Positions 1 through 64,000 of a DNA stretch of 64,000 nucleotides are shown one piece after another. Location of the stretch: positions 2,037 through 66,036 of the IMG/VR virus record IMGVR_UViG_3300045747_000167; one strand, 5' to 3'. This DNA comes from a virus. Lineage: Duplodnaviria > Caudoviricetes. How positions within the stretch are numbered: position 1 is the first letter of the stretch; each line of letters begins with the position of its first letter. The position numbers and the translations under genes are program-made. The notes under the pieces are model-generated. The model had not been told where the DNA came from, did no database searches, and was given only the letters and a program-made list of their open reading frames with translations.

Positions 1-278
1 ACGGCTCGCTCGGGCCGCTCTTCATCAACCGGCGCCAGCGCATCCGGCTCGGCGACAAGCTGCCGGCCGGGCTCCACCCGACCAAGGGCTACGCCCTCCG
101 GCCTGGATGGCATGCCTGCAAGGAGAAGCTGGCGCCGCACCTGAGGCAGGGCGGTGACCGCGTCTGGTGCGCGGTGCTGCTCTGGGGCGTGACCGAGCAC
201 GATCGCCCGGCCTGCCAGGGTGGCACCTGGTACACGGCGGCCGCCATGCAAGTCATCTCGATTCTGGAGAACCAATGA
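1..278 (+). CDS. hypothetical phage protein, 5'-truncated (GSLGPLFINRRQR...QGGTWY)
   Basis: Open frame from window start to TGA at 276-278, high GC3, stop overlaps the next ATG. Confidence 0.65.
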   Translation, partial: GSLGPLFINRRQRIRLGDKLPAGLHPTKGYALRPGWHACKEKLAPHLRQGGDRVWCAVLLWGVTEHDRPACQGGTWYTAAAMQVISILENQ

Positions 279-544
279 ACGCTCTCGACAAGATCCCGCA
301 GTTCCGAGTGGACTGGGCGAACCACCTACTGTGGTGCTGGCTGGTGTTCACTGCCCTGGTGGTGGTGGGCATGCCGACCGAGTCGGCGACGCTGCTGTGC
401 CTGCTGGTGTCGGCCTACAAGAAGCTGGTGGACTACATCGAGTACCACGAGTCGGCTGGCATCTGCATCGCGAAGGGCCTGCTGACGCCGCTGATCCCGT
501 ACTCGGTGCTGGCGCTGCAGTACCTGAAGATGGTGGTGCTGTGA
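275..544 (+). CDS. small membrane protein
   Basis: GGAG then ATG 275; hydrophobic segments; stop overlaps next start. Confidence 0.6.
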   Translation: MNALDKIPQFRVDWANHLLWCWLVFTALVVVGMPTESATLLCLLVSAYKKLVDYIEYHESAGICIAKGLLTPLIPYSVLALQYLKMVVL

Positions 545-813
545 TGCGGGCCGCTCTTCTGCTGCTGCTCTGCGCTTCTGCACAGGCCGCTGACGTTCTC
601 GGGACCGTGAGCACGCGCGCCGGTCGGATCGACCTCTACGCTGATGCTGGCCACTGCGTCGGCAATGCGCTCATGGCCGAGTTCACCAGCGCTGCTGGGC
701 GCAAGGTGCCTGGCTGCTGGGTGTCTGGCCAGGGCGTCGTGCAGATCGCCTGGTCGGACGGTGATGTGACGCAGATCGATCCGCGCGCGATCAAGCGTCC
801 CGAGTCGGTATGA
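544..813 (+). CDS. small secreted protein
   Basis: Signal-peptide-like MRAALLLLLCASAQA; coupled to neighbours. Confidence 0.6.
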   Translation: MRAALLLLLCASAQAADVLGTVSTRAGRIDLYADAGHCVGNALMAEFTSAAGRKVPGCWVSGQGVVQIAWSDGDVTQIDPRAIKRPESV

Positions 814-1241
814 GCGACACCCGCCGCGCCGCCATGCGCCTGGCCGACCTGCTCGAGAGCATGGCCTCGAGCTACGGGCAGACGTTCAAGTCGCACGCTG
901 CGCTGGTGCGCGAGCTGGCCAAGCTGGTCAAGCATGACGGCGCCCTCGCCGAGCAGCAAGAGCAGGAGCCGCGCAAGTTGATCGGCTGGCGAACTGACGA
1001 TTACCTAAACGAAACCGCTGACAAGAAGATTGCCGAGAATTGGTCTGTTCATTACAGCATGCTGCCGATCTTCGATGGCGATCCGCATACGAAGCTCTAC
1101 GCCGCTCCAGTGGCGCAGCCGCTGACGGATCACTGCCCGATGTGTGATGAACGGCTGGCCGAACAACGCGAAAACCAGCAGTGGCAAGCGGATGTGGCAA
1201 AGGGGCGCGCCCTCTTGGCCGCAGCAGAAGCCAAGCCATGA
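810..1241 (+). CDS. hypothetical protein
   Basis: ATGA overlaps at both ends. Confidence 0.6.
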   Translation: MSDTRRAAMRLADLLESMASSYGQTFKSHAALVRELAKLVKHDGALAEQQEQEPRKLIGWRTDDYLNETADKKIAENWSVHYSMLPIFDGDPHTKLYAAPVAQPLTDHCPMCDERLAEQRENQQWQADVAKGRALLAAAEAKP

Positions 1242-2785
1242 GCACCAGCGTCCTCGAGCAGTTCAAGAACGACTTCCTGTTCTACGCTCCGAGGGCATTG
1301 CGCATCCGCACCAAGTCGGGCGGCATCGAGCCGCTGGTCCTGAACTCGGCGCAGATGTACATCCATCACCGCATCGAGCAGCAGCGCAAGCGCATCGGCA
1401 AGGTGCGAGCGAACCTGCTCAAGGGGCGGCAGCAGGGCGCCAGCACCTACGTTCAGGGCCGCTACTACCACAAGGTCTCGATGCAGCCCGGCGTGCGGGC
1501 GCTGATCCTGACGCACCTGGGCGACTCTACCGATGCGCTCTTCGAGATGACGAAGAGGTATCACGACAACTGCCCCGACGAGCTGCGCCCGCAGACCGGC
1601 ACCGCCAACAGCCACGAGCTGCACTTCCCGTCGCTGGACTCTGGCTACGTCGTGGCCACCGCCGGCAACCGCAAGGGCATCGGGCGCGGCCGCACGTTCC
1701 AGTACTTCCACGGCTCCGAGGTGGCCTTCTGGGAAGGCGCCGCGGACATCAAGGCTGGCCTGGGCCAGACGGTGCCGGACGAGGACGGCTCAGAGATCAT
1801 CCGCGAGTCGACTGCGAACGGCGTCGGCAACGAGTTCCACCAGGACTGGACCGCGGCCGAGCGCGGCGAGGGGGACTACGAGAACATCTTCGTGCCGTGG
1901 TTCTGGCAGCCCGAGTACCGGCGCGCGGTCTACCCCGGGTTCCAGCTGGACCCGGTCGAGAAGGACTACTTCGAGCGCTACGAGAAGCTGGGCCTGACCA
2001 TCGAGCACATGGTCTGGCGCCGCGCCAAGCTGGTCAACGACTTCAAGGGCGACATCACCCTGTTCGACCAGGAGTACCCGGCCGAGCCAGTGCTCGCCTT
2101 CACCAAGGTCTCAGGCGACCCACTGATCGGCAGCGACAAGGTCAGCCGCGCGATGAAGATCGGCCTGAACGTCGAGCCCCGCGGCCCGCGCATCCTGGGC
2201 GTAGATCCGGCCGAGTACGGCAACGACTCGACCGCCATGGTGCTGCGCCAGGGCCGGCGCGCGTACGGCATTGGGCCCGGCGAGAAGGTCTACCGGCTGC
2301 AGAAGTACGGCCCGATGGAGGTCGTCGCGAAGGTGGCCGACATGGCCGACAAGTGGAAGCCGGACGCGATCAACGTGGACGCCACCGGTGTCGGGTCCGG
2401 AATCGCCGATCGGCTCAAGGAGCTGGGCTACCCGGTCAACCGGATCCAGTTCGGCGGCAAGCCTGCGCGCGAGGAGCTGTACCTCATCAAGCGCGACGAG
2501 ATCTGGGGCGAGATGCGCGACTGGCTCGAGGACGAGCCGAACCAGCTACCCAACGACGACTCGCTGGCGACAGACATCTGCGGGCCGCGGTACAGCTACG
2601 ACTCGAGCCGCCGGCTGCGGGTCGAGACCAAGGAGTCGATGCGCAAGCGCGGCCTGCGCTCGCCCGACAGCGCTGACGCCCTGGCCCTGACCTTTGCGAC
2701 CCCGTTCGCCGCCGGCAAGGACGGCAGCAACCAGACCAGCAACGCTAACTACCGCGCTGCCCGCGGCGTGCGCCGCATCCGCTAA
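1238..2785 (+). CDS. terL: terminase large subunit
   Basis: LKGRQQGAST Walker A, HGSEVAFW Walker B region, ESTANG, RNase H-like GVDPA/VDATGVG/SPDSADAL motifs. Confidence 0.95.
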   Translation: MSTSVLEQFKNDFLFYAPRALRIRTKSGGIEPLVLNSAQMYIHHRIEQQRKRIGKVRANLLKGRQQGASTYVQGRYYHKVSMQPGVRALILTHLGDSTDALFEMTKRYHDNCPDELRPQTGTANSHELHFPSLDSGYVVATAGNRKGIGRGRTFQYFHGSEVAFWEGAADIKAGLGQTVPDEDGSEIIRESTANGVGNEFHQDWTAAERGEGDYENIFVPWFWQPEYRRAVYPGFQLDPVEKDYFERYEKLGLTIEHMVWRRAKLVNDFKGDITLFDQEYPAEPVLAFTKVSGDPLIGSDKVSRAMKIGLNVEPRGPRILGVDPAEYGNDSTAMVLRQGRRAYGIGPGEKVYRLQKYGPMEVVAKVADMADKWKPDAINVDATGVGSGIADRLKELGYPVNRIQFGGKPAREELYLIKRDEIWGEMRDWLEDEPNQLPNDDSLATDICGPRYSYDSSRRLRVETKESMRKRGLRSPDSADALALTFATPFAAGKDGSNQTSNANYRAARGVRRIR

Positions 2786-2845
2786 ACCGTCCCCAGCGTG
2801 GTGGATGCCACGCAACCTCAACTTATCAGTCAACCAGAGAACCAG

Positions 2846-3160
2846 ATGACCTATATCGCCGCAAGAAACGACCGTGTCTTCGTGCGCCGCGCCGCCAAGG
2901 AGACCACCACCGCGTCCGGCATCGTGCTGACCGAGAAGGCGGCCGAGAAGGTCGTCACCGGAACCGTCGTGGCCATCGGCCCGGGCCGTGTCACCGACGC
3001 TGGATACACGGCACCGATGGGCTTGTGGGAGGGCGACGAGGTGCTCTTCTCGAAGGTGGCCGGCGACACCGTGAAGATCGACGGCGAAGAGCTGGTCGTG
3101 CTGGCCGAGCGCGACATCTACGCCGTGCTGCGCCCCAGCGCTGACCGCGCCAAGCTCTGA
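2846..3160 (+). CDS. groES: GroES/Cpn10-like co-chaperonin
   Basis: DRVFV, mobile loop TTASGIVL, GTVVAIGPG, GDEVLFSK, ERDIYAV. Confidence 0.9.
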   Translation: MTYIAARNDRVFVRRAAKETTTASGIVLTEKAAEKVVTGTVVAIGPGRVTDAGYTAPMGLWEGDEVLFSKVAGDTVKIDGEELVVLAERDIYAVLRPSADRAKL

Positions 3161-3220
3161 CCGTCCCCCTGCAGCCGTGCCGCACCCATCCTCGCACCAT
3201 CCACGAAGGGGCTGCGGCAA

Positions 3221-3409
3221 ATGAGCGCTCAACGGCCTGACGAAGAAGCCTGCGATCAGACGGGCAACAACTTCTACGCCAAGTCAGTGTCGTCTTTGCG
3301 CGCGCGCATTGCCGACTACAAGCACTTCCTGCCTGACTGGCCGGCGCTGCACCAGTCGTTCCAACGTGACCTCGATGCTCTATTGCTGAAGTCCGATCGG
3401 AACACCTGA
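3221..3409 (+). CDS. hypothetical protein
   Basis: 62 aa ORF whose stop overlaps the portal start. Confidence 0.45.
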   Translation: MSAQRPDEEACDQTGNNFYAKSVSSLRARIADYKHFLPDWPALHQSFQRDLDALLLKSDRNT

Positions 3410-5967
3410 TGGAAGTCGTTGACGCACTGTCGCAGCACACGAAGACCGGCACCATGCCGGCCGTCGTCGGCCAGCTGTCACCCGAGGACTACTTCAAGTA
3501 CGTCGAGGAGACCCGAGCACAGCCCGCGTTCCGCACGAAGATGGACAAGGCTGCCGACTACTACGACGGCAACCAGCTGAACTCGCAGATCCTGCAAGAC
3601 CTCGAGCTGATGGGCCTCGGCTCGCTGATGACGAACCTCGTCAAGCCGGCCATCGACGCAGTGCTGGGCATCGAGGCGAAGACCAGGCAGCGCCTGCGCG
3701 TCACCGCGGATGCGGACGAAGACCAGGATGTGGCCGAGGCGCTGAGCGCGCAGCTGGCCGAGGCCGAGCGCGAGAGCCGCCTGGACCGCGCCTGCAGCGA
3801 CGCCTACGGCAGCCAGACCAAGGTCGGCCTGGGCTGGGTCCACGTCGGCCGGCAGCCGGACCCGTTCCTCTACAAGTACAAGGCCGAGGCGGTCCACCGG
3901 CGCGAGATGTTCTGGGACTGGTCCACGCCGATCAGTGACCCTGGCCTGGACACCTCCCGGTACCTCATCCGCGCCAAGTGGTTCCCGACCGAGCAGGTCA
4001 AGGCAGCCATGCCGCAGCACGGCGACCTGATCAACGCATCGGCCGGCGGCTGGCAGCCGGACTGGCTGCAGCGTGCGCGCGAAGACACCTCACTGCTGAA
4101 TGCCTACGACCAGGAGACCCGCATGTCGGTCTCCTCGTGGGACTGGCGGAACATCGACAACCGGCGCATCGCGCTGCAGGAAGTCTGGTACGCCAAGTAC
4201 ATCCGCGGCCTGGTGCTGAACCTCGGCGACAAGGTGGTCGAGTTCGACAAGAAGAACCGACTCCACATGGCCGCCGTCGGGTCTGGCCGCTTCACGCCGA
4301 CCCCAGCGATCTACCGCAAGCTGCGTTCCTCGATCTGGTTCGGACCGCATCTGCTGCAGGACTACGACGCGAACACGAACAAGTTCCCGTACGTCCCGTT
4401 CTGGGGCTTCCGCGAGGACTTGACCGGCACACCGTACGGCCTGATCCGCTCGATGATCCCGCTGCAGGACGAGGTCAATGCCCGCCGGCGCAAGCTGATG
4501 TGGCTCCTGTCCTCGAAACGGGTGCAGATCGACAGCGACGCCCTCGACGCGCGCTTCAACGACTTCGCCGACCTAGTCGACGAGGTGTCGCGCCCCGACG
4601 CGATGATCGTGACGAACCCGACGCGGACCAACAAGGACGCGGTCAAGGTCGAGTCCGACCTCGGCCTGAGCCAGCAGCAGTTCGAGGTGCTGGCTGAGGC
4701 CAAGCAGGGCATCCAGGACGCGGCTGGCATCTTCAACTCCGTGATGGGGAAGAAGGACACCGGCGCCGACAGCGGCCTGGCGATGAACACCCTGGTCGAG
4801 CAGTCATCGAACACGCTCGGCGAGCTGAACGACAACTTCCGCTTCGCGCGCCAGGAGGCTGCGATGCGCCTGCTGGACATGATCCGGCAGGACTCGAGCG
4901 GCAAGCAGATTGACGTGGTGGTCGGCGAGACCAATGCGCGCAAGCGGACCATCTCCCTGAACACGCCGCAGGTCGACGAGCTGACGGGCATCCAGTACCA
5001 CGAGAACAGCACCGACAAAACGGCCTGCAAGGTCGCCCTGGAGGAGATCCCGACCACGCCGGCGTACCGCGCGCAGCAGCAGATGATGCTCAGCGAGGTC
5101 ATCAAGTCGCTCCCGCCGGTGGCCTCTGCCGCCCTCACGCCGTACTTCATCGAAGGGTCGGACCTGCCGAAGCGCCACGAGATGGCTGACGCGGCCCGCA
5201 AGGCCATGGGCATGCCGATCGATGGCCAGCCGCAGGATCCGCAGGTCGCCGCGCTGCAGCAGCAGCTGCAGGATCTGCACACGCAGTCCGAAGACGCCAT
5301 GCAGAAGTACGAGCAGGCGGTCCAGGAGCAGAGCAGCAGGGCCGAGCAGGCCAGCCAGCAGGTCTCCAGCCTGAAGCTGCAGCTCACGAACAAGCAATCC
5401 GAGCTGGAACTGCGCCACCAGGAGCTGGTGTTCGCGCACGAGAAGGACATCGCCGACAAGAAGATCGCCGAAGCACAGGCGCTCGCTCAGGCGAACCCGG
5501 CCTCGGTGCCTCCGGACCCGGTGAAGATGAGCGAGCTGAGCATCAAGGAGCGCGAGCTGGCCCTGAAGGAGAAGCAGCACGAGCTGGCCACCTCCGCTCA
5601 AAGCGCCGACCACCAGCACCGCACAGCAGAGCTGGAGCACAACCAGCTCGTGGCTTCCCAGACCCCGCCGGAGGAGCCGGAGACCGAGGACGAGGGCGCC
5701 GAAGAGGCCCGCATCCAGGAGATCGTCACCAAGCTGGTCGATCCCATCGCACAGAAGCTCGACCTGGTGCTGGACGCACTCAGCCAGGCAGCGCAGCAGG
5801 ACAAGACCGAGAAGGCCGCCAAGGCCTCGGCCCAAAAGGAGGTTCAACAGCAACAGGCAGCCGCTCAACCGGCCGCCGCCGCCCCCAAGAAGCGGAAGGT
5901 CACGATCCAACGTGACACGAACGGCCGCATGACGGGAGCGGTCCTCGAGGACCACGGAGATTCCTGA
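3409..5967 (+). CDS. portal protein, P22-like, with long C-terminal coiled coil
   Basis: DYYDGNQ, NLVKPAIDAVLG, FPYVPFWG, PYGLIRSMIPLQDEVN, SGLAM motifs; position after terL. Confidence 0.92.
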   Translation: MEVVDALSQHTKTGTMPAVVGQLSPEDYFKYVEETRAQPAFRTKMDKAADYYDGNQLNSQILQDLELMGLGSLMTNLVKPAIDAVLGIEAKTRQRLRVTADADEDQDVAEALSAQLAEAERESRLDRACSDAYGSQTKVGLGWVHVGRQPDPFLYKYKAEAVHRREMFWDWSTPISDPGLDTSRYLIRAKWFPTEQVKAAMPQHGDLINASAGGWQPDWLQRAREDTSLLNAYDQETRMSVSSWDWRNIDNRRIALQEVWYAKYIRGLVLNLGDKVVEFDKKNRLHMAAVGSGRFTPTPAIYRKLRSSIWFGPHLLQDYDANTNKFPYVPFWGFREDLTGTPYGLIRSMIPLQDEVNARRRKLMWLLSSKRVQIDSDALDARFNDFADLVDEVSRPDAMIVTNPTRTNKDAVKVESDLGLSQQQFEVLAEAKQGIQDAAGIFNSVMGKKDTGADSGLAMNTLVEQSSNTLGELNDNFRFARQEAAMRLLDMIRQDSSGKQIDVVVGETNARKRTISLNTPQVDELTGIQYHENSTDKTACKVALEEIPTTPAYRAQQQMMLSEVIKSLPPVASAALTPYFIEGSDLPKRHEMADAARKAMGMPIDGQPQDPQVAALQQQLQDLHTQSEDAMQKYEQAVQEQSSRAEQASQQVSSLKLQLTNKQSELELRHQELVFAHEKDIADKKIAEAQALAQANPASVPPDPVKMSELSIKERELALKEKQHELATSAQSADHQHRTAELEHNQLVASQTPPEEPETEDEGAEEARIQEIVTKLVDPIAQKLDLVLDALSQAAQQDKTEKAAKASAQKEVQQQQAAAQPAAAAPKKRKVTIQRDTNGRMTGAVLEDHGDS

Positions 5968-5969
5968 AG

Positions 5970-6206
5970 ATGGACACACAAACCACTATCAATGCCCTCT
6001 TCGGCATCGTCAGTTTCCTGAGCGGGTTCCTGCTCAAGGCGACATGGGACGCCTTGAAGGAGCTGCGCGTCGACATGGCCACGCTGCGCCAGTCGATCGC
6101 CGACAACTACGTCCGGCGAGACGACTTCCGAGAGCATTCCGACCGGGTGATGAACCTGCTCGACAAGATCTACGAGAAGCTGGACGGCAAAGAGGACAAG
6201 CACTGA
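5970..6206 (+). CDS. holin/antiholin-like small membrane protein
   Basis: N-terminal TM plus coiled coil ending KLDGKEDK; precedes endolysin. Confidence 0.6.
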   Translation: MDTQTTINALFGIVSFLSGFLLKATWDALKELRVDMATLRQSIADNYVRRDDFREHSDRVMNLLDKIYEKLDGKEDKH

Positions 6207-6424
6207 TGCTCAAGCACCTCTTCACCGGCCTCGACGGGGTCACCTACGACATCGGCAGGGTCGGCGGCGCGCTGTCGTTCCTGGTCGGCCTGGGCCTGGA
6301 GGTCTACAGCGTCGTCTGGCACGTCCAGTTCGACTTCCTGGCCTACGGTGCCGGCATCGCAGCCATGGCAGCCGGCATCGGTGCGCTCCTGAAGCTCAAG
6401 GAGAGTCAGGAACCGAAGCCATGA
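6206..6424 (+). CDS. putative holin (2 TM)
   Basis: TGATG coupling, two hydrophobic helices, charged C-terminus, directly before endolysin. Confidence 0.65.
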   Translation: MLKHLFTGLDGVTYDIGRVGGALSFLVGLGLEVYSVVWHVQFDFLAYGAGIAAMAAGIGALLKLKESQEPKP

Positions 6425-6855
6425 TCACCACCGAGCAGTATTTCGGCGGCCGGCGCGAGTCTCACCCGACCGAGTGCAGCCCATGGATCGATGACAACGC
6501 GCACCGCACGGTGGGCATCCTCAACCAGATGATCGCTCGCGCTGAGTCGTTTGGTGTTGTGATTCCACTCAATCCATGTGGCGATTTCGCGGGTTCGCAA
6601 CTTGCCAGCGGCTGGCGGCCTCCGACCATCAACAGTTGCACGCCAGGCGCTGCGCTCAACAGCAAGCACATGACCGCGGAGGCGGGCGACCTGATGGACC
6701 CACATGGCCACTTCAAGGCCTGGCTGGCCACGCCTGAGGGCCAGTACAGCCTGGTCGACATCGGGTTGTGGATGGAGGATCCAGGGCACACCCCGACCTG
6801 GGTCCATCTGCAGGTCAAGCCGCCCAAGTCAGGCAAGCGCACGTTCATCCCATGA
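6421..6855 (+). CDS. endolysin, peptidase M15 family
   Basis: SGWR...SKHMTAEAGD...WVHLQ zinc-binding pattern. Confidence 0.8.
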   Translation: MITTEQYFGGRRESHPTECSPWIDDNAHRTVGILNQMIARAESFGVVIPLNPCGDFAGSQLASGWRPPTINSCTPGAALNSKHMTAEAGDLMDPHGHFKAWLATPEGQYSLVDIGLWMEDPGHTPTWVHLQVKPPKSGKRTFIP

Positions 6856-7265
6856 CGACAGTCGCGGCCTCCGTGGCCGAGGGCGTCATGTGCTCCGACT
6901 CGCAGTGGAGCGACGGCATCCACAAGGGGCTGATGCGCAAGGTGTTCCGCATCCGCGGCAGCCTGATCGGCGTGGCCGGCGACATGCGGCAGATCGTCGA
7001 ATGGGTGGCTGCATGGAAGGACGACCCGCGGGGCAGGCACAAGCAGAGCATTCACGCCCTCATCCTGAGCGCGGAAGGGCTCTCCACCTGGGACAACACG
7101 CAGCTCTTGATGCCCACCAATGAGCTGTACCAGGCGATCGGATCAGGCGCCGACTTCGCGCTTGGGGCCATGGACCAGGGAGCGAGCTGCCGCGAAGCGG
7201 TACGCATCGCATGCCGACGGGACGCCTCCAGTGGCCCGCCCGTCCGAACCTACAAACTGAGGTGA
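6852..7265 (+). CDS. HslV/proteasome-beta-like Ntn hydrolase
   Basis: N-terminal MTTVA, SDSQ, GVAGD, AIGSGADFALGAM, RRDASSG. Confidence 0.75.
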   Translation: MTTVAASVAEGVMCSDSQWSDGIHKGLMRKVFRIRGSLIGVAGDMRQIVEWVAAWKDDPRGRHKQSIHALILSAEGLSTWDNTQLLMPTNELYQAIGSGADFALGAMDQGASCREAVRIACRRDASSGPPVRTYKLR

Positions 7266-7269
7266 CACT

Positions 7270-8487
7270 TTGGCCGCAAAACCGACCCCACAGAGCCTGC
7301 TGCTGCAAGCAGTGCGAACCCTCGAAGAGTGCGGCGGCAATGCGTCCGCAGCGGCCAAGGCGCTCAGCATCCCGCGGGCGACCCTGCAGTGCCGGATCCA
7401 GGCCGCACAACTGGCCAACATAACAGCCGAGACGAGCGTACCAAGTGATGCCAGTCGCATCCGCGATCTGGAGTCTCAACTGCGCGAAGCGCGTCAGGAG
7501 ACCCTGGACGCAGAATACGTCAAGTCGAAGATTCTGCACCTGTCTGAACTCGAGCCAAAAGTCCCAGACTGGACTATTCGTCCTGTAAAGTCCTACAGCT
7601 TCACGGGCGTGCCGACGCTGTTCTGCTCCGACCTGCACTGGGGCGAGATCGTCGACCCACGCCAGATCGGCGGCGTGAACACCTACAACATGGCCATCGC
7701 GCGTGACCGTCTGCGCACCATGGTCGATGTTGCATGCGATCTGCTGTTCAACCACATAGCCCAACCCAGGTATCCAGGCATCGTCCTGGCGCTGGGCGGT
7801 GACATGGTGACGGGCGACATCCATGAGGAACTGTCAGCTACCAATGAAAAGGAGATCATGCCGGTCGTGCTTGACCTATGGAGCAGCCTGGCATGGGTCA
7901 TCGAGACGCTGGCCGACAAGTTCGGCCATGTCTTCGTGCCATGCGTGAGTGGCAACCATGGCCGGAACACTCACAAGATCCGCGCCAAGGGGCGCAACTT
8001 CACGAGCTTCGACTGGCTCCTGTACCAGTTCTTGGCCAAGAGATTCGAGGCCGACAGGCGGGTCCAGTTCCAGATCCCTGATGGGTCTGATGCGCTGTAC
8101 TCGATCTACGGTCACCGGTTCCTGCTGACGCACGGGGACCAGTTCCGCTCTGGCGGGGACAGCATGATCGGAGCCCTTGGGCCGCTGATTCGCGGGGACC
8201 ACAAGAAGCGGAGCCGGAATAACCAGATCGACCTGGGCTACGACACCATGCTCTGCGGTCACTGGCACCAGCTCATCCAACTCCAACGCCTGATCGTCAA
8301 CGGCAGCCTCAAGGGCTATGACGAATATGCGTACCAGGCAAACTTTGGGTTTGAAGTACCACGACAAGCGCTGTGGATTAACCATCCTCGACACGGCATC
8401 ACGTTCTCCGCACCAGTCAATGTCGACAAGACCAAGCAGGCCAACGAGAAGCCTTCTGAGTGGGTGAGCTGGAAGGAGGCGGCATGA
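7270..8487 (+). CDS. HTH + calcineurin-like metallophosphoesterase
   Basis: N-terminal Fis-like HTH; SDLHWGE, GGDM, GNHGR, THGD, GHWH motifs; TTG start. Confidence 0.85.
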   Translation: MAAKPTPQSLLLQAVRTLEECGGNASAAAKALSIPRATLQCRIQAAQLANITAETSVPSDASRIRDLESQLREARQETLDAEYVKSKILHLSELEPKVPDWTIRPVKSYSFTGVPTLFCSDLHWGEIVDPRQIGGVNTYNMAIARDRLRTMVDVACDLLFNHIAQPRYPGIVLALGGDMVTGDIHEELSATNEKEIMPVVLDLWSSLAWVIETLADKFGHVFVPCVSGNHGRNTHKIRAKGRNFTSFDWLLYQFLAKRFEADRRVQFQIPDGSDALYSIYGHRFLLTHGDQFRSGGDSMIGALGPLIRGDHKKRSRNNQIDLGYDTMLCGHWHQLIQLQRLIVNGSLKGYDEYAYQANFGFEVPRQALWINHPRHGITFSAPVNVDKTKQANEKPSEWVSWKEAA

Positions 8488-9032
8488 TTGCGCGCCTGAC
8501 GTGCGGCGTGTGCGATACGCCGAGACCAGTGGGGTCAGATTGCCGGCCCTGTGCGAACGCGAGGAATGCCGCGTACAAGCTGCGCCATGCGGCCAAGGTT
8601 GCCGCAAAACGGTCTGACTACAAGAAGCGGCGCCACGCAGCGAAGGCCCCTGAGCGGGCAGCCAAGAAGGCTGCGAAACGGGCATCTGTCCCTGTGCGCC
8701 GCAAGCAGGCAAAGGTCGCATGGAAGGCTCGCAACCCTGGGGCCGTCAACGAGTCGACTGCCCACAGGTTCGCCGCAAAGATGAGGGCCACGCCAGCATG
8801 GGCCGACCGCGAGCTGATGGCCGGGCTCTACACCTTGGCGAGCATCTACACCGACTTCCTCGGCGAGCGCTTCCACGTCGACCACATCGTGCCACTCAGG
8901 TCCGACATCGTCTGTGGCCTGCACACCGAAGCCAATCTCCAGATCCTCCCAGGCGCCGAGAACATCCGCAAGGGCAACCGCTGGTGGCCCGGCATGCCGG
9001 AGGACCGCAAGACCATCCCCCTTGCAGCCTGA
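8484..9032 (+). CDS. HNH endonuclease
   Basis: HVDHIVPL...VCGLH..ANLQIL...N..KGN. Confidence 0.85.
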   Translation: MIARLTCGVCDTPRPVGSDCRPCANARNAAYKLRHAAKVAAKRSDYKKRRHAAKAPERAAKKAAKRASVPVRRKQAKVAWKARNPGAVNESTAHRFAAKMRATPAWADRELMAGLYTLASIYTDFLGERFHVDHIVPLRSDIVCGLHTEANLQILPGAENIRKGNRWWPGMPEDRKTIPLAA

Positions 9033-9068
9033 CGAGGGCAGGCTTCGGCCCAAACCCAAGGACTGCAC

Positions 9069-10379
9069 ATGAGCTTCGTCACCTACGTCCGCAAGCCTCT
9101 GAAAGAGATTGCGACCTTGCCCTTCCAGGGGCAAGGCGTGCTGGTCATGGTCGAGGACTTGCCCGGCAACCCGCTGTGCGACTGGGCAGGCACAAGCTAC
9201 ACCGTGCCGTTCACCTCCGCACAAGCAGCAGCGGTGGCGGCTGCGGGCCGTTTGTCGTGCCTGCCAAGATGGGCGACCGCGCTGGCAAACGTCAGGGCTG
9301 GCACCGGAAATGCCCGCTTGATGGTACTGGGGGACAGCACTTCGGCGGGTGCGTTCGCCAATTCCGGCGCCGGCTTTGCAAGCAATAATATGGCTTCATG
9401 CTGGCCGTATCTGTTGGCGCCACTGTTTACTGCGCAGGGATACACGCCAAACATAGGTTCTGTGTTCGGAGACGTGACCAACAGCACGATTGTTGCCACC
9501 CTTGTCGCGCACGACACGCGGCGCGCCATAGGCGCAAATTGGACTCTAGGTGCGTTCATCACGTTTGGCGGCAACGTACTGTCAAACGCCAACGCAACCA
9601 CAACGCTCGCCAGTTTTACCCCTGCTGCCGCGTTTGACACCATCATCGTCACTACCATCAACAACGCCGGTTATGGCGTCATGAGCGTAGCAATTGACGG
9701 GGGGGCGACTCTTCAGGATATAAACCTAGCTACAGGCGGCAGCGTTGTTACTCGCACGACAATGTCTGTGCCGAGGGGAACTCATCGCATTGACCTGTTC
9801 AGGGCGATAGCCGATGGCGCGTCCATCCGAAATATCAACTGCGTTTCAATCGAAACCACGGACTCCACCAAGCGCACGGTGGACATCATCAACGCATCGG
9901 TCGGCGGGATAACCTGTGCGATAACAGCGAATACAACCGCGTATTTCAACTCGCTGTCGGTGTTCCCGAACTACAACCCAGACTTGACCATCATTTGCAT
10001 TGGCATCAATGATTGGGTTGCCGGCACGGCGGCAGGAACATATGACCTTGTGACGGCCGGAACCGTAGCAGTTAATACGCAGAAGATCATCGACTCAGCA
10101 CGGCTTAGCGGCGATGTGATCTTGATGACCCCCGTCCCATCAAAGGTGAGTTCGTACACCCAGGCCGCGCAAAACCTGATCTTGGCTGCGATCCGCACCA
10201 CGGGGGCGTTGAGCAACGTGCCAATCGTGGATTTGTACGCCAACTGGGGAAACTACGTCGCAGGGACTACCGCTGGCTATTACTTGCCAAATATCGATGC
10301 CGTGCATCCGGGTGCGGCAGGATACACCGACATGGCATCTCGCGTTGCTGGGGTTCGCGGGTTGTTTGGCGCTACCTGA
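9069..10379 (+). CDS. SGNH/GDSL hydrolase virion spike protein 1
   Basis: LGDSTS, NASVGG, IGINDW, DAVHP blocks; N-terminus shared with 11415. Confidence 0.8.
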   Translation: MSFVTYVRKPLKEIATLPFQGQGVLVMVEDLPGNPLCDWAGTSYTVPFTSAQAAAVAAAGRLSCLPRWATALANVRAGTGNARLMVLGDSTSAGAFANSGAGFASNNMASCWPYLLAPLFTAQGYTPNIGSVFGDVTNSTIVATLVAHDTRRAIGANWTLGAFITFGGNVLSNANATTTLASFTPAAAFDTIIVTTINNAGYGVMSVAIDGGATLQDINLATGGSVVTRTTMSVPRGTHRIDLFRAIADGASIRNINCVSIETTDSTKRTVDIINASVGGITCAITANTTAYFNSLSVFPNYNPDLTIICIGINDWVAGTAAGTYDLVTAGTVAVNTQKIIDSARLSGDVILMTPVPSKVSSYTQAAQNLILAAIRTTGALSNVPIVDLYANWGNYVAGTTAGYYLPNIDAVHPGAAGYTDMASRVAGVRGLFGAT

Positions 10380-10394
10380 CCATGACCCCCACCA

Positions 10395-10415
10395 CAGCCG
10401 CCTGGGCGGCGCTGA
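10395..10415. repeat. 21-bp palindromic repeat CAGCCGCCTGGGCGGCGCTGA, copy 1
   Basis: Identical copy at 13104-13124; each follows an SGNH gene. Confidence 0.85.
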
Positions 10416-10482
10416 GCCGACCATCCCCCCGCGGCCTCCCCAATGGCAGTCTGCGGGCCTGCAAACCAACCAGAGACACAGC

Positions 10483-10896
10483 ATGCCCAAGCTGACCCTC
10501 GACGACATCAACCGCGTCGTCGCGCACGCCGAGTTCCACGTCTTCGCGAACAAGACGACAGTCGTCTGCCTGACCACGAAGAATGGCTTCCAGGTGATCG
10601 GCTACAGCTCGTGCGTCGACCCGAAGGACTACGACGTCGCGATCGGCAACAAGATCGCGGTCGATGACGCCATCCGGCAGCTGTGGAAGCTCGAGGGCTA
10701 CCTGCAGACATTCCTGGACGTGCAGGGCTTCCAGGACGCCGTCGAGTCGGCCGCGCACCGCATGCTGGCCGCAGAGACCGAGGCCGAAGCACAGGCCAAG
10801 GCCGAAGCCGCCGTGACGCCCGACGCGAAGTCGATCGACAACTGGACCGCCTCGGTGGTGGCGACCACCGAAGCATCGCTCGATCCGCAGGCCTGA
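10483..10896 (+). CDS. N4 gp49/Sf6 gp66 family protein (possible nucleotide-signal sponge)
   Basis: TVVCLTTKNGFQVIGYSSCVDPKDYD..IG...A...LWKLEGYL family signature. Confidence 0.8.
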   Translation: MPKLTLDDINRVVAHAEFHVFANKTTVVCLTTKNGFQVIGYSSCVDPKDYDVAIGNKIAVDDAIRQLWKLEGYLQTFLDVQGFQDAVESAAHRMLAAETEAEAQAKAEAAVTPDAKSIDNWTASVVATTEASLDPQA

Positions 10897-10899
10897 CCC

Positions 10900-11418
10900 A
10901 TGCCCATCTGGCTGAGCCTCATCCCCTGGCGCCTGGTTGCCGTTGCGGTGGCCTGCGCAGGGGTGTGGTTCGCCTGGACAGAGCATGGCGCATCCCGCTA
11001 CCAGGACGGCCGCCGCGACATGCAGGCGGTCGTCGTCGCCCAGGTCCAGGAGGAGCAGCGTGCCCTCCAGGAGCTGGCCAACAAGCACCAGGAGAAGGTC
11101 AATGAAATCGCAGCTGCTGACCAGGAGCGCATATCTCTGCTTGAGCGCCGTGTTTCTGCTCTGGACACTGGAACTCGCGGCCTGCGCGAGCGCCTCACCG
11201 CGGTCGTTGCCAGCACTGTCGGACCTCCCGAAGCTCCCGGTGCCACCGGCCAGCCTGATGCAGGCGCCGCCGCCCTCGGGAGCATATCTAGCTCGTGTTC
11301 AGACCTGGCAGCAGGACTCGCTCGCGACGCTGAACGCCTTGCCGACCAGGTCCGCGGCCTCCAGTCCTACGCCGTCGAAGTGAGCGGCGCGCCGCCGAAC
11401 CTGGAGCACTCGCAATGA
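10900..11418 (+). CDS. Rz-like inner-membrane spanin
   Basis: N-terminal TM, coiled coil, C-terminal Cys; contains an embedded lipoprotein ORF. Confidence 0.8.
   Translation: MPIWLSLIPWRLVAVAVACAGVWFAWTEHGASRYQDGRRDMQAVVVAQVQEEQRALQELANKHQEKVNEIAAADQERISLLERRVSALDTGTRGLRERLTAVVASTVGPPEAPGATGQPDAGAAALGSISSSCSDLAAGLARDAERLADQVRGLQSYAVEVSGAPPNLEHSQ
11102..11383 (+). CDS. Rz1-like outer-membrane spanin lipoprotein embedded in Rz (+1 frame)
   Basis: GGAG RBS, MKSQLL...LELAAC lipobox, Pro-rich mature part. Confidence 0.8.
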   Translation: MKSQLLTRSAYLCLSAVFLLWTLELAACASASPRSLPALSDLPKLPVPPASLMQAPPPSGAYLARVQTWQQDSLATLNALPTRSAASSPTPSK

Positions 11419-13088
11419 GCTTCGTCACCTATGTCCGAAAGCCCCTGAAAGAGATCGCTACCCTGCCATTCCAAGGACAGGGCGTGTTGGTCATGGTCGA
11501 GGATCTGCCAGGCAACCCGCTGTGCGACTGGGCGGGCACAAGCTATACCGTGCCGCTTACCACCGCACAAGCAGCAGCGTTGGCGGCAGGCCCCATCGCC
11601 GCAAAGCGCAGCATCACCGGCATAGGTGACTCGATCATGGGCTACGGCGACAACGTTGGCGCAGGCGGAACCGGGACCGGCGCAACCTCGCAATCGCACG
11701 TCGCTTGGGCAATCTCTCAGATGCCCGGCGCTGGCCTGAACATCATCTCCAATCGTGGCGTGGGTGGAACCCTGATTGACGGAGCGGCGGCAAGTTCACT
11801 GATCGGCACCGGATCGACGCCTCAATGGCCGTTGGCTGCGGTGGATAACTCAGACATCCTGTGGATTCACAGCGGCATCAACCACCTAAACCCAAGCATT
11901 GACGCCGGTACACCCACCGTCGCACAAATCCTGACGAAGTTCCGGCGCCTGTTCGATCTGGTGGCTCCGGCAAAAGCACTGGTGATCGTTGATGCCCTGA
12001 CGCCGCTCAACGCGAGCGCGGCGACCCCCAGCGGCGCAGCAGCAAGACGTTCAGACATCCCGCTTATCAACGCCGGCCTGCAAACGCTGTGCGCCGGCTA
12101 TCGCAACGTCAAGTTCAACGACATCTATACCCCGATGGCGCTGGACAATGCAGGCAATGCCAACCCGGACTATTTCACGCGCCTGAACGGCATCCACTTC
12201 ACGACCTGGGGCGCCTACATCGCTGGCGTCACATCGGCTCAGACTCTGTTGCGCAACCTGTACCCGGCCGCAGCTTTCCGCGTGAGCAAGGCCGTCACCC
12301 TGATGGACTTCACCGGCACGGCCGGCACAAAGACGGCTGGAAGCGGGACCATCAACGGCAGCGTGGCGACTAACCTGGCTCTGACCATCGCAGCCGGCAC
12401 GGGCGTGGTAACTGCCAGCGTGGCCGACAATAAGCAGCGCTTGGTGATCGACAATAGCGCGGGCGCTGTCACTTGCACGGTGCAGCTCAACTTTTCCAAC
12501 ACCGCAAGCTGGAACGGCACCCTGGCCAACGGCGACACGGTGGTCGCATACGCCAAGATCGAGTGCGCCTCGCAGACCGGCATGCGCCGCTGCAATCCGA
12601 CGTATATCCTCAATCCGGCAGGCACGCCGGTCAACATCGACGGGCTTTCAAAGAGCACGCAGGAGCTGGCTGATTCTGGGCCGCAGGGTGTGGTATTGCC
12701 GCTGTTCCCGCCGAACTTCTCGGGCATCTTCCAGACGCAACCCTTTGCGCTCAATGCCGTTGTGGCGACGATGAACATGGCCGTGACGATCGAGCTGGCC
12801 CCGATGTACTACGTCTTCTCCGTGTCTGGGGTGACGGTGGTTCCGACGGTTGGCGCGACCTACACCAACAACGCGCAAACCTTCACTGTCGCGGCGTTCA
12901 ATGTCTCGGGCGGCGTGGGGACGATCCTGGCGACGGCGGCCGGCGCGCCTTCAGCTTCAGGAACCCTTTCCAAGAGCGGCGGCACTGGCGATGCAACCAT
13001 TGCATTCTCAGCATATGTGACGACCCCGGGTGGCACGGCTGACGTGAGCATCAGCGGCTATGGCTACAACGGGCTGACGCCGCTGTGA
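11415..13088 (+). CDS. SGNH hydrolase virion spike protein 2
   Basis: IGDSIM, NRGVGG, SGINH, NGIHF blocks; first 47 aa identical to 9069 protein. Confidence 0.78.
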   Translation: MSFVTYVRKPLKEIATLPFQGQGVLVMVEDLPGNPLCDWAGTSYTVPLTTAQAAALAAGPIAAKRSITGIGDSIMGYGDNVGAGGTGTGATSQSHVAWAISQMPGAGLNIISNRGVGGTLIDGAAASSLIGTGSTPQWPLAAVDNSDILWIHSGINHLNPSIDAGTPTVAQILTKFRRLFDLVAPAKALVIVDALTPLNASAATPSGAAARRSDIPLINAGLQTLCAGYRNVKFNDIYTPMALDNAGNANPDYFTRLNGIHFTTWGAYIAGVTSAQTLLRNLYPAAAFRVSKAVTLMDFTGTAGTKTAGSGTINGSVATNLALTIAAGTGVVTASVADNKQRLVIDNSAGAVTCTVQLNFSNTASWNGTLANGDTVVAYAKIECASQTGMRRCNPTYILNPAGTPVNIDGLSKSTQELADSGPQGVVLPLFPPNFSGIFQTQPFALNAVVATMNMAVTIELAPMYYVFSVSGVTVVPTVGATYTNNAQTFTVAAFNVSGGVGTILATAAGAPSASGTLSKSGGTGDATIAFSAYVTTPGGTADVSISGYGYNGLTPL

Positions 13089-13103
13089 TGGCGACCACCA
13101 CCC

Positions 13104-13124
13104 CAGCCGCCTGGGCGGCGCTGA
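13104..13124. repeat. 21-bp palindromic repeat, copy 2
   Basis: Identical to 10395-10415. Confidence 0.85.
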
Positions 13125-13196
13125 ACAACAAATGAAGTCCTTCAATCCAATCGCCGATGCAGCGCGCGCCGCACCAGAGCAATAGAGGAACCAGCA

Positions 13197-13610
13197 ATGA
13201 CCGTTCAGTACAGCACTACCGTGCGCGCCGCGATGGCCGATGCCTGGGAAACCGCCCAGGGCACCGCCGTCAAGGTACGCATCTACACCGGCACGCAGCC
13301 TGCCAGCTGCGCCACCGCCGCCAGCGGCACGCTCATCATCGAATTTGCGCTGGCAAGCGATTGGGCGACCAACCCCGGCACGGGCGTGAAGGTGCTCAAC
13401 GGCCTGCCTCTGAGCGGAGCAGCCACGGGCGCCGGAACCAACACGGCCGGGCACTACCGCTTCTACGACACGGCTGGCACCAACTGCCACGAGCAGGGCA
13501 GCATCACGGCCACGGGCGGCGGTGGCGACATGACCATCGACAACACGTCGATCGCCAGCGGGCAGACCGTGCAAGTCACGGGCTACACGAAGACCTGGCC
13601 CGGCGCATAA
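13197..13610 (+). CDS. putative virion structural protein
   Basis: GAGG RBS; RIYTGTQP...GTAGHYRF...QGSIT..GGGGDM pattern seen in phage structural proteins. Confidence 0.7.
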   Translation: MTVQYSTTVRAAMADAWETAQGTAVKVRIYTGTQPASCATAASGTLIIEFALASDWATNPGTGVKVLNGLPLSGAATGAGTNTAGHYRFYDTAGTNCHEQGSITATGGGGDMTIDNTSIASGQTVQVTGYTKTWPGA

Positions 13611-13656
13611 CGGCATCACTGCTGGCGCACTCACCCCACAAAACTGAGACATACAA

Positions 13657-14328
13657 ATGGCGGCCAAAACAGACCAAGTCATCATCCTGCCGACAGACAC
13701 GGGAAACACCGGGAAGAAGATCCGCACCAAGGAAAGTGTGGTTGGCGCGAACACGGTCGAAGAGTATTTCTTTATCCCCAGCACCGAGCGCGATCTTGTG
13801 GGCCAGCACAAGTTTGTTGTCCCGGCACAGGCAATCCCTGCCGCAGTCCATACGGGAACAACGACAGGATTTCTTTTCCTCATCAATCCGCTGACCAGCA
13901 CGGTCAAAATTGCGATTGACCGGATGACGTTTAAGCACAACTTCAGCACGACACTGGCTGTCGATCTGATCGCACCGCTAATCAACGTCAACCGCATCAC
14001 GTTCACTGGCACGCTGTCTGCCACGACCACAACGCCGGCCAGGAGAAAAACGGCAGATGCAGCAGCTCAGGGCCTGATTGCCACGGCGTCAACCGGCCTT
14101 ACCGTGACGCTGGGCGCTGCTGTGTTCGGCTTTGTCGGAAACACGATGGACCTTGTCACGGGCGGTGGTGGGCACTGGTCGGCGCAGACCGACGAATGGA
14201 ATCCGTCAGAGGAAGACGATGAGCTTGTCTTGGTTGCTGGCGAAGGCCTTGTTGTCTGGTCTACCTTTGCAGTGACGACAGCAAACCGCAAGCTTTTGAT
14301 TAACGGGGCGTGGTTCGAGTACAACTAA
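13657..14328 (+). CDS. putative virion structural protein
   Basis: Beta-rich ORF in structural operon. Confidence 0.6.
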   Translation: MAAKTDQVIILPTDTGNTGKKIRTKESVVGANTVEEYFFIPSTERDLVGQHKFVVPAQAIPAAVHTGTTTGFLFLINPLTSTVKIAIDRMTFKHNFSTTLAVDLIAPLINVNRITFTGTLSATTTTPARRKTADAAAQGLIATASTGLTVTLGAAVFGFVGNTMDLVTGGGGHWSAQTDEWNPSEEDDELVLVAGEGLVVWSTFAVTTANRKLLINGAWFEYN

Positions 14329-15642
14329 ATGGCCTCGACGCTGATTGATGGCGTTGTCTTCCACGACGGTTTCGCAACACCCGCAACACCCGGCACGTCG
14401 GCGCTTGTCGACGGAGTAAACCAGCAGGGATTTGCCACTGGCGCCAGCGCGACAGCGCAGCCAGTTGACGGCATTCTCGGGCTGACTTCATGGTCAGTAT
14501 CAGGGGGTGCGGCCAGCGCCACATCAACGCAGGCAGTCCCCGATGCAGCGCTGGTGGCCACGAGCAAGGCGCTGGCCAGCGCGACCTCGACGCAAAGTGT
14601 TCCCGATGCGGAACTGGTGGCAACGTCTGCTGTGCGCGCCAGCGCCAGCACAACGCAATCGGTGCCAGATGCCGCGCTGATCGCCTCCGCGAAGGCGCTT
14701 GCCAGCGCCACGTCAACGCAGTCGATTCCCGATGCAGCGCTGGTGGCCACTGCCACGGCGCCGGCTTCCGCGCGCACTCTGGCGGCGGCTCAGAACGTTC
14801 CAGATGCAACATTGGTGGCAACTTCGGCGGTAACGGCCAGCGTTGCATCCGCGCAGTCTGTTCCTGATGCCACGCTCTCTGCGACGGCTGCCGCCATAGC
14901 TTCTGCGACATCATCACAAGCAGTTCCAGATGCGGCACTGACTACAGCCTCAACGGTTCGATCCAGCGCCACGGCATCGCAGTCCGTGCCAGGCGCATCG
15001 CAGTCGGCGACCGCCGCCACCATGGCGACGGCGGCGGCCAACCAGTCGGTGCTTGATGCGGCTCTGACTGCGACGGCATCGACAGGCGTGGGAACAATCA
15101 GCCTGACTGCGACGCAGATGGTCCCGCAGCCGACGCTTGTCGCGACGGCCGCGGTGGACGCGTCGATTTCTGCCACTCAGAGCGTTCCTGACGCCGCTCT
15201 GTCTGCGACGGTGCTATCGGGCTCAGGCATCGCGCCGCCGTCTCCGGGCGACACGCTGGGAAGCGGAGGGCCCGACGACAGCGATGAGGACAAGCACTTC
15301 GCCAAGTCCGCTGCGGCGGCAAAGGCCAGGTACGCGCCGGCAGCCATCGATGCGGTGGCCGATGTCCAGGAGGCGCCGGCTTTGCTGGCCCATGTGGTCG
15401 CGCTGCCAGCGGCCCCGGGCGTTGGCCTCGAGAGCGTCATCAAGAAGGCCACGCAGGCGGCCGCGCAGGCCAGCGCGCAGCTGGACACCGAAGCAGACGA
15501 CGAAGAGGCGATCGTGATGTCTCTGCTGCACCTCGACACCAACGTGCAGCCAAAGAGGCAGCAGTTCATCCAGCTGGACGACGTGGGTCAAGACGAAGAA
15601 GACGCCCTGGTCATGGCGCTTCTCCACCTCGAACTCGCCTGA
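14329..15642 (+). CDS. repeat-rich fibre-like protein with ~20-aa ASATSTQxVPDA repeats
   Basis: Tandem imperfect repeats; duplicated acidic C-terminal motif DxEEA(I/L)VMxLLHL. Confidence 0.7.
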   Translation: MASTLIDGVVFHDGFATPATPGTSALVDGVNQQGFATGASATAQPVDGILGLTSWSVSGGAASATSTQAVPDAALVATSKALASATSTQSVPDAELVATSAVRASASTTQSVPDAALIASAKALASATSTQSIPDAALVATATAPASARTLAAAQNVPDATLVATSAVTASVASAQSVPDATLSATAAAIASATSSQAVPDAALTTASTVRSSATASQSVPGASQSATAATMATAAANQSVLDAALTATASTGVGTISLTATQMVPQPTLVATAAVDASISATQSVPDAALSATVLSGSGIAPPSPGDTLGSGGPDDSDEDKHFAKSAAAAKARYAPAAIDAVADVQEAPALLAHVVALPAAPGVGLESVIKKATQAAAQASAQLDTEADDEEAIVMSLLHLDTNVQPKRQQFIQLDDVGQDEEDALVMALLHLELA

Positions 15643-15763
15643 CCTCGCAAGAAACCTTCCCCCTTGTTCTCAAGCCGTTCAAGACTCGCGCCCAGCTGCA
15701 CTCATAGCGGCCTGAGCGACATCAGGTGGGAGCGGCGAATCACGTATCCCAACGAGAACGGGA

Positions 15764-16831
15764 ATGGAAGACATGAGCGAAAAGCGCGACCTCGAGTACT
15801 ACATGGCCCACCCCCATGAGATGCCGTCCAACATGGACGATCTCCTGGCCCTCGAAGGAGGGGACGAAGGTGGCCTCGATGTCCCGCCACTCAAAGAGGG
15901 TGAAACAAGCGCAACGCCCGGCGCGAGTGGTGGCGAGAAGGTTGCTGAGAGTGGTGCCGCAAGCGGAGATCCCGCCGGCGGCGCGGCGAACAAGGCAGGC
16001 ACGGAGCCGCCGCAGGTCATCAAGAGCAGGGACGGGAAGCACGAAATTCCGTACCAGGTTCTGGAGACCGAACGCGATCGCCGTCAGGCTGCTGAGAAAG
16101 CCGCGGAGACGTTGCGACAGCAACTGGCCGACCTGCAGGCGCAGGCGACCGGCAAGACTGCAGCCCCCGCGCCAGCGGCGGCAGTGGCCCAGCCGGACAC
16201 GCCCAGCGAAGCAGACATCGATCAGATCGCTGCCGACTTCCCGGAGCAGGGGAAGGTACTGAAGGCGCTGCTGGGCACGGTGACGGCCCTGCAGCAGGAG
16301 TTGGGGAACTTGCGGCAGAACGATGCTGCACGCTCCACTCGAGATGCGACGACCGCGCAGGGCACTGTCCAGCAAGCGATCGACGGCAACGAGAAGCTCC
16401 GCTACCTCCAGGCCAAAGACCCTGAACTCTTCGCGGAAGCCATCCGTCTCGACAACCAGCTCAAGGCATCCCCGCGCACGAAGGGGCTCACCCTCACGGA
16501 ACGGTTCACCAAGGTGGTGACCGGGCTCGAGGCGACGTTCGGTGAAATCGATGTGCCGGCCGAGTTCAAGACCTCGCCGGCCCCGACGCCAACGCCGACT
16601 CCTGCTCCGAAGGTGGCCCAGAAAACAGACGTGGCTGCACAAGCCAGGGCTGCGGTGGAAGCGGCCGAAAAGGCCCAACGCATCCAGTCGTTGTCGGACA
16701 TCCCCGGTGGAACCCCACCGGCCGCAACGGAGCTGGAAGCGCTCGGGAACCTGTCGGTCCAAGAGCTGGGCGTTCGTCTCCAGGAGATGGATCCCGCGAA
16801 GCTCACTGCCCTGCTGGCGCGTGCGGCCTGA
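15764..16831 (+). CDS. capsid scaffolding protein
   Basis: KDGKHEIPYQVL-type motif, coiled coil, directly upstream of MCP. Confidence 0.8.
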   Translation: MEDMSEKRDLEYYMAHPHEMPSNMDDLLALEGGDEGGLDVPPLKEGETSATPGASGGEKVAESGAASGDPAGGAANKAGTEPPQVIKSRDGKHEIPYQVLETERDRRQAAEKAAETLRQQLADLQAQATGKTAAPAPAAAVAQPDTPSEADIDQIAADFPEQGKVLKALLGTVTALQQELGNLRQNDAARSTRDATTAQGTVQQAIDGNEKLRYLQAKDPELFAEAIRLDNQLKASPRTKGLTLTERFTKVVTGLEATFGEIDVPAEFKTSPAPTPTPTPAPKVAQKTDVAAQARAAVEAAEKAQRIQSLSDIPGGTPPAATELEALGNLSVQELGVRLQEMDPAKLTALLARAA

Positions 16832-16862
16832 GTGATTCGGCCGAACCCTCAGGAGTTTTGAA

Positions 16863-18167
16863 ATGTCTCAGACCGCAGTTCTCGCTGGCGACGCACTCGC
16901 CAGAAAGCTGTACAGCGTCGCGCTCTTCGCGCAGACGCAGCGTATGCCCGGCTTCGGCCGCCAGCTCACGGGTCCGGTTGCCGACGCCGGCGCCGCCCTC
17001 AGCAAGATCAAAGGCCAGTCGGTCCCCGACATGCCGATCGTGCGCGTGACCGACCTGTCGAAGACCGCGGGTGACACCGTGTCGGTCGACATGTTCGGCG
17101 TGATTGGTGGCGCCCCGATCGCGGGCGACCAGATCGCCGAAGGTCGTGGCGAGAAGCTGACCTCCAGCTCGATGGACATCAGCATCAACCTGCTGACCAA
17201 GGCGGTCGACGCCGGCGGCAAGATGAGCCAGCAGCGCACGCTGCAGGATCTGCGCACCATCGCGATGGCGCAGCTGACGAACTACTTCGCCCGCCTGGAC
17301 GACCAGTCCTCGCTGGTGCACATCGCAGGCGCGCGCGGCTTCCAGACCCAGAACGACTGGGTGATCCCGCTGCAGAGCGACATCACGAACTTCTCGGACG
17401 TGATGGTCAACTCCGTGAAGGCGCCGACCTACAACCGGCACTTCGTGGCAAGCGGCACGACCGTCGTTCGTGGCGGTGCGCAGCTCGGCTCGATCGCGAC
17501 GACCGACGTGTTCAAGCTGGAACACATCGACGCCCTGCGGACCTTCATCGACGAACTGGAGTACCCGCTCCAGCCGGTGCGGATCTCCGATGACCCGGCG
17601 GCCGCCGACGATCCGATGTGGGTCATGTTCGTGTCCCCGCGCCAGTACAGCTCGCTGCTGGCGGCCAGCGGCACGACCGCGCTGCGCACTTTCCAGCAGA
17701 ACGCCTGGAATCGTGCCAGCTACGGCTCGAAGCACCCGCTGTTCCGCGGCGAAGTCGGCATGTGGAACGGCATCCTGGTGAAGAAGCTGAACCGTTCGAT
17801 CCGCTTCATCAGCGGCTCCTCGGCGCAGATCATCACCACGACTGGCGGCATTGGCGTTTCGGCGGGCAATGCCCTGACGGGGACTGAAACCTCGCAGGCC
17901 ATCGCCGGCGCGATCACGACCAGCTATGCGGTCGACCGCGCCATCCTGCTGGGCGCCCAGGCCCTGGCCAACGTCTACGGGAAGAACAAGTCCTCGGACT
18001 ACTACTTCTCATGGCTGGAGCGCCAGTACAACTTCCAGCGCAACCTGGAAGTGGCCGGCGACATGATGGGCGGCAAGGCGAAGCTGCGCTTCAACTACGA
18101 CGAAAGCGGCGTGAAGGTTCCGACCGACCACGGCGTGATCGTTCTGGACACAGCCGTCGCGCTGTAA
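16863..18167 (+). CDS. major capsid protein (N4 gp56/DUF4043 type)
   Basis: AGGAG RBS; DLSKTAGDTV, GGKMSQQRT, HPLFRGEVGMWNGILV, RAILLGAQALA, DHGVIVLDTA. Confidence 0.92.
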   Translation: MSQTAVLAGDALARKLYSVALFAQTQRMPGFGRQLTGPVADAGAALSKIKGQSVPDMPIVRVTDLSKTAGDTVSVDMFGVIGGAPIAGDQIAEGRGEKLTSSSMDISINLLTKAVDAGGKMSQQRTLQDLRTIAMAQLTNYFARLDDQSSLVHIAGARGFQTQNDWVIPLQSDITNFSDVMVNSVKAPTYNRHFVASGTTVVRGGAQLGSIATTDVFKLEHIDALRTFIDELEYPLQPVRISDDPAAADDPMWVMFVSPRQYSSLLAASGTTALRTFQQNAWNRASYGSKHPLFRGEVGMWNGILVKKLNRSIRFISGSSAQIITTTGGIGVSAGNALTGTETSQAIAGAITTSYAVDRAILLGAQALANVYGKNKSSDYYFSWLERQYNFQRNLEVAGDMMGGKAKLRFNYDESGVKVPTDHGVIVLDTAVAL

Positions 18168-18171
18168 AGAC

Positions 18172-18193
18172 GAGCCGGGGCAACCCGGCTCTT
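18172..18193 (+). terminator. hairpin after MCP
   Basis: GAGCCGGG-GCAA-CCCGGCTC then TT (weak U tract). Confidence 0.55.
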
Positions 18194-18218
18194 CACCACC
18201 CTCTTAGGAGAATCGAAG

Positions 18219-18701
18219 ATGGCTACCTACAACGCGATGGACCTTCTGACGAAGGCCGTGCCCGGCATCGACCAGGCAATCGCCCTCACCGGCTCGCTCG
18301 ACAACTCGACGACCGGCAACAACGCGACCACGCTCAGCGGCGACCAGCTGCGACCCGTGAAGATCCCGGCCGGCGTCCGGGTGTCGCTGCTGATCGTCAG
18401 CGTGACCACGGCATTCGGTGCCACCGCACCGGCCTCGATCGGCGTCTCGCACACCGACGGCTCGACGGTGCCCGCCAGCGTCTACACGCTGCCCCGCGGC
18501 ACCCTGGCCGCCGCGACGGTGATCCAGCCGATCACCGATGCCACGCTGGCCACCACCGGCAACAAAGTGGTGGTTCCTGTGAACGGCCCCTTCATCACCG
18601 CGAAGGAGTCGTACCTGGAATTCCTGTTCGGCACGGTCGTCACGGGCGCCAAGGGCGTGGCCGACATCACGGTGCTGGGCGAGTTCGTCGGCTCGCGCTG
18701 A
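18219..18701 (+). CDS. capsid decoration/cement-like protein
   Basis: AGGAG RBS, follows MCP, beta-rich. Confidence 0.65.
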   Translation: MATYNAMDLLTKAVPGIDQAIALTGSLDNSTTGNNATTLSGDQLRPVKIPAGVRVSLLIVSVTTAFGATAPASIGVSHTDGSTVPASVYTLPRGTLAAATVIQPITDATLATTGNKVVVPVNGPFITAKESYLEFLFGTVVTGAKGVADITVLGEFVGSR

Positions 18702-18722
18702 TCGACGCTCGTTGAGCCCAAG

Positions 18723-18748
18723 GGGGCGCTCACAAGGCGCCCCTTTTT
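18723..18748 (+). terminator. intrinsic terminator
   Basis: GGGGCGC-TCACAAG-GCGCCCC-TTTTT. Confidence 0.8.
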
Positions 18749-18769
18749 CTCAGCGTGCCGAGGAACACC

Positions 18770-19174
18770 ATGCAGGCCAACATGATCCCCGTCCGGTACA
18801 TCGGCAACAGCCGCACCTGGACCGATGACCTCTACGGCTCGAACGTGGTCTTCAAGAAGAACCAGGTCAGCCAGACGCCGGACTGGGCCGCCAAGAGCCT
18901 GCTGCGCCACACCGAGTTCGCAGACGCGCGTCCGATCGAGCAGCGCGGCAAGCCGATCATCGCCGACAAGCCCGACGTCCTCACCGAGCACGAGCGCGAG
19001 ATCGACGAGCTGGACAGCCTCGAGCAGCACGCGCAGATCCACACGATGACCAAGGCGCAGCTGGCCGTCTACGCCCAGCGCGCGTTCGGCGTCAAGCTGG
19101 ACGTCACCGACCTCAAGGTCGACGTCGTCCACACGGTGCGCAACCTGATCCGCGCCCGGGGCAGGGTGAACTGA
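18770..19174 (+). CDS. hypothetical structural-region protein
   Basis: GAGGA RBS, high GC3. Confidence 0.65.
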   Translation: MQANMIPVRYIGNSRTWTDDLYGSNVVFKKNQVSQTPDWAAKSLLRHTEFADARPIEQRGKPIIADKPDVLTEHEREIDELDSLEQHAQIHTMTKAQLAVYAQRAFGVKLDVTDLKVDVVHTVRNLIRARGRVN

Positions 19175-19175
19175 C

Positions 19176-19505
19176 ATGGCCTACACGATGCAGAACATCG
19201 TGGACCAGGCCCGCCTGCCGCTCAACGACGCGCGCAAGGCACGGTACAGCGACGCCTACCTGCTGACCTACGCCAACTCGGCGGTCAAGCGCACCTACGA
19301 GCTGCGCCCCGACCTGCTGATCGGCACCGGCTGGGCGGCCTTCACCGACCTGACGCTGGTGGGCACCTTCCCCCTGCCAGACCGCTTCGCCCAGACTGTC
19401 TCCGACTACGTGGGCGGCCGCGCGGAGCTGAAGGACGAGGATGCTTCCTCGCAAGCCCGCGCGCAACAGCTCATGCAGCTGTTTGCCGCGGAGCTGCTTG
19501 CTTGA
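19176..19505 (+). CDS. head-tail adaptor-like protein
   Basis: AR.PLND...RYSD..LL.Y.N...RPDL pattern. Confidence 0.65.
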   Translation: MAYTMQNIVDQARLPLNDARKARYSDAYLLTYANSAVKRTYELRPDLLIGTGWAAFTDLTLVGTFPLPDRFAQTVSDYVGGRAELKDEDASSQARAQQLMQLFAAELLA

Positions 19506-20158
19506 AAGCCTACACCACCCTGCTCGATGACCTGATGCCGGAATTGCCGGGCGCTGAGACTGCGCTCGTGCTGCACCACATCAAGCGGACCTGCAACGAC
19601 TTCTACGAGCGCAGTCTGTACTCGCAGGAGGTGCTCGTTCCAATGAGCGTCGTGGCCGGCACGGCGACCTACAACATCGTCTCGGCCGACCCCTCAAACT
19701 TCGAGTGCGGCAAGGTGCTCGATGTGAAGCTGGTCGACTCGACCAACTCGATCTCCCCGCTGAAGCTGTCCCCGCGCACGCCGGCGCAGCTGAACACCGA
19801 GATGCCTGACTGGGAGAGCCAGACCGGCACGCCGAAGTTCTATACCCAGCGCGCGATCGACCAGATCACCCTGGCCTACGTGCCGGCCGACAGCTACGCA
19901 TCGAGCCTCTACGTGACGATGGCCAAGCTGCCGCTGTACGCCGGCGGTGGGATCGACGACTTCGTCTACGAGAAGTTCGCCGAGGCGCTGGCCGCCGGTG
20001 CCAAGGCACGCCTGATGCGGATGAGCAAGAAGCCGTGGACAGACAAGGTGCAGGCCCGGGAATACATGGCCGAGTTCGATCGGGAGGTGGCAGCCGCCGC
20101 CGTCATCGTTGGCAAGGCCTACGGCAGGGGCAAGCTGCGCGCCCGCGCCTACGGGTGA
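19502..20158 (+). CDS. head-tail adaptor/tail tubular protein
   Basis: GTPKFY, GAKARLMRM..KPW motifs; TTG start overlapping the previous stop. Confidence 0.65.
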   Translation: MKAYTTLLDDLMPELPGAETALVLHHIKRTCNDFYERSLYSQEVLVPMSVVAGTATYNIVSADPSNFECGKVLDVKLVDSTNSISPLKLSPRTPAQLNTEMPDWESQTGTPKFYTQRAIDQITLAYVPADSYASSLYVTMAKLPLYAGGGIDDFVYEKFAEALAAGAKARLMRMSKKPWTDKVQAREYMAEFDREVAAAAVIVGKAYGRGKLRARAYG

Positions 20159-20162
20159 TGCC

Positions 20163-21827
20163 ATGGCCATCGACATCCACAAGTTCGGCGGCGTCGCACC
20201 AGCGCTGACTCCCTGGAAGCTGCCACTGGGCATGGCCCAGATTGCAGAGAACATCAACCCAGACTCGCGCACGGTCAAGCCGTGGAACGACGTCATCGTC
20301 GACGCCACCGGGTTCACTGCCGGCGCCACCACGACCATCTACCGGTTCGGCCGGAGCCTCATATCGGACGTCAGCTACTGGTTCCAGTGGGCCTACGACG
20401 TCGACGTGGTCAAGGGTCCGATCATCGCGGACACCGCAGAGCGCACGTTCTGGACGGGGCAGGGCGCTCCGAAGTGGACCAACTCGACCCTGGCCCTGAC
20501 CAGCGCCCCGTACCCGGCGGCCTACCGCGACCTCGGCGTGACGCGCCCGGTCACGGCGCCCACGATGACGGTCACCGGATCGGCGACCTCGAACGACTAC
20601 CAGGTGGTGGGCTACGCCTACACCAACGTGACGGCCTACGGCGAAGAGTCGGCGCCTTCGGCGATCTGCACCGGCCAGAAGGTCTACTCGGGCCAGACGG
20701 CCAGCTGCAGCGCCTTCGATGCGCTGCCCACCGGCACCGGCTCATGCGTCGCGCGCCGGCTGTACCGCACCGTCACGAGCAGCACCGACACCAACCTGTA
20801 CTTCGTCAAGGAGTCGGCCGACTCGACCGTCATCGACGACGTCGGGACCAACATCGGCGAGGCCATCCAGACCACCGCATGGGATCCGCCTTCGAGCACG
20901 CTGTTCGGCCTTATCGCGATGGCCAACGGGATCCTGATCGGGTTCGACGGCTACGACGTGTGCCCGAGCGCCCAGTACGCCCCCTACGCATGGCCGAGAC
21001 GGTACAAGCTGTCGACCGACTGGCCGATCGTCGGCGGCTGTTCGCTGGGCACGCAGGCGGTGGTCCTCACCTGGGGCAACCCGTACATGCTGTCCGGCAC
21101 CTCGCCGGACTCGCTGACCCTGACGAAGCTGGACACGCCCGAGGCCTGCGTCAGCAAGCGCTCGATCGCCAACATCTCCAGCGAGATGCCGTCCATGACC
21201 GGGACCAACATCCGCGTCGGCACGGTCTTCTACGCCAGTGCGAACGGGCTGTGCTCGATCGACTCCGGCGGCAACGTGCGCAACGTCACCGAGAAGTACT
21301 TCAATCGGGCCGACTGGCAGGCCATGGCGCCGACCTCGATGCAGGGCTTCACCTACAACGGGCGCTACTTCGGCTTCTTCAACACCGGAGCGGTGCAGGG
21401 TGGGTTCTGCTACGACCCGCGGGGCGAAGACGCTGCGGTGACGCTCTTCCCGTTCTACGCGACGGGCGGCTTTGCGGACATCGCGACCGGCCATCTGCAC
21501 CTCCAGGTGGGCACGCAGATCGTTCAGTGGAACGCCGCCGGCACGCCGCTGACGGCGACCTGGCGTTCGGGCGTGATCGAGACGCCGATGCAGACCTACA
21601 AGTTCGCTGCCGTCCTGGCGCGGGCCTACGCCGGCGCAGTCACCTTCCAGCTGTATGCCGACGGCAACCTCATCTGGACCGAGGTCGTGCAGAACGCCCG
21701 GCCGTTCAAGCTGCCGGGCGACGACAAGGCCTTCCAGTGGGAGATCGTGATCACGACCACCTCTGAGGTCTATGAGGTGGTCCTGGCGCGCAGTGCCGAG
21801 GACATGGAACAGGCGGGGAACCAGTGA
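20163..21827 (+). CDS. tail nozzle/stabilisation protein
   Basis: FGGVAP...LP...AQ.AEN N-terminus, YAYT.VT.YGEESAPS, PYAWP, CVSKRSI. Confidence 0.75.
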   Translation: MAIDIHKFGGVAPALTPWKLPLGMAQIAENINPDSRTVKPWNDVIVDATGFTAGATTTIYRFGRSLISDVSYWFQWAYDVDVVKGPIIADTAERTFWTGQGAPKWTNSTLALTSAPYPAAYRDLGVTRPVTAPTMTVTGSATSNDYQVVGYAYTNVTAYGEESAPSAICTGQKVYSGQTASCSAFDALPTGTGSCVARRLYRTVTSSTDTNLYFVKESADSTVIDDVGTNIGEAIQTTAWDPPSSTLFGLIAMANGILIGFDGYDVCPSAQYAPYAWPRRYKLSTDWPIVGGCSLGTQAVVLTWGNPYMLSGTSPDSLTLTKLDTPEACVSKRSIANISSEMPSMTGTNIRVGTVFYASANGLCSIDSGGNVRNVTEKYFNRADWQAMAPTSMQGFTYNGRYFGFFNTGAVQGGFCYDPRGEDAAVTLFPFYATGGFADIATGHLHLQVGTQIVQWNAAGTPLTATWRSGVIETPMQTYKFAAVLARAYAGAVTFQLYADGNLIWTEVVQNARPFKLPGDDKAFQWEIVITTTSEVYEVVLARSAEDMEQAGNQ

Positions 21828-24133
21828 GTGGACTGCCGAGCCTTCCACCCGGCCTGCCGGCAGGCCTCGAGAAGTTCCTCCGCAAGCTAGGGGAGCAGGT
21901 CGAGGTCGCCAACAGCGACCGCGGTTCGCCGCTGAACGCGAAGCCGACGATCCAGGATCTGATCGACATCGGCCTGATCAACGCGAGCACGACCCAGTCG
22001 CTGAAGGCGAACGGCAAGAGCTTCACGCTCGACAACGCATCGAGCTGGTTGTCACCGGCCATGCCGGGCTGGTTCTCAGACCTCGAGAACCCGCCGGCCC
22101 CCAACGGACTGACGGTTGCCATGAACCAGGCCAACATGGTCCTGGCGTGGAACCTCTGGAACAGCGTCTACTACGGGCAGACGCTGGTGTACCGGGCGGA
22201 TTCGAACAACCTCTCGGCCGCGGTGCTGATCGGATCGACGACGGGGAACACCTACGTCGACAACCTGCCGCCGGCTGGCCAGGCCTACTTCTACTGGATC
22301 CGCACCCAGAGCAAGAGCCTGAACACCTCGGACTACAACCTGGTGTCTGGCACGACGGTGGGGAACGTCGCCGGCGCGCCGTCAGTGACGAGTGTGTTCG
22401 ACAGCACCGACGTCGTGCTGAGCTGGCCGACCCCGACCTCAGCCCTGCAGATCAAGTACTACATCATCCGGTACGGCGCCTCGTTCGCTGCTGGCCTGGA
22501 TGTCGGCACCTCGAACACGAACACGCTGCGCCTGACCTGCGCCTTCGGCGGCACGCGGCTGTTCTGGGTGGCCGCGGTCGACATCAATGGGCAGCTCGGG
22601 CTGGCCGGCTCGTGCTCAGTCACGGTGGTGCCACCGAACGCACCAACGGCCACACAGACGATTCAAAACGACTCCCTGGTGCTGTCCTACTCGGCGGCGT
22701 CGATGTCCCTGCCAATCGACTCCTATGAGGTCCGGTACGGCGCCTCGTTCGCCGCGGGCACCACGGTCGGCAAGGGCGTCGGCACTCGCTTCGAGACAGC
22801 CGTCAACTGGACTGGCAACCGAACCTTCTGGGTGGCGGCCTACGACACCGCTGGCAACCAGAGCACCGCCACGCAGGTCATCTTCGCGCCGACCCTGCCA
22901 TCTGCCGTCGCCCTGACCACGCAGGTCGTCGACAACAACGTCCTGCTGTCCTGGACCGCATCCACTGGCTCGCTGTCGGTGGTGTCCTACCTGGTCGATC
23001 GGGGCGGTGTGTCTATCGGGACGATTGCCGGGCGCTTCACGGTGGTCTTCGAGACCGCGGCCGGCACCTACACCTACGGCATCACACCGATCGACAGCGC
23101 GGGCAATACCGGCACGCGCGCGACGACCAGCGCGACCGTGGCGCAGCCGCCCGACTACCAGCTGCAGTCGAACGCGAACTCTGGCTTCTCTGGTGCCGCC
23201 TCTGTCGTGACGATCAGCAACGCGACGCCTGGCGTGGTGACGTGGTTGCAGCAGCCGTTCATGGCCGACACGCCGGTGACCTTCACGACCACCGGCGCGC
23301 TGCCGTCTCCGCTGGTGGCGGGAACCACCTACTACGTCAATAGCCCGGGCACCGACACGTTCCAGCTGGCTGCCACCGTGGGCGGCGCCGCGATCAATAC
23401 GACGACGGCCGGCAGCGGGGTCCACACCGCGTCATCGCGTGGGTTCGACGTCGCCATCGATCCTGCCTCCGGAGGCCTGCTCTGCAACGTCGACACCAAC
23501 GAGACCTGGGCGACGCACTTCACCTCGCGCGGGTGGACCACCATCGACCAGCAGATCGCCGCTGGATACCCCCTGTACACGATCGGCAAGACGACCGGTC
23601 GCTATGCCGAGATCGTCGACTACGGGGCAACCATCTCGGCTGCCAAGGTCACGATGACGCCGACGCTCTACTCGTCGAACGGCACCGTGACCATCACCCC
23701 GACGGTCTCGACGAGCCCGAACTCGACGGTCTGGACCGACTTCGTGGGCGTGTATTCGGCCTACTCGACGGCCTACCGCTACGTCAAGTACATCCTGAAC
23801 ATGACGGCCACGCACGACGGCAGTGGCCTGGCCACGGACACCGCGAGCCTGATCGTGATCCAGCCCCTGAACTACCGGCTGGACGTCAAGCAGCGGACCT
23901 TCCAAGGGATGGTCTCTGCGCTGTCCACCGATGCCGGTGGCACGTCCGTTGACATCACCGGCCAGTTCATCGACGTGGCATCGATCACCGTCTCTGCGCT
24001 GGGGACCACGGCCCTCTTCGTGGTCTACGACTTCGTGGACACGGCCAACCCGACCGCCTTTAAGGTGCTCGTCTTCAATTCGTCCGGCACGCGCGTGAGT
24101 GCGACCGTGAGCTACACCCTTCGAGGAGTCTGA
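21824..24133 (+). CDS. tail protein with FN3-like repeats
   Basis: Repeated YExRYG...FWVAAxDxxG modules. Confidence 0.72.
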   Translation: MSGLPSLPPGLPAGLEKFLRKLGEQVEVANSDRGSPLNAKPTIQDLIDIGLINASTTQSLKANGKSFTLDNASSWLSPAMPGWFSDLENPPAPNGLTVAMNQANMVLAWNLWNSVYYGQTLVYRADSNNLSAAVLIGSTTGNTYVDNLPPAGQAYFYWIRTQSKSLNTSDYNLVSGTTVGNVAGAPSVTSVFDSTDVVLSWPTPTSALQIKYYIIRYGASFAAGLDVGTSNTNTLRLTCAFGGTRLFWVAAVDINGQLGLAGSCSVTVVPPNAPTATQTIQNDSLVLSYSAASMSLPIDSYEVRYGASFAAGTTVGKGVGTRFETAVNWTGNRTFWVAAYDTAGNQSTATQVIFAPTLPSAVALTTQVVDNNVLLSWTASTGSLSVVSYLVDRGGVSIGTIAGRFTVVFETAAGTYTYGITPIDSAGNTGTRATTSATVAQPPDYQLQSNANSGFSGAASVVTISNATPGVVTWLQQPFMADTPVTFTTTGALPSPLVAGTTYYVNSPGTDTFQLAATVGGAAINTTTAGSGVHTASSRGFDVAIDPASGGLLCNVDTNETWATHFTSRGWTTIDQQIAAGYPLYTIGKTTGRYAEIVDYGATISAAKVTMTPTLYSSNGTVTITPTVSTSPNSTVWTDFVGVYSAYSTAYRYVKYILNMTATHDGSGLATDTASLIVIQPLNYRLDVKQRTFQGMVSALSTDAGGTSVDITGQFIDVASITVSALGTTALFVVYDFVDTANPTAFKVLVFNSSGTRVSATVSYTLRGV

Positions 24134-24134
24134 G

Positions 24135-25925
24135 ATGGCTGACTTTGCCACCCTGTCGAGCGCGACCAACTACCTGACCCTGCTGGCCTCGATCAGCGAC
24201 CGGGACAAGGATCTCGCATTCGCGCTCGACCCCGCCAGCACGACCGTCACCACGCCACCGACCAACGCGGTGCGCTACAACAGCGCGAACAAGCGGTGGG
24301 AGAAGTACAACGGCAGCTCGTGGGCCGAGCTGATCGTTGCCGCCACCGACGCCTTCGCCATGACGGTGACCGGCCTGCGCACCGGTACGCTGTACGGCAC
24401 CACGACGAACTCGGGCACGATCTCTGGCGGCACGGTGAACGTCACTACGCTGCAGGCCGGCGGGTCGAACGCATGGACCGCGGCGAGCCTGGTCAACGTC
24501 AGCCAGCTGACCAACGACTCGGGCTACCTGACCTCCGCATCGCTGGGCGCGTACCTGACCACCGCGGCTGCCGCGACGACCTACGCTGCCCTGGCCGGCG
24601 CCACCTTCACCGGCAACGTCGGCATCGGTGTCGCGCCCTCGTACCGGCTGGACATCCAGGGGGCGTCGACCGCCTTCGCAGCGCTGCGCGCCACCATCGG
24701 GAACATGGCCGGGATCGCGCTGGCAGGCAATGCCAACACCCCGTTCTCTGGCTCGTTCGACCTGGAGCAGGATGCCACCGCGGCCTACGTCTGGAACCGT
24801 GCAAATACCGCACTGCTCTTCGCCACCAACAACGCGCAGCGCATGCAGGTCGACAGCAGCGGCAACTTGTGCCTCGGCACGACATCGTCCACTGGGGCCA
24901 GATTCTCTGTTGACGATGGAGGCGGGTCACTCATTGCCAACCTGAACAGCACCCACGCAAACGGCGGCTACATCCGGGTCCAAAAATCCGGCACTTCGAT
25001 CGGCGATATTGGAGCGGGCGCCCAGGTGGTTTCCGGTGGTGGCGCCAGCGACTTCGGCATCAATACCCGCGGCGTGAACAACCTGATCTTGGGCACGAAC
25101 TCCGTTGAGCGGATGCGGGTCGATGGAAGCGGGAACGTTGGAATCGCCACCACAACTGCCATTGGCAGCGTGAAGCTGAACGTGGCTGGCGGCATCAACT
25201 CGACCGGCCTGAACGCCAGTGGGACTGGTGGATTCTTCAACTCTTCCAACAAGTTCGGCGTCGACAACAATGCCGGCCAGACGCGCCTGTACTCAAGCGG
25301 ACCCAACTCGGCGACGCGGGGTTCGTACGACTTCCGCATCACCGACTCTGTCGGGTCGCTGGACGCCTCCGCGATGGTGATCGATGCCAGCGGCAACGTC
25401 GGCATCGGCACAACTGGCGGCACCAGCAGGCTCGACATCGACAGCGCGGCAGCCGTGCTTGTGACGAAGTTGAACAGCACAGCAGCGAACGGACCGTACG
25501 CTCGCTTTGACAAGTCCAGTGTTCCGGTCGGCGACATCGGGACCGGCGCCAACCTGGTCTCCGGCGGTGGCGCCAGTGACTTCGGCATCAACGTGCGCGG
25601 CACGAACAACCTGCTGTTCGGCGCCAACTCCGTCGAGCGCATGCGTATCACCGGCGCCGGCAAGGTCGGCATCGGCATGACTCCGACGACCTATGCGCTC
25701 GAGGTCAGCGGTGATGTGCAGGCCACCAACTTCCGCGGCGCCGTTGTCGGCAACGTGACAGGCAACGTGACAGGCTCGAGCGGCAGCTGCACGGGTAACG
25801 CGGCCACCGCCAGCGCGGTGACCTGGGCCAACGTCAGCAGCAAGCCGATCAACTCGATCACCACGACGACTTCGACCTCGACGCCCACTGGTGGCGTGTC
25901 GGGCGACATCGTCTTCCAGTACTAA
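24135..25925 (+). CDS. tail fibre protein
   Basis: Repeated ERMRxDxSGNVGIGT fibre motifs; internal duplicated module. Confidence 0.8.
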   Translation: MADFATLSSATNYLTLLASISDRDKDLAFALDPASTTVTTPPTNAVRYNSANKRWEKYNGSSWAELIVAATDAFAMTVTGLRTGTLYGTTTNSGTISGGTVNVTTLQAGGSNAWTAASLVNVSQLTNDSGYLTSASLGAYLTTAAAATTYAALAGATFTGNVGIGVAPSYRLDIQGASTAFAALRATIGNMAGIALAGNANTPFSGSFDLEQDATAAYVWNRANTALLFATNNAQRMQVDSSGNLCLGTTSSTGARFSVDDGGGSLIANLNSTHANGGYIRVQKSGTSIGDIGAGAQVVSGGGASDFGINTRGVNNLILGTNSVERMRVDGSGNVGIATTTAIGSVKLNVAGGINSTGLNASGTGGFFNSSNKFGVDNNAGQTRLYSSGPNSATRGSYDFRITDSVGSLDASAMVIDASGNVGIGTTGGTSRLDIDSAAAVLVTKLNSTAANGPYARFDKSSVPVGDIGTGANLVSGGGASDFGINVRGTNNLLFGANSVERMRITGAGKVGIGMTPTTYALEVSGDVQATNFRGAVVGNVTGNVTGSSGSCTGNAATASAVTWANVSSKPINSITTTTSTSTPTGGVSGDIVFQY

Positions 25926-25928
25926 GCC

Positions 25929-26465
25929 ATGGCTGCCAACTACTGGATGAACGACGCGGGCACCTGGCGCAAGGCCGTCCAGGTGTACCTCAACGACTCA
26001 GGAACCTGGCGCAAGGCGAAGGCGATCTGGTTCAACGATGGCGGCACCTGGCGCAAGGTCTTCAGCGGCTTCACCGCCAACGCCTTCTCGGTGTTCAATG
26101 CGCTGGCTCAGACCTCCGATGGCCTGGGCAGCAAGCAAGCGACATGCAGCTTCAATTCCGACGGCACATTCTCGGTGGCCTGCACGACCATCGGACTGAC
26201 GTTCAACGACAACTGGGGCCTGCCAACGACCACCGGGATTGGCTCATCATGGTCCATCAAGGTGACAGTCACGTCGGGCGCGTTCAGCTTGTCTGGCACC
26301 ACCGGCTCATGGGTCAGCCTGGCGAGCGCATGGACCGCGTTCAAGAGTGGCACCACCGCCTCCAGCTCGGTGACGTTCACCGTCGAGTTCTCACCTGATG
26401 GCGGTGCAACGACAGCATTGACCGTGACCGGGTGCAGCCTTGCCTACAACTCTTCACCGGCCTAA
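25929..26465 (+). CDS. tail fibre tip/adhesin-like protein
   Basis: Three N-terminal NDxGTWRK repeats, follows fibre. Confidence 0.6.
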   Translation: MAANYWMNDAGTWRKAVQVYLNDSGTWRKAKAIWFNDGGTWRKVFSGFTANAFSVFNALAQTSDGLGSKQATCSFNSDGTFSVACTTIGLTFNDNWGLPTTTGIGSSWSIKVTVTSGAFSLSGTTGSWVSLASAWTAFKSGTTASSSVTFTVEFSPDGGATTALTVTGCSLAYNSSPA

Positions 26466-26478
26466 GCCAGGGGCACAC

Positions 26479-27000
26479 ATGACCTTGACCATCCTGGGCG
26501 GCGCCCTCAAGCCGAAGGTCCACGACGGCGTGCCGATCGACCAGATCTACGGCATCGATGCGCTCGGCAACTACGTCGGACTGGTGCCGGCGGCGATGGC
26601 TGCATCCGCGGCCTGTTGCCCGCCGCCGAAGTCTGGCGAGTGGCGCTGGGATGGTGCGGCATGGCAGCCGTACCTGAACATCGAGGCCCAGATCCTGGCC
26701 ATCGAGGCGGAACGCGATGCGAAGCTGAATGCCGGCGTGCAGTGGAATGGGTTCGGTTGGTACACGGACGACCTCTTCCAGCAGCAGCTGGCGGCCTACC
26801 TGCAGTCCTTCTCCGAGGGGATCCTTCCCGTCGGATCCACCGTGATGATCCGGCGCGACGATGGCGTCGTGGTGCCGCTCACGCGGGACGACCTGCGCGC
26901 GCTGGCCGGCTCCGTCCTGGCCTACGTCCAGGGAGTCTGGCAGTGGAGCTGGAACCGGAAGGCGCAAGTCAGGGCCCAACCGTCCCCCCCGGGACCATAG
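26479..27000 (+). CDS. tail fibre assembly protein (DUF4376-like)
   Basis: WRWDGAAW, ERDAKLNAGV.W.G pattern. Confidence 0.6.
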   Translation: MTLTILGGALKPKVHDGVPIDQIYGIDALGNYVGLVPAAMAASAACCPPPKSGEWRWDGAAWQPYLNIEAQILAIEAERDAKLNAGVQWNGFGWYTDDLFQQQLAAYLQSFSEGILPVGSTVMIRRDDGVVVPLTRDDLRALAGSVLAYVQGVWQWSWNRKAQVRAQPSPPGP

Positions 27001-27017
27001 CGGGTGAGAGTGCCCGC

Positions 27018-27167
27018 ATGGACGAACTCACGCTCAAGCTGCCGCGCGCACACGTCGAACTGTTGATGGCCCTGCTGACGCAGACGCCGCTGCCGTTCAC
27101 CCAGTCTGCGCCGGTGATCGAAGCCATCGGCAAGCAGGTCCAGGCGCAGGCCCCGCAGGAGTCCTGA
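27018..27167 (+). CDS. small hypothetical protein
   Basis: 49 aa, LLxxxPLPFxQSAPVIxxIxxQ pattern common after tail fibres. Confidence 0.55.
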   Translation: MDELTLKLPRAHVELLMALLTQTPLPFTQSAPVIEAIGKQVQAQAPQES

Positions 27168-27168
27168 C

Positions 27169-27528
27169 GTGCAGGAAGCCGCCTCGCGCCGCGAGCTGAT
27201 GGCGATGTGGCGGCACCTGATCGAACCGGTGCTGCTCGACGGCATCCAGCCGATCCAGTGGGACGAGGCGCTGCAGCTCAATGCGCGCGTGACGTCGCAG
27301 CGAGAGTCGGTCCTGATGACGGTCGACGGTGATCTGGGCGACTCGCGCGTGAGGACTGTGGTGGTGGCGGCCGGCGACATGCATGACGTGTGCGACCTGG
27401 TGGCTGAGATGGAAGACGACGCTCGTGCGTGCGGCTGCAAGAAGGTCTTGTATGTCGGCCGCCAGGGCTGGCACCGGGTGATGCCCGGCTACAAGGTTGC
27501 CGCCGTGATTGGCGCGAAGGAGCTGTGA
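27169..27528 (+). CDS. GNAT-like tail-region protein
   Basis: ARACGC...GRQGW.RV pattern; precedes ejection proteins. Confidence 0.55.
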   Translation: MQEAASRRELMAMWRHLIEPVLLDGIQPIQWDEALQLNARVTSQRESVLMTVDGDLGDSRVRTVVVAAGDMHDVCDLVAEMEDDARACGCKKVLYVGRQGWHRVMPGYKVAAVIGAKEL

Positions 27529-27529
27529 C

Positions 27530-29302
27530 ATGGGCGGCATTGTTAGCGGGATCCTCAACGCAGTCGGGCTGATCCCCGACGCGCCCGACATGACGCCTGT
27601 GGCCAACGCCACGGCGCAGGCATCCGATCTGGCCGCCAAGACGGCGCAGCAGCAGCTCGACTTCGCCAAGCAGCAGTACGCCGACCAGAAGCCGCTGGTG
27701 GACGCCGCCGGCAAGGCTGCGCTGGCGTCGAACGCGCAGGACCAGGCCATCGCCAAGCAGGCCGCCGAGCGCTCGCAGACCGCCTGGACGCAGAACCAGA
27801 ACGCGACGCAGGGTGCCGTCGGGCAGATGGGCCTCAACGCCCTCGGCGCCCAGTACCTCAACCCTGAGCAGACGTCCCAGCTACAGGCCGCGCAGGCCGT
27901 CCTGGCCAACCCAGCCGCCACGCCCGAGCAGCGCACCGCGGCGCAGTCGCAGCTGGCCGCCCTGCAGAAGGCGGCCGAGACCGCCGGCATCGGCCTGGAG
28001 CAGGCCAAGGGCACGAACCTGGTGAACACTGCGCAGGGGCAGGCCGATCAGGTCAACTCAGCCTTCGGTACGAACGCCACCGCCACCAAGCAGGGCGGCA
28101 CCGACTATGCCTCCGGCCTGGCAGACATCGGCTCGAAGTTCGGCACCCAGGCGATCGGCATCGGCGAGCAGGATGCGCAGGCCGCGCTCGACAACGCAGA
28201 CACGATCGGCGGCCAGCTGCAGTCGATCGCCAAGCAGCGTGCCGCCGACTTCGAGAAGAACGCCGGCACGCAAGCGAACGCAGACATCGCGAACTCGGCA
28301 GACCAGGCGAACCGGCAGCTGTTGCGCCTGGGTGGCGACCCGAACAAGATGGCCGCCATGGGCGCCGACATCGCGAACTCGCAGCAGCTCGCGCGGATCG
28401 GCTCCGGCAATCAGGTCGCCAGCATCAACATCGCGAACCTGAACGCAGCCGACGACAAGGCGCTGGGCCTCAAGTCCTCGGCGCTGGATGCGGCGCGCGC
28501 GTCCCGCACCCAGGCGAAGGAGACGGCGCTCGGGATGAACCTGAACGCGGCGCAGGGCGGCCTGTCCGCGGTGACCAGCGCCAACCAGTCGGCCGCCGAC
28601 AAGACGCTGCAGGGCAATACCACCGGCCAGAGCCTGACATTCAACGCGCAGAACCAGGCCAACTCGCTCAACAACAACGCCAAGGACAAGGTCGATGCTG
28701 GCCTGAACTCGCTGCAGCAGGGTGCCGCGAACTACGGCGCCGGCTTCGCGAACACCTCTGGGCAGAACGCGCAGAACGCTGTCGTGGCCGGCACGGCTGG
28801 CGTCAACGGCCTGGCGACGGCGGTGAACAGCGGCAACCAGACCACCAGCACCACGCTGGGCGGCATGAACGGCGGCATGACTGCGGCGCAGATCCAGAAC
28901 ACCGGCGCGCTGGGGCTGGCGAACGCGAACACCAACCAGTACAACGCCGAGGCGAACGCCATCAACGGCGCCGTCAAGAACATCGCCGGGATGATTGGCA
29001 CCAACCCGACCACCGGGATCGTCAGCGACAAGAAGGCAAAGAAGAACCGCAAGCCGGTGGATGACGACGCCGCGCTGGAGGGCCTGGAGGCTGTTGCCCC
29101 CGAGAGCTGGTCCTACAAGAAGGGCGTGGCAGATGGCGGCAAGCATGTCGGCCCGATGGCCCAGGACATGAACGAAGAGTTCGGCGAGCAGGTCGCACCC
29201 GGCGGCAAGCAGATCGACGTCATCTCGAACCTCGGCCTGCACCACGCTGCCATTCGCGCGCTGGCCAAGAAGGTCGGCCACCTGGAGCGGAGACGCGCAT
29301 GA
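27530..29302 (+). CDS. DNA ejection protein with C-terminal peptidase S74-like domain
   Basis: A/Q/G/N-rich body; SDKKAK.N...WSYK...HVGPMAQD. Confidence 0.75.
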   Translation: MGGIVSGILNAVGLIPDAPDMTPVANATAQASDLAAKTAQQQLDFAKQQYADQKPLVDAAGKAALASNAQDQAIAKQAAERSQTAWTQNQNATQGAVGQMGLNALGAQYLNPEQTSQLQAAQAVLANPAATPEQRTAAQSQLAALQKAAETAGIGLEQAKGTNLVNTAQGQADQVNSAFGTNATATKQGGTDYASGLADIGSKFGTQAIGIGEQDAQAALDNADTIGGQLQSIAKQRAADFEKNAGTQANADIANSADQANRQLLRLGGDPNKMAAMGADIANSQQLARIGSGNQVASINIANLNAADDKALGLKSSALDAARASRTQAKETALGMNLNAAQGGLSAVTSANQSAADKTLQGNTTGQSLTFNAQNQANSLNNNAKDKVDAGLNSLQQGAANYGAGFANTSGQNAQNAVVAGTAGVNGLATAVNSGNQTTSTTLGGMNGGMTAAQIQNTGALGLANANTNQYNAEANAINGAVKNIAGMIGTNPTTGIVSDKKAKKNRKPVDDDAALEGLEAVAPESWSYKKGVADGGKHVGPMAQDMNEEFGEQVAPGGKQIDVISNLGLHHAAIRALAKKVGHLERRRA

Positions 29303-30732
29303 CCATCCTCGGCATCTACGACACACTCCGTTCTCGCGGCGCGCTGCAGGACGTCGAGTCCGCTCAGCCCACCAGCGGCCAGGTCTCCAACGACCCCTCC
29401 GCGTTCGGGCCCGGCCTCGACGGTGTGGCGCCGCCGGACCCCGGTTCGCGCCAGACCACGCAGTTCCTGGGCAAGAACTACGACTCCGGCCTGAGCGACA
29501 CGCAGGTCGACCAGGCCCGTTCGAAGGCGCGCGTGTCGACCATGCGCCAGTACAGCCTGAACGACGAGGCCAATGCGCAGGAGAAGGCAGATGCCGACGT
29601 CGGCCTGCAGCAGGCGCACTCGAAGTACTTCAATGCCGAGGGCGCCGCGAAGGAGCTGGCGACCAAGACCGCCGCGGCCGATCGCGCTCGCATCGAGACG
29701 GCCCGCAGGATCAATGAGGCTGCCGGCGCCAGGATTGCCGACCTGAAGGACGAGGCCGGCAACTCGCGTCCGGCCACGCACGATGAGCTGATCGGCGTCG
29801 CCAAGGATCGCCTGACGCACCTCACGTCGATGGGCCTGACCGAGGACGCCGACAAGGCGCAGACTGAGTTTGCGTCCCTGGTCGGGCAGAAGGTGACCAT
29901 GGAGACGGCCGAGCGCAACCGCGCCGCCGCGCCGGCCCTGGCCGCTCTGCAGCTGGGTGAGTTCCAGCCGGCCCTGGACTGGGCCAAGAAGTTCGTTCCT
30001 GGCGGCGCGCCGATCACCAACATCCAGGCTGGCAGCAAGCCCGGCACGGTGAAGGTGACCGTTGGCGCCGGCGGCAAGACGCATACCCAGGAAATGACGA
30101 CCGCCAACGTCGCCGCGGAGATCCAGAAGTTCGTGACCATGGCGGCCTCTTCGGACCCGAAGGCGGCCACCGAGTTCCTGACCGGAGAAGCGCTGAAGCA
30201 TGCGCAGACCGAGGCCCAACTTGCGTCCGCCGCCCACTCGCGCGCCGGCGCTGCCAAGGAGGGTGCGCAGACTGCCGACATCAAGGAGTCGACCTCCAAG
30301 AAGAAGCAGATCGACGATGCACTGACCGCTGCGTCTCCCGCCTACGACAAGCCGGAAGCGGAGCGCACTGCCGCAGACAAGCTGGCCATCACCAAGTACG
30401 AGCGTCTGCAGTCCCTGGAGAAGCTGCGCGGTGGTGGCGGTGGGGCCGCCAAGAGCCCTGCGCGCGCCCCGTTCAACGCCAAGATCCGCGGACGCGACGT
30501 CACGGTGCGAACCGACGAGAGCGGCAACATGTTCTACCTGGACACGGCAACCGACGCCAAGGGCAATCCGATCCCGGGCGGCGCCCCGGTTGAGCGGCCA
30601 ATCAGCAAAGCCGATCTGGCCGCCGGCAACCCGGCACCAGTGGCGCGCCCTCAGAACAAGGGCGACTACGACAAGCTGCCCTCAGGCACCCAGTACATCG
30701 CACCCAACGGCCAGACCCTGGTCAAGAAGTAG
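29299..30732 (+). CDS. putative DNA ejection protein
   Basis: Ala-rich helical; C-terminal DYDKLPSGTQYIAPNG; between ejection genes. Confidence 0.65.
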   Translation: MTILGIYDTLRSRGALQDVESAQPTSGQVSNDPSAFGPGLDGVAPPDPGSRQTTQFLGKNYDSGLSDTQVDQARSKARVSTMRQYSLNDEANAQEKADADVGLQQAHSKYFNAEGAAKELATKTAAADRARIETARRINEAAGARIADLKDEAGNSRPATHDELIGVAKDRLTHLTSMGLTEDADKAQTEFASLVGQKVTMETAERNRAAAPALAALQLGEFQPALDWAKKFVPGGAPITNIQAGSKPGTVKVTVGAGGKTHTQEMTTANVAAEIQKFVTMAASSDPKAATEFLTGEALKHAQTEAQLASAAHSRAGAAKEGAQTADIKESTSKKKQIDDALTAASPAYDKPEAERTAADKLAITKYERLQSLEKLRGGGGGAAKSPARAPFNAKIRGRDVTVRTDESGNMFYLDTATDAKGNPIPGGAPVERPISKADLAAGNPAPVARPQNKGDYDKLPSGTQYIAPNGQTLVKK

Positions 30733-30741
30733 GAGCCCGCC

Positions 30742-33700
30742 TTGGCTGAAGAGAACTGGTGGTCGAAGGACTCCCCGGCGCCGGCTCCTGCCGCCCGGCC
30801 AGCGCCGGATGACCAATGGTGGTCCCAGGATAGCCCGGCTGGCCCTACGCCGGCCGGTCAGCAAGCACAGGTCCGTGCCCAGACTGACGCCGACTTCTCG
30901 GGCCCCGAGCCAGGCATGGCCAGCCAGGCTGCCAAGGGCACGTTCGACTCTGTCGGTATGGGCGAGGGCGGCACCATCCGCACGGCCGGCGACATCGCTG
31001 GCGCCACGCCGGAAGGCTTCCTGGCCACCATGGGAAACCTCGGCGGCAAGCTGGTCAAGGGCATCTCCGACGCTGCTGCCAAGGTGCCTGCGGTCAACAT
31101 TGGCTTGCTGGGAGCGAAGGTTGGTGGCCTGGTCAGCAACAGTGTCGCGCACAAGTTCGCCGATGAGACGACGGCGGCGGCGGGATACGCCACCCAGGAG
31201 GGCCGCGATCGGGTCGCTACCGCGCTGGCTGACCCGACTGCCCATCCGATCGAAGCCGCGCGCTACGGCGCATCGCAGGCCGTCAGCGACTACGGCAAGA
31301 AGCAGCAGGAGTTCTACGCCGGCGAGCTGCACAAGGACGCTCCTGCGATGGAGCGCCAGAACAAGGAAGTCCAGGACGCCGAAGGCTTCTGGAACACGGT
31401 CGCCACCTCGCTCGCCAACCCGCTGTCGCTCACCAGCACCGTGGCCCAGTCGTTCCCCGACATGGCCGCTGGCATGGGCATCAGCCGGGCTGCCATGCTC
31501 GGCAAGCAGATCCTATCAACCCCGGTTGGTAAACAGGCGCTGGCCGCCGGCGAAGAGGCATTCCAGAAGACGATCCTCGATGCTGCCGGGAACCCCGCCA
31601 CCTTCGCGGACGCCAGCAAGTTGGCAGCCGCCGCGCGCCAGCAGGCCATCAAGGACACGCTCAAGGCCAACCAGGGTGCGCTCGAGGGCATCGCTGGCGG
31701 CGCCGGCCTGATCGCAGAGTCGGTGCAGTCTGGCGGCAACACGCGCCAGGCTGTGCAGGACTTCGTCAGCCAGCGGCCCGACATGGAGCTGCAGCGGGAC
31801 AACGCGACATACCGCGACCTGCGCATCCACCACAGCGAGGAAGAGGCCAAGGCCATGCTGGGCGATCAGCTCGGCAACCAGGCCGCCGGCTCATCGGCCC
31901 TGTGGACTGGCGCCATGGGCAAGGTGTCCGGCGCTGCTGACGCCTGGGGCCACACGATCGGCGGCGGCAAGGTCACCGGCAAGCAGGCCCTGACCGGCAC
32001 CCTCAAGGAGGGCGGCCAGGAGATGCTGCAGAACCCTGGCGAGGACTTCGCCAAGTACGAGGCACAGGTCCAGGCCGACCCGACGCAGAAGTTCGACCTC
32101 GGCGGCTCGATGGCGCAGGGCCTGATGGGCGGCGTGGCGCAGGGCGGCGGCATGCACGGCACTGGCTACGTGGCCAGCCGCTCCCGCACCGACCCCACAG
32201 AGCCTGCCGTGCTGCTTGCCGGCCGCCCTGTCACGGGCTACACCGATGCGCAACTGAAGCAGTACTCCGAGTCCGGCGTGCTCACCGCGCCGGTGAAGGA
32301 GAAGGTCGACGCTGAGATCGCGCGCCGCGCGCAGCCAGGGGCTGCCCCGGCGCAAGGAGACGCACTTGACACCGCGGTCGACAAGTACGCAGCCGGGCTT
32401 CCCGGAGAGGGTAAGCCGGGCCCTGCAGATGCAGGGGGTGCCGGAGCTGGAGTCGCAGGCGCTGGCCAGGCTGGTGGCCTCGACCCCGCCCGGGTCGCCC
32501 GTGACCGTGCCACCCTACCTGCACAGGGCGATGGACTGCCTGGGCAGGCTGGTGCGCCTGCAGTAGGCAGCATCATCCCGAAGCCTGCAACCACGCAAGG
32601 AACACTCGATGCCATCGAAGAGCAAGCGGCTGAAGCGCGCCGCCAAGCAGCGGCTGATGTTGAGTCTCGCCAGGAAACAGATCGCAAGGCAGCGCTGCGT
32701 GGAGGCGACCCAGCCCAGCCCAACCCTCTCGACAACCTCGCCAACGCTGATGCCGCCCAACGATCTGCCGGTGTGCGACTGGTCGTGGCAGACCATGGCG
32801 GCAGCGCCACTTCGGGAGTGTCCCACCTGGAGTCTGCGAGAACGCGAAACGACGCCAGCCTGGTCAGTGGCCGCGCCTCTCTAGCCAAGCTGGGCGGCAG
32901 CGTCCCAGACCTGCAGCCGATCCAGGACCGTGGCCTGTTCCGCCGGGCCAGCGCAGTGGCAGACGCGATCGAGTCCGTGACGGGGTCAAGGCCGGTGCTG
33001 TACCACGACACGCGCTCCGGTGCAGCCGACGGCTTCGAGCACAACGGCGTGGCCTACGTGAACGCCGGCAACCTGGAGCAGAGCCTCCAGCACACGGTCT
33101 TCCACGAGACCTTCCACGTCGCCGAGCGCCGCGCGCGGCAGGGCGATGCGTCGGCCCAGCAGTTCGTCAAGACCGCCGAGTCGATCTTCGACATGATCTC
33201 GCAGGAGGGCCGGAAGGCCTACGCGGAGAAGTACCTCTTCAAGCACCAGCTCGAGAACGGCGCCATGACCGCCGAAGAAGCGCTGGCTCACCCGAAGCTG
33301 AAGAGCGAGATGATCGCCGACTTCTTCGGCCAACGTGGCAACGACGCCAAGTTCATCCGCCACCTGGCGCAGCGCTCGCCGGAGCACTTCGGTGGCTTCG
33401 CCCGCCGGTGGATCGACTCGCTGACCAACATGATCCAGCAGCTGCGTGGCTCGCGCGGCAGCTACGGTGCGAAGGACATCGACCAGTACATCCAGAAGCT
33501 GAGCCACGCCAAGGCGGTGGCTGCCAGTGCGCTGATCCAATGGCGGCGCGACAACCCGCGCTTCGCCTCCAACCTGCCGGCCCCGGGCGAGACGCATCGC
33601 CCCGCCAACGCGCGCCAGGCCCGCCTGGACGACCTGCTGTCGGACGACACGCACGCCGCGGTGACGGGCTACAAGCAGAGCGCCAAGCAGACCTACGACG

Positions 33701-36700
33701 TCCTCGAGCCCGGCGCCCGCACGCGCGCCGAGGCGCAGCTCGCCCCGCAGCTCAAGCTGGCCGAGGAGGCAAAGCCCGAGTTCGACCGCCGCCTGATCAA
33801 CATCGCGAACCAGCTGGGCGGCGAGGCGCAGACCCCGCCGGTGAAGGGCATGCAGCGCGCCGCGGTGCGCCTGGTCGTGGACCACAAGGGCGACAATCTG
33901 AAAACTACCGACCTGCTGCGCGGATCGGTGGTGGTGCCGTCCCTGAGCGACATCCCGGCTGCCATGCGCGCGGTCGGCGCCAACTTCCCCGTGGTCCGCA
34001 CGAAGGACCGCTTCACGACGCCCACGAACGACGGCTACCGCGACGTGCTGATGAACGTCCGCATGCCCAATGGCCTGGTCGCCGAGGTGCAGATCCACAC
34101 GCCCGAGACTGCGGCCGCGCGCCAGGCCGGGCACGGTATCTACGAGGATGCCCGCGCGCACCGCGCCGCCGGCAACGAGGCGGCTGCCGCGCCGCTGGAC
34201 GACCTGACCCGGCAACTGCATGGGCAGGCCTACCAGAAGGCGCTGGGTGGCGCCGCGCCGGCGTTCAGCACGAAGCAGTACCCAATGGCCCCGGCTGGAA
34301 CACGGTACGAAGAGCACGCCAAGGCGCCGACCATGATGAGCCCTGACGAGTTCTTGAGTCAGGTGCGGCCGCTTGACATTGACGAGGCGTCTCGAGACAA
34401 CATCGATGACCTCAAGCGGCACATCGAGAGTGGAGGGAAGCTGGATCCGCTGCACATCCGCAAGGATGGCAAGGAGGACGGCCGGCACCGTGCTGTGGCC
34501 TCGCGTGAGCTTGGCATCAAGCTGGTGCCTGTGATTGATGAGCGCGAAGCTACCAGCTTCAGCGACAAGCAGGATCCCGGCACCGAAGACGGCGCACCAC
34601 AGCCCGCCTGGGAGGCGCCGAAGCACAGCCGTGCCGGCGAGGTGACCGACAACGCCCGCTACCAGAGCGGCGCGCGCAAGGGGCAGTACATCGGTGCGCC
34701 GGCCAAGTACAACACGCCGGCCAAGATCCCGACGCTGCGCCGCGCCTTCCTGAACCTGGCGCGCGAGGGCGAGGCCGGGCGCTTCTGGTACGAGAACAGC
34801 GGTCACGCGGTCCTGCAGATGACCTTCAACGACCGGGCCGAGGCGCGCCGGTTCATCGCCCTGCTGGCCATCTACTCGCCCCAAGCGAAGGTCGATGCCA
34901 ACACCACGATGGCACTGCGCGCGTGGGCCCAGTACAAGGCTGGCGTTCCAATCGACACGAAGACTGCTGACCTCGACGCCAAGGCCGACGCGATCCTCTA
35001 CAAGGGTCAGCAGTGGGAGGGCGAGAAGACCAACAACTTCTTCCGCAACCTGTTGCGCCAGGTCGACGAGCAGTCTGGCTCGAAGGACCAGCAGGGCGTC
35101 ACGGTCGACATGTGGATGATGCGCGCCGCCGGCTACGACAAGGATTCCCCTACCGACGCCAACTACCTCTTCGTCGAGAACGAAACCAATCGGCTGGCCA
35201 AGGAGCTTGGCTGGGAGCCGCAGCAGGTCCAGGCCGCGATCTGGGTGGCGATGAAGGCGCGCCTGGAGAACGCTGAAGTCAAGGCCGCCACAGAGAAGGA
35301 GTCGACTCGCAAGGGCTACATGCACTACGAGGACAAGGTCGACCCCGAGACCGGCAAGACCAAACAGGTGCGCGTGGTCGACGATGAGGTCAAGCATCGC
35401 CGCGTCTGGCTCAAGCATGCGATGGCGCTTGCCGTCAGCGAGGGCGACACGCAGCGCGCCAAGTTCGACTTCAGCGACGGCCTGCGCCGGCACCTGGGCC
35501 AGATCAGCTGGGAGGCGAAGCCTGGCCGCCCGACTGGCATCCTGCCCGGCATCCACACTGCCAGCTACCAGCAGCAGGCCGAGTTCCAGAAAGCGGCTGC
35601 AGAGGCCATGACGGGGCCGCATGGGGAGGATCTGCTGGCTCAGAAGCTGGGCTTGCTCCGCGACGGCCAGGTGGCTGCTCCGGGCGTGTGGCAGTCCGAC
35701 GTCGGCGCCGGCATGCAGTACATGGTCCCGATGATCCCGTTGAAGGGCGCCAAGCAGGGCCAGTTCGGCGTCGCGCCGGAAGTGGCCAAGAACCTGAACG
35801 TCTACGCCGCAACGCTTGGCCTGCTGTTCCGCCAGGATGGCGTTGGCTGGCACCGCCCGTTCTTCACCGCCACCGGCCCGAAGGCCAACGCAGTCGACGT
35901 CAGGATCGGCCGCCCGCTGACGCCCGAGGAGGCAAGCTCTCTCTGGACCGAGGTCGACAAGGAGCTGCGCGCCGCCGGCCTGCCGGACTGGGAAAAGAAT
36001 GCCGCTCTGGTGTCAAGCCCCCAAGGCATGCGCCTGATCCAGTTCGGAATCATGGACAATGTCGCCTTCTACAAGGCGATGACGAAGGCGGTCGACCGGG
36101 CGTTCCCGGGAGACATCGACGTCAAGCTGGGCAAGTTTGCCAGCGTTGGCGACATGCCTACGAACGACTGGAAGGTTCACCAAAATGGCGAAGATTACGC
36201 ATCTCGGATTGCTGAAGCCGGGCGATCCGATGTTCTCGGGTTCGCCCGAGATGTTCTCGCGCCGCGCGTTCAAGCCCTCTTCGAAGACTTCAGCCAGCGA
36301 TACGGCTGGGGCGACCCCGGCCAGCTCAGCTTCTCCGGCAAGCAGCGAGACGCCGGAGACGGAAGCGGACGGGATCAGGGCGGAAGCCTTGCGCCGCTCC
36401 CAGGTGCGCCAGCTGTTCAAGGCGCCGCCGGACCAGACCCCCGACTCACAGGGGTAGCGCACGCCTACGCGGCTGAGCGCGGCATCCAGCTGCGCCGCCA
36501 GGCCGAGTACGTCCAGGTCGACCCAGAGCGCGCCGCGCGCATCGCGGCCGCCTACGACGCGATGCCGCACGCGCCGAACGACCCGCGCGTCAAGGCAGCC
36601 TACGCCGACCTGATCCAGCAGACCACGGACCAGTTCCACGCCCTGGAGAAGGCCGGCTACAAGTTCACCTTCTTCGACGGCGCGACAGACCCCTACAAGG

Positions 36701-39700
36701 GCAACCCCTGGAACGCGATGCGAGACCTGCGCGCCAACAAGCGCATGGCGGTCTACGGCACCTATGACGGCTACGGCACCGAGGGCGTCACCAAGGGGAT
36801 GATCGAGGACAACCCCATGCTGGCCGACACCGGCATGCGCTGGCCCGACCAGAAGGGTGTGATGCATCCGGTCCTGGCCAACGACCTGTTCCGCGCCGTG
36901 CATGACGCCTTCGGCCACGGTCTGGAGGGCGCCGGCTTCCGCGCGCAGGGTGAGGAGAACGCCTGGCAGGCGCACGCTCGCATGTTCACTGGCGACGCCG
37001 TCGGCGCGATCACCAGCGAGACCCGCGGTCAGAACAGCTGGCTGAACTACGGCCCCTATGGCGAGAAGAACCGCACCGCCAAGGTCAAGGACACCGTCTT
37101 CGCCGACCAGAAGACCGGGCTGATGCCGGAGTGGACCTGGACCGAGGGGAGCGTCGGCGACGAGGGCGGAATCAACGAGTCCCGCAAGCAGCCACCGGTT
37201 CCCAACGGCCACCTCCAGACCGATCTGCCCGAGGAGGGCAAGATCCAGGCTGGCCGCCGCGTCGTGCAGGACCAGCATCTCCGCATGCGCCAGCTGCGCG
37301 AGTGGGCGACCGAGAACGGCGCCCGCCTGACGCCAGCCTCCGACGCCTACGCCACCGAGGAGCGCATGCACGGCCGCATGGCCAGCAAGATCGAGGACTT
37401 CCGCGAGAAGACCATCAAGCCGCTGGTCGAGAAGACGCAGGCCGCCGGCTTCACCATGGACCAGGTGGCCGAGGTTCTGCACGCCGAGCACGCCCGCGAG
37501 CGCAACGAGCAGGTCGCCAAGATTAACCCGAAGATGCCAGACGCCGGCAGCGGCATGGCCACCGCCGACGCACGCGCCATCCTGGCCCGCACCACGCCCG
37601 AGCTGCGGCAGCTGGCACGCCAGTGGCAGGCCATCACGATCGCCTCGCGCGACGTGCTGCTGAAGGCAGGGATCATCAGCCAGGACATGGCCGACCGCTG
37701 GGACGCGACCTACAAGCACTACGTGCCCCTGAAGGGCGGCGACGAAGAGAGCGCGGCGCGCACCGGCACCGGGCAGGGCCTGAGCGTGAACGGCAAGCAG
37801 AAGCGCGCCATGGGCCACAACGCCCGCGAAGAGCACATCGTCGAGAACATCCTGCAGGACTACGAGCGCTCGGTCATGCTGGCCGAGAAGAACCGCGTCG
37901 GGCAGTCGATGATGCTGTGGCTGACCGAGATGAACGACCCGCGGGTGGGCACCGTCTCGCAGCCGGTCAAGCGTGCCACCCTGATGCCGACCGCGAGCTA
38001 CGACGTGCGCGGCGTGGGCCTGAGTGTGGCCACCTTCGACACCCGAGCCGAGGCCGACAAGTTCATCCGACAGCAGATCGCCGCCAACTCGCCGGGCGCC
38101 AAGCGCCTGAACGTCGTCAAGACGCTGGGCGACCCGACGGTGCAGTACCGCTCGCGCCCGCAGCTCGAAGAGAACGAGGCGATGGTCTACGTCAAGGGGC
38201 ACGCCATCCGCATGCAGCTCGTCGACCCGCTGCTGGCCCAGAGCTACAAGAAGCTGAACGCCGACGGCATGAACCGTCTGATCGCCATCAGCAGGGCATT
38301 CCAGACCTACCTGTCGCGCGCCTACACCGGCTACAACCCGGCCTTCATCGTGCGCAACATGATCCGCGACTTCGGCAGCGGCACGATCAAGCTGACCGGA
38401 AACTTCGGCGCCGGCACGACGGCCAAGATCATCGGGAAGTACCCAGGCGCCCTGGCCAGCATGCTTCGCTACAGCATGACCGGCAAGAGCACGCCGGCGA
38501 TCGACGGCTACCGGGCCAACGGCGGCAGCACGGGCGCCGCCTGGCTGAGCGACATGGAGCGGATCGGGCTGAACATCCAGCACGACTTCGAGCGCTACCA
38601 GGGCGTGATGGCCCAGGTGAAGCAGGGCAAGCCCGGCGCGGCCGCGCGCGTCGCCGCTCGCAAGGTGGTCGGCAGCCTGGTGGGCTGGATCGAGCACCTG
38701 AACGCCGCGACCGAAAACGCCATGCGGTTGGCCACCTACCAGGAGATCCTGAAGGAGACCGGCTCGCCCGAGCAGGCCGCCAGCGCTGCCAAGAACAGCA
38801 CCGTCAACTTCAACCGCAAGGGCGAGAAGACCTCGACGCTGGCTGCCCTGTACCTGTTCTTCAACCCGAGCGTGCAGGACACCGCCAGCGTGGTCGAGAC
38901 GATGACCCGCGGCGCGCACAAGGAGCAGGCGTGGGCCCTGTGCGCCGCCATGACAACCCTGGCCTTCACCGCGGCCGCGCTGCAGTTCGGCGGCGACGAT
39001 GACGCCTACGAGGAGTGGAAGAAGCTCAGCGACTACACCCGCGACAAGAACCTGGTGATCCGGATCGGCAAGGGCAAGTACGTCACCATCCCAGTGCCGT
39101 TCGGGTTCGGCTTCTTCCACACGCTGGGCAACAGCCTCTTCATGATGAGCAAGGGCGAGAGCGCCAACTCGCTGTCGGTCGGCGTGGCCGCCAACATCCT
39201 GGACCACTTCAGCCCGGTCGGCAACCCGATCAACGGCGCCAAAACATGGGGCACGATCAACGGCAAAGGCCTGGTGGAACTCACCCCCGGGCTGGTCGGC
39301 GGCGACCTGTTCCGCGACCTGTTCCGCTGGGCCATCGCCAACCGCACCTCGCTGGGCGGCGACATCGTTCCGGACTCGAAGTTCGACGAGGGCCGCCCCA
39401 ACTTCCTGCGCGAGAACCGCAGCACGAAGGGCACCGCCTTCGACGCCGTGTCGCGCGGCCTGAGCGACGCCACCGGTGGCACGCCGACGCAGGGCGGCAA
39501 GGTCGACATCAGCCCCGAGACGCTGAAGTTCTGGTTCGGCGCGATCTCTGGCGGCACGGGCACGTTCATCTCCGACGCCTTCGCCCTGGCCGGACTGGGT
39601 GTGCGCGCAGCGGTGGCGCCGGCCGGCGAGGACATCTCGTCGCTCAAGCCCGAGATGCACGAGATACCCATCGCGAAGGACTACGTCCGCGAGTCAGGCG

Positions 39701-40050
39701 TCAAGGATGCCCGCCGCGCCTTCTGGGAGGCCTCCAACGAGGCCAAGCTGGCCATCGCAGACCTCAAGCGCGCCACCAAGGCTGGCGATGAGGTCGGGGC
39801 CGAGCGGGTCTACAACGAGAAGGGCGAGATCCTGCATCTGGCCGGGCTGCAGAAGAGCCTCGGCAAGATGATCTCAGCGCAGCGCGACCAGGTGGAGGCG
39901 ATCAACGCCGACAAGACCACCAGCCTGGCGTTCAAGCGCGCCGCGGTGGCGCGCCTGGAGAAGGAAGAGACCGAGATCTACGACGACTTCCTGCGGGCTG
40001 CTACTGAGGCCGGGCACGCTACCGAGGCGCGGAAGGCGGCGGGGCGCTGA
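30742..40050 (+). CDS. large polyvalent virion protein (zincin peptidase, RelA/SpoT synthetase, ParB-like, HhH-glycosylase-like, HDxxGH domain, LPD38)
   Basis: AGGAG + TTG; HETFH...E; DLLRG/GYRD/EVQIH/H..YE; DGRHR; VTVDMWM..QVQAAIW; HDAFGH..GEENAW; TVNFNRKG/LYLFFN/IPVPFGFG. Confidence 0.9.
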   Translation: MAEENWWSKDSPAPAPAARPAPDDQWWSQDSPAGPTPAGQQAQVRAQTDADFSGPEPGMASQAAKGTFDSVGMGEGGTIRTAGDIAGATPEGFLATMGNLGGKLVKGISDAAAKVPAVNIGLLGAKVGGLVSNSVAHKFADETTAAAGYATQEGRDRVATALADPTAHPIEAARYGASQAVSDYGKKQQEFYAGELHKDAPAMERQNKEVQDAEGFWNTVATSLANPLSLTSTVAQSFPDMAAGMGISRAAMLGKQILSTPVGKQALAAGEEAFQKTILDAAGNPATFADASKLAAAARQQAIKDTLKANQGALEGIAGGAGLIAESVQSGGNTRQAVQDFVSQRPDMELQRDNATYRDLRIHHSEEEAKAMLGDQLGNQAAGSSALWTGAMGKVSGAADAWGHTIGGGKVTGKQALTGTLKEGGQEMLQNPGEDFAKYEAQVQADPTQKFDLGGSMAQGLMGGVAQGGGMHGTGYVASRSRTDPTEPAVLLAGRPVTGYTDAQLKQYSESGVLTAPVKEKVDAEIARRAQPGAAPAQGDALDTAVDKYAAGLPGEGKPGPADAGGAGAGVAGAGQAGGLDPARVARDRATLPAQGDGLPGQAGAPAVGSIIPKPATTQGTLDAIEEQAAEARRQAAADVESRQETDRKAALRGGDPAQPNPLDNLANADAAQRSAGVRLVVADHGGSATSGVSHLESARTRNDASLVSGRASLAKLGGSVPDLQPIQDRGLFRRASAVADAIESVTGSRPVLYHDTRSGAADGFEHNGVAYVNAGNLEQSLQHTVFHETFHVAERRARQGDASAQQFVKTAESIFDMISQEGRKAYAEKYLFKHQLENGAMTAEEALAHPKLKSEMIADFFGQRGNDAKFIRHLAQRSPEHFGGFARRWIDSLTNMIQQLRGSRGSYGAKDIDQYIQKLSHAKAVAASALIQWRRDNPRFASNLPAPGETHRPANARQARLDDLLSDDTHAAVTGYKQSAKQTYDVLEPGARTRAEAQLAPQLKLAEEAKPEFDRRLINIANQLGGEAQTPPVKGMQRAAVRLVVDHKGDNLKTTDLLRGSVVVPSLSDIPAAMRAVGANFPVVRTKDRFTTPTNDGYRDVLMNVRMPNGLVAEVQIHTPETAAARQAGHGIYEDARAHRAAGNEAAAAPLDDLTRQLHGQAYQKALGGAAPAFSTKQYPMAPAGTRYEEHAKAPTMMSPDEFLSQVRPLDIDEASRDNIDDLKRHIESGGKLDPLHIRKDGKEDGRHRAVASRELGIKLVPVIDEREATSFSDKQDPGTEDGAPQPAWEAPKHSRAGEVTDNARYQSGARKGQYIGAPAKYNTPAKIPTLRRAFLNLAREGEAGRFWYENSGHAVLQMTFNDRAEARRFIALLAIYSPQAKVDANTTMALRAWAQYKAGVPIDTKTADLDAKADAILYKGQQWEGEKTNNFFRNLLRQVDEQSGSKDQQGVTVDMWMMRAAGYDKDSPTDANYLFVENETNRLAKELGWEPQQVQAAIWVAMKARLENAEVKAATEKESTRKGYMHYEDKVDPETGKTKQVRVVDDEVKHRRVWLKHAMALAVSEGDTQRAKFDFSDGLRRHLGQISWEAKPGRPTGILPGIHTASYQQQAEFQKAAAEAMTGPHGEDLLAQKLGLLRDGQVAAPGVWQSDVGAGMQYMVPMIPLKGAKQGQFGVAPEVAKNLNVYAATLGLLFRQDGVGWHRPFFTATGPKANAVDVRIGRPLTPEEASSLWTEVDKELRAAGLPDWEKNAALVSSPQGMRLIQFGIMDNVAFYKAMTKAVDRAFPGDIDVKLGKFASVGDMPTNDWKVHQNGEDYASRIAEAGRSDVLGFARDVLAPRVQALFEDFSQRYGWGDPGQLSFSGKQRDAGDGSGRDQGGSLAPLPGAPAVQGAAGPDPRLTGVAHAYAAERGIQLRRQAEYVQVDPERAARIAAAYDAMPHAPNDPRVKAAYADLIQQTTDQFHALEKAGYKFTFFDGATDPYKGNPWNAMRDLRANKRMAVYGTYDGYGTEGVTKGMIEDNPMLADTGMRWPDQKGVMHPVLANDLFRAVHDAFGHGLEGAGFRAQGEENAWQAHARMFTGDAVGAITSETRGQNSWLNYGPYGEKNRTAKVKDTVFADQKTGLMPEWTWTEGSVGDEGGINESRKQPPVPNGHLQTDLPEEGKIQAGRRVVQDQHLRMRQLREWATENGARLTPASDAYATEERMHGRMASKIEDFREKTIKPLVEKTQAAGFTMDQVAEVLHAEHARERNEQVAKINPKMPDAGSGMATADARAILARTTPELRQLARQWQAITIASRDVLLKAGIISQDMADRWDATYKHYVPLKGGDEESAARTGTGQGLSVNGKQKRAMGHNAREEHIVENILQDYERSVMLAEKNRVGQSMMLWLTEMNDPRVGTVSQPVKRATLMPTASYDVRGVGLSVATFDTRAEADKFIRQQIAANSPGAKRLNVVKTLGDPTVQYRSRPQLEENEAMVYVKGHAIRMQLVDPLLAQSYKKLNADGMNRLIAISRAFQTYLSRAYTGYNPAFIVRNMIRDFGSGTIKLTGNFGAGTTAKIIGKYPGALASMLRYSMTGKSTPAIDGYRANGGSTGAAWLSDMERIGLNIQHDFERYQGVMAQVKQGKPGAAARVAARKVVGSLVGWIEHLNAATENAMRLATYQEILKETGSPEQAASAAKNSTVNFNRKGEKTSTLAALYLFFNPSVQDTASVVETMTRGAHKEQAWALCAAMTTLAFTAAALQFGGDDDAYEEWKKLSDYTRDKNLVIRIGKGKYVTIPVPFGFGFFHTLGNSLFMMSKGESANSLSVGVAANILDHFSPVGNPINGAKTWGTINGKGLVELTPGLVGGDLFRDLFRWAIANRTSLGGDIVPDSKFDEGRPNFLRENRSTKGTAFDAVSRGLSDATGGTPTQGGKVDISPETLKFWFGAISGGTGTFISDAFALAGLGVRAAVAPAGEDISSLKPEMHEIPIAKDYVRESGVKDARRAFWEASNEAKLAIADLKRATKAGDEVGAERVYNEKGEILHLAGLQKSLGKMISAQRDQVEAINADKTTSLAFKRAAVARLEKEETEIYDDFLRAATEAGHATEARKAAGR
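32366..32566 (+). CDS. candidate nested out-of-frame ORF
   Basis: AGGAG 6 nt before TTG; host-frame GC3 drops across it. Confidence 0.45.
   Translation: MTPRSTSTQPGFPERVSRALQMQGVPELESQALARLVASTPPGSPVTVPPYLHRAMDCLGRLVRLQ
32609..32884 (+). CDS. candidate nested out-of-frame ORF (basic N-terminus)
   Basis: AAGGA before ATG; host-frame GC3 drops. Confidence 0.35.
   Translation: MPSKSKRLKRAAKQRLMLSLARKQIARQRCVEATQPSPTLSTTSPTLMPPNDLPVCDWSWQTMAAAPLRECPTWSLRERETTPAWSVAAPL
36185..36457 (+). CDS. candidate nested out-of-frame ORF (MAKITHLGLLKPGDPMF...)
   Basis: Host frame switches to many A/T-ending codons across this ORF. Confidence 0.45.
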   Translation: MAKITHLGLLKPGDPMFSGSPEMFSRRAFKPSSKTSASDTAGATPASSASPASSETPETEADGIRAEALRRSQVRQLFKAPPDQTPDSQG

Positions 40051-40252
40051 TCCTGTGCTCGATCTCTCCGTCGCAATCTTCAGCCCAGCCATGGCGGTCG
40101 ATGCTGTGCATGCGGCCTTGCAGGTACTCATAGGCCCACTGGTAGGCCGCGATCGCGCGCCCAGCCTCATCCAGCAGGGCCGCGATGTCGTCCGCGCCCT
40201 CGTTCCGGCATAGGTCTGCCTCGTCGCTGAGGCGCTCTTGAAGCGTCATCAC
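40019..40252 (-). CDS. hypothetical protein
   Basis: Last ORF of the leftward arm, converging on the giant gene. Confidence 0.55.
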   Translation of the reverse strand: MMTLQERLSDEADLCRNEGADDIAALLDEAGRAIAAYQWAYEYLQGRMHSIDRHGWAEDCDGEIEHRISAPPPSAPR

Positions 40253-40464
40253 AGAATCCTCATCCGTTCACTGACCACGATAGAGCCGTAGCACACGTCC
40301 ACGGCGGGCTCTTCCATCCAGACGCCCAGCTCCCACGGGATGGCGCCGCTGATCACGAAGCGCTCGATCTCGAGCAGGCTCTGCAGCTTGATCTGCTGGA
40401 TGGCGGCCTGGACCTGTGGGACCATCTCCGCACCGACGAGGTGAGCAAGGGGCTCTGGGTTCAT
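40249..40464 (-). CDS. hypothetical protein
   Basis: Coupled to 40019-40252. Confidence 0.55.
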   Translation of the reverse strand: MNPEPLAHLVGAEMVPQVQAAIQQIKLQSLLEIERFVISGAIPWELGVWMEEPAVDVCYGSIVVSERMRIL

Positions 40465-40520
40465 TGTCTGTTACATCCTGGGGGGCTGGTGGGGGGATGA
40501 CCGTGGGGCGTCGAGTACCA

Positions 40521-40557
40521 ATGCGTATGTGCCTCCTGCCGTAAGGCACGTATGCCT
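40521..40557. promoter_or_regulatory. two 14-bp operator-like palindromes next to attP
   Basis: ATGCG-tatg-TGCCT (40521-40534) and AGGCA-cgta-TGCCT (40544-40557). Confidence 0.55.
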
Positions 40558-40577
40558 ACTCAGAGACGCGCATAGCT

Positions 40578-40604
40578 TGGGTTCGAGTCCCATCAGCCAC
40601 CCCA
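40578..40604 (+). mobile_element. attP: attP core resembling the 3' end of a tRNA-His gene
   Basis: TGGGTTCGAGTCCCATCAGCCACCCCA = T arm + acceptor strand CAGCCAC + C73 + CCA; no 5' half of the tRNA present. Confidence 0.8.
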
Positions 40605-40613
40605 ACTATTTAC

Positions 40614-40844
40614 CTATGAAGATTGCTCTCTAGACTGGTTTTGTGGGGGAGCCGCGGGGCAGCTCTTGAATCTGAAGCCCAGGATCAGCCCCACCTCACC
40701 GCGCAGCACCGGCTCCGGCTCGCCGCGCCGCGCACGGAAGCGCGCCAGGCTCTGCTGGTAGCGCCACTCGTCTCGCGGGCTGAGGCGGCCCAAGCCCATC
40801 GGCGGGCCGCCCGGGTCGCGCATGCGGAAGTGGTGGTGCTTCAT
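40614..40844 (-). CDS. hypothetical protein with RGEVG motif
   Basis: ATG overlaps the upstream stop. Confidence 0.5.
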   Translation of the reverse strand: MKHHHFRMRDPGGPPMGLGRLSPRDEWRYQQSLARFRARRGEPEPVLRGEVGLILGFRFKSCPAAPPQNQSREQSS

Positions 40845-41134
40845 GGCCTGATCTCGATCTTGATGGCTGCCGGAACCCTGGCCCACAGGTAGCGCTTCTT
40901 CCCGGTGCTGGTGGTCGACGCGAAGAAGACGGTCCACCCAGCCTTGCGCAGCTTGCGCGCGCGCCGGGAGCACACCGTGCGCCCATCGCACATGACCTTC
41001 ATGCAGTGCTCGTACATCCGCTGCTGGTACGGCTGCAGCATCAGCTTGCTGTCGGCCACGAACCTGGTGTTCAGGTCCAGCAGCTTCCCGGCGGCCAGGA
41101 CCATCTTCAGGTTGATCTCTTGGGCTGTGCTCAT
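40841..41134 (-). CDS. hypothetical protein
   Basis: ATGA coupling. Confidence 0.55.
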   Translation of the reverse strand: MSTAQEINLKMVLAAGKLLDLNTRFVADSKLMLQPYQQRMYEHCMKVMCDGRTVCSRRARKLRKAGWTVFFASTTSTGKKRYLWARVPAAIKIEIRP

Positions 41135-41532
41135 GGCTTCACCACGAAGTCGGGCAGCTTGGTCGCATGGAAGTCCAGCACCAGCTTGCTCAGCCGGTCC
41201 ACCTCGCGCAGCGCCATGTAGGCCAGCACGGTGTACTTGTCCTCGCCGGTGAGGCCTTCGCGCCTGGAGAGATCGAGGATCCGTCGGGCCACGTTCGCCG
41301 ACGGCGGAGGCAGTCCGAACTGACCCTGCTCGCCCCAGCCTTCCGAACAGCCGCGGTAGGTCAGCTCGTCCAGCTCGATCCGCATCTGGTTGGTGGTGCG
41401 CTCGCGGTCGGCCATGAAGATGGTCGGGCCCTGGTTCTGGCGCTGCCGTTCGCGGATCATGTTGAAGTCCATGGCCGTCTGCCCTCCGATGTGGGCCAGC
41501 TTCTCGGGCGGCCATTTGAAGTCGTCGCTCAT
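41131..41532 (-). CDS. hypothetical protein
   Basis: ATGA coupling, high GC3. Confidence 0.6.
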   Translation of the reverse strand: MSDDFKWPPEKLAHIGGQTAMDFNMIRERQRQNQGPTIFMADRERTTNQMRIELDELTYRGCSEGWGEQGQFGLPPPSANVARRILDLSRREGLTGEDKYTVLAYMALREVDRLSKLVLDFHATKLPDFVVKP

Positions 41533-41753
41533 AGTCCGAACCTTTCCTTGATGGCATTGCAGACCATATCGTTGGGGCTTTCGAACATTGGTATCGAGAG
41601 GTCATCCATTGCTTCGATCATCCCGATGATCTCGGCCGCCACCAGCTTGGCTACCTGGTCGTAGACCCTGGCCAGCATCTCGGCCTCGTCCTGCCGCGCC
41701 GGGCTCGACTCGGCCTCCAGCTTGGCGCGGGTGATGTCGATCGGGTGGTCCAT
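41529..41753 (-). CDS. hypothetical protein
   Basis: Coupled ORF. Confidence 0.55.
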   Translation of the reverse strand: MDHPIDITRAKLEAESSPARQDEAEMLARVYDQVAKLVAAEIIGMIEAMDDLSIPMFESPNDMVCNAIKERFGL

Positions 41754-42196
41754 CAGAGCCCCCTCTCGTGCTGTGCGCGGGCACGCATCCGGCGCAGCTG
41801 GCGCGCCACGTACGAGCGACCCCTCTGGTCAAAGAGGTCGCGCTTATCGAAATCGATCCCGAGACTCACCGGCGCCACGAAGCGCGCAGTGATGGTGCCG
41901 CTGCCATCGAAGGAGTTCGGCGTCACCAGATGCATATCCGGCGGGTCGAACGTCATGCAGGATGCGATGTACGTCCGATAACAGATGCGCCGGCTGATCG
42001 GATCCTCGAACTTCTTGTGGCTCACGCGGGTATTGGTGCGCCGCTTGCGCTCGTCCAGCGCGCCCAGCTTGGCAGCCCGCCGGTCGGACAGCAGGAAATC
42101 GATCGCCAGCTCGGGGCGCGTCTTCTTGTAGCGCGCGGTGGCCAGCCGGACCAGCTCGCGCGTCTCGCTGTCGGGGAGGAAGAGGTGGTTGATCAC
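41753..42196 (-). CDS. hypothetical protein
   Basis: AGGAGG RBS, GTG overlapping the int stop. Confidence 0.55.
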   Translation of the reverse strand: MINHLFLPDSETRELVRLATARYKKTRPELAIDFLLSDRRAAKLGALDERKRRTNTRVSHKKFEDPISRRICYRTYIASCMTFDPPDMHLVTPNSFDGSGTITARFVAPVSLGIDFDKRDLFDQRGRSYVARQLRRMRARAQHERGL

Positions 42197-43431
42197 GACT
42201 GCCTCCTGATTGGTGACGCGGCCTGCCCCGCCGATGTGCAGGATTTGGAGGCGTTCGATTTGTCCGCGTCGTTGACCTTGGTAGATGCCGCGATCCAGGC
42301 CTCCAGGCCGGCGACCTCTCGGTCGTCCTGGTCTCCCTTCACCCAGCGGGCATAGGTCGAGTGGAAGATCTCCACGCTGTGCCCCATCTGCCCGGCGCAC
42401 CAGGCCGCCGTGCGCCCTGCCATCAGCATCATGGTGGCGAAGGTATGGCGGGCGTGGTTCGGGGCCCTGTAGCGGATCCCCAGGCGCTTCAGGCAGGGTG
42501 TCCAGTAGCTGCGCCGGAACGCGCGCTCCTCGAGCCATGCCGTGCCGTAGCGCGGGTCCAGCCAGACGTGCTCGCCGGCCAGCTTGGTGTGCTTGGCCTG
42601 CCGCTGCAGGGCCGCCAGCGACCGGCTGTTCAGGCGCACGTCGCGCGACACGCCAGTCTTGGTCTTGGCCTTGTCGACGCCGCGCACGATGGCCTCGTGG
42701 ATGCGCTGGTAGCCGCTGTTGAAGTCGATCGAGCCCCAGCGCAGGCCCGCCATCTCGGACGTCCGCACGCCGCTGTAGAAGCGCCACTCGACCATGTTGG
42801 CCACGGCCTCGGGGCAGTGCGTACGCATGTCGGCGATGATGGCCTCGGCCTCCTGCATCGAGAACGGGTCGGGCGGCTCGCGCTGCCAGCTGGCGCGCGG
42901 GATCTTGGATGCCGGGTTGTCCTTCAGCGTGCCGTCGGTGACCGCCAGCTGCAGCGCCTCGCGCAGCACGCTGACGTAGTTGTTGATCGTCTTGCCGGAC
43001 AGGCTGGCGCGCGCGCCGAGGGCGAGTAGGAAGTGGCTGTGCTTCAGCCCCCGCACCGGGCGGTCGCCGAGCAGCCCGCCGTCGACCGCGGAGCCCTTCC
43101 AGAACTTGATCGCCGAGGTGTAGCCGGCGCGCGTCGAGTGCTCGATGCGCTGCGTGCTGAGCCAGGTGTCCAGCTGCCGGCCCAGCGTCAGCTCGACGCC
43201 GGTGGTGGCATCGTCGCCCGAGGGGAAGTGCTCCGCGTAGCTGAAGGTGCCGAGGCGGATCATCTCCTTCACATCGTGCGAGAAGCGCTCGGCCCAGCGG
43301 ATGTTCGCCGGCGTCGGCGCCATCGGCCTGCCGTTCGTCATGAGCACCGGGCGGCGGCGCTTCCCCTCGAACAGGAAGTCCAGACGCATGCTGTACTTCC
43401 TGACCTCGACCCCAGAACCTGACCTGCCCAT
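42193..43431 (-). CDS. int: tyrosine integrase with N-terminal arm-binding domain
   Basis: GGAGG RBS; GVRTSE (R), HARHTFA (HxxR), MGHS, TYARW (Y). Confidence 0.93.
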   Translation of the reverse strand: MGRSGSGVEVRKYSMRLDFLFEGKRRRPVLMTNGRPMAPTPANIRWAERFSHDVKEMIRLGTFSYAEHFPSGDDATTGVELTLGRQLDTWLSTQRIEHSTRAGYTSAIKFWKGSAVDGGLLGDRPVRGLKHSHFLLALGARASLSGKTINNYVSVLREALQLAVTDGTLKDNPASKIPRASWQREPPDPFSMQEAEAIIADMRTHCPEAVANMVEWRFYSGVRTSEMAGLRWGSIDFNSGYQRIHEAIVRGVDKAKTKTGVSRDVRLNSRSLAALQRQAKHTKLAGEHVWLDPRYGTAWLEERAFRRSYWTPCLKRLGIRYRAPNHARHTFATMMLMAGRTAAWCAGQMGHSVEIFHSTYARWVKGDQDDREVAGLEAWIAASTKVNDADKSNASKSCTSAGQAASPIRRQS

Positions 43432-43444
43432 GGCGCCTCCGTGT

Positions 43445-43485
43445 ATGCAGATTTGCATTCTACAGGCACACCACTTACTTGGCAA
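43445..43485 (-). promoter_or_regulatory. sigma70 promoter for int with overlapping operator
   Basis: TTGCCA (43485-43480)-N17-TAGAAT (43462-43457); ATGCA-gatt-TGCAT at 43445-43458. Confidence 0.65.
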
Positions 43486-43657
43486 GCACCCAGTTCTGCA
43501 CACCTCGTAAATCGATCCAGATCTGCCCGCTGGGGTCGCGGTGAAATTGCCTACCGTCGACCCACTGACCGCGGTAGATCTTGCCTTCAATGGCGCGCTT
43601 CGTCAGCCCGAGCAGCTCGACGGCGCGCTTGATGGTGACGAGGTTGTCGAGGCTCAC
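43475..43657 (-). CDS. xis: excisionase
   Basis: VTIKRAVELLGLTKRAIEGKIYRGQW..G......G.IWIDL..V..WV wHTH, immediately upstream of int. Confidence 0.8.
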   Translation of the reverse strand: MSLDNLVTIKRAVELLGLTKRAIEGKIYRGQWVDGRQFHRDPSGQIWIDLRGVQNWVLAK

Positions 43658-43986
43658 TTGGCACCAGCGAGGCGCACCGCCAGCCCATGCAGGCGCGCGT
43701 TGAACCACCGGCGCAAGGCGTACTGGCGCAGGATCGAGACCGCGGTGAAGCACCACCCGAGCCAGAAGTTCGAGCCCATCGACAGGTGGCCGCCTGGCAT
43801 GGCCAATGGGATGAGCAGCAGGTTGAAGCAGTAGTTCAGAGAGAACCCGACAACCAGGTTCGCCCACGCCTCCAGGATGGCGCTGCGCGGGCTTTGGCCG
43901 GGCCCTGGCGCCCTGTGGTAGGCCACCCAGGTGAATACCGCGGTGAACACCATGGATGCCAGGCCCAGGCACTCAAGAGGCGTCAC
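43654..43986 (-). CDS. membrane protein
   Basis: QS..SA.LEA..N..VG...FTAVSILRQY.LRRWFN pattern. Confidence 0.65.
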   Translation of the reverse strand: MTPLECLGLASMVFTAVFTWVAYHRAPGPGQSPRSAILEAWANLVVGFSLNYCFNLLLIPLAMPGGHLSMGSNFWLGWCFTAVSILRQYALRRWFNARLHGLAVRLAGAK

Positions 43987-44476
43987 GGCGCTTGTCCTTC
44001 AGGATCTCGAACAGCAGGCCCTGCGCGTTGAACAGGATGGCGCAGAGGTCTTCCTCCATCGACTGTGTCGACAGCGGGTCTTGCACCTTGTAGCCGCGGA
44101 AGCGGGTCCAGAGGTGCAGCCAGTGGCGCCACAGCCCCTTGACGTAGGTGGTCTGGGGGATGCCCTTCTGCCAGTTGTCGGAGTCGCGCACGCTGCCGTC
44201 CGGCTGCACCCGGTGGGCATTCATGTATTCACAGTACCTCTCGATCACGATGGGCGACAGGAAGCCCTCGGGGTCGTAGCGGCCGGCATCGCTGGAGCGG
44301 GTGGCGCCGGTCTCGAACTTGCGGACCTTAGCCGCATCCACTGCCTCCTTTGCGGCATCGATGCGACTGCCCAAAGCCGATGCACTCATGCAGTTCAGAC
44401 GGTGGCCGCGGTACTCCGGCTCCCCGCACTCGACGCAGTGCGTACCAATCGTGGTGCACGGTGGCAGCTGGCTCAT
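43973..44476 (-). CDS. dATP/dGTP diphosphohydrolase-domain protein (DUF5664-like)
   Basis: FETGATR, DNWQKGIP, LWRH, LCAILFNA. Confidence 0.7.
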   Translation of the reverse strand: MSQLPPCTTIGTHCVECGEPEYRGHRLNCMSASALGSRIDAAKEAVDAAKVRKFETGATRSSDAGRYDPEGFLSPIVIERYCEYMNAHRVQPDGSVRDSDNWQKGIPQTTYVKGLWRHWLHLWTRFRGYKVQDPLSTQSMEEDLCAILFNAQGLLFEILKDKRRDAS

Positions 44477-44889
44477 AGCACGAAGTCCCTCAGGTCGACC
44501 ATGAAGATGGGTGTCTGCGGCAGCTGCATGCCGTCGGCGTCCACCAGCGGCTTCGCGCGCTGCTTCAGCCACTGGGTGGTGAAGGCGTCGAAGGCCTGCT
44601 CGAACGTGATGTCGTGCAGCTTCGCCGTCGCAACGATGACCGCCGTCTTGTTGTAGACCACGACGATCTCGCCGTTGGTCTCGGCTGTGCCGACGATGCA
44701 CCCGTCATAGACCTTGGCGGGCTCCATGAAGGTCAACTTCTCCTGCCCGCTGGCGTGGAGCAGCAGCTGCCGCACGTCGATCGGGATGCTCGGCTCGTCG
44801 AGCATGGCCTCCTCGGCGTCGCGCTTGATCTTGTCGAGGTGCGCGACGGCGGCGTTGGCGGCCGGAGTGAGCTTGGGTGGGTTGGCCAT
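44473..44889 (-). CDS. hypothetical protein
   Basis: Coupled ORF, high GC3. Confidence 0.6.
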   Translation of the reverse strand: MANPPKLTPAANAAVAHLDKIKRDAEEAMLDEPSIPIDVRQLLLHASGQEKLTFMEPAKVYDGCIVGTAETNGEIVVVYNKTAVIVATAKLHDITFEQAFDAFTTQWLKQRAKPLVDADGMQLPQTPIFMVDLRDFVL

Positions 44890-45095
44890 CACCGTCTCCG
44901 CAGCAGTTCGTCCACCGAGATCGACTCGCCAGACCACAGGCGCACCGCGTTGGCGAAGAGCAGGATGACCCACAGCAACCCGAGGGCGCCGAAGGCCCAG
45001 CCGGGAGCGCCGAAGTGGTCGAGCGCCAACCACCACAACAACCCAGTGCTGAGCGGGAGGTTCGGCGGCACGCTGCCGTGTGCGAGGTACTTCAT
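44889..45095 (-). CDS. small membrane protein
   Basis: Two hydrophobic helices, coupled. Confidence 0.55.
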   Translation of the reverse strand: MKYLAHGSVPPNLPLSTGLLWWLALDHFGAPGWAFGALGLLWVILLFANAVRLWSGESISVDELLRRR

Positions 45096-45319
45096 TGCTT
45101 CTTGCCCTCGTGCTTGCCCTTGATGTGGGCGTGGATGAACGAGCCGAAGCTCTTGGCCTTGGCCAGCTTGCCGATCACTTCGCCCGGCACGCCGGGGTAG
45201 TGGTACAGGCCGCCGTCGTGGAAGCGGACGGCCAAGGTCTTCGTATTCGCGTCGTAGCCGTAGCTGTGGACATTGGACGAGGTGACCTCGGTCATCGGGA
45301 TGGCTGTCTTCTCGGCCAC
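45092..45319 (-). CDS. KTSC domain protein
   Basis: VTSSNVHSYGYD..TLAVRF..G..Y.Y.GVP......L..AKSFGSF....IK. Confidence 0.85.
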   Translation of the reverse strand: MAEKTAIPMTEVTSSNVHSYGYDANTKTLAVRFHDGGLYHYPGVPGEVIGKLAKAKSFGSFIHAHIKGKHEGKKQ

Positions 45320-45337
45320 ATGGCCTCCTTGTTGGGC

Positions 45338-45414
45338 GGGGGTCAGGCAAGCCGCCTGGTTGTCGCTTGGTCAGCCGGATACGTCAGTGACCCGGCAGAA
45401 CTCTCCTGACCCCC
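45338..45414 (-). ncRNA. candidate structured RNA (three-way junction)
   Basis: 10-bp closing stem GGGGGTCAGG/CCTGACCCCC enclosing two hairpins. Confidence 0.45.
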
Positions 45415-45423
45415 ATTGAGTGG

Positions 45424-45768
45424 TCAGGCCGGGACGTGGGCCCAGTCATCGGCCAGGATGTCTTCGGTCAGCGGCACGAAGACCTCGACGCTGCCGTCTT
45501 CCTCGAACATGACGAACTCGGGCTTGTTCAGCACGCCCAGGTCGCCGAGGCCGAGCAGCTTGATGTAGGTGTTCTCGACCCAGTCGTAGCGGGACACGGC
45601 CTCGCCGGCCTTGAGCAGCTCCAGCGCCTCGCCGAAGGTCTTGTCGCACGGCACGGTGATCGGCACAGTGATCGCCTTGGGTTGCTGCTGGAAGCCGCAC
45701 GATGCGCTGCAGCCGTCGGTCTCGCAGTTTTCGGCCGCGAAGGGGTCTTTGACGTAGGTCGGTTTCAT
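45424..45768 (-). CDS. DUF2829/Tad2-like protein
   Basis: TFGEALELLKAG..VSR..W...P...DILADDW. Confidence 0.8.
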   Translation of the reverse strand: MKPTYVKDPFAAENCETDGCSASCGFQQQPKAITVPITVPCDKTFGEALELLKAGEAVSRYDWVENTYIKLLGLGDLGVLNKPEFVMFEEDGSVEVFVPLTEDILADDWAHVPA

Positions 45769-45791
45769 CTGTTTCCTCGTGAGTGAAAGTG

Positions 45792-45869
45792 TGGCAAAGG
45801 AGGGGACTCGAACCCCCGTCACGCCGGTTTACAACGCCTGCGTGGTCCTACCTCTAGACGACCCCCGCC
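45792..45869 (-). tRNA. non-canonical tRNA-like RNA with extended anticodon arm
   Basis: Acceptor GCGGGGG/CCTTTGC, D arm GTCTAGAGGTAGGAC, T arm GGGGG-TTCGAGT-CCCCT; 23-nt anticodon arm. Confidence 0.65.
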
Positions 45870-45876
45870 GTTGAAA

Positions 45877-46743
45877 TCAGCTGCAGCTGCCCAGGCGCAC
45901 CGGGATGCCGCCGAGGCCTTCCTTGACCTTGTCCAGCAGCGCGGTGGCGGCCAGCTCGAACACGACGTCGGCGCGCACCAGCTCGTACCAGAACACGACC
46001 TTGCTGTTCGACACGCGGTACTTCAGGCGCGCCACGATCGGCCACGCCGGCACCGGCTCGTCGGCCTTGTGCAGGGCCCAGAAGACCGGGATGCCGATCT
46101 GGAACTTGCTGAAGACCTTCATGCGCTCGACGGTCTCGGGCTTGTCGCTGTCGACGAACTCGAGCGTCACGCCGCCGGACTGCGTGTTGATCTTCGACTT
46201 GTAGGTCTTGTCGGCATTGGCCTCGAACGCGGTGGCCATCGTCAGGATGTCCAGGCTCGACGGGTAGCCGCTGCCATCGCCGCCGGCCACGTCCTTCTCG
46301 TTGTTCTCCAGGAACAGCGCGAAGTCGGCCTGGGACTGCGGCGTGCCGTCCTGCTTGTACCAGACCTGCCACTCGTGGCTGGTCTTGGGCGTGTAGACGG
46401 CGCGCTTCTGGCGCCAGCCGGCCGAGTCGACGGTGTGGTCGTCGAACACCGCGGTGAATCCCAGCTTGCCGGCGGCCGGGTCGAACTCGGCCCAGACGTC
46501 GGTGCGGCCGCTGTTGTGCGCCAGGACGTAGGCGATGAAGCTGTCGGCGTCGCTGAAGCTGGCGGTGGTCTTGGCGCGCCGCGGGTTGTCGAGGTGGCCC
46601 TCGGTGTCGATGGTCTTCAGCTCGGTTCCACGGGGCACTGCCACGTAGTGAATCGAGCCGCCCGCGGTGACTTCCAGCTCCAGGGGCACATGCGCCGTGG
46701 GCAGGTTGTCGATGATCGCTTGCGCGATGTTGTCGTGATCCAA
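45877..46743 (-). CDS. DUF2303/YfdQ family protein
   Basis: DSFIAYV, AVFDDH, QADFALFLE, IPVF, ARLKYR. Confidence 0.85.
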   Translation of the reverse strand: MDHDNIAQAIIDNLPTAHVPLELEVTAGGSIHYVAVPRGTELKTIDTEGHLDNPRRAKTTASFSDADSFIAYVLAHNSGRTDVWAEFDPAAGKLGFTAVFDDHTVDSAGWRQKRAVYTPKTSHEWQVWYKQDGTPQSQADFALFLENNEKDVAGGDGSGYPSSLDILTMATAFEANADKTYKSKINTQSGGVTLEFVDSDKPETVERMKVFSKFQIGIPVFWALHKADEPVPAWPIVARLKYRVSNSKVVFWYELVRADVVFELAATALLDKVKEGLGGIPVRLGSCS

Positions 46744-46771
46744 GGTGATCTCCGTGTGGTGATGGTGCGGG

Positions 46772-47095
46772 TCAGCCGGCGTTCAGCACGCGCGTCTGCG
46801 CGGCGACCGGCTGCAGGTCCAGCTTGCGCTGGTTCGGGTTGCTCTCGGAGAGGTTGCCCTCGACCGTGCCCCAGAGCATGTCGGGGGCGGGCTTCTCGAC
46901 CGGCGTCTTGTCGGTCACGTCGGCGGCCACCGACAGTGCGGCGCCGACCTTCTTGATGTCGATGGTCAGGGTCAGCTTGCCGGGCTTGCCGGTCTCTTCG
47001 ACGGCCTTGACGATGCCGGCGAGCAGGTCGCCAGCGCGGACATTCAGGCCACCTTCTTGCAGCAGCTGCAGGGTGGCGCTCAGGGGTTTGCTCAT
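46772..47095 (-). CDS. YfdP-like partner of DUF2303
   Basis: V.ETGK.GKLTL.I...GNLS..NP.QR.L.L. Confidence 0.75.
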   Translation of the reverse strand: MSKPLSATLQLLQEGGLNVRAGDLLAGIVKAVEETGKPGKLTLTIDIKKVGAALSVAADVTDKTPVEKPAPDMLWGTVEGNLSESNPNQRKLDLQPVAAQTRVLNAG

Positions 47096-47243
47096 CTCAG
47101 TCCTCGGTGTGAATTGAAGGTGGTCGGTGGCCTGGTCTGTTTCGCTCGTAGCCCCGGCTCAGGGTGCTTCCATGTCCCCGTAGGGAACCGATGCCGCCCC
47201 ACACAACCAGGGGATCTCGCGGCAATTCGGCTGCAACGTCAGA

Positions 47244-47660
47244 TCAGAAGGGAATATCGGAATCGATGTCGTCGTCGAAGTTGTTCTTGGCGGGCTTCGG
47301 CGGCGGCGCGGGGGCCGGCTTCGGGGCAGGCGCTTCTGACTTGGAGGCCGACCCGGCGAAGTCCAGGCCAGCAATGCGCGCCACCAGCTTGCTGCTGCTG
47401 GTGCCGTCCTGGCGCTCGAACGTCTCGATGTGCACGTCCTCGAGAGACACCGCGACTTGCTGGCCCTTGACCAGGTACTGCGTCAGGGCCTCGGCCTGCT
47501 TGCCCCAGAGGGCACCATCAACCCAGGTCGTGGGCCTCTTGCCGTCGGCGCCTTTGCGGCCGTAAGAAAATGCCAGCGACACGTTGGCCACAGACTGTCC
47601 ATCTGCGGTGTGCCTCAGTTCGGCGTCACGGCCCACCCGGGCCAGACCAAAAGCTCTCAT
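47244..47660 (-). CDS. ssb: single-stranded DNA-binding protein
   Basis: GRDAELR, WGKQAE...YL.KG, acidic C-terminus DDDIDSDIPF. Confidence 0.9.
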   Translation of the reverse strand: MRAFGLARVGRDAELRHTADGQSVANVSLAFSYGRKGADGKRPTTWVDGALWGKQAEALTQYLVKGQQVAVSLEDVHIETFERQDGTSSSKLVARIAGLDFAGSASKSEAPAPKPAPAPPPKPAKNNFDDDIDSDIPF

Positions 47661-48295
47661 GCGTTCTCCTTGCGAATACCGATTGGTGTGTTGACTGCTT
47701 GCTGTTCGGTCCAGCCGCTTCTCATGCGGCGGGCCACTGTTGACCTGTTGCTGCCCAGCAGGCGTGAGGCGGCCGACGCAGTCGCCCTCTGCCCGCTGGC
47801 ATCGACGAACAGGTTGGTGGACCTGTTGCTGGCCTGCTCGATCGGCGTTGCCCAGCTGCAGTTGCCGGGTTCGTAGTTGCCGTTGTTGTTCTCCCGTTCG
47901 ATGGACATGCCATCCGGTCTTGGGCCCATGTCGCTCAGGAAGTTCTCGTACGAGTGCCAACGCTCGCAAACCGTGATCCCTCGGCCGCCGTAGCGGTGCC
48001 ACTTGTGGTGCTGCGGGTTCTCGCACCGCTGCAGCATTGCGTGCCACGCCTTGTATGGGGCCGTGCTGGATGCGCCATGCTTCTTGTTGACCTGGCCTGC
48101 AACCTCGCGCGCCAGGCACCCACAGGACGACGTTGCTCCGCTCTTCAGTGACTGGGCCAAGACCAATGACGATTGGCCGCAATCGCACCGGCAGGCCCAC
48201 TTGGCGTTGCCTCGCGCGTCGCTCCCGTCTCTAGCGGTCACGACCAAGCGCCCGAACCTGACGCCTGAGAGGTCTGCGGCCTGCCCTGGCATCAC
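47657..48295 (-). CDS. HNH-like homing endonuclease
   Basis: RFGRLVV, CRCDCG, SCGC, YGGRGITVCERW, SIER..N.GNYEP.NC.WAT. Confidence 0.8.
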   Translation of the reverse strand: MMPGQAADLSGVRFGRLVVTARDGSDARGNAKWACRCDCGQSSLVLAQSLKSGATSSCGCLAREVAGQVNKKHGASSTAPYKAWHAMLQRCENPQHHKWHRYGGRGITVCERWHSYENFLSDMGPRPDGMSIERENNNGNYEPGNCSWATPIEQASNRSTNLFVDASGQRATASAASRLLGSNRSTVARRMRSGWTEQQAVNTPIGIRKENA

Positions 48296-49398
48296 ACTTC
48301 CTTGGTGGTGGTCTTGATGTGGTCGATCAGGTCGGCCAGCTGCGCTGGCGAGAGGCCGATGGTCCCGGCGTCGATCAGCGTGCCGCCAAACTTCAGGGCC
48401 ATGGTTGCGGCTTCGGCCAGACGCTGCTCCTCGGGCGAGAAGTTGGGCGGCGCCGCGCGCAACCCGCCAGTGCGAGCGCGCTTCGGCGGCACCGGGGCGG
48501 CAGCCGGCGGCTCGACGATCTCGCCTGTCGCCGCGCTCGCGACGATGCCGCCCGGCGAGGTGAATGTCTTCTCGGGCTCGGCAGCCTTGGGTGCCGACTC
48601 TTCTGCTTGGCGCGCGGCAGCCGCACGCAGCGCAGCGATCTCGGCCTGCGCTGCCGCAGCCTCGGCCGCCAGCCGCTCGTTCTCGGCCTTCAGCTCGATG
48701 GCCGCCTTCTCCTGCGCCTCGCGGGCGATGGTGTCGTGCAGCATCTGCTTCAAGCCCAGCAGCACCTCGGTGCGGACCAGCTCGGCAGCGCCCTTGAACT
48801 CTTCCCAGTCGTCGCCGATGGGCCGGGCTTCGATGGCGGCCACCGCCTTGGCCAGCGCCACCGAGTCCCTGCCAACGGCAGCGATCAGGTACGACTTGAA
48901 CTTGGTCAGGTTCTCCTGGTGCTTGGCCTTGCGCTCAGCCTCGATGCGGTCGCGCTCAGCCTTGGCGTCGGCCTTGCGCTTGTCCTCGGCGTCGATCTGG
49001 GCCTTGATGTGCTCCTCGATCGGGTTGAGGAACGTGGTGATCGCCTCGACCTCCTCGCCGACGGCCCGGCTGACAGCGGCCAGCTCGGCCTTGCTGTCCT
49101 TGGCCACGTTCTGGGCGGCGTAGCGCGGCGCGCGGACCTCGGCCAGGGCGCGCTTGGCCTCGTCGTAGCCCTTGCCGGTGCTGACGTCGAAGGCGACGCC
49201 CTTGTACTTGGCGACCAGGGCAGCCGCGCCGGCGCGCCAGGATCCGAAGCGGCTGAGCGCGACGGCCTTGACGTCGACCGTGGCCAGCTCGGTGCCGGGC
49301 TGCTGCAGGGACTGCTGCGGCACGCCGTTCTGGTGGACCAAGCCGATGCCCGGCTCGGTAGCCTGCGCGAAGGGGTCGAAAGTCTTGTCTTCGATCAC
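48292..49398 (-). CDS. coiled-coil recombination-region protein
   Basis: Helical ORF within the exo/ERF/ssb cluster. Confidence 0.65.
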   Translation of the reverse strand: MIEDKTFDPFAQATEPGIGLVHQNGVPQQSLQQPGTELATVDVKAVALSRFGSWRAGAAALVAKYKGVAFDVSTGKGYDEAKRALAEVRAPRYAAQNVAKDSKAELAAVSRAVGEEVEAITTFLNPIEEHIKAQIDAEDKRKADAKAERDRIEAERKAKHQENLTKFKSYLIAAVGRDSVALAKAVAAIEARPIGDDWEEFKGAAELVRTEVLLGLKQMLHDTIAREAQEKAAIELKAENERLAAEAAAAQAEIAALRAAAARQAEESAPKAAEPEKTFTSPGGIVASAATGEIVEPPAAAPVPPKRARTGGLRAAPPNFSPEEQRLAEAATMALKFGGTLIDAGTIGLSPAQLADLIDHIKTTTKEV

Positions 49399-49901
49399 AG
49401 TGTGTTTCCTTGGTGGTTGATTCGCTTTGCGTCGATGTATGCTTGGTGAGCGAGCTGAGGGTCATCAAACACCCCCAAGAACTGCTTCTTTCCGCCGGTG
49501 CAAATGTCGGCTCTGAACCTGTTCCCACCGTGGCGAGACACACCCAGCAGGCCGGTTGAGCTGTTCTTCTTGGCCGCCTTGCGGTTTTGACTGTTCACGC
49601 TTGGAGACACGTCACGCAAGTTGCTCCATCGGTTGTCGCTTCGGTCGCCGTTGATGTGATCGATGTGGGCAGATGGCCAGGCGCCTGTCATCAGGAGCCA
49701 CGCAAGCCGATGCGACGCGTGCTGCTTGTTCTCGAAACTGATGCGCAAGTGGCCATGTCGATCCTTGCTTCCGGCGCGAGAGCCAACCGCAAGATTCCCG
49801 TTGATAGGGTGACCCTTCAGTCGATGGAACTCCCCAGAGATCGGGTCGTACTCGATCGCTTCTCGCAAGCGCACAAGGAATGTTGGCGACTGGGTGATCA
49901 T
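49395..49901 (-). CDS. HNH endonuclease with AP2-like domain
   Basis: HRLAW, IDHINGDRSDNRWSNLR, LGVF...AH.AY. Confidence 0.85.
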   Translation of the reverse strand: MITQSPTFLVRLREAIEYDPISGEFHRLKGHPINGNLAVGSRAGSKDRHGHLRISFENKQHASHRLAWLLMTGAWPSAHIDHINGDRSDNRWSNLRDVSPSVNSQNRKAAKKNSSTGLLGVSRHGGNRFRADICTGGKKQFLGVFDDPQLAHQAYIDAKRINHQGNTL

Positions 49902-50755
49902 CCGAAAATGCCTTCTGCTTCGGGAAGGTCGTTGGTGACCGCGGGCGCGGTCGGGGCGGGTGTCGGCGACACGAACTCGATTGCAGGGGCGCTGTCGCCA
50001 TTGATCCAGCCGCGCAGGTCGGCGCGGTACTTCTCGACCCGGGCGTCGAACTCCATCAGGTCGGTCTTCAGCTCTTCGATGGCGGCCTCGTCGCGCTCGA
50101 TGCGGATGACACGCATCTGCCGGCCCTCGGGCAGGTCAGGCGCCCACAGAACCAGGTCCAGCCAGTCCAGGTGCAGCAGCCAGATCTCCATCACGCACTG
50201 GTGCCAGTACTCGCTGTAGTCACCGAAGATCAGCGCAGTGAACAGCGTGTCGCTGCTCAGCATGGTCTTGACCTCGATGCCGCCACGCTCCTGCTTGCCG
50301 GTGATGTCGACCGAGAAGCACAGCCCGTCCGGAGAGACGCCGAACTTCTTGTCGCCGGTGCGAACGAAGCCGATCTCCTCGACCAGCCGGCCGGTGGCCA
50401 ACTCATAGGCCTGCCGCGCGCGGGGCTCCTCGACCTGACCCTCGCGCATGTCGGCGGTCTGGAAGATGTTGCCGCGCATGCGGCCGTCCTCGCGCGCCCT
50501 GGCCAGATCCATGGCGTAGAGCGCCTGCTTCTGGCTGGGGCCGCCGCGGGTGAACGGGCGCGCCTCCTGCGTCACGTCGCCGGCCTTGTTGCGCTTCTCG
50601 GGCCGAGCCTCCTTGTCGGCCAGCCGGTCGCAGGCATCCTTCGCCTTGCTGCCGGTGCAGACGCCCTTGCGGTCGGCGTGCCACTCCTCGCTGCCTTGCT
50701 TGGCGAACGAGATGTACCACCCGGCCGGCAGGCCGAACAGCTCCTGCGGGCTCAC
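49898..50755 (-). CDS. YqaJ/lambda exonuclease family
   Basis: QGSEEW..R.G..TGS, EPRAR..YE, SPDGL, IEVK, QC. Confidence 0.88.
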   Translation of the reverse strand: MSPQELFGLPAGWYISFAKQGSEEWHADRKGVCTGSKAKDACDRLADKEARPEKRNKAGDVTQEARPFTRGGPSQKQALYAMDLARAREDGRMRGNIFQTADMREGQVEEPRARQAYELATGRLVEEIGFVRTGDKKFGVSPDGLCFSVDITGKQERGGIEVKTMLSSDTLFTALIFGDYSEYWHQCVMEIWLLHLDWLDLVLWAPDLPEGRQMRVIRIERDEAAIEELKTDLMEFDARVEKYRADLRGWINGDSAPAIEFVSPTPAPTAPAVTNDLPEAEGIFG

Positions 50756-51513
50756 TTGGCGGCGCCCTTCAGCTCGGCGCGGCGTGCCTCGACGGCGGCC
50801 TTCAGCTTGTCGTAGGCGGGCCGGTTGTCCAGCGCGGCCAGGGACGTCTTGCCGGTGGTCCAGAGCGCGACCACCGCCTTGTCATCGGCGCACTTGGCCA
50901 ACTGGTCCAGCAGGCCCTTCAGCACCTTGTCGACGGCCTCCTGCGGCACATCATCTGCACCGCCGTCACCATCGTCGTCCTGCTCTTCAGCCGCAAGGCC
51001 CAGGATGGCAGTGGCGCTGTAGCGCTCCAGGTACGCCTTGGTGCTGCCGCGGGCCTGCAGAGCATTGCGTCCAGGGCCGGTGTCCGGCGGGCCGCTCTGC
51101 TGCACGGACTCGCTGTGGCCAGCTGCGTGACGCAGTGTGCATTGCACGGTCATCCAGTCTTTCTCGTCGGCCAGCAGCTTCCAGCTGATCGACAGGCCAT
51201 GTTTGGCCAGGGCGGGCGACGTCACCTTCACGATCTCGGCGAGCGTCAGGTGCTTCTTGCCCTTCAGCGGCCCATCGGTGATCTCTTTGCGCTTCACCAG
51301 TTGGATGGCCTCGGACTTGAAGCCGGCGAACGCAGCGTTGAACAGCTTCTCGGCCTCGTGCTTCTCCCACTGGATCTGCATCTCCATGAGCTGCTGCAGG
51401 CGCTCCAGCGGAGCCTGGGACTGGACCGCCAGCGCGACGAGGTCGGCCGGCGTGGTGCGAGCAACAGCCAACGGCTGCTGCGGAATCGGGGTGAGTTCGT
51501 TCATTTGAACCAT
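50752..51513 (-). CDS. ERF family ssDNA-annealing protein
   Basis: L.KHGLS, LRH..GHSE, QARGST..Y..RY...A.LGL, DDDG. Confidence 0.85.
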   Translation of the reverse strand: MVQMNELTPIPQQPLAVARTTPADLVALAVQSQAPLERLQQLMEMQIQWEKHEAEKLFNAAFAGFKSEAIQLVKRKEITDGPLKGKKHLTLAEIVKVTSPALAKHGLSISWKLLADEKDWMTVQCTLRHAAGHSESVQQSGPPDTGPGRNALQARGSTKAYLERYSATAILGLAAEEQDDDGDGGADDVPQEAVDKVLKGLLDQLAKCADDKAVVALWTTGKTSLAALDNRPAYDKLKAAVEARRAELKGAAK

Positions 51514-51591
51514 GCGATGAGACGTTGGAATAGGCTCGGCCGGCGGAAGTGCGTCATCGCACCGCTGGAGAGCAGGAGGGAGCGCAGCGGG

Positions 51592-51756
51592 TTACGCCGC
51601 ACCGGAGAGGCCCCACGGGAAGATGACCATGGCGGCCATCAGCAGCACGAAGACTGCGGCGCCGGCAAACCACCAGGAGCCCGGGATCGCGTGATCCCGC
51701 TCAGCGTCTGCTCGGGCCCACCTGTCGTGGGAGTAGTTCGTGGGGGTGCGATGCAT
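51592..51756 (-). CDS. 54-aa single-TM protein, first gene under PL (not in the ORF track)
   Basis: MHRTPTNYSHDRWARADAERDHAIPGSWWFAGAAVFVLLMAAMVIFPWGLSGAA; ATG 8 nt below the -10. Confidence 0.55.
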   Translation of the reverse strand: MHRTPTNYSHDRWARADAERDHAIPGSWWFAGAAVFVLLMAAMVIFPWGLSGAA

Positions 51757-51824
51757 AAGTGCCTATTCTAGGCATGGTCGCATTTGACGTCAAGCGCATT
51801 TGCAGCGGCAATGCACATTGGCCT
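51751..51824 (-). promoter_or_regulatory. PL promoter with three operator-like sites
   Basis: TTGACG (51793-51788)-N17-TAGAAT (51770-51765); sites at 51751-64, 51770-83, 51811-24. Confidence 0.8.
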
Positions 51825-51981
51825 GCTCTAGGGCCCACACAAGCACACAAACCGGCAACCGGTCTGTGCTATCAACTGGGAATCACCCCAAACACAACCC
51901 ACACCCCCAACCCCTAGGGGGATGTGATACATGTTATTACCAGTTAGTCTCCCCATCTGGGAAGGCAAAAATGACTAAACA

Positions 51982-52383
51982 ATGATCAAGTCAACCGTGC
52001 CGAAGAGGCACAACATCTCCTTGGATGGAGGCGTCCTACTGGTGTCTGCGGGCGGCGTCCTGACGTCGGCGGCGATGGAGTCGCTGGGCGATGCGGTGGC
52101 ATCGATACCGCACGCGGCACTGGTCATCGACTACGCCAAAGGCACATCGGCGGCACCGCCTATTTCGGTGGTGCGCCACATGCGGGCCCGGCCGCGGATC
52201 CCCATGGGGATCGTGGTGCCTCCTGCGTTGGTGCAGGCCGCAACTGCAGAGGCCATGCAGATGGCCCTGCTCGAAGGGTCCGTGAGGCGGGTGTTCCTAC
52301 AGCCCCGCGACGCCCACCCTTGGGCGCTGCGTCAGCTTGTGGTCAGCGAGATGCAACAGGAATGGCGGCGGGCTCAGGGTTGA
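51982..52383 (+). CDS. hypothetical protein convergent with repressor
   Basis: 133 aa ORF; 3' end overlaps the repressor 3' end. Confidence 0.45.
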   Translation: MIKSTVPKRHNISLDGGVLLVSAGGVLTSAAMESLGDAVASIPHAALVIDYAKGTSAAPPISVVRHMRARPRIPMGIVVPPALVQAATAEAMQMALLEGSVRRVFLQPRDAHPWALRQLVVSEMQQEWRRAQG

Positions 52384-52726
52384 GCATGGCCTGAGCCACC
52401 GCGTAGAGCGCGGCCTGCTTGCTGGGGTGCAGCGTCTCGAATGCCCTGGCCAGTTCGACTGCCATCGGCGAGAAGGTGGCCGGCATCGGGCCAGCGCCCG
52501 GGTGGAAGCCGGGCTGCAGCAGTTGCCAGGGCTGCACGTTGAATGCCTTCGCCAGGCCATCTAGCTTGTCGACGCTGGGCGCGTTCTTCATCGCCAAGAC
52601 ACGACCGACGGTGGTCTGGTCGAAGCCGGCGCGCTCAGCGATCTCGGCCTGGGACAGCTGGTGGTCGGCGGCATTCCTGAGCAGGCCGACGTTCTCGGCC
52701 AATACCTGTTGAGCTGTCTTGATCAT
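52343..52726 (-). CDS. XRE-family repressor (no S24 domain)
   Basis: LSQAEIAERAGFDQTTVGRV...PSVDKLDGLAKAF.V.PWQLL; divergent from Cro. Confidence 0.85.
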   Translation of the reverse strand: MIKTAQQVLAENVGLLRNAADHQLSQAEIAERAGFDQTTVGRVLAMKNAPSVDKLDGLAKAFNVQPWQLLQPGFHPGAGPMPATFSPMAVELARAFETLHPSKQAALYAVAQAMLNPEPAAIPVASR

Positions 52727-52818
52727 GGTGTTTGTGTGGTGAATGTCACATTTGCCTAGAGTTGGCAGTCTGAGGCACGTCTAGTCGGTTGGTCTGTGCG
52801 GCGGGGCACACAACCCTC

Positions 52819-52865
52819 AGGCACAAATGAATCCTCTTGACGTTTCAGGCATATGCGCCTAGCAT
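52819..52865 (+). promoter_or_regulatory. PR promoter with operator in the spacer
   Basis: TTGACG (52837-42)-N17-TAGCAT (52860-65); AGGCA-tatg-CGCCT 52847-60; AGGCA-caaa-TGAAT 52819-32. Confidence 0.8.
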
Positions 52866-52871
52866 GCCGGA

Positions 52872-53081
52872 ATGGCCAAATACATCGACCTCCTGGAGCG
52901 AGTCCAGGCCGAACTGAAGCACCGTGATGGAGAGCTGCGTGCCGTGGCGGATGGCAGCGGAATCCACTACGACACTCTGCGGCGAATCAGGGATGGAATA
53001 CACGATCCAGGTTACTCAAAAGTCAGAGTGCTTGGCGAGTTCTTCTGTTTCGTGCCTTCTGCACGCCATCGCACGGCCTGA
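52872..53081 (+). CDS. Cro-like HTH protein (probably leaderless)
   Basis: VADGSGIHYDTLRRIRDG..DPGYSKV; ATG 6 nt after the -10. Confidence 0.8.
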   Translation: MAKYIDLLERVQAELKHRDGELRAVADGSGIHYDTLRRIRDGIHDPGYSKVRVLGEFFCFVPSARHRTA

Positions 53082-53151
53082 AGTTTAGGCCACCTGTGCA
53101 TATTTGCAATCCGGCCCCGTGGGGGGTGTATGCCTGTCCAGTGGTGTCGCA

Positions 53152-53439
53152 ATGACGCCAGCGCAGTGCAGCGCCCTCATGTTGCCCTGGTCTGACGAGG
53201 AGATCGCGCGCTTCCAGGTGCGCGAGCAGTTCCTGGTCGGCCGCGGGCTCAGCCCCAAGCGCGCTGAGGGCATTGCAGACCGACTGGCACTGCGCGACCA
53301 GCAGGGCGACGACCGCCGCATCTGCATCGAGTGCTCGCATGCCTACGTCAGCGCCAAGGGCGCCGGATGCCGCGTGCGCCAGCCCATCGTCCACAACGTC
53401 CTGGCGCGCTGCGCCGGGTTCAAGCCCGCCATCCAATGA
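53152..53439 (+). CDS. small Cys-rich protein
   Basis: LADRLxxRD-type motif, CxEC...C...C; coupled to next gene. Confidence 0.6.
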   Translation: MTPAQCSALMLPWSDEEIARFQVREQFLVGRGLSPKRAEGIADRLALRDQQGDDRRICIECSHAYVSAKGAGCRVRQPIVHNVLARCAGFKPAIQ

Positions 53440-54419
53440 CCATCCAGCTTCTTGCCATCGAGCGCATCCGCATCGACGGCGGCACCCAGCAGCGCGCTGA
53501 ACTCAATCTCGACGCTGTGGCCGACTACGCAGAGGCCTACGAACGTGGCGCCAAGATGCCGCCGCTGACCGTTTACTTCGACGGCACATCGGTGTGGTTG
53601 ACCGATGGGTTCCATCGTTTCTTTGCCGCTAAGAAGCTCGGGTTCCGAAGCATCGAGTGCGAGGTCGTAGACGGCACGCAACGTGATGCGGTGTATGCGT
53701 CCACGAAGGCCAACCCCAAGCACGGATTGAGCCGCAACAACGCCGACAAGCGCAAGGCCGTCGGAACGTTGCTGGCCGACGCCGAGTGGTCTCAGATGTC
53801 GGACAGCAAGATCGCCAACGAGCTGGACGTCAGCCAGCCGTTCGTGTCTGGCCTGAGGGCAAAGCTCACTCCAAACGTTATAAGTGAGAACCGCACCTAC
53901 ACCACCAAGCACGGCACCACCTCCACGATGAAGGTGGGGCGCATCGGGAAGGCTGCGCAGGAGCGCGCTGCTGCCCCAGCAGAGCCGCCCGCGCCGCCGC
54001 CGGTTGCCGCACCAGCACCGCCGCCCGACCTCCCGCCGCTGGAGGACGACCCGTCGATGGTGCCGCCGCCGGCCGCCGCGCCAGCTCCAGCAAGTGACCA
54101 GCAAGTACCGGCCCCATCGCCCGCAGCCGATACCGGCACCGAATCGCCCCAGACCGATGCGACGCGCGACCTGACGCCGGAAGAGCTGGCGATGAAGGAG
54201 TACGAGGAGACGCTGGCCGAGAACGCCCGCATGAGCGCCATCTTCGATGCCGACGACCGGCTGGCCGCCGCGGTGGCCGAGAACAAGCGGCTGCACACCG
54301 AGCTTCAGTTCGCCAAGGTGCGGCTCAACAGCGAACTTGAGAAGTGTGCCGCCCTGGTGCGCAAGTGCATGGCGCTCGAGACCAAGCTGAAGCGGATCGA
54401 GAAGGGCGCCGGCAAGTGA
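53436..54419 (+). CDS. ParB/Srx-domain protein with HTH and coiled coil
   Basis: GGTQQR, DGFHR, N..HGL, SD..IA....VS..FV. Confidence 0.8.
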   Translation: MTIQLLAIERIRIDGGTQQRAELNLDAVADYAEAYERGAKMPPLTVYFDGTSVWLTDGFHRFFAAKKLGFRSIECEVVDGTQRDAVYASTKANPKHGLSRNNADKRKAVGTLLADAEWSQMSDSKIANELDVSQPFVSGLRAKLTPNVISENRTYTTKHGTTSTMKVGRIGKAAQERAAAPAEPPAPPPVAAPAPPPDLPPLEDDPSMVPPPAAAPAPASDQQVPAPSPAADTGTESPQTDATRDLTPEELAMKEYEETLAENARMSAIFDADDRLAAAVAENKRLHTELQFAKVRLNSELEKCAALVRKCMALETKLKRIEKGAGK

Positions 54420-55957
54420 GCGGCCTGTTCGACACCACGCCGAACTACGGCTCGGCCAAGTTCCCTGAGCCGCGCATGGGTCAGGCTGAGGCGCACGAGG
54501 CGCTGCGCCAGGGTATCCGTGCGGGGCACCGGCGCCAGATGCTGATGAGCCCCACCGGCAGCGGCAAGACCTACCTGGGCATGCGTGTGATCCACGAGGC
54601 GCTGATCCGTGGCAAGCGCACGCTGTTCGTCTGCGACCGGCGCACCCTGATCAACCAGACCTCTGAGGTGGCCGACAAGTATGGCCTCAGCGCTCATGGC
54701 GTGATCATGGCGAACCACTGGCGGGTCGACCATGAGATGCCGTTCCAGATCGGATCGGTGCAGACGCTGATGCGGCGCGAGTGGAAGGATGACTTCGACG
54801 TCATCGTGATCGACGAGGCGCACACTGTGTACGGGTGGATCCAGACTCTGCTGGAGTCCACGCGCGCTGCGGTGATCGGCCTGTCGGCCACCCCGTTCTC
54901 GGTCGGCCTGGGCCGGCACTACACGCGGCTGGTCAATGCCGCCACCATGGCCCAGCTCACCGAGGCCGGTGTACTGGTGCCGATGCGGGTGCTGAGCTGC
55001 ACCAAGGTCAACATGCAAGGCGCTGCCACCAGCGGCGGCGAGTGGACCGATGGTGCGGCTGGCGAGCGCGGCATGGCCATCGTGGGCGATGTTGTCTCTG
55101 AGTGGCAGCGCTACGCAGAGAACCGCAAGACGATCGTGTTTGGATCGACCATCGCCCACTGCGAGGAGATGTGCAAGCAGTTCAACGAGGCCGGCGTGAT
55201 GGCCCAGCTGTTCACCTCGGAGACCACCGAGGATGAGCGCAACGCCATCGTCAAGGAGTTCAAGAAGCCTGACTCGGTGACCCGCGTGCTGATCAGCGTC
55301 GAGGCCCTGGCCAAGGGCTTCGATGTGCCCGACGTCGGCTGCGTGTGCGACGTCCGGCCGCTGCGCAAAAGCCTCAGCACGGCCATCCAGATGTGGGGCC
55401 GCGGACTGCGCTCCAGCCCTGAGACCGGCAAGAAGGACTGCCTGCTGCTGGACTTCAGCGGCAACATCGTGCGCTTCCGCGACGACTACGCTGAGATCTT
55501 CTTCAACGGGCTGGCCGACCTCGACACCGGCGAGCGCATGGACAAGTCGATCCGGCGCGAGGACGAGGACGAGAAGACTCCACCGAAGTGCCCGCAGTGC
55601 GGCTACTCGCCGATGGGCAAACGGTGTGTGGCGTGCGGCCACGAGCGGGTGCGTCTGGCCATGGTCGAGACGACTGCTGGCGAGATGAAGGAAATCTACA
55701 TCGGCAAGACCAAGCTGGCCGATGACCGCAAGCACCTCTATGAGCAGGTTGTCAGCTACACGCGCAGTCATGGCAACCCCGAGACCGCCAAGCAGAGGGC
55801 TTACTACCTGTTCAAGGAAATGAGCGGCACTGATCCGCTCGGCCTGAACTACGAACGGACCCCGAGCGTGCCGATCACGAAGCCGGTGCTGAACCGCATC
55901 AAGGCGAGGAATATCGCTTTCGTTCGCGGACAACAGAAGGCCAGGGCTACCGCATGA
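54416..55957 (+). CDS. SF2 DEAD/DEAH helicase with Zn finger
   Basis: PTGSGKT, DEAH, SATP, KGFDVP, QMWGRGLR, CPQC. Confidence 0.92.
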   Translation: MSGLFDTTPNYGSAKFPEPRMGQAEAHEALRQGIRAGHRRQMLMSPTGSGKTYLGMRVIHEALIRGKRTLFVCDRRTLINQTSEVADKYGLSAHGVIMANHWRVDHEMPFQIGSVQTLMRREWKDDFDVIVIDEAHTVYGWIQTLLESTRAAVIGLSATPFSVGLGRHYTRLVNAATMAQLTEAGVLVPMRVLSCTKVNMQGAATSGGEWTDGAAGERGMAIVGDVVSEWQRYAENRKTIVFGSTIAHCEEMCKQFNEAGVMAQLFTSETTEDERNAIVKEFKKPDSVTRVLISVEALAKGFDVPDVGCVCDVRPLRKSLSTAIQMWGRGLRSSPETGKKDCLLLDFSGNIVRFRDDYAEIFFNGLADLDTGERMDKSIRREDEDEKTPPKCPQCGYSPMGKRCVACGHERVRLAMVETTAGEMKEIYIGKTKLADDRKHLYEQVVSYTRSHGNPETAKQRAYYLFKEMSGTDPLGLNYERTPSVPITKPVLNRIKARNIAFVRGQQKARATA

Positions 55958-56880
55958 GCGCTGCCGAGTTCATCGACTTCGCGCGGGTCAACGGTGTCGT
56001 CATCGACAAGCTGGTGGACGATGACAAGCTGCACCGCGTGCCCACCACAGAGCACCCCCGCAGCAGGTCGGGCGCCTACCGCTGGGATGGCACCAGCGGC
56101 TTCGTATGGAATTGGGAGGCCGAGGGCATATGCCAGGTCTTCCGCGACCCGCATGCGAAGCCGCGCAGCCTGGCAGACCAGCAGCGCGCTGCCAGGCGCA
56201 GGGAGAACTTCCAGCAGGAGCGTGAACACAACGCCGAGCGCGCCGCTGCTAAGGCACAGGCCATGCTGGCATCGGCCACAGTCGACACGCACGGCTATCT
56301 TGAACTGAAGGGCTTGGGCGACATCAAGGGACTCGTGCTGCCTGACGGCGAGCTGATGATCCCGATGATCGGCCTGCACTCCCGGCGCATCGTCGGCGCG
56401 CAGACCATCAAGTGGCTGGCCGACGTCCGCAAGTGGGAGAAGAAGTACCTCTTCGGGATGAACGCCAAGGGCGCCGTGGCACGCCTGGGTCCGGCGCGGC
56501 CGCCCGAGCTGTTCCTGTGCGAGGGCTGGGCGACCGGCTTGAGTATCGAGATGGCCCTGCACCGCATGCGCCTCAACGCTGGCGTGCTGGTGACCTTCTC
56601 TGCAGCCAACCTGCAGTGGTGCGCGCAGCACACGGTCGGGCGCCGCATCGTGATCGCAGACCACGACGCACCGCAGCGCGACCCCGAGAAGGCGAAGCAC
56701 AACCCGGGCTGCACTGGGCAGCTTGCGGCGGCCTCTACGGGGCTGCCGTGGGTGTGCCCAAACGAGGAAGGCTGGGACGCAAATGACGTCCACAAGAGCC
56801 GCAGCCTGACCCACCTGTGCGCCATGTTGATGACGGCCCGGGCGGCCGAGCCAGCGCCGTTCGTGGTGCCGCCCTTGTAG
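55954..56880 (+). CDS. Toprim-domain primase
   Basis: YL..KG, CEGWATG, IADHD, DAND. Confidence 0.85.
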   Translation: MSAAEFIDFARVNGVVIDKLVDDDKLHRVPTTEHPRSRSGAYRWDGTSGFVWNWEAEGICQVFRDPHAKPRSLADQQRAARRRENFQQEREHNAERAAAKAQAMLASATVDTHGYLELKGLGDIKGLVLPDGELMIPMIGLHSRRIVGAQTIKWLADVRKWEKKYLFGMNAKGAVARLGPARPPELFLCEGWATGLSIEMALHRMRLNAGVLVTFSAANLQWCAQHTVGRRIVIADHDAPQRDPEKAKHNPGCTGQLAAASTGLPWVCPNEEGWDANDVHKSRSLTHLCAMLMTARAAEPAPFVVPPL

Positions 56881-57128
56881 GGTCGATCTCGATGCCTCAG
56901 GTGGACGCCTATGCACCAGCGCCTGAGACACGACACCCCTACTGGGCGGGCAGACGCGGAGGCAGGGGAGGTGGGTGGCGAAGGCAGCGCCCCAGCGTCG
57001 AACGGCTACCGGGTCATGGACGCCGACGGGTGACATGTGAAGGCAGATCTCGGAGGGCTAGGTCTGCCTTCCTCGGGGTGATAGAGGTTGTAGGTCTTCC
57101 AGAGAGTGCATTGATCAAAGGAGTAGGT

Positions 57129-57599
57129 ATGGCAAGTGTGGTGGTAGTCAAAGGTGAAGACGGCAAGCTGACCGGCCTGGGCGAAAAGGCTGGCAAGGCC
57201 TGGGGTGCGTTCATGCGCTGGGTGGCCGACATGGCCCCTGGCGACACGCTGCAGTTCGAGTGGAACAAGCCGCGCAGCCTGCAGCACCACCGGCACTTCT
57301 TCGCGATGCTGCACGCCCTGCTGGACCGGCAGGAGCAGTTCGAGTCGATGGACCAGCTCCGCATGTGGCTGACCGTCGGCGCCGGCCACGCCGCATTCGT
57401 GCCGGGCCCTGACGGCGCCATGGTGGCGCTGCCGGACAGCATCGCATTCCACCGCCTGGACGAGGTTGAGTTCAGCGCATTCCGTGCTGCCGTGGAGCGG
57501 TTCCTGTGGACCCCTCACGCGCAGGCTTTCATGTGGCCGCACTTGGGCCGCGCACAACGATACGCAGCGGTCGAGAGCCTGCTGGGAGAGTTTCGATGA
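57129..57599 (+). CDS. DUF1367 family protein
   Basis: PRS..HHR.FFA.L, R.WL...AG, P.SIAF..LDE.EF. Confidence 0.75.
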   Translation: MASVVVVKGEDGKLTGLGEKAGKAWGAFMRWVADMAPGDTLQFEWNKPRSLQHHRHFFAMLHALLDRQEQFESMDQLRMWLTVGAGHAAFVPGPDGAMVALPDSIAFHRLDEVEFSAFRAAVERFLWTPHAQAFMWPHLGRAQRYAAVESLLGEFR

Positions 57600-57943
57600 A
57601 CCGCAATCCGCTGGCCATGTTCAGGTCCAAGGGCAGGCTGAAGCCCGGGGTCATGAACAAGACCGAGACCGAGTACAGCCAGATGCTGGACGCGCGGCTG
57701 CATGCAGGCGAGATCCTCTGGTGGTGCTTCGAACCTTTCAAGATCCGGCTGGCTGACCGCTCGTTCTACGACGTCGACTTCGGCGTGCTGACGGCCGACC
57801 GAGACCTGCAGATCCATGAGGTCAAGGGCGGCTACATCACAGAGGACGGCAGGCTGAAGCTGAAGATCGCCGCGGAGCATTTCCCGGCGCAGTTCATCCT
57901 GGCCCAGAAGGTCAAGAAGCAATGGGAGATCACCGAGCTATGA
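57596..57943 (+). CDS. PD-(D/E)XK nuclease, DUF1064-like (possible resolvase)
   Basis: MNKTE..Y, Y..DF, HEVKG. Confidence 0.75.
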   Translation: MNRNPLAMFRSKGRLKPGVMNKTETEYSQMLDARLHAGEILWWCFEPFKIRLADRSFYDVDFGVLTADRDLQIHEVKGGYITEDGRLKLKIAAEHFPAQFILAQKVKKQWEITEL

Positions 57944-58167
57944 GCGCAGACCTTCGCACCGGCAAGGATCTCCTGTGCCGAACCATCCTGGCCCTGAAGA
58001 CCGGCCCGAAGACGGTGGAGGACATCGCCGTGCTGCTGGAGTCGGACCACACAGTGGCCGGTGACCAGCTCACTGTGCTGAAGCGCCATGGGCTCGTGAC
58101 ATCGCGCGTCAAGGTGGAGAGCGTGCGGCGCGGCCTGAAGCCTGCCGTCTACTCGCTGGCCCTATGA
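57940..58167 (+). CDS. small wHTH protein
   Basis: GPKTVEDIA...L..L...GLV. Confidence 0.6.
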   Translation: MSADLRTGKDLLCRTILALKTGPKTVEDIAVLLESDHTVAGDQLTVLKRHGLVTSRVKVESVRRGLKPAVYSLAL

Positions 58168-59153
58168 ACCGCACCACCCCGATGAAGCGCACCGGGTTCA
58201 AGCGCACACCGCGCCGGCCCGAGAAGCGCATGGACGACTACACGCCGAAGCCGCGCGAGACCGCAGTGGCCAGCGCCGCACCGGACAGCACCTTCGCGCC
58301 GCAGCCGAAGTTCGTTCATCTGCGCGACGAGCGCTTCCGCGACATGTGCCGCGACATGCGCTGCCAGCACTGTGGAGCCTGGGGCGCACATGCAGGCGTG
58401 ACCTGGGCGCATAGCAACCAGAGCAAACACGGCAAATCGATGTCCTGCAAGGCCAGCGATCAGTACGTGGCCGCGATGTGCTCGCTCTGCCATAGGGAGC
58501 TGGACCAAGGAAAGTTGTGGACCCAGGAGGAGAAGGTCGAGATCTGGGACGAAGCGCACAGGCGCACGGTCATGACGGCGCTCAGGAGGGGCACTTGGCC
58601 AAGCGGCGTGCCCGTACCCCTGGACGAGTACAGAAAACGCCAGGAACACCCTGTTCCGGCTGAACTGGAGGTGGTTGCGATGAGAGGACTTCGTGGTCGA
58701 CAACTGGTCGACAAGGACTACTACGACGTGCTGGCCAGGAACGATGGCTGGATGTCGGCCCAGGACGTATCGAGGCAGCTGGGCGTGTCGTGGTACATCT
58801 GCAGTTTCGGGCTGCGTCGGATGGTCGAAGGCGGGACGGTCGAGGAGGATGTGATTGACGTCGCCGGAGCGGCGCGCAGCGCAGAACACTCGCGTGTCTA
58901 TCGTGCGCGCCCACTGCCGGGCGAGTCGAGGCGGGTCGAGTCTGACCTGCCGGCGTGGATGGCACCTCAAGCAGTCGTGAACTGCGGGGTGGCCAGACGC
59001 ATCAATGGGACCGCAGGGATGCTGCGGTGGGAGCGCCAGGAATCGGACGATCAGTCCGACAGCCAGGGCGCCCCGGGCGGGCCGGAGAACGGCGCCGCGA
59101 GCACGACCGAGATGTCCTCCGGCTTGGTGCCGGTGGGTTCAGTCGAGGGGTAG
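58164..59153 (+). CDS. HNH-like Zn nuclease domain (DUF968/DUF1364-like) fused to wHTH
   Basis: CQHCG..AHSN...GK....KASD......C..CH..LD; internal GGAGG + ATG 58680. Confidence 0.65.
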   Translation: MNRTTPMKRTGFKRTPRRPEKRMDDYTPKPRETAVASAAPDSTFAPQPKFVHLRDERFRDMCRDMRCQHCGAWGAHAGVTWAHSNQSKHGKSMSCKASDQYVAAMCSLCHRELDQGKLWTQEEKVEIWDEAHRRTVMTALRRGTWPSGVPVPLDEYRKRQEHPVPAELEVVAMRGLRGRQLVDKDYYDVLARNDGWMSAQDVSRQLGVSWYICSFGLRRMVEGGTVEEDVIDVAGAARSAEHSRVYRARPLPGESRRVESDLPAWMAPQAVVNCGVARRINGTAGMLRWERQESDDQSDSQGAPGGPENGAASTTEMSSGLVPVGSVEG

Positions 59154-59326
59154 GAGCGAACGCCCAGCGCCAGGGCAGCGCAGGCGAGTTCCACGGTGCG
59201 CGGGATCGGGTACTTGCCCCGGACCCACGCGTACCACCCAGGCCTGGAGATGTCGAGCATCTCGCAGGCCTTGGTGACCGAGATGCCGAGGTGCTCACGC
59301 CAGCGAGTGAGTTGGGCGGGTGTCAA
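59051..59326 (-). CDS. XRE-like HTH protein
   Basis: AGGAGG + TTG; TP.QL..WR..LG.S...A..ML...G.YPIPRTVELACAAL. Confidence 0.7.
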   Translation of the reverse strand: MTPAQLTRWREHLGISVTKACEMLDISRPGWYAWVRGKYPIPRTVELACAALALGVRSYPSTEPTGTKPEDISVVLAAPFSGPPGAPWLSD

Positions 59327-59508
59327 TGCGGCACCTCCTTCAGCTCCTCGACAGGCTCGTCGCACTTGTCGCAGAAGTCGTAGCGTGAGCCGAAGTAGTA
59401 GAACAACTCGCCCTTGCTGTTCTCCCAGGCGAGGGCCGAGGTCACGCCCTGCTCGTGCTTGCACTCACGGCAGCGCATGCGCAGCGTGATGTTGGCGTGC
59501 TTGGTCAC
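59323..59508 (-). CDS. small Zn-ribbon protein
   Basis: CREC...CDKC; coupled. Confidence 0.55.
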   Translation of the reverse strand: MTKHANITLRMRCRECKHEQGVTSALAWENSKGELFYYFGSRYDFCDKCDEPVEELKEVPH

Positions 59509-59951
59509 GACGTGGCCTCGCTCTTCAGCGACTCCAGCGCGAGGATGTACTTCTCGGCCAGCCGCACCGCCTGGGCCGGCGGCAGCTTCTCCAGGCGCGC
59601 CGGATCCATGTTGTCCGCGATGTCTGCGCGCTTGATCAGCACGGCATCAGCCGACTGCTTCAGCCACCCCATGTAGATCGGGTACGGGTCTGTCCTGCGC
59701 TTCGTGAGCAGCAGCACCAGGGAGATGGCCGCCGCCGGCACGCCGCGCTTGAAGAGACCCTCGGCGGTCGTCTTCTCGTCCTCGATGCTGTCGTGCAGCA
59801 GCGCGGCGATGATCTGGCTGGCGTGGCCGCCGGCCTGGGCGACGCGCCATGCGACCCGCGTCAGGTGGCCGATGTACGGCTGGCCCGCCTTGTCGACTTG
59901 GCCGGCGTGCAACTGCTCGGCCAGGGTGTATGCCTCGTGGTAGTTCATCAT
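59505..59951 (-). CDS. HD-domain small alarmone hydrolase (Mesh1/SAH-like)
   Basis: AEQLHAGQVDKAGQPYIGH, AALLHDSIED, LLTK, IKRADIADN. Confidence 0.85.
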   Translation of the reverse strand: MMNYHEAYTLAEQLHAGQVDKAGQPYIGHLTRVAWRVAQAGGHASQIIAALLHDSIEDEKTTAEGLFKRGVPAAAISLVLLLTKRRTDPYPIYMGWLKQSADAVLIKRADIADNMDPARLEKLPPAQAVRLAEKYILALESLKSEATS

Positions 59952-59960
59952 GCGATCCTT

Positions 59961-60275
59961 TCAGAGCTGGATGCCGGCACGTTCGAACAGCGCTTCGACC
60001 TCGGCATCGATCAGCAACGCGGTGAGGCGCGCCGGGATCAGCGACGAGTCGAGCATGCGCAGCGCGCGCGCCAACTGGGTGTAGGTCGGCAGGCCGACGT
60101 TTTGGGCCCAGGCGTCGGCGATGGCGATCGCCTCACGCGAAGGCGACAACGCCGGCTTCGTCTGCTGCTTCTCGGACGGCTGCACCTTGCGGACGTAGTC
60201 GCCGAGCGTGACCTCGCCCAGCGTCTGCTGGCCTGGGGGGTTCGTGGTGGCCTTGTGGGGCGGAATGTGGAACAT
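59961..60275 (-). CDS. hypothetical protein
   Basis: GGAG RBS downstream of hairpin element. Confidence 0.6.
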   Translation of the reverse strand: MFHIPPHKATTNPPGQQTLGEVTLGDYVRKVQPSEKQQTKPALSPSREAIAIADAWAQNVGLPTYTQLARALRMLDSSLIPARLTALLIDAEVEALFERAGIQL

Positions 60276-60347
60276 CTCAATCTCCGGGTTAGGTGGGTCG
60301 GGATGACGCCACTCCCGAGCACCGCACGCGGTGCAAGGGGCTGAGGT

Positions 60348-60587
60348 CTAGCCGCGATGCGCGAGACGGTTGCGCAGCACGTTGCGGCGCTTCAGGGCGG
60401 CGCGCTTCGTGCGGGCATAGCTGCCCTTGTTGCGGGTGCTGCCGTGGGTGGCAGCGGGCGCACTGGTCTTGGCCGGCTTGAGGGCCGGAGAGGCCACTGC
60501 GGTGACGGCCGAGGAGGCCAGGGCGATGCCGACGGCCAGCAGCGCACGGATGCGGGTGAGGCCGATGTCGAGGTGACTGCGTTGCAT
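60348..60587 (-). CDS. small basic protein with hydrophobic N-region
   Basis: AAGGAG RBS; KRAALKRRN tail. Confidence 0.6.
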   Translation of the reverse strand: MQRSHLDIGLTRIRALLAVGIALASSAVTAVASPALKPAKTSAPAATHGSTRNKGSYARTKRAALKRRNVLRNRLAHRG

Positions 60588-60661
60588 GCTGCAACTCCTT
60601 CGTGATGTGTCGTCGGGATGACTCCACTCCAAGGCGCACCGAGATGCGCGATGGGCTGGGG

Positions 60662-61468
60662 TCAGGGCTTCGCCGGCAGGCGCCCGTGGGCGCGCGCGAT
60701 ACCCAGGATCAGTTCCTTGTGGGCGCGCCAGAAGCGCAGCGCCTCGCGACCGTCCATCGCAGCGATGGCGGCGTCGTCAAAGGCCTCCCATTCAGCAAGC
60801 GCGTGGTCTTGGCAGCCGATGGAAATCTGCGTGTCGGTGATCGTCACGTCCCAGGTCAGGCCGCCGATGAAGATGGGGGTCTTTGATGCGTTGCCGTAGA
60901 CCCAGGCGTTGCCGTAGACCCGGGCGTTGCCGAAGACCCGGGCGTTGCCGTAGACCTGGGCGTTGCCGAAGACCTGGGCGTCGCCGTAGACCTGGGCGTT
61001 GCCGAAGACCCGGGCGTTGCCGTAGACCTGGGCGTTGCCGAAGACCCAGGCGTTGCCGTAGACCCAGGCGTTGCCGAAGACCCGGGCGTTGCCGTAGACC
61101 TGGGCGTCGCCGTAGACCTGGGCGTTGCCGAAGACCCGGGCGTTGCCGAAGACCCGGGCGTTGCCGTAGACCCGGGCGTCGCCGAAGACCTGGGCGTCGC
61201 CGTAGACCTGGGCGTTGTCGTAGACCTGGGCGTCGCCGTAGACCTGGGCGTTGCCGTAGACCTGGGCGTCGCCGTAGACCCAGGCGTTGCCGTAGACCCA
61301 GGCGTTGCCGTAGACCGACAGGCTGGCCTCAGCCTCGACATAGCCGCCAATGTCTCCCGCTGCGACGTGCAAGGCCGCGATAGCAACCAGTGCTCGGATG
61401 CGCTTGACCGTGCGCCCTGGCGCGATGGTGATCTCGTCGCCGGGCACGAATTCGTACTTGGTGTTCAC
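60662..61468 (-). CDS. hexapeptide-repeat (beta-helix) protein
   Basis: AGGAG + GTG; RIRAL...GD.GG.VE...L, then 24 V(Y/F)G(N/D)A(W/Q/R) repeats. Confidence 0.85.
   Translation of the reverse strand: MNTKYEFVPGDEITIAPGRTVKRIRALVAIAALHVAAGDIGGYVEAEASLSVYGNAWVYGNAWVYGDAQVYGNAQVYGDAQVYDNAQVYGDAQVFGDARVYGNARVFGNARVFGNAQVYGDAQVYGNARVFGNAWVYGNAWVFGNAQVYGNARVFGNAQVYGDAQVFGNAQVYGNARVFGNARVYGNAWVYGNASKTPIFIGGLTWDVTITDTQISIGCQDHALAEWEAFDDAAIAAMDGREALRFWRAHKELILGIARAHGRLPAKP
60884..61315 (-). repeat. 18-bp coding tandem repeat, 24 units
   Basis: GTC T(A/T)C GGC (A/G)AC GCC (T/C)(G/A)G units. Confidence 0.95.
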
Positions 61469-61540
61469 TTGGTTCTCCTGAGAAGGTGTCGTCGGGATGA
61501 CGCCACTCGCAAGCCCACCGAGGTGGGCAAGCGGCTGGGG

Positions 61541-61813
61541 TCACTCTTCGATGTAGGTCTCTTCGACTTGCACGTAGAACATGCAGCTACCGTCGCCGGC
61601 ACCGAAGGACGAGAACGCGCCCTGCTGCGCCTCGGTGAACTCGGCCAGCACGTTGTCGATCTCATCGGCCACGCGCGAGTCGTTGCGGTACTCGCTGATC
61701 ACTTCGAGGGCGGCCTTGACTGCGCCGTCGCGGGACTGGAAGACGCGCGGCGATGCGGTCGGGCTGGACGCTTCGCCGGTCTCGCTCAAGACCCAGACGT
61801 TGTTGTCGGACAT
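61541..61813 (-). CDS. acidic hypothetical protein
   Basis: AGGAG RBS between two hairpin elements. Confidence 0.65.
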   Translation of the reverse strand: MSDNNVWVLSETGEASSPTASPRVFQSRDGAVKAALEVISEYRNDSRVADEIDNVLAEFTEAQQGAFSSFGAGDGSCMFYVQVEETYIEE

Positions 61814-61884
61814 GGTTGCTCCTGGTTGCGTGAGATCGGAATGACCGCACTCCAAAGGCCCGCACGCGGGCCGATGGGCTGGGG

Positions 61885-62832
61885 TCAGAAGAATCGGTTG
61901 GCGCAGATCGGCCCGATGCCGTTCGCCACGGACACCGGGTCGGTCAGTTCGCGGTTGCAGATGCAGCACGAGCCGGTGCGCAGCCCATAGGCCTTGCTGG
62001 CCGCCTCGGGGTCAGCCATCAACTCGATGACCTGGGCGCGGACCTCTGCAGTGCAGTCCCTGCTGTTGAGGAACTTGCCCTGGAAGATCTTGCCCAGGTA
62101 CACGTCGTTGTCGCTCTTGACGTACAGCGCGCCAGCGTTCGCGCTGTTGGGGCCAGCCATCGAGATGACGTACCCATCGAAGTGCAGCTTCGGCCACTTC
62201 AGGCCACTGGCCTTGGCCTTCTCGAAGGCTGCGAACAGCCGCTCGGTCTGGATGGCAGGCGCGGCGTCGACCTTGGCCTGTTGCACCAGGGCAGCGGCGG
62301 CCTTCTCGGCTTCGAACACCTTGTCGCGCTCCATGCAGCGCTGGCAGGCAGCGAGCTGGCCCGGGGTCAGCGTGCCGTGGTCATCGAGGGCCACTGCCAT
62401 GCTGCCCGCGAAGTCGAACCGGTGCGCCGTGCGCTGGATCCAGTCGTGGACTTCGGCATGCTCGGCCAGAAACGCCGCACGCAGCGCCTGGGTGGCCGAT
62501 GCCTTGCGGTTCTGCACCGCAGCGCGCGCCTTGGTGCGGTCCTCGGTTGAGGTCTTGAAGGTCTTGAAGCCGGCGCCCTTGCATGCGAAGCAAGAGCCCA
62601 GCGAGCGACCGTAGAAGGAGTTGAAGCGCCCGGTGCCCTTGCACTTGGCGCACGGCTCCTTGAACTCGCTCGGCGTGGCCGGCGGCGTCACGAAGCGCTG
62701 AGCGGCAACCCGCTCGGTGGTCACGGTGGCCGGCGCATCGGCGTCGAAGTCGATGTCGTTGGCCATGCTGGCCCAGCCCTCGTCATCCTCACGGACGCGA
62801 GCGCCGCCGACACCCCTGTAGGGAAGGTTCAT
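61885..62832 (-). CDS. Zn-finger + DUF6011-like protein
   Basis: C..C.G.G...C..C.G.G; C-terminal CCICNRELTDPVSVANGIGPICA. Confidence 0.78.
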   Translation of the reverse strand: MNLPYRGVGGARVREDDEGWASMANDIDFDADAPATVTTERVAAQRFVTPPATPSEFKEPCAKCKGTGRFNSFYGRSLGSCFACKGAGFKTFKTSTEDRTKARAAVQNRKASATQALRAAFLAEHAEVHDWIQRTAHRFDFAGSMAVALDDHGTLTPGQLAACQRCMERDKVFEAEKAAAALVQQAKVDAAPAIQTERLFAAFEKAKASGLKWPKLHFDGYVISMAGPNSANAGALYVKSDNDVYLGKIFQGKFLNSRDCTAEVRAQVIELMADPEAASKAYGLRTGSCCICNRELTDPVSVANGIGPICANRFF

Positions 62833-62901
62833 GGTGGTCTCCGGTGAATGTGCGGGGATCGCACTCCAGACCCCTGCACGCAGGGGAATGGGCTGAGATC
62901 A

Positions 62902-63315
62902 CTACTCCTCGTTGAACCCGCGCAGCCAGTGCGCGTGCAACCACGACGCGACCGGGTATGGGTTCGAGCCGATCAAGTGGCCTCGATAGGCCGCCTGATC
63001 GCCTTCCTGCCATGCAGCTTGGCGCGCCGCTGCGCGCGCCTTTGGGACGTCGGTGAATGCCTCGCCGGAGGCCTCGCGCGCAGCCAGCTTGTCGGCGCAG
63101 CGCGAGCACTCTTCGTCGATGAACAGGTCCATGCCCCAACCATGGCGAGGCGAGAGCCCGCAGAGCGCGTTGCCGCGCTTCAGCGGTTCCCCGTCTTCGC
63201 TCACCGGCACGGCGTGCAGGCGCCAGCCAACCTGCCCGGCGTCTGCGCCGTGCGTGTGTGCCGGCTTGTATGGGTTCGGCAGCGTGGTGAACCACCCGAT
63301 GCTGGTGCTATTCAT
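62902..63315 (-). CDS. hypothetical protein with C-terminal Rmf-like motif
   Basis: AWQEG..A..G....NPY.......WLRGF. Confidence 0.55.
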   Translation of the reverse strand: MNSTSIGWFTTLPNPYKPAHTHGADAGQVGWRLHAVPVSEDGEPLKRGNALCGLSPRHGWGMDLFIDEECSRCADKLAAREASGEAFTDVPKARAAARQAAWQEGDQAAYRGHLIGSNPYPVASWLHAHWLRGFNEE

Positions 63316-63535
63316 CGCAGTCGCGCTCCAGGCCCGCCATGTCAACCGCGTCGCGAACGACCTGCGTCTGGGGGCCACGCGGGAAACCTTCGGTGCTGGG
63401 GTAGTCGTGGATGCCGATGCTTGCGAGGTAGCGGCGCAGCTCGCGCGCCGCGCCCCGGATCACGCGCCGCCGGTGGCCTGGGTGGCACTGGTTGGCGCGG
63501 TCGATGAGGCGCTGCTGCGCCTGGGTGAGTGTCAT
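63308..63535 (-). CDS. hypothetical protein
   Basis: AGGAG RBS after hairpin element. Confidence 0.6.
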   Translation of the reverse strand: MTLTQAQQRLIDRANQCHPGHRRRVIRGAARELRRYLASIGIHDYPSTEGFPRGPQTQVVRDAVDMAGLERDCDE

Positions 63536-63600
63536 TGGGTTCTCCTGTGCAGTGCAGATCGCACTCGCGAGCCCTGGCGAACCAGGGCAGGCGGCTGAGA

Positions 63601-63792
63601 TCAGTGCTGGTCTGCGTCGTCGACCGTCGGCGTGAAGCCGCAGTACGAGCGCATGTCGTCGAGGTCCGACAGGTCGTCGATGACCTCGTTGAAGTCGCCT
63701 CGCGTCTCCTGCATGCCGCGCTGCGTGAGCAGCACTTCGGCAGAGGCGAGGCGCTTGCTGGCTGAGCGCTCGGGGTGCTTGATGGCGTGCAT
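63601..63792 (-). CDS. hypothetical protein
   Basis: GAGG RBS; stop is the first codon of a hairpin element. Confidence 0.55.
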   Translation of the reverse strand: MHAIKHPERSASKRLASAEVLLTQRGMQETRGDFNEVIDDLSDLDDMRSYCGFTPTVDDADQH

Positions 63793-63802
63793 GGCGGGCC
63801 CC

Positions 63803-64000
63803 TCAGCAGATGAGGTCGAGACCGGCCAGGACGTCATCCGCATCGCTGCGGAGCGTGTCGGCGTGGGAGCGCTCACCGAGCATGTCGGCGAGCTGCGCGG
63901 CGTGGCGCAGGCTACGAGCCAGCGCGGTGCGCGATGCGTGCGCCGTCTCCCAGAGCCGGCCGCCCATCGGGCTGATGCCGTGCTGGCCTGCGGGGTGAAC
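63803..64000 (-). CDS. hypothetical protein, 5'-truncated
   Basis: Open frame running off the window end. Confidence 0.45.
   Translation of the reverse strand, partial: VHPAGQHGISPMGGRLWETAHASRTALARSLRHAAQLADMLGERSHADTLRSDADDVLAGLDLIC

What the first reader, a model, noticed from the sequence alone, without database searches (positions are those of the whole stretch)
33103..37191. Giant virion protein looks like a self-processing polyprotein: S-x-K-Q motif at every domain boundary
Seen: the 3102-aa protein has five S-x-K-Q motifs. They are QSAKQ (33676-33690, aa 979), FSTKQ (34264-34278, aa 1175), FSDKQ (34558-34572, aa 1273), FSGKQ (36331-36345, aa 1864) and ESRKQ (37177-37191, aa 2146). 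I found no other copies. They fall between recognisable modules: zincin HETFH...E (33103-33117) | RelA/SpoT synthetase | ParB-like | HhH-glycosylase-like | HDAFGH domain | LPD38. The Ser is AGC in three copies and TCC in two, so the constraint is on protein rather than DNA. Known: polyvalent phage proteins are thought to be co-injected with DNA and often carry zincin-like peptidases. Inference: the peptidase, or another protease, cuts at these sites to release free effectors of about 196, 98, 591 and 282 aa, making a modular cargo-delivery polyprotein.
Basis: partly seen in the sequence, partly recalled or inferred. Interest (0 to 1): 0.88.

Follow-up and report, generated by a model that had tools for sequence, protein, structure and literature searches.

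The report
Recurring junction motif in giant phage protein
A 3102-residue virion protein of a temperate podophage carries the same short Ser-x-Lys-Gln tag at the end of each cargo domain, and relatives carry their own versions of it, which suggests but does not prove that the protein is cut into separate effectors.

Summary
The ORF at 30742-40050 holds exactly five S-x-K-Q copies against 0.44 expected. All five fall in the short zones where homology blocks end. Four of five lie in AlphaFold segments with pLDDT under 50, just after the last helix of a folded domain.

The exact S-x-K-Q is not general. Relatives have [F/Y/M]-S-x-[R/K/Q] at the aligned positions and after many other cargo domains. 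Each protein tends to use its own variant (FSEQR, FSNRA, [FM]SNRR; S-x-K-Q in this lineage). In 92 of 144 diverse relatives an [FY]-S tail lies just before the conserved C-terminal LPD38 module. No DNA repeat underlies the copies.

The object is a known kind: a Bcep22/933W-type virion "polyvalent" protein, for which Iyer et al. 2017 already proposed processing by an embedded zincin. I found no published junction-motif grammar. Cleavage is inferred, not shown. The protease is unidentified. The HExxH domain is conserved, but motif density does not track HExxH presence. Some relatives lack the motif.

First readers of this scan noted similar linker motifs in at least four other genomes; I did not check those.

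The parts
30742..40050 (+). Giant polyvalent virion-protein gene, 3102 codons plus stop. It is the last gene of the structural operon.
   Evidence: GGAG lies 5 nt before the TTG start. Pfam LPD38 and DUF7178. PHROG DarB-like and giant-protein families.
32914..33576 (+). HExxH (zincin-like) domain, aa 725-945. HETFH is at 33103-33117.
   Evidence: The AF2 order of helix, three strands, then a helix bearing HETFH fits the MPTase core described in PMC5512222. H788 is kept in 22/23, E789 in 23/23 and H792 in 23/23 aligned homologues. There is no Pfam hit and no PDB sequence hit.
33676..33690 (+). Junction motif 1, QSAKQ, after the zincin module.
   Evidence: It lies between homology blocks that end at about aa 936 and start at 962-993. 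It sits in a helical stretch of pLDDT 68-75, not a clear linker. Homologues have MS[AR]R[QG] after their zincin.
33718..34251 (+). RelA/SpoT-type (small alarmone synthetase-like) cargo domain, aa 993-1170.
   Evidence: VIA Z 14.8 to Tas1 6ox6 and SAS2 6fgk. Foldseek E 1e-5. Pfam RelA_SpoT E 3.8e-4, 21.1 bits, below the cut-off of 27.
34264..34278 (+). Junction motif 2, FSTKQ.
   Evidence: It lies 8 aa after the last helix of the RSH domain, at the start of a pLDDT<50 segment, aa 1171-1218.
34279..34557 (+). ParB/DdrB-like segment, aa 1180-1272, with GRHR at 34480-34491.
   Evidence: Pfam ParB_N gives only E 0.077. The GRHR motif is present. The segment is poorly modelled because few homologues cover it.
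34558..34572 (+). Junction motif 3, FSDKQ.
   Evidence: It lies in a pLDDT<50 segment in both models. It is 20 aa before the point where 102 homologue HSPs start, aa 1295.
34678..36303 (+). DUF7178 block, aa 1313-1854: an HhH-glycosylase-like N-terminal half plus an alpha/beta half, conserved as one unit.
   Evidence: Pfam DUF7178 E 3.9e-14. AGOG 3n0u Z 9.4 and DUF2419 Z 8.8 over aa 1327-1577. All 118 homologues that matched in the local BLAST cover it.
36331..36345 (+). Junction motif 4, FSGKQ.
   Evidence: It lies 10 aa after the last helix, which ends at aa 1854, where pLDDT falls below 50. The aligned column in homologues reads F-S-[RQKNE]-[RQK]-x in nearly all rows shown.
36424..37161 (+). 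HDAFGH domain of unknown function, aa 1895-2140.
   Evidence: It is conserved in 67 long homologues and in phage records. HDAFGH is at 36901-36918. There is no Pfam hit.
37177..37191 (+). Junction motif 5, ESRKQ.
   Evidence: It lies between a homology end at aa 2140 and a start at aa 2162. Homologues have GDMPAFS[QK][RK] at this place. It sits in a poorly modelled pLDDT<50 stretch, aa 2062-2173.
37219..40047 (+). Conserved C-terminal module, aa 2160-3102, containing LPD38 (39010-39648). It is always the C-terminal end in relatives.
   Evidence: In the 150 listed representatives the match runs to the C-terminal end, and most matches start at query residue 8-13. Pfam LPD38 E 2.5e-27. PHROG DarB-like.

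Best explanation
The gene encodes a virion-packaged, ejected polyvalent protein of a temperate podophage with Bcep22/933W-like structural genes.

Its layout is: an N-terminal region plus an HExxH peptidase-like domain; four cargo cassettes (RelA/SpoT-type synthetase, ParB-like, DUF7178/HhH-glycosylase-like, HDAFGH); and a conserved C-terminal LPD38 module of about 940 aa.

Each cassette ends in a short tail. Family-wide the tail is [F/Y/M]-S-x-[R/K/Q], or [F/Y]-S-[R/K]. In this lineage it is S-x-K-Q. The tail sits just after the last secondary-structure element and before a disordered linker.

The most likely reading (inferred) is that these tails are recognition sites for an endopeptidase whose specificity is set by the phage lineage. 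The simplest candidate is the HExxH domain of the same polypeptide. Cutting would give the N-terminal part up to about aa 979, four cargo pieces of about 196, 98, 591 and 282 aa, and a C-terminal module of about 950 aa.

Shown: where the motif sits, that it recurs across relatives, that it varies by lineage, that it acts at the protein level, and what the domains are. Inferred: cleavage itself, the scissile bond, the protease, and whether cutting happens in the capsid or after ejection.
For: Position of the five copies:
- There are 5 S.KQ against 0.44 expected.
- All five lie in inter-block zones covering 10.4% of the protein, P about 1e-5.
- Four of five lie in pLDDT<50 segments that start 8-10 aa after a terminal helix.

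Positional equivalents in homologues:
- The column aligned with FSGKQ reads F-S-x-[RQK].
- ESRKQ aligns with GDMPAFS[QK][RK].
- QSAKQ corresponds to MS[AR]R[QG] after the homologues' zincin.

Enrichment at homology breakpoints:
- 196 of 672 homology-end clusters have [FYM]S.[RKQ] within -15..+25, against 6.6% of random positions.
- FS is the second most enriched dipeptide at breakpoints in 53 non-redundant proteins, 2.9-fold, p 1e-14.

The tail follows many different upstream contexts: gdmpa-, npdir-, eglpm-, pgelr-, eaepv- and psgkp-.

Variants are shared within a protein. In 53 representatives (84 instances in 38 proteins) identity at motif position 3 is 0.29 against 0.10 when permuted. At position 4 it is 0.70 against 0.43. 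For both, 0 of 2000 permutations reach the observed value.

Lineage and family spread:
- The seven closest relatives by C-terminal module carry 8 S.KQ against 2.65 expected, after DIR- and MPLF-type tails.
- 92 of 144 diverse representatives have [FY]S in the 60 aa before the C-terminal module, against 23% of random windows. The logo is D-I-R-[FY]-S-[RK].

Other support:
- The copies share no DNA repeat beyond the codons themselves.
- HExxH is conserved.
- No other protease was found among the 39 neighbouring ORFs scanned.
- Processing by embedded MPTases is a published proposal (PMC5512222, sections read).
Against: There is no direct evidence of cleavage.

- The exact S.KQ is not enriched in the 121 proteins (48 observed, 10 of them from this protein and its duplicate entry, against 51.8 expected).
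- 15 of the 53 representatives show no boundary instance.
- Four of seven relatives at 47-52% identity have no [FYM]S.[RKQ] at all.
- Bcep22 gp75 has only one tail-like copy.
- Two cyanophage/metagenomic polyvalent proteins have no tail-like copy.
- Motif enrichment is the same with an HExxH (1.6x, 103 proteins) and without one (1.5x, 33 proteins).
- The third zinc ligand is not clearly conserved. The zincin fold has no Pfam match and no PDB sequence match; its fold was not matched or effectively tested in the structure searches.
- QSAKQ and ESRKQ lack the aromatic residue, and QSAKQ lies in a predicted helix.
- P1 DarB, which shares part of the C-terminal module by PHROG, is described as a 250 kDa capsid protein (PMC9024508, passages).
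- N4 vRNAP is packaged unprocessed, according to PMC5512222.
- In the passages I read, phi24B gp47 and JC1 gp69 are reported in virions with no mention of fragments.
Confidence: 0.5

Rival explanations
1. The tails are handling signals, not cleavage sites. They would be short aromatic/Ser/basic marks at each domain end, read by a chaperone, the ejection channel, a packaging partner or a modifying enzyme. They would help a 3000-residue chain that must be threaded out of the capsid and refolded domain by domain.
For: The positional and recurrence data fit this reading equally well. Motif density is independent of HExxH presence. Related giant proteins are reported in virions without mention of fragments in the passages read.
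Against: Lineage-specific variants within one protein suggest a reader encoded by the phage, not a conserved host chaperone. No candidate reader other than the HExxH domain was seen in 39 scanned ORFs. Some relatives have no motif at all.
Confidence: 0.22
2. The sites are cut, but by a host protease or by a phage protease that is not the embedded HExxH domain.
For: Motif enrichment is equal in cargo with and without HExxH. The peptidase status of the HExxH domain is unverified.
Against: A host protease would not explain protein-specific variants such as FSEQR, FSNRA or S.KQ among phages of related hosts. No prohead or other protease family was found in the ORFs scanned. Many proteins without an HExxH may be truncated metagenomic gene calls.
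Confidence: 0.13
3. The tails are simply the C-terminal edges of a few unrelated domain families and travel with their cassettes. They would have no shared function, and the resemblance would be convergent or due to composition.
For: Each tail is tied to its upstream domain: WGDPGxLxFS with the DUF7178 block, GDMPAFS with HDAFGH, NPDIRFS with another block. A DUF7178 subfamily has a different tail, TRN..[FY]R, of similar length.
Against: This does not explain why residues after the Ser match among non-homologous tails of one protein and differ between proteins. It also does not explain why at least six upstream contexts converge on aromatic-Ser.
Confidence: 0.12
4. Chance, or a DNA-level artefact (repeat or gene conversion) that produces the five copies.
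For: The count alone is only borderline after correction for about 8000 possible patterns.
Against: The positional P is about 1e-5. Homologues carry equivalents at the aligned positions. The copies share no DNA repeat and use two different Ser codons.
Confidence: 0.03

Closest known systems
Phage-type polyvalent proteins with zincin-like MPTase domains (Iyer, Burroughs, Anand, de Souza, Aravind 2017, PMC5512222)
   Same: A giant multi-domain protein carrying LPD38, RelA/SpoT, ParB-like and HExxH domains. It is predicted to travel with the DNA. Processing by the embedded peptidase is explicitly proposed there (sections read).
   Different: That paper's main text names no cleavage site or junction motif. 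Word counts in it are 'linker' 0, 'boundar' 0, 'interdomain' 0 and 'cleavage site' 1, the last only in a reference title. Its FTP supplements were not seen. What is added here is a positional grammar with lineage-specific variants.
DarB-like giant virion proteins of Bcep22-like phages (Bcep22 gp75, JC1 gp69) and the LPD38 protein of Stx phages (phi24B gp47, POCJ13 gp71)
   Same: The genome position is the same: last gene of the structural operon, followed by two small reverse-strand genes. The C-terminal module is homologous at 27-35% identity. Virion association is shown by mass spectrometry for JC1 gp69 and phi24B gp47 (passages).
   Different: The cargo differs. Bcep22 gp75 has only one tail-like copy. 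POCJ13 gp71 has YSR four times against 0.38 expected, but that ranks only 4th among its tripeptides. No processing is reported in the passages read.
Polyproteins of eukaryotic RNA viruses, cut at short conserved sites by an embedded protease
   Same: Several functional units lie in one chain, a short motif recurs at every junction, and a protease-like domain lies in cis. Iyer et al. draw the same analogy.
   Different: Here the protease type would be a zincin, the protein is a virion passenger and not a translation strategy, and cleavage is unproven.
Capsid-internal proteins trimmed by prohead proteases (T4 internal proteins by gp21, phiKZ inner-body proteins; recalled, not from a call) and P1 DarA/DdrB processing (PMC5512222; PMC9024508)
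   Same: Passenger proteins in the head are cut at short consensus sites.
   Different: Those cuts are made by a dedicated prohead protease, which also trims the capsid protein in T4. No such protease was found in this window. The related phi24B capsid protein is reported uncleaved.

Membership tests
Phage-type polyvalent protein (Iyer et al. 2017) | Several unrelated effector-type domains in one polypeptide | tested here: met
   RSH fold Z 14.8. Pfam DUF7178 and LPD38. HExxH domain. HDAFGH block conserved on its own in other phages.
Phage-type polyvalent protein (Iyer et al. 2017) | [quoted passage not shown] | tested here: met
   PF18857 E 2.5e-27, 96.7 bits against a cut-off of 27. The statement about distribution is in PMC5512222.
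Phage-type polyvalent protein (Iyer et al. 2017) | Encoded in a phage, in or next to the virion module | tested here: met
   Terminase, P22-like portal, major capsid protein, internal virion protein and tail fibres lie upstream on the same strand. An integrase lies at 42193-43590.
Phage-type polyvalent protein (Iyer et al. 2017) | Packaged in the virion and delivered with the DNA | not testable with these tools
   Only by analogy: JC1 gp69 and phi24B gp47 were detected in virions.
Zincin-like MPTase of polyvalent proteins | Conserved HExxH on a helix that follows a three-stranded sheet and an N-terminal helix | tested here: met
   H788 22/23, E789 23/23, H792 23/23. AF2 elements are H40-57, E62-65, E74-77, E80-84 and H85-109, the last bearing HETFH, at pLDDT 62-86.
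Zincin-like MPTase of polyvalent proteins | Third zinc ligand (Glu) on the next helix, and recognisable similarity to a zincin family | tested here: inconclusive
   E795 is kept in 13/23. Position 813 is D/E in 11 of 22. No Pfam hit, no PDB sequence hit, and no zincin row in the fold searches of the 1200-residue model. Atlas neighbours are LPD23, LPD1 and MuF_C clusters, which are leads only.
RelA/SpoT homologue (small alarmone synthetase-like) | Synthetase fold | tested here: met
   6ox6 Z 14.8 with rmsd 3.3 over 168 residues. 6fgk Z 14.8 with rmsd 2.7 over 164 residues. Foldseek E 1e-5.
RelA/SpoT homologue (small alarmone synthetase-like) | Pfam RelA_SpoT above the gathering score; catalytic residues | tested here: not met
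   21.1 bits against a cut-off of 27. Catalytic residues were not examined. I therefore describe the domain as RSH-fold and do not file it as a family member by sequence.
ParB/Srx N-terminal domain | Pfam ParB_N match and GxxR motif | tested here: inconclusive
   13.5 bits against a cut-off of 26.3, E 0.077. GRHR is present. The segment is poorly modelled.
Self-processing polyprotein | A short motif recurring at the junctions between functional units | tested here: met
Self-processing polyprotein | Cleavage products, and dependence on the embedded protease | not testable with these tools
   No proteomic or biochemical data for this protein.

The most novel reading that the evidence does not exclude
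LPD38-type giant virion proteins may be true bacteriophage polyproteins with a readable cleavage code. Every cargo cassette would end in an aromatic-Ser-basic tail. The residues flanking that tail would be tuned lineage by lineage to the protease embedded in the same chain (S-x-K-Q here; FSEQR, FSNRA and YSR elsewhere). Effector boundaries in thousands of uncharacterised giant phage proteins could then be predicted from sequence. Cassettes that move between phages would have to re-adapt their tails.
Probability: 0.3. Interest if true: 0.8.

Novelty: new variant of a known kind. Interest (0 to 1): 0.62.

Why it matters
Polyvalent proteins are among the largest and least understood phage proteins. 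They are thought to deliver counter-defence and takeover enzymes together with the DNA. Whether they act as one chain or are cut into free effectors has been open since they were described in 2017.

A conserved junction tag with lineage-specific variants makes that question testable. It names the residues to mutate and the fragment sizes to expect. If it holds, it gives a rule for delimiting cargo domains across the 7319 LPD38-module relatives found at E <= 0.001.

It also affects how an injected RelA/SpoT-type enzyme with a toxin-like fold (closest structure: Tas1) would be released inside the host.

Tried and rejected
1. Exact S.KQ as a family motif. Rejected: 48 observed against 51.8 expected in 121 proteins. 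Only the generalised form recurs.

2. Pooled k-mer enrichment over homologues. Uninformative, because it is dominated by conserved in-domain motifs.

3. Total [FYM]S.[RKQ] count: 615 against 264 +/- 15 in shuffles. About two copies per protein are in-domain (YSPQA, FSxRYGW), so I used breakpoint-based tests instead.

4. Link to the zincin.
- Motif density with and without HExxH is the same.
- Ranking relatives by zincin identity showed no shared K variant. All zincin hits are about 40% identical, which is too distant to tell.

5. Comparison of "block is last" with "block is internal".
- 0 of 67 shorter proteins that end with the DUF7178 block have the motif after it.
- 57 of 90 long homologues have it.
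- The test is confounded. The short proteins form a separate subfamily with a TRN-type tail, and 0 of its 10 members with more than 150 aa downstream have the motif either.

6. Predicted complex of the HExxH domain, zinc, and the 41-residue FSGKQ linker. The verdict was "no answer" (score 0.01, mark 0.32). This is not evidence either way.

7. Fold searches.
- The aa 1253-2200 model gave no Foldseek match at E <= 0.001.
- The zincin could not be tested inside the 1200-residue model.

8. First alignment for aa 691-1300 (A2). Discarded because the ParB segment was stretched over DUF7178 columns. It was replaced by A3.

9. Literature.
- Searches found no paper describing a junction or cleavage motif in LPD38/DarB-like proteins.
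- Gill et al. 2011 (PMC3187461) and Piya et al. 2017 (PMC6011833) are not held. Their virion gels could bear on whether Bcep22 gp75 or P1 DarB is full length.
- Supplements are closed. The phi24B preprint's tables and native-peptide data, and the FTP alignments of Iyer et al., were not seen and could bear on cleavage.

Full report
OBSERVATION

The + strand ORF 30742-40050 translates to 3102 residues. Its TTG start lies 5 nt after a GGAG. The public gene call for the identical protein starts 58 codons later and has 3044 aa (P0002).

Composition predicts 0.44 copies, and 0 of 5000 shuffles reached five. S.KQ is the most over-represented of all X.YZ patterns in the protein (Poisson 9e-5). With about 8000 possible patterns the count alone is only borderline.

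In the six-frame translation of the whole window, [FYMLW]S.KQ occurs four times. Three are in this ORF and one is in a 155-codon shadow frame. The five sites share no DNA repeat beyond the codons themselves.

WHAT THE OBJECT IS

The window is a temperate podophage.
- Upstream on the same strand lie the large terminase, a P22-like portal, a Phage_capsid_3 major capsid protein, an SU10-type adaptor, an internal virion protein and tail fibres.
- Two small reverse-strand ORFs follow the giant gene.
- Further on lie an integrase, Erf and exonuclease genes, a helicase and a primase.

This is the layout described for Bcep22-like phages, where "a massive DarB-like protein" ends the virion module and is followed by two reverse-strand genes (PMC9144972, passages).

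Pfam finds LPD38 (aa 2757-2969, E 2.5e-27) and DUF7178 (aa 1343-1506). PHROGs finds giant-protein and DarB-like families over aa 2163-3085.

The last ~940 residues form a module. In the 150 best of 7319 relatives it runs to the C-terminal end, and most matches begin at query residue 8-13, that is 8-13 residues after ESRKQ. Homologues of this class were detected in virions by mass spectrometry: JC1 gp69 and phi24B gp47 (passages).

DOMAINS AND BOUNDARIES

Local BLAST of the protein against 119 long homologues gave 198 HSPs. Their ends cluster at aa 936, 1138, 1173, 1873, 2140 and 2940. Their starts cluster at 739, 962, 993, 1295, 1312, 2137 and 2162. All five motif serines fall in the inter-block zones, which make up 10.4% of the protein. 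For five random positions P is about 1e-5.

Two AlphaFold models were made: aa 1253-2200 (mean pLDDT 69) and aa 691-1890 (mean pLDDT 71). They place the motifs as follows.
- FSTKQ lies 8 residues after the last helix of the preceding domain, at the start of a pLDDT<50 stretch.
- FSGKQ lies 10 residues after the last helix of the preceding domain, at the start of a pLDDT<50 stretch.
- FSDKQ lies in a pLDDT<50 stretch.
- ESRKQ lies in a long poorly modelled stretch.
- QSAKQ lies in a helical region of pLDDT 68-75, at the edge of the next domain.

So four of five sit in low-confidence segments, against 26% of the modelled length (P about 0.02).

Fold searches gave these results.
- aa 993-1170 has a small-alarmone-synthetase fold: Tas1 6ox6 and SAS2 6fgk, both Z 14.8; Foldseek E 1e-5.
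- aa 1327-1577 resembles HhH-type 8-oxoguanine glycosylase AGOG (Z 9.4) and DUF2419 (Z 8.8).
- The ParB-like call is weak: Pfam E 0.077, with GRHR present.
- The HExxH domain has the helix, three-strand, HExxH-helix order that Iyer et al. describe for MPTases. H788, E789 and H792 are kept in 22-23 of 23 aligned homologues. It has no Pfam hit and no PDB sequence hit, and its fold was not matched or effectively tested in the structure searches of the long model. Its third zinc ligand is not clear.

HOMOLOGUES

The exact S.KQ is not a family feature: 48 observed against 51.8 expected in 121 proteins, and 10 of the 48 come from this protein and its duplicate entry. The aligned positions, however, carry a related tail.
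- The column under FSGKQ reads F-S-[RQKNE]-[RQK] in nearly all rows shown.
- ESRKQ aligns with GDMPAFS[QK][RK].
- After the homologues' zincin stands MS[AR]R[QG], where this protein has QSAKQ.

The same [F/Y/M]-S-x-[R/K/Q] tail follows many other upstream contexts: npdir-, eglpm-, agvpm-, psgkp- and grid-.

Quantitatively:
- 196 of 672 homology-end clusters have the motif within -15..+25, against 6.6% of random positions.
- In 53 proteins kept at under 70% identity, FS is the second most enriched dipeptide at 339 breakpoints (83 inside the windows, 325 outside; 2.9-fold; p 1e-14). It ranks behind WT, which comes from one conserved domain end.
- In 144 representatives of 50%-identity clusters that have cargo, 92 (64%) have [FY]S in the 60 residues before the C-terminal module, against 23% of random cargo windows. 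The logo is D-I-R-[FY]-S-[RK]-A.

PROTEIN-SPECIFIC VARIANTS

Tails within one protein resemble each other more than tails from different proteins. Examples are P0019 with FSEQR x5, P0049-51 with [FM]SNRR, P0042 with FSNK[SA], and P0035/36 with FS[DE]Q.

In the 53 representatives there are 84 instances in 38 proteins; 15 representatives have none. Within-protein identity is 0.29 against 0.10 when permuted at motif position 3. It is 0.70 against 0.43 at position 4. For both, 0 of 2000 permutations reach the observed value. At position 5 it is 0.20 against 0.11 (p 0.0095).

The seven closest relatives by C-terminal module (60-64% identity) carry 8 S.KQ against 2.65 expected, after DIR- and MPLF-type tails. 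Two of the seven have none. So S-x-K-Q is this lineage's version of a family-wide tail.

RESULTS AGAINST THE CLEAVAGE READING, OR LIMITING IT

- Seven relatives at 47-52% identity have no S.KQ, and four of them have no [FYM]S.[RKQ] at all.
- Bcep22 gp75 has one tail-like copy.
- POCJ13 gp71 has YSR x4 against 0.38 expected, but that ranks only 4th among its tripeptides.
- Two more distant polyvalent proteins have no tail-like copy.
- Motif enrichment in cargo is 1.6-fold with an HExxH (103 proteins) and 1.5-fold without (33 proteins, some probably truncated gene calls).
- Zincin similarity did not predict the variant.
- The contrast of 0 of 67 (DUF7178 block last) with 57 of 90 (block internal) is confounded by subfamily.
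- No call shows cleavage.
- P1 DarB is described as a 250 kDa capsid protein (PMC9024508).
- N4 vRNAP is packaged unprocessed, according to PMC5512222.

MECHANISM

The best-supported reading (confidence about 0.5) is that the tails are recognition sites of a protease specified by the phage lineage, and that cutting separates the cargo cassettes. The embedded HExxH domain is the only protease-like element seen among the giant gene and 39 other scanned ORFs. It is therefore the simplest candidate, at about 0.3 of the total. Timing is open: in the capsid, or after ejection and refolding.

The scissile bond is unknown. Many zincins prefer a hydrophobic residue just after the cut (general knowledge, recalled). 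That would suggest a cut before the aromatic residue. But two of the five local copies lack that residue, so I do not commit to this.

The rivals are a non-proteolytic handling signal, a different protease, domain-intrinsic tails, and chance. They are scored in the rival list.

COMPARISON AND NOVELTY

The protein is a new member of the phage-type polyvalent proteins. The idea of MPTase-mediated processing and the polyprotein analogy are published (PMC5512222; abstract, the Peptidases section and other passages read). The main text of that paper names no junction motif. Six literature searches found none for LPD38 or DarB-like proteins.

First readers of this scan noted similar linker motifs in other genomes: [KR][YF]SL, K-Y-S-x-R, F-[AV]-[RK]-R-L. 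Those notes are unchecked and I did not test them. They agree with the aromatic-Ser-basic consensus derived here.

I class the finding as a new variant of a known kind, with interest 0.62. It does not settle whether these proteins are cut. It turns a nine-year-old proposal into a specific experiment with named residues to mutate.

Noticed in passing
window 33718-34251: The RelA/SpoT-type cargo domain is structurally closest to the type VI effector Tas1 and to small alarmone synthetases (Z 14.8), and also matches the tRNA pyrophosphokinase CapRel (Z 11.7). Which nucleotide or RNA it modifies was not examined. A first-reader note points to a stand-alone alarmone-hydrolase-like gene at 59505-59951; I did not test it.
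   Followed up: partly
window 34768-35520 (aa ~1327-1577): The DUF7178 region has an HhH-GPD-like fold: AGOG 8-oxoguanine glycosylase Z 9.4 and queuine-salvage DUF2419 Z 8.8. This hints at a base-excision or base-salvage type activity for a family whose function is unknown.
   Followed up: partly
window 37219-40047: The ~940-aa C-terminal LPD38 module also occurs as near stand-alone proteins of about 920-1200 aa (P0176, P0156, P0142). Cargo therefore looks like an N-terminal add-on to a self-sufficient virion or ejection module.
   Followed up: no
window 30757-30825: The N-terminus carries a duplicated WWS[KQ]DSPA motif (aa 6-13 and 26-33). The public gene call starts 58 codons downstream and omits it. 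The TTG start with GGAG 5 nt upstream looks the better start.
   Followed up: partly
window 9069-10379 and 11415-13088: Large ORFs lie between the portal and capsid genes. The first has a GDSL/SGNH esterase domain (Pfam E 3e-13). The second has no clear family. An Rz-like spanin ORF lies between them.
   Followed up: no
window 27509-29302: A fibre-like protein with a C-terminal Peptidase_S74 intramolecular-chaperone domain (Pfam E 7e-10). This domain is self-cleaving in other phages and is unrelated to the giant protein's motif.
   Followed up: no
L003 (Mycobacterium phage Rizal gp102): A 433-aa mycobacteriophage protein shares the HDAFGH domain and happens to contain FSDKQ inside the domain, just before its HDFFGH. 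This is a reminder that single copies of the motif occur by chance.
   Followed up: no

Follow-up and report, generated by a model that had tools for sequence, protein, structure and literature searches.

A Tas1-like RelA/SpoT synthetase module in a giant virion-type protein of a temperate phage that also encodes an Aph1-like hydrolase

A temperate phage carries, in the window analysed here (the whole stretch of DNA, 64,000 nucleotides), a RelA/SpoT-type synthetase module embedded in a giant virion-type protein, together with a separate gene for an HD-domain hydrolase bearing an adenine-type specificity signature. Based on sequence comparisons and a predicted structure, the module is a RelA/SpoT-type synthetase with the RSH fold and an intact catalytic core, and its likeness to this family is not due to chance. 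The reading we favour, and regard as moderately probable, is that the virion delivers a (p)ppApp synthetase to which the phage also encodes an enzymatic antidote. The features are listed in Table 1.

Table 1 Positions of the features in the window; aa, residues of the giant protein.
Feature	Position	Strand	Remarks
Giant ORF, large polyvalent virion-type protein, 3,102 aa	30742..40050	+	Final gene of the rightward structural block
H-E-T-F-H (aa 788-792), candidate in-cis metallopeptidase	33103..33117	+	Sole HExxH in the giant protein
S-A-K-Q linker motif (aa 980-983)	33679..33690	+	Abuts the module start
Tas1/Apk-like RelA-SpoT synthetase module (aa 984-1174)	33691..34263	+	Sequence, profile, AF2 model
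S-T-K-Q linker motif (aa 1176-1179)	34267..34278	+	Begins two residues past the module
S-D-K-Q linker motif (aa 1274-1277)	34561..34572	+	Closes a 98-aa weakly ParB-like module
S-G-K-Q linker motif (aa 1865-1868)	36334..36345	+	
S-R-K-Q linker motif (aa 2147-2150)	37180..37191	+	Where the conserved C-terminal region starts
C-terminal 952 aa, including LPD38 (aa 2757-2969)	37192..40047	+	Common to giant virion proteins of Bcep22-like, Ralstonia, Vibrio and Stx phages
Aph1-like HD-domain (p)ppApp hydrolase, 148 aa, candidate immunity	59505..59951	-	Last gene of a leftward block

The giant carrier protein

The gene for the giant protein starts with TTG, which AGGAG precedes by 8 nt; in a public gene call it starts instead at the ATG at 30916 and encodes 3,044 residues. 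Its GC3 is 0.88 and it is preceded by genes for the major head, internal virion and tail fibre proteins. Pfam searches of the protein detected LPD38 (96.7 bits) and DUF7178 (53.5 bits), and its PHROG matches include 'DarB-like antirestriction'. The C-terminal 952 residues matched 333 phage records, among them Stx-converting phages, and in 331 of these at least 80% of the query is matched; the 25 matches listed, which include Bcep22, JC1 and DC1, share ~35% identity over 96-100% of the query.

The same C-terminal region is present in the 'DarB-like' giants Bcep22 gp75, JC1 gp69 and phi24B gp47. The genes of these giants hold the same position, closing the structural block, with two small reverse-strand ORFs after them (PMC9144972). 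Annotations of the N-terminal cargo in these giants are transglycosylase, helicase and methylase. A tblastn search with the module region matched none of the Bcep22-like, Ralstonia and Stx giant-protein phages, and its sole match in 50,697 phage records is Bordetella phage PHB04 (two records of one phage).

An earlier note made from the sequence had described the module as carried in an injected protein. Homology favours a virion location, given the virion gene block, JC1 gp69, which was found to be virion-associated by mass spectrometry (PMC9144972), and phi24B gp47, which is reported to be abundant in virions (bioRxiv 10.64898/2026.04.10.717836). Ejection is so far a proposal made for phi24B gp47 in the latter report. 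Judged from these homologues, which share only ~35% identity with it, the giant protein is probably packed in the virion and may be ejected from it.

The S-x-K-Q motif occurs five times in the giant protein, as against a mean of 0.45 in 2,000 shuffles of the same protein, none of which contained five or more. Two of the five bound the module, S-A-K-Q before it and S-T-K-Q after it, as the earlier note had stated; the tail of the AlphaFold2 model around the S-T-K-Q side (residues 185-191) has low pLDDT. The 290-residue region holding the HExxH motif had no match in Pfam or among PDB sequences, and also directly precedes the synthetase module in two other giants (P0003 and P0008).

Fold and family of the module

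The module is a stop-free stretch of 191 residues, the translation of which contains PPVKGMQRA, TTDLLRGS, DGYRDV, AEVQIHT and HGIYE, and with them all five motifs quoted in the earlier note. The best match of the module among PDB sequences (phmmer) was Tas1 (6ox6_A, E 2.2e-7), with which it shares 22-23% identity. With a profile of the 34-sequence family the match to Tas1 rose to E 2.4e-27 (99.7 bits), the runners-up being YwaC (28.6 bits) and SaSAS (27.5 bits), with the next E value at 1e-5. The Pfam RelA_SpoT model has a cut-off of 27 bits, which the module misses with 21.2 bits (E 3.6e-4).

The AlphaFold2 model (mean pLDDT 95.9, pTM 0.89) has the RelA/SpoT fold. Tas1 was the top Foldseek match (E 9e-9) out of 73 PDB matches at E ≤ 0.001, and all 24 of the matches listed, down to rank 46, are RelA/SpoT-family synthetases. 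The model superposes on Tas1 with a VIA-align Z of 17.0 and an rmsd of 2.6 over 168 residues; the corresponding Z values are 16.8 for SAS1, 16.3 for SAS2 (RelP), 14.1 for CapRel and 7.8 for FaRel2. On structure alone, Tas1 ties with SAS1 and SAS2, the gap in Z being less than 1.

Catalytic residues and acceptor loop

The conserved catalytic positions (module numbering) are K52, R56, R60, D74, R77, Y116, D118, E132, Q134, H148 and Y151, corresponding to residues 1035-1134 of the giant protein. Among 153 aligned domains D74 and E132 are invariant (153/153 each), and Y151 (152), K52 and H148 (151 each), R56 and Q134 (150 each) and R77 and Y116 (149 each) are nearly so; D74, Y116 and E132 align with D275, Y319 and E335 of RelA. 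The Tas1 matches by sequence and profile, the predicted fold and these residues together bear out the synthetase identity that had been proposed.

The acceptor loop of the module reads G-Y-R-D-V-L, where Tas1 has G-Y-S-G-V-N. The motifs reported for this loop are G-x-N in Apk enzymes and S-x-H in (p)ppGpp synthetases (PMC12226406), and the module has neither. G-Y-R is common to the module family and RSH enzymes, and D118 of the loop is present in 151 of the 153 relatives; the module is distinct in this G-Y-R-D loop. Basic residues near the acceptor tyrosine are also conserved, namely K105 (128/153), R107 (144/153) and R117 (119/153).

An Aph1-like hydrolase gene

The best solved match of the hydrolase is PDB 7smg, '(p)ppApp hydrolase' (Aph1; E 1.1e-17), the alignment spanning residues 6-144 of 148; the second PDB match scored 41 bits and covers the first 60 residues only. 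The protein also matches PHROG 990 (E 6.7e-39) and shares 38.8% identity with the hydrolase encoded by the pneumococcal Apk2 prophage (phage IPP34). Six Aph1 residues (D24, D116, R96, R119, K133 and Y134) have been named as setting adenine specificity (PMC10083569), of which five are kept here, R96 being replaced by Trp. The hydrolase gene is on the opposite strand and outside any operon with the giant gene, the end of which is ~19 kb away, and no Tis1-like binding immunity for the module was found. The hydrolase does not settle the product of the module, because small alarmone hydrolases reportedly act on the products of tRNA-modifying toxSAS as well, neutralising them (PMC11782079).

Proposed mechanism and alternatives

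The earlier note had left three activities open, and among these the evidence leans to (p)ppApp synthesis, given Tas1 as the closest relative of known structure and an Aph1-type hydrolase in the same phage. The module would be an active pyrophosphokinase of the RelA/SpoT superfamily, on the branch of the type VI effector Tas1 (Apk1), and one cassette of a modular 'polyvalent' protein. The conserved C-terminal region would serve to pack the giant protein into the head, from which it would exit with the DNA, and cleavage at the S-x-K-Q linkers may free the module first. In the host cytoplasm ATP would serve the module as pyrophosphate donor and the 3' hydroxyl of ATP or ADP as acceptor, yielding (p)ppApp and AMP, such that the ATP/ADP pool would fall and purine synthesis would be blocked ahead of any reading of phage genes. 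The Aph1-type hydrolase, if functionally linked to the module, would revert (p)ppApp to ATP/ADP and limit damage in the virion-building cell, in lysogens or after the entry pulse.

A doubtful alternative, though the best placed, is that the delivered module makes (p)ppGpp, or both alarmones, in which case the host would undergo a stringent-like shutdown of transcription and translation and not ATP depletion. The structural tie with SAS1 and SAS2 and the RSH-like G-Y-R in place of the Apk-type motif are consistent with this, as is the partner hydrolase of PHB04, which resembles MESH1, an enzyme reported to cleave both alarmones (PMC10083569). The family profile nevertheless scores Tas1 70 bits above any (p)ppGpp synthetase, the guanine-side S-x-H motif is missing too, and the phage's own hydrolase keeps D24 and R119, which in Aph1 exclude ppGpp, the wild-type enzyme having no detectable ppGpp hydrolysis (PMC10083569).

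Adenine specificity is not universal among Tas1 homologues, which counts against the (p)ppApp reading: several are promiscuous or guanine-preferring, with SaEAS preferring guanylate and VpEAS and AaEAS making (p)ppGpp (PMC12691689).

It is also possible, if rather unlikely, that module and hydrolase are unpaired. The hydrolase would then counter alarmone toxins of the host or of competitors (toxSAS defence, T6SS Tas1-type effectors), and the module would have no dedicated immunity or would act as an interbacterial toxin at lysis, not at injection. The separation of the two genes fits this reading, and no HD_4 gene was seen in 11 of the 18 viral records with the module, including two of the three that are 100% complete; at prokaryote-genome loci an Aph-like ORF lies within 10 kb of the module in only 1 of 14. 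Most Aph homologues are reported not to adjoin phage toxin genes, and the discussion of the same paper treats injection of MuF-fused Apk toxins as an open question (PMC10083569). Against this, co-occurrence in 7 of the 18 records is far above the background of Aph-like genes in 212 of 50,697 phage records, a rough comparison in that databases and thresholds differ and six of the seven are related to a single type of phage. Another giant-protein phage (L007/L028) likewise has an Aph-like gene distant from the module, and three characterised or annotated phage systems pair both activities.

Pyrophosphorylation of the tRNA 3' CCA adenosine, as by FaRel2, CapRel and PhRel2, with a stop of translation at entry, is improbable: the toxSYNTH fold is shared (CapRel above), the acceptor loop differs from those of both alarmone classes, adenine would remain the base attacked, and the reversal of toxSAS products by alarmone hydrolases is reported to be promiscuous (PMC11782079), but the family profile matched no CapRel or FaRel2 chain even at E ≤ 10, FaRel2 is structurally distant, and the conserved K105, R107 and R117 would fit the larger positive patch described for nucleotide-using enzymes (PMC11782079). 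In addition, no pZFD-type antitoxin was noticed in searches directed at other genes.

Comparison with known systems

The relative of known structure that is closest to the module by sequence, and also its top structural match, is Tas1 (Apk1; PDB 6OX6), a toxin that Pseudomonas aeruginosa exports by type VI secretion and that depletes ATP through (p)ppApp synthesis. Both have an N-terminal helix, the P-x-K-x-x-x-R-x-x-x-K donor motif, D-L-x-R (syn2) and E-x-Q (syn4). Tas1 is the C-terminal toxin of a PAAR/T6SS protein, whereas the module lies within a giant virion-type protein of a phage.

The Apk2-Aph1 temperate phages of Bacteroides caccae, Streptococcus pneumoniae, Mannheimia and Pasteurella similarly combine a phage (p)ppApp synthetase domain on a head-associated protein with a (p)ppApp-reverting HD hydrolase (PMC10083569, PMC12226406). 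As described there, the Apk2 carrier is a MuF protein of ~500 residues encoded beside the portal gene and followed immediately by the immunity genes, in contrast to the 3,102-residue polyvalent protein and distal hydrolase seen here, and the pneumococcal Apk2 domain is remote from the module family (hhalign E 2.3e-4, probability 44%).

Bordetella phage vB_BbrM_PHB04 encodes a further member of the module family (hhalign E 1e-23), bearing G-Y-R-D and E-L-Q-I-H, in a short 493-residue post-portal protein annotated as hypothetical, unlike the giant protein here. Its alarmone hydrolase, two genes downstream, is MESH1-type (E 4.6e-36) and not Aph1-type; (p)ppApp is the one substrate reported to be common to the two types (PMC10083569), a point in favour of the (p)ppApp reading.

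None of the papers covered by our search combines 'polyvalent protein' with 'ppApp'. The idea of the earlier note, a RelA/SpoT domain in an injected phage protein, is supported by our analysis and was already in print for polyvalent proteins: Iyer, Burroughs, Anand, de Souza and Aravind (2017, PMC5512222) describe the same concept, an RSH nucleotidyltransferase module delivered with phage DNA, and list both LPD38 and RelA/SpoT among phage-type modules. That work, older than Tas1, Aph1 and the (p)ppApp toxins, refers to prophages from Spirochaetes and epsilon-Proteobacteria, and the signalling it foresees is (p)ppGpp-like. With it and the phage Apk2-Aph1 pairs (2023), the arrangement is already known in outline.

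The Tas1-like synthetase module

The RelA/SpoT-type synthetase domain that an earlier note had placed within an injected protein is real and was correctly read. The module is open throughout its 191 residues and contains every motif listed in the note, and its identity is borne out by PDB sequence search, a family profile, an AlphaFold2 model, Foldseek and VIA-align. Absence of the RelA/SpoT fold had been named as grounds for rejecting this reading; the fold is present in the predicted structure. The model, built on the profile alignment (mean pLDDT 95.9, pTM 0.89), is predicted to have the five-stranded mixed sheet and flanking helices of the nucleotide pyrophosphokinase type.

Foldseek placed Tas1 first among the PDB structures (E 9e-9), ahead of RelP, SAS1/2, Rel and SpoT, with 73 matches at E ≤ 0.001. 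The VIA-align Z-scores were 17.0 for Tas1 (rmsd 2.6, 168 aligned), 16.8 for SAS1, 16.3 for SAS2/RelP and 15.2 for SaEAS, while CapRel (14.1) and FaRel2 (7.8) were below Tas1 and the SAS enzymes. Structure alone therefore ties Tas1 with the small alarmone synthetases and it is the sequence that puts the module on the Tas1 side. A phmmer search of the PDB sequences gave Tas1 (6ox6_A) first (E 2.2e-7), with RelA and YwaC lower. The family profile, made from the module and 33 short relatives (34 sequences), matched Tas1 with 99.7 bits (E 2.4e-27), the next matches being YwaC (28.6 bits, E 1.1e-5), SaSAS (27.5 bits, E 2.4e-5) and RelA (22.4 bits). No CapRel or FaRel2 chain was matched by the profile in the PDB up to E ≤ 10, the extra matches being Rel, RelA and SAS chains; a missing match does not by itself rule out kinship with those enzymes. 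Judged by sequence, the module is closer to Tas1 than to the (p)ppGpp synthetases or the tRNA-modifying toxSAS enzymes.

The Pfam RelA_SpoT model under-detects this branch. PF04607 matched the module with E 3.6e-4 and 21.2 bits, under its gathering score of 27, and matched 11 of the 34 relatives at E ≤ 0.001; the copy in Bordetella phage PHB04 scored 30.6 bits. Among 1.84 billion cluster representatives, 2,496 proteins matched at E ≤ 0.001 (810 at E ≤ 1e-10), which shows the Tas1-like branch to be a large one, most of it without annotation.

Catalytic core and acceptor loop

The module contains the syn2 Mg-binding Asp, the syn4 E-x-Q, the G-loop Tyr and the basic donor-triphosphate residues (D74, E132, Q134, Y116, K52, R56 and R60, in module numbering). 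Conservation was scored in an alignment of 153 domains, comprising 150 library matches (the best 150 of 2,496 clusters), the module, the PHB04 copy and E. coli RelA. D74, E132 and K/R60 are kept in all 153, Y151 in 152, K52 and H148 in 151, R56 and Q134 in 150, and R77 and G115-Y116 in 149. In the profile alignment to RelA, D74, Y116 and E132 correspond to D275, Y319 and E335, respectively. In FaRel2 the equivalent residues are assigned to Mg2+, to the base of the acceptor and to the adenine of the donor (PMC11782079), and the module residues would by motif be expected to have the same roles.

The acceptor loop of the module resembles none of those in the characterised classes. Here the family shares the signature G-Y-(R)-D-x-(L)-x-N, D118 being present in 151 of the 153 aligned domains; the module has G-Y-R-D-V-L where Tas1 has G-Y-S-G-V-N and the pneumococcal Apk2 type has Y-K-G-V-N. 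Paulet et al. distinguish G-x-N in the Apk enzymes from S-x-H in the (p)ppGpp synthetases, and the Apk signatures quoted there are syn2 of the R-Y-T type, syn3 G-x-N and syn4 Y-H (PMC12226406). The full set is not present in the module, which has R-G-S, D-V-L and I-H at these positions: syn2 (Arg three after the Asp) and the syn4 His look Apk-like and syn3 is of neither type. Many of the closest relatives with a G-Y-R-D loop (best 150 of 2,496) are in giant virion proteins and eCIS effectors. On a bold and rather unlikely reading, this near-invariant loop would set apart a third class of Apk-type enzymes, beside PAAR-Apk1 and MuF-Apk2, whose preferred acceptor is different again.

Distribution of the module family

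In a FastTree phylogeny of the 153 domains the module pairs with that of P0003, a 2,516-aa relative (56% identity, support 99). Proteins of more than 1,500 aa carry 47 of the 152 closest domains (best 150 of 2,496 clusters), and this size label changes at least 16 times on the tree, 7 changes being forced by well-supported branches, which argues that the cassette has moved in and out of giant proteins repeatedly. The family profile matched the 493-aa post-portal protein of PHB04 strongly (E 1e-23); the MuF-Apk2 of Streptococcus phage IPP34 was a remote match (E 2.3e-4, probability 44%), at roughly the same distance as RelA of E. coli (E 3.8e-5). By Pfam, MuF was found in none of the ten relatives of 485-545 aa, two of which have eCIS_core and three a sub-cut-off RelA_SpoT; eCIS_core lies directly before the module in the relatives P0041 and P0047. 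Neither PAAR nor MuF, the domains that name Apk1 and Apk2, was found by Pfam in the 3,102-aa protein, where the module lies inside a carrier that has LPD38.

No copy of the module other than the short form of PHB04 was found in 50,697 phage records, and megablast of window 20000-44000 matched no phage record. A scan for related loci with a single protein gave one locus, and an 11-sequence alignment gave 18 viral and 14 prokaryote-genome loci with the module. The closest prokaryote-genome copies are in metagenome-assembled genomes, one set from Burkholderiales (41% identity) and one from Tepidimonas (42%). These copies, the GC content of the window (65%) and the Bcep22-like carrier suggest a betaproteobacterial host.

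The giant carrier protein and its phage

The module forms residues 984-1174 of a single open reading frame of 3,102 aa, with a third-position GC of 0.88, similar to that of the other genes in the window. Its TTG start codon has AGGAG 8 nt upstream and abuts the stop of the upstream gene at 30732. In its public version the protein begins 58 codons further on, with the ATG at 30916, and is 3,044 aa long; the TTG has the better ribosome-binding site.

The source record is linear, with 66,036 bases (of which the window is bases 2037-66036) and an estimated completeness of 78%. Structural genes precede the giant gene on the same strand. The Peptidase_S74 chaperone domain encoded by one of them is of a kind typically seen in tail fibres or spikes that cleave themselves. 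The integrase, exonuclease and Erf-like genes show that the phage is temperate. No tRNA genes were found in the window.

Features of the window and of the giant protein (positions in the window; aa, residues of the giant protein)
Feature	Position	Strand	Remarks
Terminase and portal genes		+	Upstream of giant
Major head protein	16863-18167	+	Upstream of giant
Internal virion protein	20109-21827	+	Upstream of giant
Tail fibre genes and virion structural protein		+	Upstream of giant
597-aa virion protein	27509-29302	+	C-terminal Peptidase_S74 intramolecular chaperone domain, E 6.7e-10
Giant protein	30742-40050	+	
Synthetase module	33691-34263	+	
ParB-like 98-aa module	34279-34572	+	aa 1180-1277; D-G-R-H-R; weak (Pfam E 0.077, PDB ParB E 0.31)
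DUF7178	aa 1343-1506	+	Pfam 53.5 bits
LPD38	aa 2757-2969	+	Pfam 96.7 bits
Small ORF	40019-40252	-	Overlaps giant end by 32 nt
Small ORF	40249-40464	-	
Integrase	42193-43590	-	PHROG 1, E 2.3e-39
Exonuclease and Erf-like annealing protein	49898-51513	-	
Helicase and primase genes		+	After the Erf/exonuclease genes
Aph1-like HD hydrolase	59505-59951	-	148 aa
Small ORF	59961-60275		
268-aa protein	60662-61468	-	Six YdcK beta-solenoid repeats (118.6 bits), bactofilin-like match

The giant contains several unrelated effector-type domains, including an LPD (LPD38, DUF7178, the RelA/SpoT module and the weak ParB-like match), in keeping with the large polyvalent proteins of phages (Iyer et al. 2017). 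The ParB-like module may be the DdrB-type ParB module known from such proteins (Iyer et al. 2017). PHROGs, including 'DarB-like antirestriction', match the last ~950 residues. In a tblastn search, the C-terminal 952 aa matched 333 phage records, 331 of them with at least 80% query coverage, at an identity of ~35% in the 25 matches listed. Among the records matched are the Burkholderia phages Bcep22, BcepIL02, DC1, JC1 and BcepMigl, many phages of Ralstonia and Vibrio, and phages of the Stx-converting type. Segments of the giant recur in other giants in differing orders and positions (compared with P0003-P0151, relatives bearing the module family): aa 1278-1868 in seven proteins, aa 1869-2150 (ESM Atlas scores < 0.9) in four and the C-terminus in at least six.

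Of the homologues, JC1 gp69 (4,515 aa) was detected in purified virions by mass spectrometry (PMC9144972), and phi24B gp47 (2,811 aa) is abundant in virions, is not seen in the cryo-EM map and has been proposed to be an ejection protein (bioRxiv 10.64898/2026.04.10.717836). By homology with these proteins, the giant described here is presumably packaged and ejected too. Behind the JC1 gp69 gene come two small genes on the reverse strand (PMC9144972); the giant gene here is likewise trailed by two small reverse-strand ORFs. These are convergent with the giant gene and stand where Bcep22-like phages have a conserved pair of reverse-strand genes. Neither had a match in phage records or PDB sequences.

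S-x-K-Q linkers and a candidate peptidase region

The giant has five S-x-K-Q motifs, at aa 980, 1176, 1274, 1865 and 2147; shuffled sequences have a mean of 0.45 and none of 2,000 reached five. The module is bounded by two of them, as had been noticed earlier, one before it (aa 980) and one after it (aa 1176), the latter falling in the low-confidence tail of the AlphaFold2 model. The ParB-like module is also flanked by two. The motifs divide the giant at module boundaries, and the segments in between recur separately in other giants. P0003, the nearest relative, has four, a number reached by 1 of 2,000 shuffles.

A general linker role for S-x-K-Q is ruled out, as the motif is absent from 34 of the 46 other giants and from 10 of 12 related open frames (the remaining two have one each). 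Of the other giants, P0003 alone has four copies. With most other giants and related frames lacking the motif and P0003 having four, S-x-K-Q is a lineage-specific linker. That it is also a protease site is a tentative reading, somewhat more doubtful than probable.

A zincin-like metallopeptidase (MPTase) for processing is a feature of large polyvalent proteins (Iyer et al. 2017, PMC5512222). The sole HExxH of the giant is H-E-T-F-H at aa 788-792, and the region containing it lies directly before the module in the giant, in P0003 and in P0008, another relative. With regard to a metallopeptidase, aa 690-983 gave no Pfam match at E ≤ 1 and no PDB sequence match; in the ESM Atlas the matches were viral clusters without a name, with a lead to LPD23 for 18% of one of them. 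The single-sequence AlphaFold2 model of the HExxH region (pLDDT 56) was too low in confidence for a fold search.

An Aph1-like hydrolase encoded away from the module

The one HD_4 match in the record (36.4 bits, cut-off 27.2) is the 148-aa ORF, which also matches PHROG 990. Its best PDB match is the (p)ppApp hydrolase Aph1 (7smg_A, E 1.1e-17), residues 6-144 aligning with 10-143, so that the likeness to Aph1 is full-length, and the H-D motif is present. The Rel/SpoT hydrolase domains match over the first 60-70 residues only. The Aph signature is D24, R96, D116, R119, K133 and Y134 (Ahmad et al. 2023, PMC10083569). Pairwise alignment shows that the ORF retains five of these residues (as D20, D116, R119, K134 and Y135) and has a Trp opposite R96. 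The five are placed near the Aph1 active site, and the D24R and R119A double change enables Aph1 to cleave ppGpp (PMC10083569).

The hydrolase ORF has HNH, primase and helicase genes on one side and a PHROG 4046 gene on the other. The gene for the 268-aa YdcK-repeat protein is two genes upstream of it in the same leftward block. A scan of 59000-64000 found no promoters or terminators. Nothing resembling a Tis1-like immunity protein was found among the PDB sequences for the three small ORFs (59961-60275 and the reverse-strand pair behind the giant gene).

An HD_4 gene is present in 7 of the 18 viral records with the module. Six of these are PHB04-like, with a MESH1-type hydrolase adjoining the module; in the seventh, a phage with a 3,859-aa giant (G004), an Aph-like gene is a long way from the module, at an edge of the contig. 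The other 11, including two of the three complete ones, have no HD_4 gene. An Aph-like ORF occurs within 10 kb of the module at 1 of 14 prokaryote-genome loci. For rough comparison, an Aph-like match occurs in 212 of the 50,697 phage records, pneumococcal prophages being among the matches listed.

In PHB04 (MF663786, 11074-13339), the 493-aa post-portal gene that carries the same synthetase family is annotated as hypothetical, and the gene labelled 'bifunctional (p)ppGpp synthetase/hydrolase' encodes just a hydrolase, MESH1-like and 192 aa long (E 4.6e-36, human HDDC3). The gene order in IPP34 is portal, MuF-toxin, 69-aa ORF and HD hydrolase; PHB04 similarly has a 69-aa ORF between the synthetase and hydrolase genes.

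Product and proposed role

If the module is active its product is probably (p)ppApp, a reading favoured by the homology to Tas1, the Aph1-type partner in this phage and the MESH1-type partner in PHB04, (p)ppApp being the one substrate reported to be common to Aph1-type and MESH1-type hydrolases (PMC10083569). The assignment stops short of certainty because some Tas1 homologues prefer guanine nucleotides or are promiscuous (PMC12691689), the acceptor loop differs from those of the known classes, and alarmone hydrolases reportedly also undo the pyrophosphorylation of tRNA (PMC11782079).

A more elaborate and unlikely role is a timed metabolic pulse, in which an ejected (p)ppApp synthetase crashes host ATP at entry and phage-expressed Aph1 then returns it. 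A few copies of a very fast synthetase would be freed from the ejected giant at the S-x-K-Q linkers, the fall in ATP would stall ATP-dependent defences, and Aph1 would later return the nucleotides as ATP for replication.

Comparison with known systems

RelA/SpoT modules of phages, both in polyvalent proteins and fused to MuF, were described by Iyer et al. 2017, who proposed an alarmone-type shutdown at invasion (PMC5512222). Phage Apk2 enzymes with Tis1-like and Aph1 immunities were subsequently reported (Ahmad et al. 2023, PMC10083569; Paulet et al. 2025, PMC12226406). One section of a 2025 survey of 1,369 Tas1 homologues gives Sec, T7SS, T3SS, MuF, eCIS and PAAR contexts, and giant virion proteins are not among them (PMC12691689). 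A search of one literature collection for papers joining 'polyvalent protein' and 'ppApp' found none. What is modestly new here is that a Tas1-like G-Y-R-D clade is common in giant virion-type proteins, that an Aph1-type hydrolase is encoded at a distance from the module, and that the linker is lineage-specific. Ahmad et al. 2023 left it open whether phages package their (p)ppApp synthetases in the particle and inject them (PMC10083569). In the phage described here the toxin domain is in a class of protein already detected in the virions of related phages, and for that reason a Bcep22-like phage with the cassette would allow injection to be tested directly.

Follow-up and report, generated by a model that had tools for sequence, protein, structure and literature searches.

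What is served by folded spacers set one after another between the accessory genes of a phage, and is it the messenger RNA or the DNA that makes use of them? The question is raised by a 64,000-nt window (positions 2,037–66,036 of the IMG/VR record IMGVR_UViG_3300045747_000167, Caudoviricetes) from a temperate phage whose accessory genes are joined by six such spacers, each of about 70 bases, and whose gene complement includes an ERF annealase and a YqaJ exonuclease. The genes concerned form a minus-strand block with the replication genes on one side and the contig end on the other (Table 1).

Table 1. Co-directional accessory-gene array and its hairpin elements in window coordinates; bit scores are those of covariance model R1 run with filters off.
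Feature	Coordinates	Strand	Stop codon	Module	Bits	Remarks
Accessory-gene array	59323..64000	-				co-directional, element-punctuated, runs off contig end
Gene	59323-59508	-				array
HD phosphohydrolase gene	59505-59951	-				array
Gene	59961-60275	-				array
Element 1 hairpin	60304..60350	-	TAG 60348-60350	60276-60350	71.7	next gene from 60275
Gene upstream of element 1	60348-60587	-				array
Element 2 hairpin	60619..60664	-	TGA 60662-60664	60588-60664	70.2	stop of beta-solenoid gene
YdcK beta-solenoid gene, upstream of element 2	60662-61468	-				array
Element 3 hairpin	61498..61543	-	TGA 61541-61543	61469-61543	75.2	next start GTG 61468
Gene upstream of element 3	61541-61813	-				array
Element 4 hairpin	61842..61887	-	TGA 61885-61887	61814-61887	74.0	stop of DUF6011 gene
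DUF6011 / phrog_4046 gene, upstream of element 4	61885-62832	-				array
Element 5 hairpin	62857..62901	-	TAG 62902-62904 (gene)	62833-62904	67.4	gene stop followed by element TGA 62899-62901
Gene upstream of element 5	62902-63315	-				array
Gene	63308-63535	-				array
Element 6 hairpin	63557..63603	-	TGA 63601-63603	63536-63603	57.6	7-bp apical stem
Gene upstream of element 6	63601-63792	-				array
Gene	63803-end	-				array

The six elements are rod hairpins of 45–47 nt on the minus (coding) strand between 60304 and 63603, and their coordinates agree with the places and strand given by the first-pass annotation. All six gaps of 65–74 nt in the array hold an element, and the array's three junctions that are at most 10 nt long or overlapping hold none. 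The 5' edge of each hairpin is the upstream stop codon itself or follows it immediately; the claim that every element starts at a stop codon held for five copies, one of which (copy 1) starts at TAG rather than TGA, and failed for copy 5, where the gene's own TAG precedes the TGA of the element. The 3' edge had been described as ending just before the next ribosome-binding site, which places it too close, since about 8–17 nt separate it from the Shine-Dalgarno sequence and 21–31 nt from the next start codon.

Each copy, folded alone, gives the same rod, with energies from -22.8 to -31.1 kcal/mol and z-scores from -2.3 to -6.2. From bottom to top the rod is composed of an outer stem of 4–5 bp, a 1x1 mismatch, 2–3 bp, a 2x2 loop, 3 bp, a second 2x2 loop, 6–7 bp, and a tetraloop; the 16–17 pairs, the two 2x2 loops, and the mismatch amount to about 21 stacked layers. 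In a plain MAFFT alignment of the six copies 92.2% of the cells are paired, versus 30–41% when the 3' partners are slid, compensatory changes occur on both sides in 8 of 17 pairs, and none of 500 shuffles reached the observed values. The covariation quoted earlier for the middle helix (CCA:TGG, CGC:GCG, CCC:GGG) was found in full, as was the switch of the outer stem between GAC:GTC and GATC:GATC.

The family extends to 76 copies, 67 of them distinct, from IMG/VR, metagenome contigs, and one Roseateles prophage. Compensatory pairs rise to 13 of 17 among 34 distinct copies and to 15 of 17 among the 67, with about 92% of the cells paired versus 25–48% in the slid controls. The proposal that structure is selected over sequence is well supported, also across this much wider set. 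In the 67 distinct copies the base of the fold reads TGAYC ... GRTCA, the apical loop shows no conservation, and the internal-loop core (AGCC on the 5' side, G-R-GUG on the 3' side) is near-invariant while every stem varies, although part of this invariance is due to ascertainment, because alignments A3 and A4 were built by fitting to the model and the seeds derived from patterns containing the conserved core. This is offset by the fact that most copies were recovered by the model only, as in the sources L255 (seven model hits versus one pattern match) and L256 (five versus one). The "pyrimidine" 2x2 loop, which had been regarded as fixed, varies in the wider family. The helix columns hold 33 G-U pairs versus 17 A-C mismatches, about 2:1, an excess that modestly favours the sense strand as the one that folds.

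A near-invariant core amid variable stems suggests that the hairpin has a specific reader and is not passive, and this observation bears on the simplest interpretation, namely an uncleaved mRNA hairpin acting as a barrier to 3' exonucleases and as a structural insulator, as REP hairpins do in Escherichia coli operons. In such a role the rod would keep the ribosome-binding site from pairing with GC-rich coding sequence and would leave no naked RNA past the stop codon; the stable fold beginning exactly at the stop codon, the absence of a terminator tail, and the Shine-Dalgarno regions, mostly unpaired when the elements are folded in context, are all consistent with it. In the same context folds the outer stem was lost from the minimum-energy structure in one of the six copies, element 1. 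The passive hairpin leaves unexplained both the near-invariant unpaired nucleotides and the constancy with which two 2x2 loops and one 1x1 mismatch recur, and is judged unlikely.

The family is uncatalogued and recurs in other uncultured phages. A strict pattern matched six times in the forward and never in the reverse direction over the whole 66,036-bp record, with one match for the backwards control. With model R1, filters off, the six copies are followed by a match of 17.8 bits on the opposite strand of one of them, the best unrelated match in the window reaches 13.9 bits, and no seventh copy was detected there. Rfam 15 gave no match on any element, whether the window was searched at the gathering score or 60200–63700 at E<=5; the covariance-model check proposed in the first-pass annotation therefore ended with a family absent from Rfam 15 and with covariation upheld in the wider alignment.

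The element family is confined essentially to phages, which carry 2–7 copies each. Among 185,579 species-representative bacterial genomes, in which 73 pattern-bearing stretches were checked, a convincing copy was present in only one; it lies in a prophage operon and adjoins an annealase and an exonuclease. The positive genome, a 5.4-Mb MAG, gave a single match when 150 of its 5757 first-look candidates were scored. A RecT-like annealase is among the products of the Roseateles prophage. REP/BIME sequences are similar in being hairpins that follow stop codons inside operons and can stabilise the upstream mRNA. REPs number tens to hundreds on each host chromosome, in contrast to this phage-confined family with its single copy in the one positive bacterial genome.

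The registration with genes seen in the window is general. A stop codon occupies one fixed position of the element in 62 of 70 distinct contexts (60 TGA, one TAG, one TAA) and is in frame with the upstream frame of best GC3 in 59 of the 62; a start codon with a Shine-Dalgarno sequence follows, at a median stop-to-start distance of 68.5 nt (n = 56), and the orientation is always that of the genes. The spacing from hairpin to Shine-Dalgarno and start varies among contexts, which implies no tight mechanical link to initiation, and the leaders are unlike between copies, with GGAG-type Shine-Dalgarno sequences in varied surroundings.

Conservation covers the entire stop-to-start module between cistrons: sequence identity begins at the TGA and extends to the next ATG, Shine-Dalgarno included. 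Cross-contig pairs with elements at least 90% identical were compared for their flanks, and in the 28 measurable pairs neither flank was shared in 16, only the upstream one in two, only the downstream one in one, and both in nine, so that at least one flank was unrelated in 19. In particular, at least four different contigs carry copies that are 100% identical over about 52–75 nt and have unrelated genes around them. Between the related phages L128 and L100 each indel boundary coincides exactly with a stop codon, with the start of the element, or with a leader repeat, and after one shared gene end the two carry different intergenic modules, the break falling at the stop codon; in a related phage lineage an indel is likewise delimited by a 23-nt leader repeat that has no hairpin and is an equally good junction. 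The window and its relative L116 have the replication genes and the HD gene in common, and the genes between their elements are all different. The "cassette-like architecture" is accordingly borne out as a pattern of evolution, with gene gains, losses, and replacements among relatives falling precisely at module edges, and the comparison with relatives that had been suggested gave the L128/L100 indels and the 16 pairs sharing neither flank. Since the module is the only sequence common to otherwise unrelated genes and phages, it would offer phage recombination the homology for exchanging entire genes, and comparison of relatives shows it doubling as what is probably a homologous-recombination joint.

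Two other explanations of this mosaic were weighed. A selfish or semi-autonomous miniature palindromic repeat of the REP/MITE kind, spreading among phages and settling after stop codons, would account for the identical copies between unrelated genes; nevertheless, the low copy number in phages and in the 5.4-Mb host genome and the constant gene orientation speak against it, no element-associated transposase or target duplication was found in the sequences examined, and a stop-to-start unit including the Shine-Dalgarno sequence fits gene replacement round a fixed linker better than insertion. This origin is regarded as very improbable. Still less credible is the integron-like mechanism of the first-pass annotation, a site-specific single-stranded DNA recombination site at which a recombinase cuts and rejoins the folded strand and so moves single-gene cassettes. 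The rod, with its conserved base, internal loops, and variable tip, recalls a folded attC in outline, both are structured, strand-specific elements ending promoterless single genes, gene content changes at element borders, and the phage encodes an integrase besides the ERF annealase. That integrase (42193–43431), the only one, is of the lambda type by its domains Arm-DNA-bind_2 and Phage_integrase and lies about 17 kb from the array, and no integron-type integrase adjoins the elements. The outer stem TGAYC/GRTCA of the 67 distinct copies is unlike the inverse-core and core sites of attC. An attC site is consistently linked to the upstream gene, the cassette being an ORF plus its own downstream site; the element, in contrast, is tied to the upstream flank in two pairs, to the downstream one in one, and to neither in 16. 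The junctions fall at both module edges, stop codon and start codon, with no single fixed crossover inside the hairpin, and the hairpin-free leader repeat bounds an indel as well, so that this claim is not supported.

Signals for transcription were sought in 59000–64000, where neither an intrinsic-terminator-like nor a sigma-70-like promoter site was found. The sequence after the stems is C/G-rich, and a T/U tract follows none of the six copies, in agreement with the earlier remark on missing U tracts; the element is thus neither a terminator nor a promoter by these signs. The intergenic location and the GC-rich stem could still suggest an attenuator or terminator for the host RNA polymerase, overridden by a phage antiterminator, in analogy with the PeSLs of T4-type phages, which according to PMC2839356 are AT-rich and combine a strong sigma-70 promoter with an efficiently terminating stem-loop. 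Such a role is highly improbable, as the scan revealed no promoter after the elements that could restart transcription and conserved internal loops are no hallmark of terminators. The likeness to PeSL cassettes concerns their layout, described in PMC2839356 and PMC4122927 as an intergenic module that starts with the upstream stop, includes a stem-loop, and reaches the next Shine-Dalgarno and start, concentrated among small accessory genes and serving as a point of homologous exchange where relatives swap whole genes, as the modules here do in the comparisons above. The difference lies in the absence of a promoter or terminator signature from 59000–64000 and in a hairpin that covaries around conserved unpaired bases.

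The closest functional parallel may be phage T7, whose early mRNAs are processed by RNase III cutting between genes. The T7 early intergenic regions fold into irregular hairpins of similar size, which we take to be the RNase III processing sites R0.3, R0.5, R1, R1.1, and R1.3 of Dunn and Studier, these sites being absent from the annotation of the T7 record NC_001604. In both systems irregular rods of about two turns with internal loops stand between co-directional phage genes and, if the elements here are co-transcribed with their genes as is assumed, punctuate a polycistronic message; the T7 hairpins at 0.4/0.5 and 0.7/1 likewise start with the upstream UGA and stop about 20–30 nt short of the next start. 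Model R1 found no match at E<=1 in T7 positions 400–8200, and the likeness is therefore one of architecture and not of homology. Unlike the T7 sites, the elements occur in phages of high-GC hosts, some of them temperate, and have two 2x2 loops with the invariant AGCC/G-R-GUG core, and their cleavage is only predicted.

An RNA-processing or protein-binding role would fit all of the anatomy, and by analogy with T7 the reading preferred here, tentatively and with clearly less than even confidence, is an RNA punctuation module of the sense strand, that is, an RNase III-type site serving processing and stabilisation, with recombination homology as a side effect. A phage lineage of Burkholderiales-type hosts would link accessory genes that are unrelated to one another in a single co-directional transcription unit by means of a standard intercistronic module of about 65–75 nt (stop codon, rod hairpin, short spacer, Shine-Dalgarno, start codon). 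The element would work in the sense-strand mRNA, where a conserved host factor for processing double-stranded RNA, RNase III being the best candidate, would cut in the lower rod and release single-gene messages from the polycistronic RNA; of these, the upstream one would retain a protective 3' hairpin starting at its own stop codon, and the downstream one would gain a short unstructured leader. The homology of the modules would then be used by phage recombination for whole-gene exchange, giving the cassette-like mosaic. In E. coli RNase III cuts are enriched in intergenic regions within transcripts, according to PMC6212723.

The near-invariant core introduces a complication for RNase III as the reader. 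The fixed stop-codon registration and a core conserved over 67 distinct copies with all stems variable would also be expected of an operator, in which an RNA-binding protein dedicated to the element, encoded by the phage or supplied by the host but distinct from RNase III, controls the translation, coupling, or stability of the cistrons, for example as a repressor or activator reading the AGCC/G-R-GUG loop. Bacterial RNase III is not known to require any particular internal-loop sequence, and the core may thus point to a different, dedicated reader. Against the operator stand the variable spacing to the Shine-Dalgarno and start codon and the apical loop, a common site of protein contact that is not conserved here; in addition, no protein family is common to more than five of the 35 element-bearing sources, a weak argument since these are mostly fragments. 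A comparable case is offered by the SAS/ESAS repeats of Cluster K mycobacteriophages, proposed as factor-binding sites in PMC3203893. As described there, these are phage-specific imperfect inverted repeats with a variable spacer, in one orientation just upstream of the starts of some non-structural genes of different families, and almost absent from the host genome (PMC3203893). They differ in sequence, host phylum, and geometry, SAS having 17-bp arms and a 13-bp RBS motif, whereas no SAS-like 13-mer is common to the element leaders when set against that text, in which registration with an upstream stop is not described (PMC3203893). On balance the operator is considered rather unlikely.

Beyond the preferred punctuation module, a broader proposal is advanced with considerable doubt: the elements may be plug-and-socket modules for phage accessory genes, in which an RNA linker read by a host factor is combined with homology for annealases, in effect an integrase-free integron. 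If so, a structured linker read by a conserved host factor would secure the expression of any gene placed behind it, and the same linker of about 70 nt would give annealases such as ERF and RecT the homology to move single genes between unrelated phages. The invariant AGCC/G-R-GUG loop would in that case be what a putative reader binds, and the family would represent a new class of phage RNA elements.

From 59323 to the end of the window all genes lie on the minus strand, and the block contains six intergenic gaps of 65-74 nt, each with one copy of a hairpin element; no copy is found in its three remaining junctions, where the neighboring genes overlap or are separated by 10 nt or less. The source record of the window is a 66,036-bp IMG/VR sequence classed as linear and 78% complete, of which bases 2037-66036 are covered. 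On the coding strand, the 5' side of the element is composed of T-GA-Y-C-Y-CAGCC, a 3-bp helix, a 2x2 loop, and an apical stem of 6-7 bp closed by a tetraloop; the 3' side consists of the return strands followed by GAGTG-NN-RTCA. When folded singly, all six copies form the same rod; the folding energy lies between -22.8 and -31.1 kcal/mol and the z-score between -2.3 and -6.2. In a plain MAFFT alignment of the six copies, 92.2% of the pairing cells are paired versus 30-41% with slid partners, and compensatory changes on both sides occur in 8 of the 17 pairs; these values were reached by none of 500 shuffles. R1, the covariance model built from the six copies, scores them at 57.6-75.2 bits with filters off, and its next match is the opposite strand of one copy (17.8 bits), the best unrelated site reaching 13.9 bits. 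These scores, together with the fold and covariation statistics, indicate that the covarying hairpins described in the first-pass annotation are real and that their copies are confined to the minus-strand gene block.

Each element had also been described as starting at a stop codon and ending just before the next ribosome-binding site. The first part is correct for four copies, in which the element's own TGA is the upstream stop; in copy 1 the upstream stop is TAG, and ahead of copy 5 the gene has a TAG stop of its own, immediately followed in frame by the element's TGA. The second part is approximate, the base of the hairpin being located 21-31 nt ahead of the next start codon. A scan of 59000-64000 detected neither sigma-70-like promoters nor terminator-like sites; since no terminator-like site was detected in this region, a role of the rod as an attenuator or terminator is very improbable. 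Other readings were dropped: a sigma-54-like or sigma-70-like promoter, on inspection by eye and on the promoter scan; UGA read-through or selenocysteine-type recoding, the next gene being in frame in 3/6 window copies, which is near chance, and the apical loops being variable; and mimicry of CRISPR repeats, every copy having a different apical stem.

The window phage is temperate, and its main genes are listed in the table. The array and the rightward replication genes are convergent, and synteny with the contigs L116 and L072 places the array between the modules for replication and packaging. When R1 is run over the window, no copy is found in the classical leftward recombination operon. The array also includes several small ORFs without family, and a search for related loci with the DUF6011 protein as query found no close relatives.

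Positions and annotation of features in the window
Feature	Position	Strand	Remark
Large terminase	1481-2785		
Portal	4009-5967		
Major head protein	16863-18167		
ORF of 2900 aa	31348-40050	+	
Arm-type integrase	42193-43431		
tRNA match, borderline	45793-45868	-	
YqaJ exonuclease	49898-50755		
ERF annealase	50752-51297		
HTH repressor	52343-52726		
Betaproteobacteria-1 RNA	56894-57014	+	full-length match
HD phosphohydrolase (HD_4, phrog_990)	59505-59951	-	closes array
YdcK-type beta-solenoid protein	60662-61468	-	array gene
DUF6011 / phrog_4046 protein	61885-62832		array gene

The beta-solenoid gene is mostly made up of about 25 tandem 18-nt units encoding the hexapeptide [YF]G[ND]A[WQR]V, and its product matches the YdcK beta-solenoid family (PF18836, E=1.3e-35; also phrog_7964). 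A stretch 77% identical to this gene is present in Acidovorax phage AP1 (L125, 3000-3900), where the gene is preceded not by the element but by a GC hairpin of ordinary type that has a T tract; in the AP1 record an ORF is annotated on the strand opposite to the beta-solenoid gene. Elsewhere in the window, the Betaproteobacteria-1 RNA (Rfam RF02932; 74.6 bits versus a gathering score of 49.4) separates the primase gene from the replication-module gene that comes after it, and the leftward operon contains the tRNA match (30.3 bits versus a gathering score of 29), some 2.4 kb away from the integrase gene. In the single ORF of 2900 aa, the matches to giant phage proteins fall in the 900 C-terminal residues and include a DarB-like antirestriction family (phrog_14770, 1.8e-108; phrog_10089, 2.5e-42).

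Further copies were searched for in IMG/VR and in metagenomes by pattern scans and then with the covariance model; the first loose pattern scan of IMG/VR gave mostly chance occurrences among the matches listed, and was followed by stricter patterns and the model. Arrays of 3-5 copies are present in the IMG/VR contigs L020, L116, L128, and L100, and other contigs contain one or two; among these, two copies each are present in a 67-kb genome that is complete and in one of 47 kb that is 95% complete. The metagenome scan yielded 49 stretches, with 47 model hits in them at E<=0.001. The densest array, in L255, has seven copies in 2.5 kb, and L256 and L274 have five each; the metagenome copies were found mostly by the model rather than by pattern, as in L255 (seven model hits versus one pattern match). 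The 76 hits with E<=1e-5, corresponding to 67 distinct sequences, were combined in an alignment fitted to the model in a way that favors its structure; in it, both-side changes are found in 15 of the 17 pairs and 91.7% of the cells pair versus 25-48% with slid partners, values again reached by 0/500 shuffles; that this signal is not an artefact of the fitting is argued from the six-copy MAFFT result and from the slid controls. All stems vary, and the near-fixed positions are the T-GA at the 5' edge, AGCC in the 5' strand, and G-R-GUG in the 3' strand, the last two surrounding the lower 2x2 loop; the constancy of these positions is in part due to how the seeds were found. The earlier proposal that structure is kept while the stems change therefore extends to the wider family.

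A protein family of about 360 aa is encoded in L020 (12078-13160), L100 (9588-10679), L128 (7118-8209), and L256 (2906-4006), the L020 member beginning MNELSLHRQWASRPADERF; an element stands directly upstream of the gene in L020, L100, and L128, and the upstream match in L256 is weak (25.2 bits). L140, a 3.2-kb contig binned in a Thermoplasmatales archaeon MAG, has pattern matches at 2013-2064 and 2541-2587 and no model hit at E<=0.001; these could be due to chance, to a divergent relative, or to a misbinned phage fragment.

No already characterised family was matched by the elements in Rfam 15, whether the whole window was searched at the gathering score or 60200-63700 at E<=5. With one element as blastn query, the 50,697 records of cultured phages yielded short chance matches only, R1 has no match in Acidovorax phage AP1 or Curvibacter phage TJ1, and the main texts of the literature searched provided analogues and no description of this element. 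Among bacterial and archaeal genomes (185,579 species, one genome per species), 73 stretches were retrieved, about the chance expectation, of which one is convincing, with 52.6 bits in a Roseateles MAG; membership was not assigned to four weaker hits of 25-30 bits, from Planctomycetota and an actinomycete MAG. The Planctomycetota contigs L176 (1081-1143), L192 (1088-1150), and L168 (5613-5675) score 28-30 bits at about 53% GC and may be distant relatives of the family or copies of a hairpin repeat unrelated to it. The Roseateles MAG (5.4 Mb) has one match overall, with 150 of its 5757 first-look candidates scored; this copy sits in a prophage, between two small genes, and is closely followed by genes for a RecT-like annealase and an exonuclease. 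The near-absence from species genomes and the single prophage copy indicate that the element is not a host REP-type repeat, and the broader reading of a mobile repeat is held improbable. The hosts of these phages are likely Burkholderiales; the window also has the Betaproteobacteria-1 RNA. A shared partner protein was not found, no family being present in more than 5 of the 35 element-bearing sources, most of which are fragments.

The gene context of the element was surveyed in 70 distinct cases, 3 of which were too short to test. A stop codon occupies the same aligned position in 62 of them (60 TGA, one TAG, and one TAA), and in 59/62 it falls in the upstream reading frame that has the highest GC3; five contexts have no stop at that column, and in three of these a TAG is found one base earlier. 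The downstream start with a Shine-Dalgarno sequence is located at a median of 68.5 nt from the stop (range 35-110, n=56), and none was found in six contexts. The element is thus always oriented with the genes and locked to the stop codon, the distance to the next start being loose. In the helix columns, G-U pairs outnumber A-C mismatches (33 versus 17), a modest sign that the sense strand may be the one that folds.

The genes that surround the element are exchanged at its edges. The window and L116 have the helicase, primase, and HD genes in common and none of the genes between elements, the HD phosphohydrolase (6635-7084 in L116, 45% identity) being the only shared array-side protein. Elements at least 90% identical were found in 43 cross-contig pairs, some of them involving duplicate contigs such as L259/L277; in the 28 measurable pairs, both flanks are shared in 9, the upstream flank only in 2, the downstream flank only in 1, and neither in 16. 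At least four contigs carry, between genes that are unrelated on either side, elements of one group that are 100% identical throughout; the identity begins at the TGA and in several cases extends over the spacer and Shine-Dalgarno sequence as far as the ATG, which indicates that the conserved unit is the whole intercistronic module. L128 and L100 differ by an 800-nt two-gene indel that has a stop codon at one edge and the first base of the element's TGA at the other. One gene end common to both phages precedes the element in the first and a hairpin module of another type in the second, or the reverse. A further, single-gene indel of 127 nt lies between direct repeats of a hairpin-free 23-nt leader. 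A second intergenic hairpin module, unrelated to the element and about 80 nt long from TAA stop to ATG (L128, reverse complement 3717-3795; L100, 8715-8795), alternates with it in the same arrays, and the 23-nt leader, which contains a Shine-Dalgarno sequence, is repeated ahead of at least six genes of L128 and L100.

Relatives therefore do change their gene content at the element boundaries, as the first-pass annotation had anticipated; the integron-like mechanism that it had offered for this shuffling fares poorly, since junctions occur at both module edges, linkage is found either way, leader repeats also serve as junctions, and no integron-type integrase is present. A site-specific ssDNA recombination site would account for exchange at the element, but both-edge junctions and either-way linkage are unlike attC-type recombination and make it highly unlikely. 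The same features, with the leader-repeat junctions, argue for homologous exchange at shared linkers, a process shown for the PeSL cassettes of T4-type phages in the work described in PMC2839356 and PMC4122927. The PeSL has a promoter and terminator, whereas neither signature was seen for the element in the scan of 59000-64000.

Strand polarity, stop-codon registration, and covarying stems around invariant unpaired bases, without a promoter or terminator signature and with conservation before and behind unrelated genes, point to a function in mRNA with a specific reader. The closest working model is the early operon of T7, whose 0.4/0.5 and 0.7/1 hairpins, when folded here, likewise begin at the UGA of the upstream gene, contain internal loops, and are similar in length to the element, with which they share no homology; we take them to be RNase III sites, although the RefSeq record has no such annotation. 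On the basis of this likeness and of the intergenic cuts of the E. coli enzyme, an RNase III-type processing of the array mRNA, in which the 3' hairpins would stabilise the released messages, is tentatively placed first, at less than an even chance. According to PMC6212723, the cuts made by E. coli RNase III show an enrichment in the intergenic parts of transcripts. The main point against RNase III is the invariant loop, which in turn favors a different reader; a dedicated protein operator is considered rather unlikely, and a passive barrier or insulator between the genes less likely again. The Cluster K ESAS repeats, in the account of PMC3203893, are likewise intergenic signals of phages, and the element lacks their SAS motif. 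It is of the same kind as the T7 RNase III sites, the PeSLs, and the ESAS repeats, and a member of none.

Accessory regions hold most unknown phage genes, including anti-defence genes, and to our knowledge their expression and exchange are poorly understood outside T4 and T7. The element described here is compact and strongly covarying, has an invariant loop, is absent from Rfam, and occurs in many uncultured phages of high-GC Proteobacteria; it marks exact gene-swap points and could provide a searchable signature for accessory-gene islands as well as a defined RNA target for finding its reader, be it RNase III or something new. Should processing or insulation by the element prove efficient and self-contained, it might also be used as an operon-building part for high-GC hosts. 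After the PeSLs, it would represent a second independent case of conserved intergenic regulatory modules driving modular gene shuffling.
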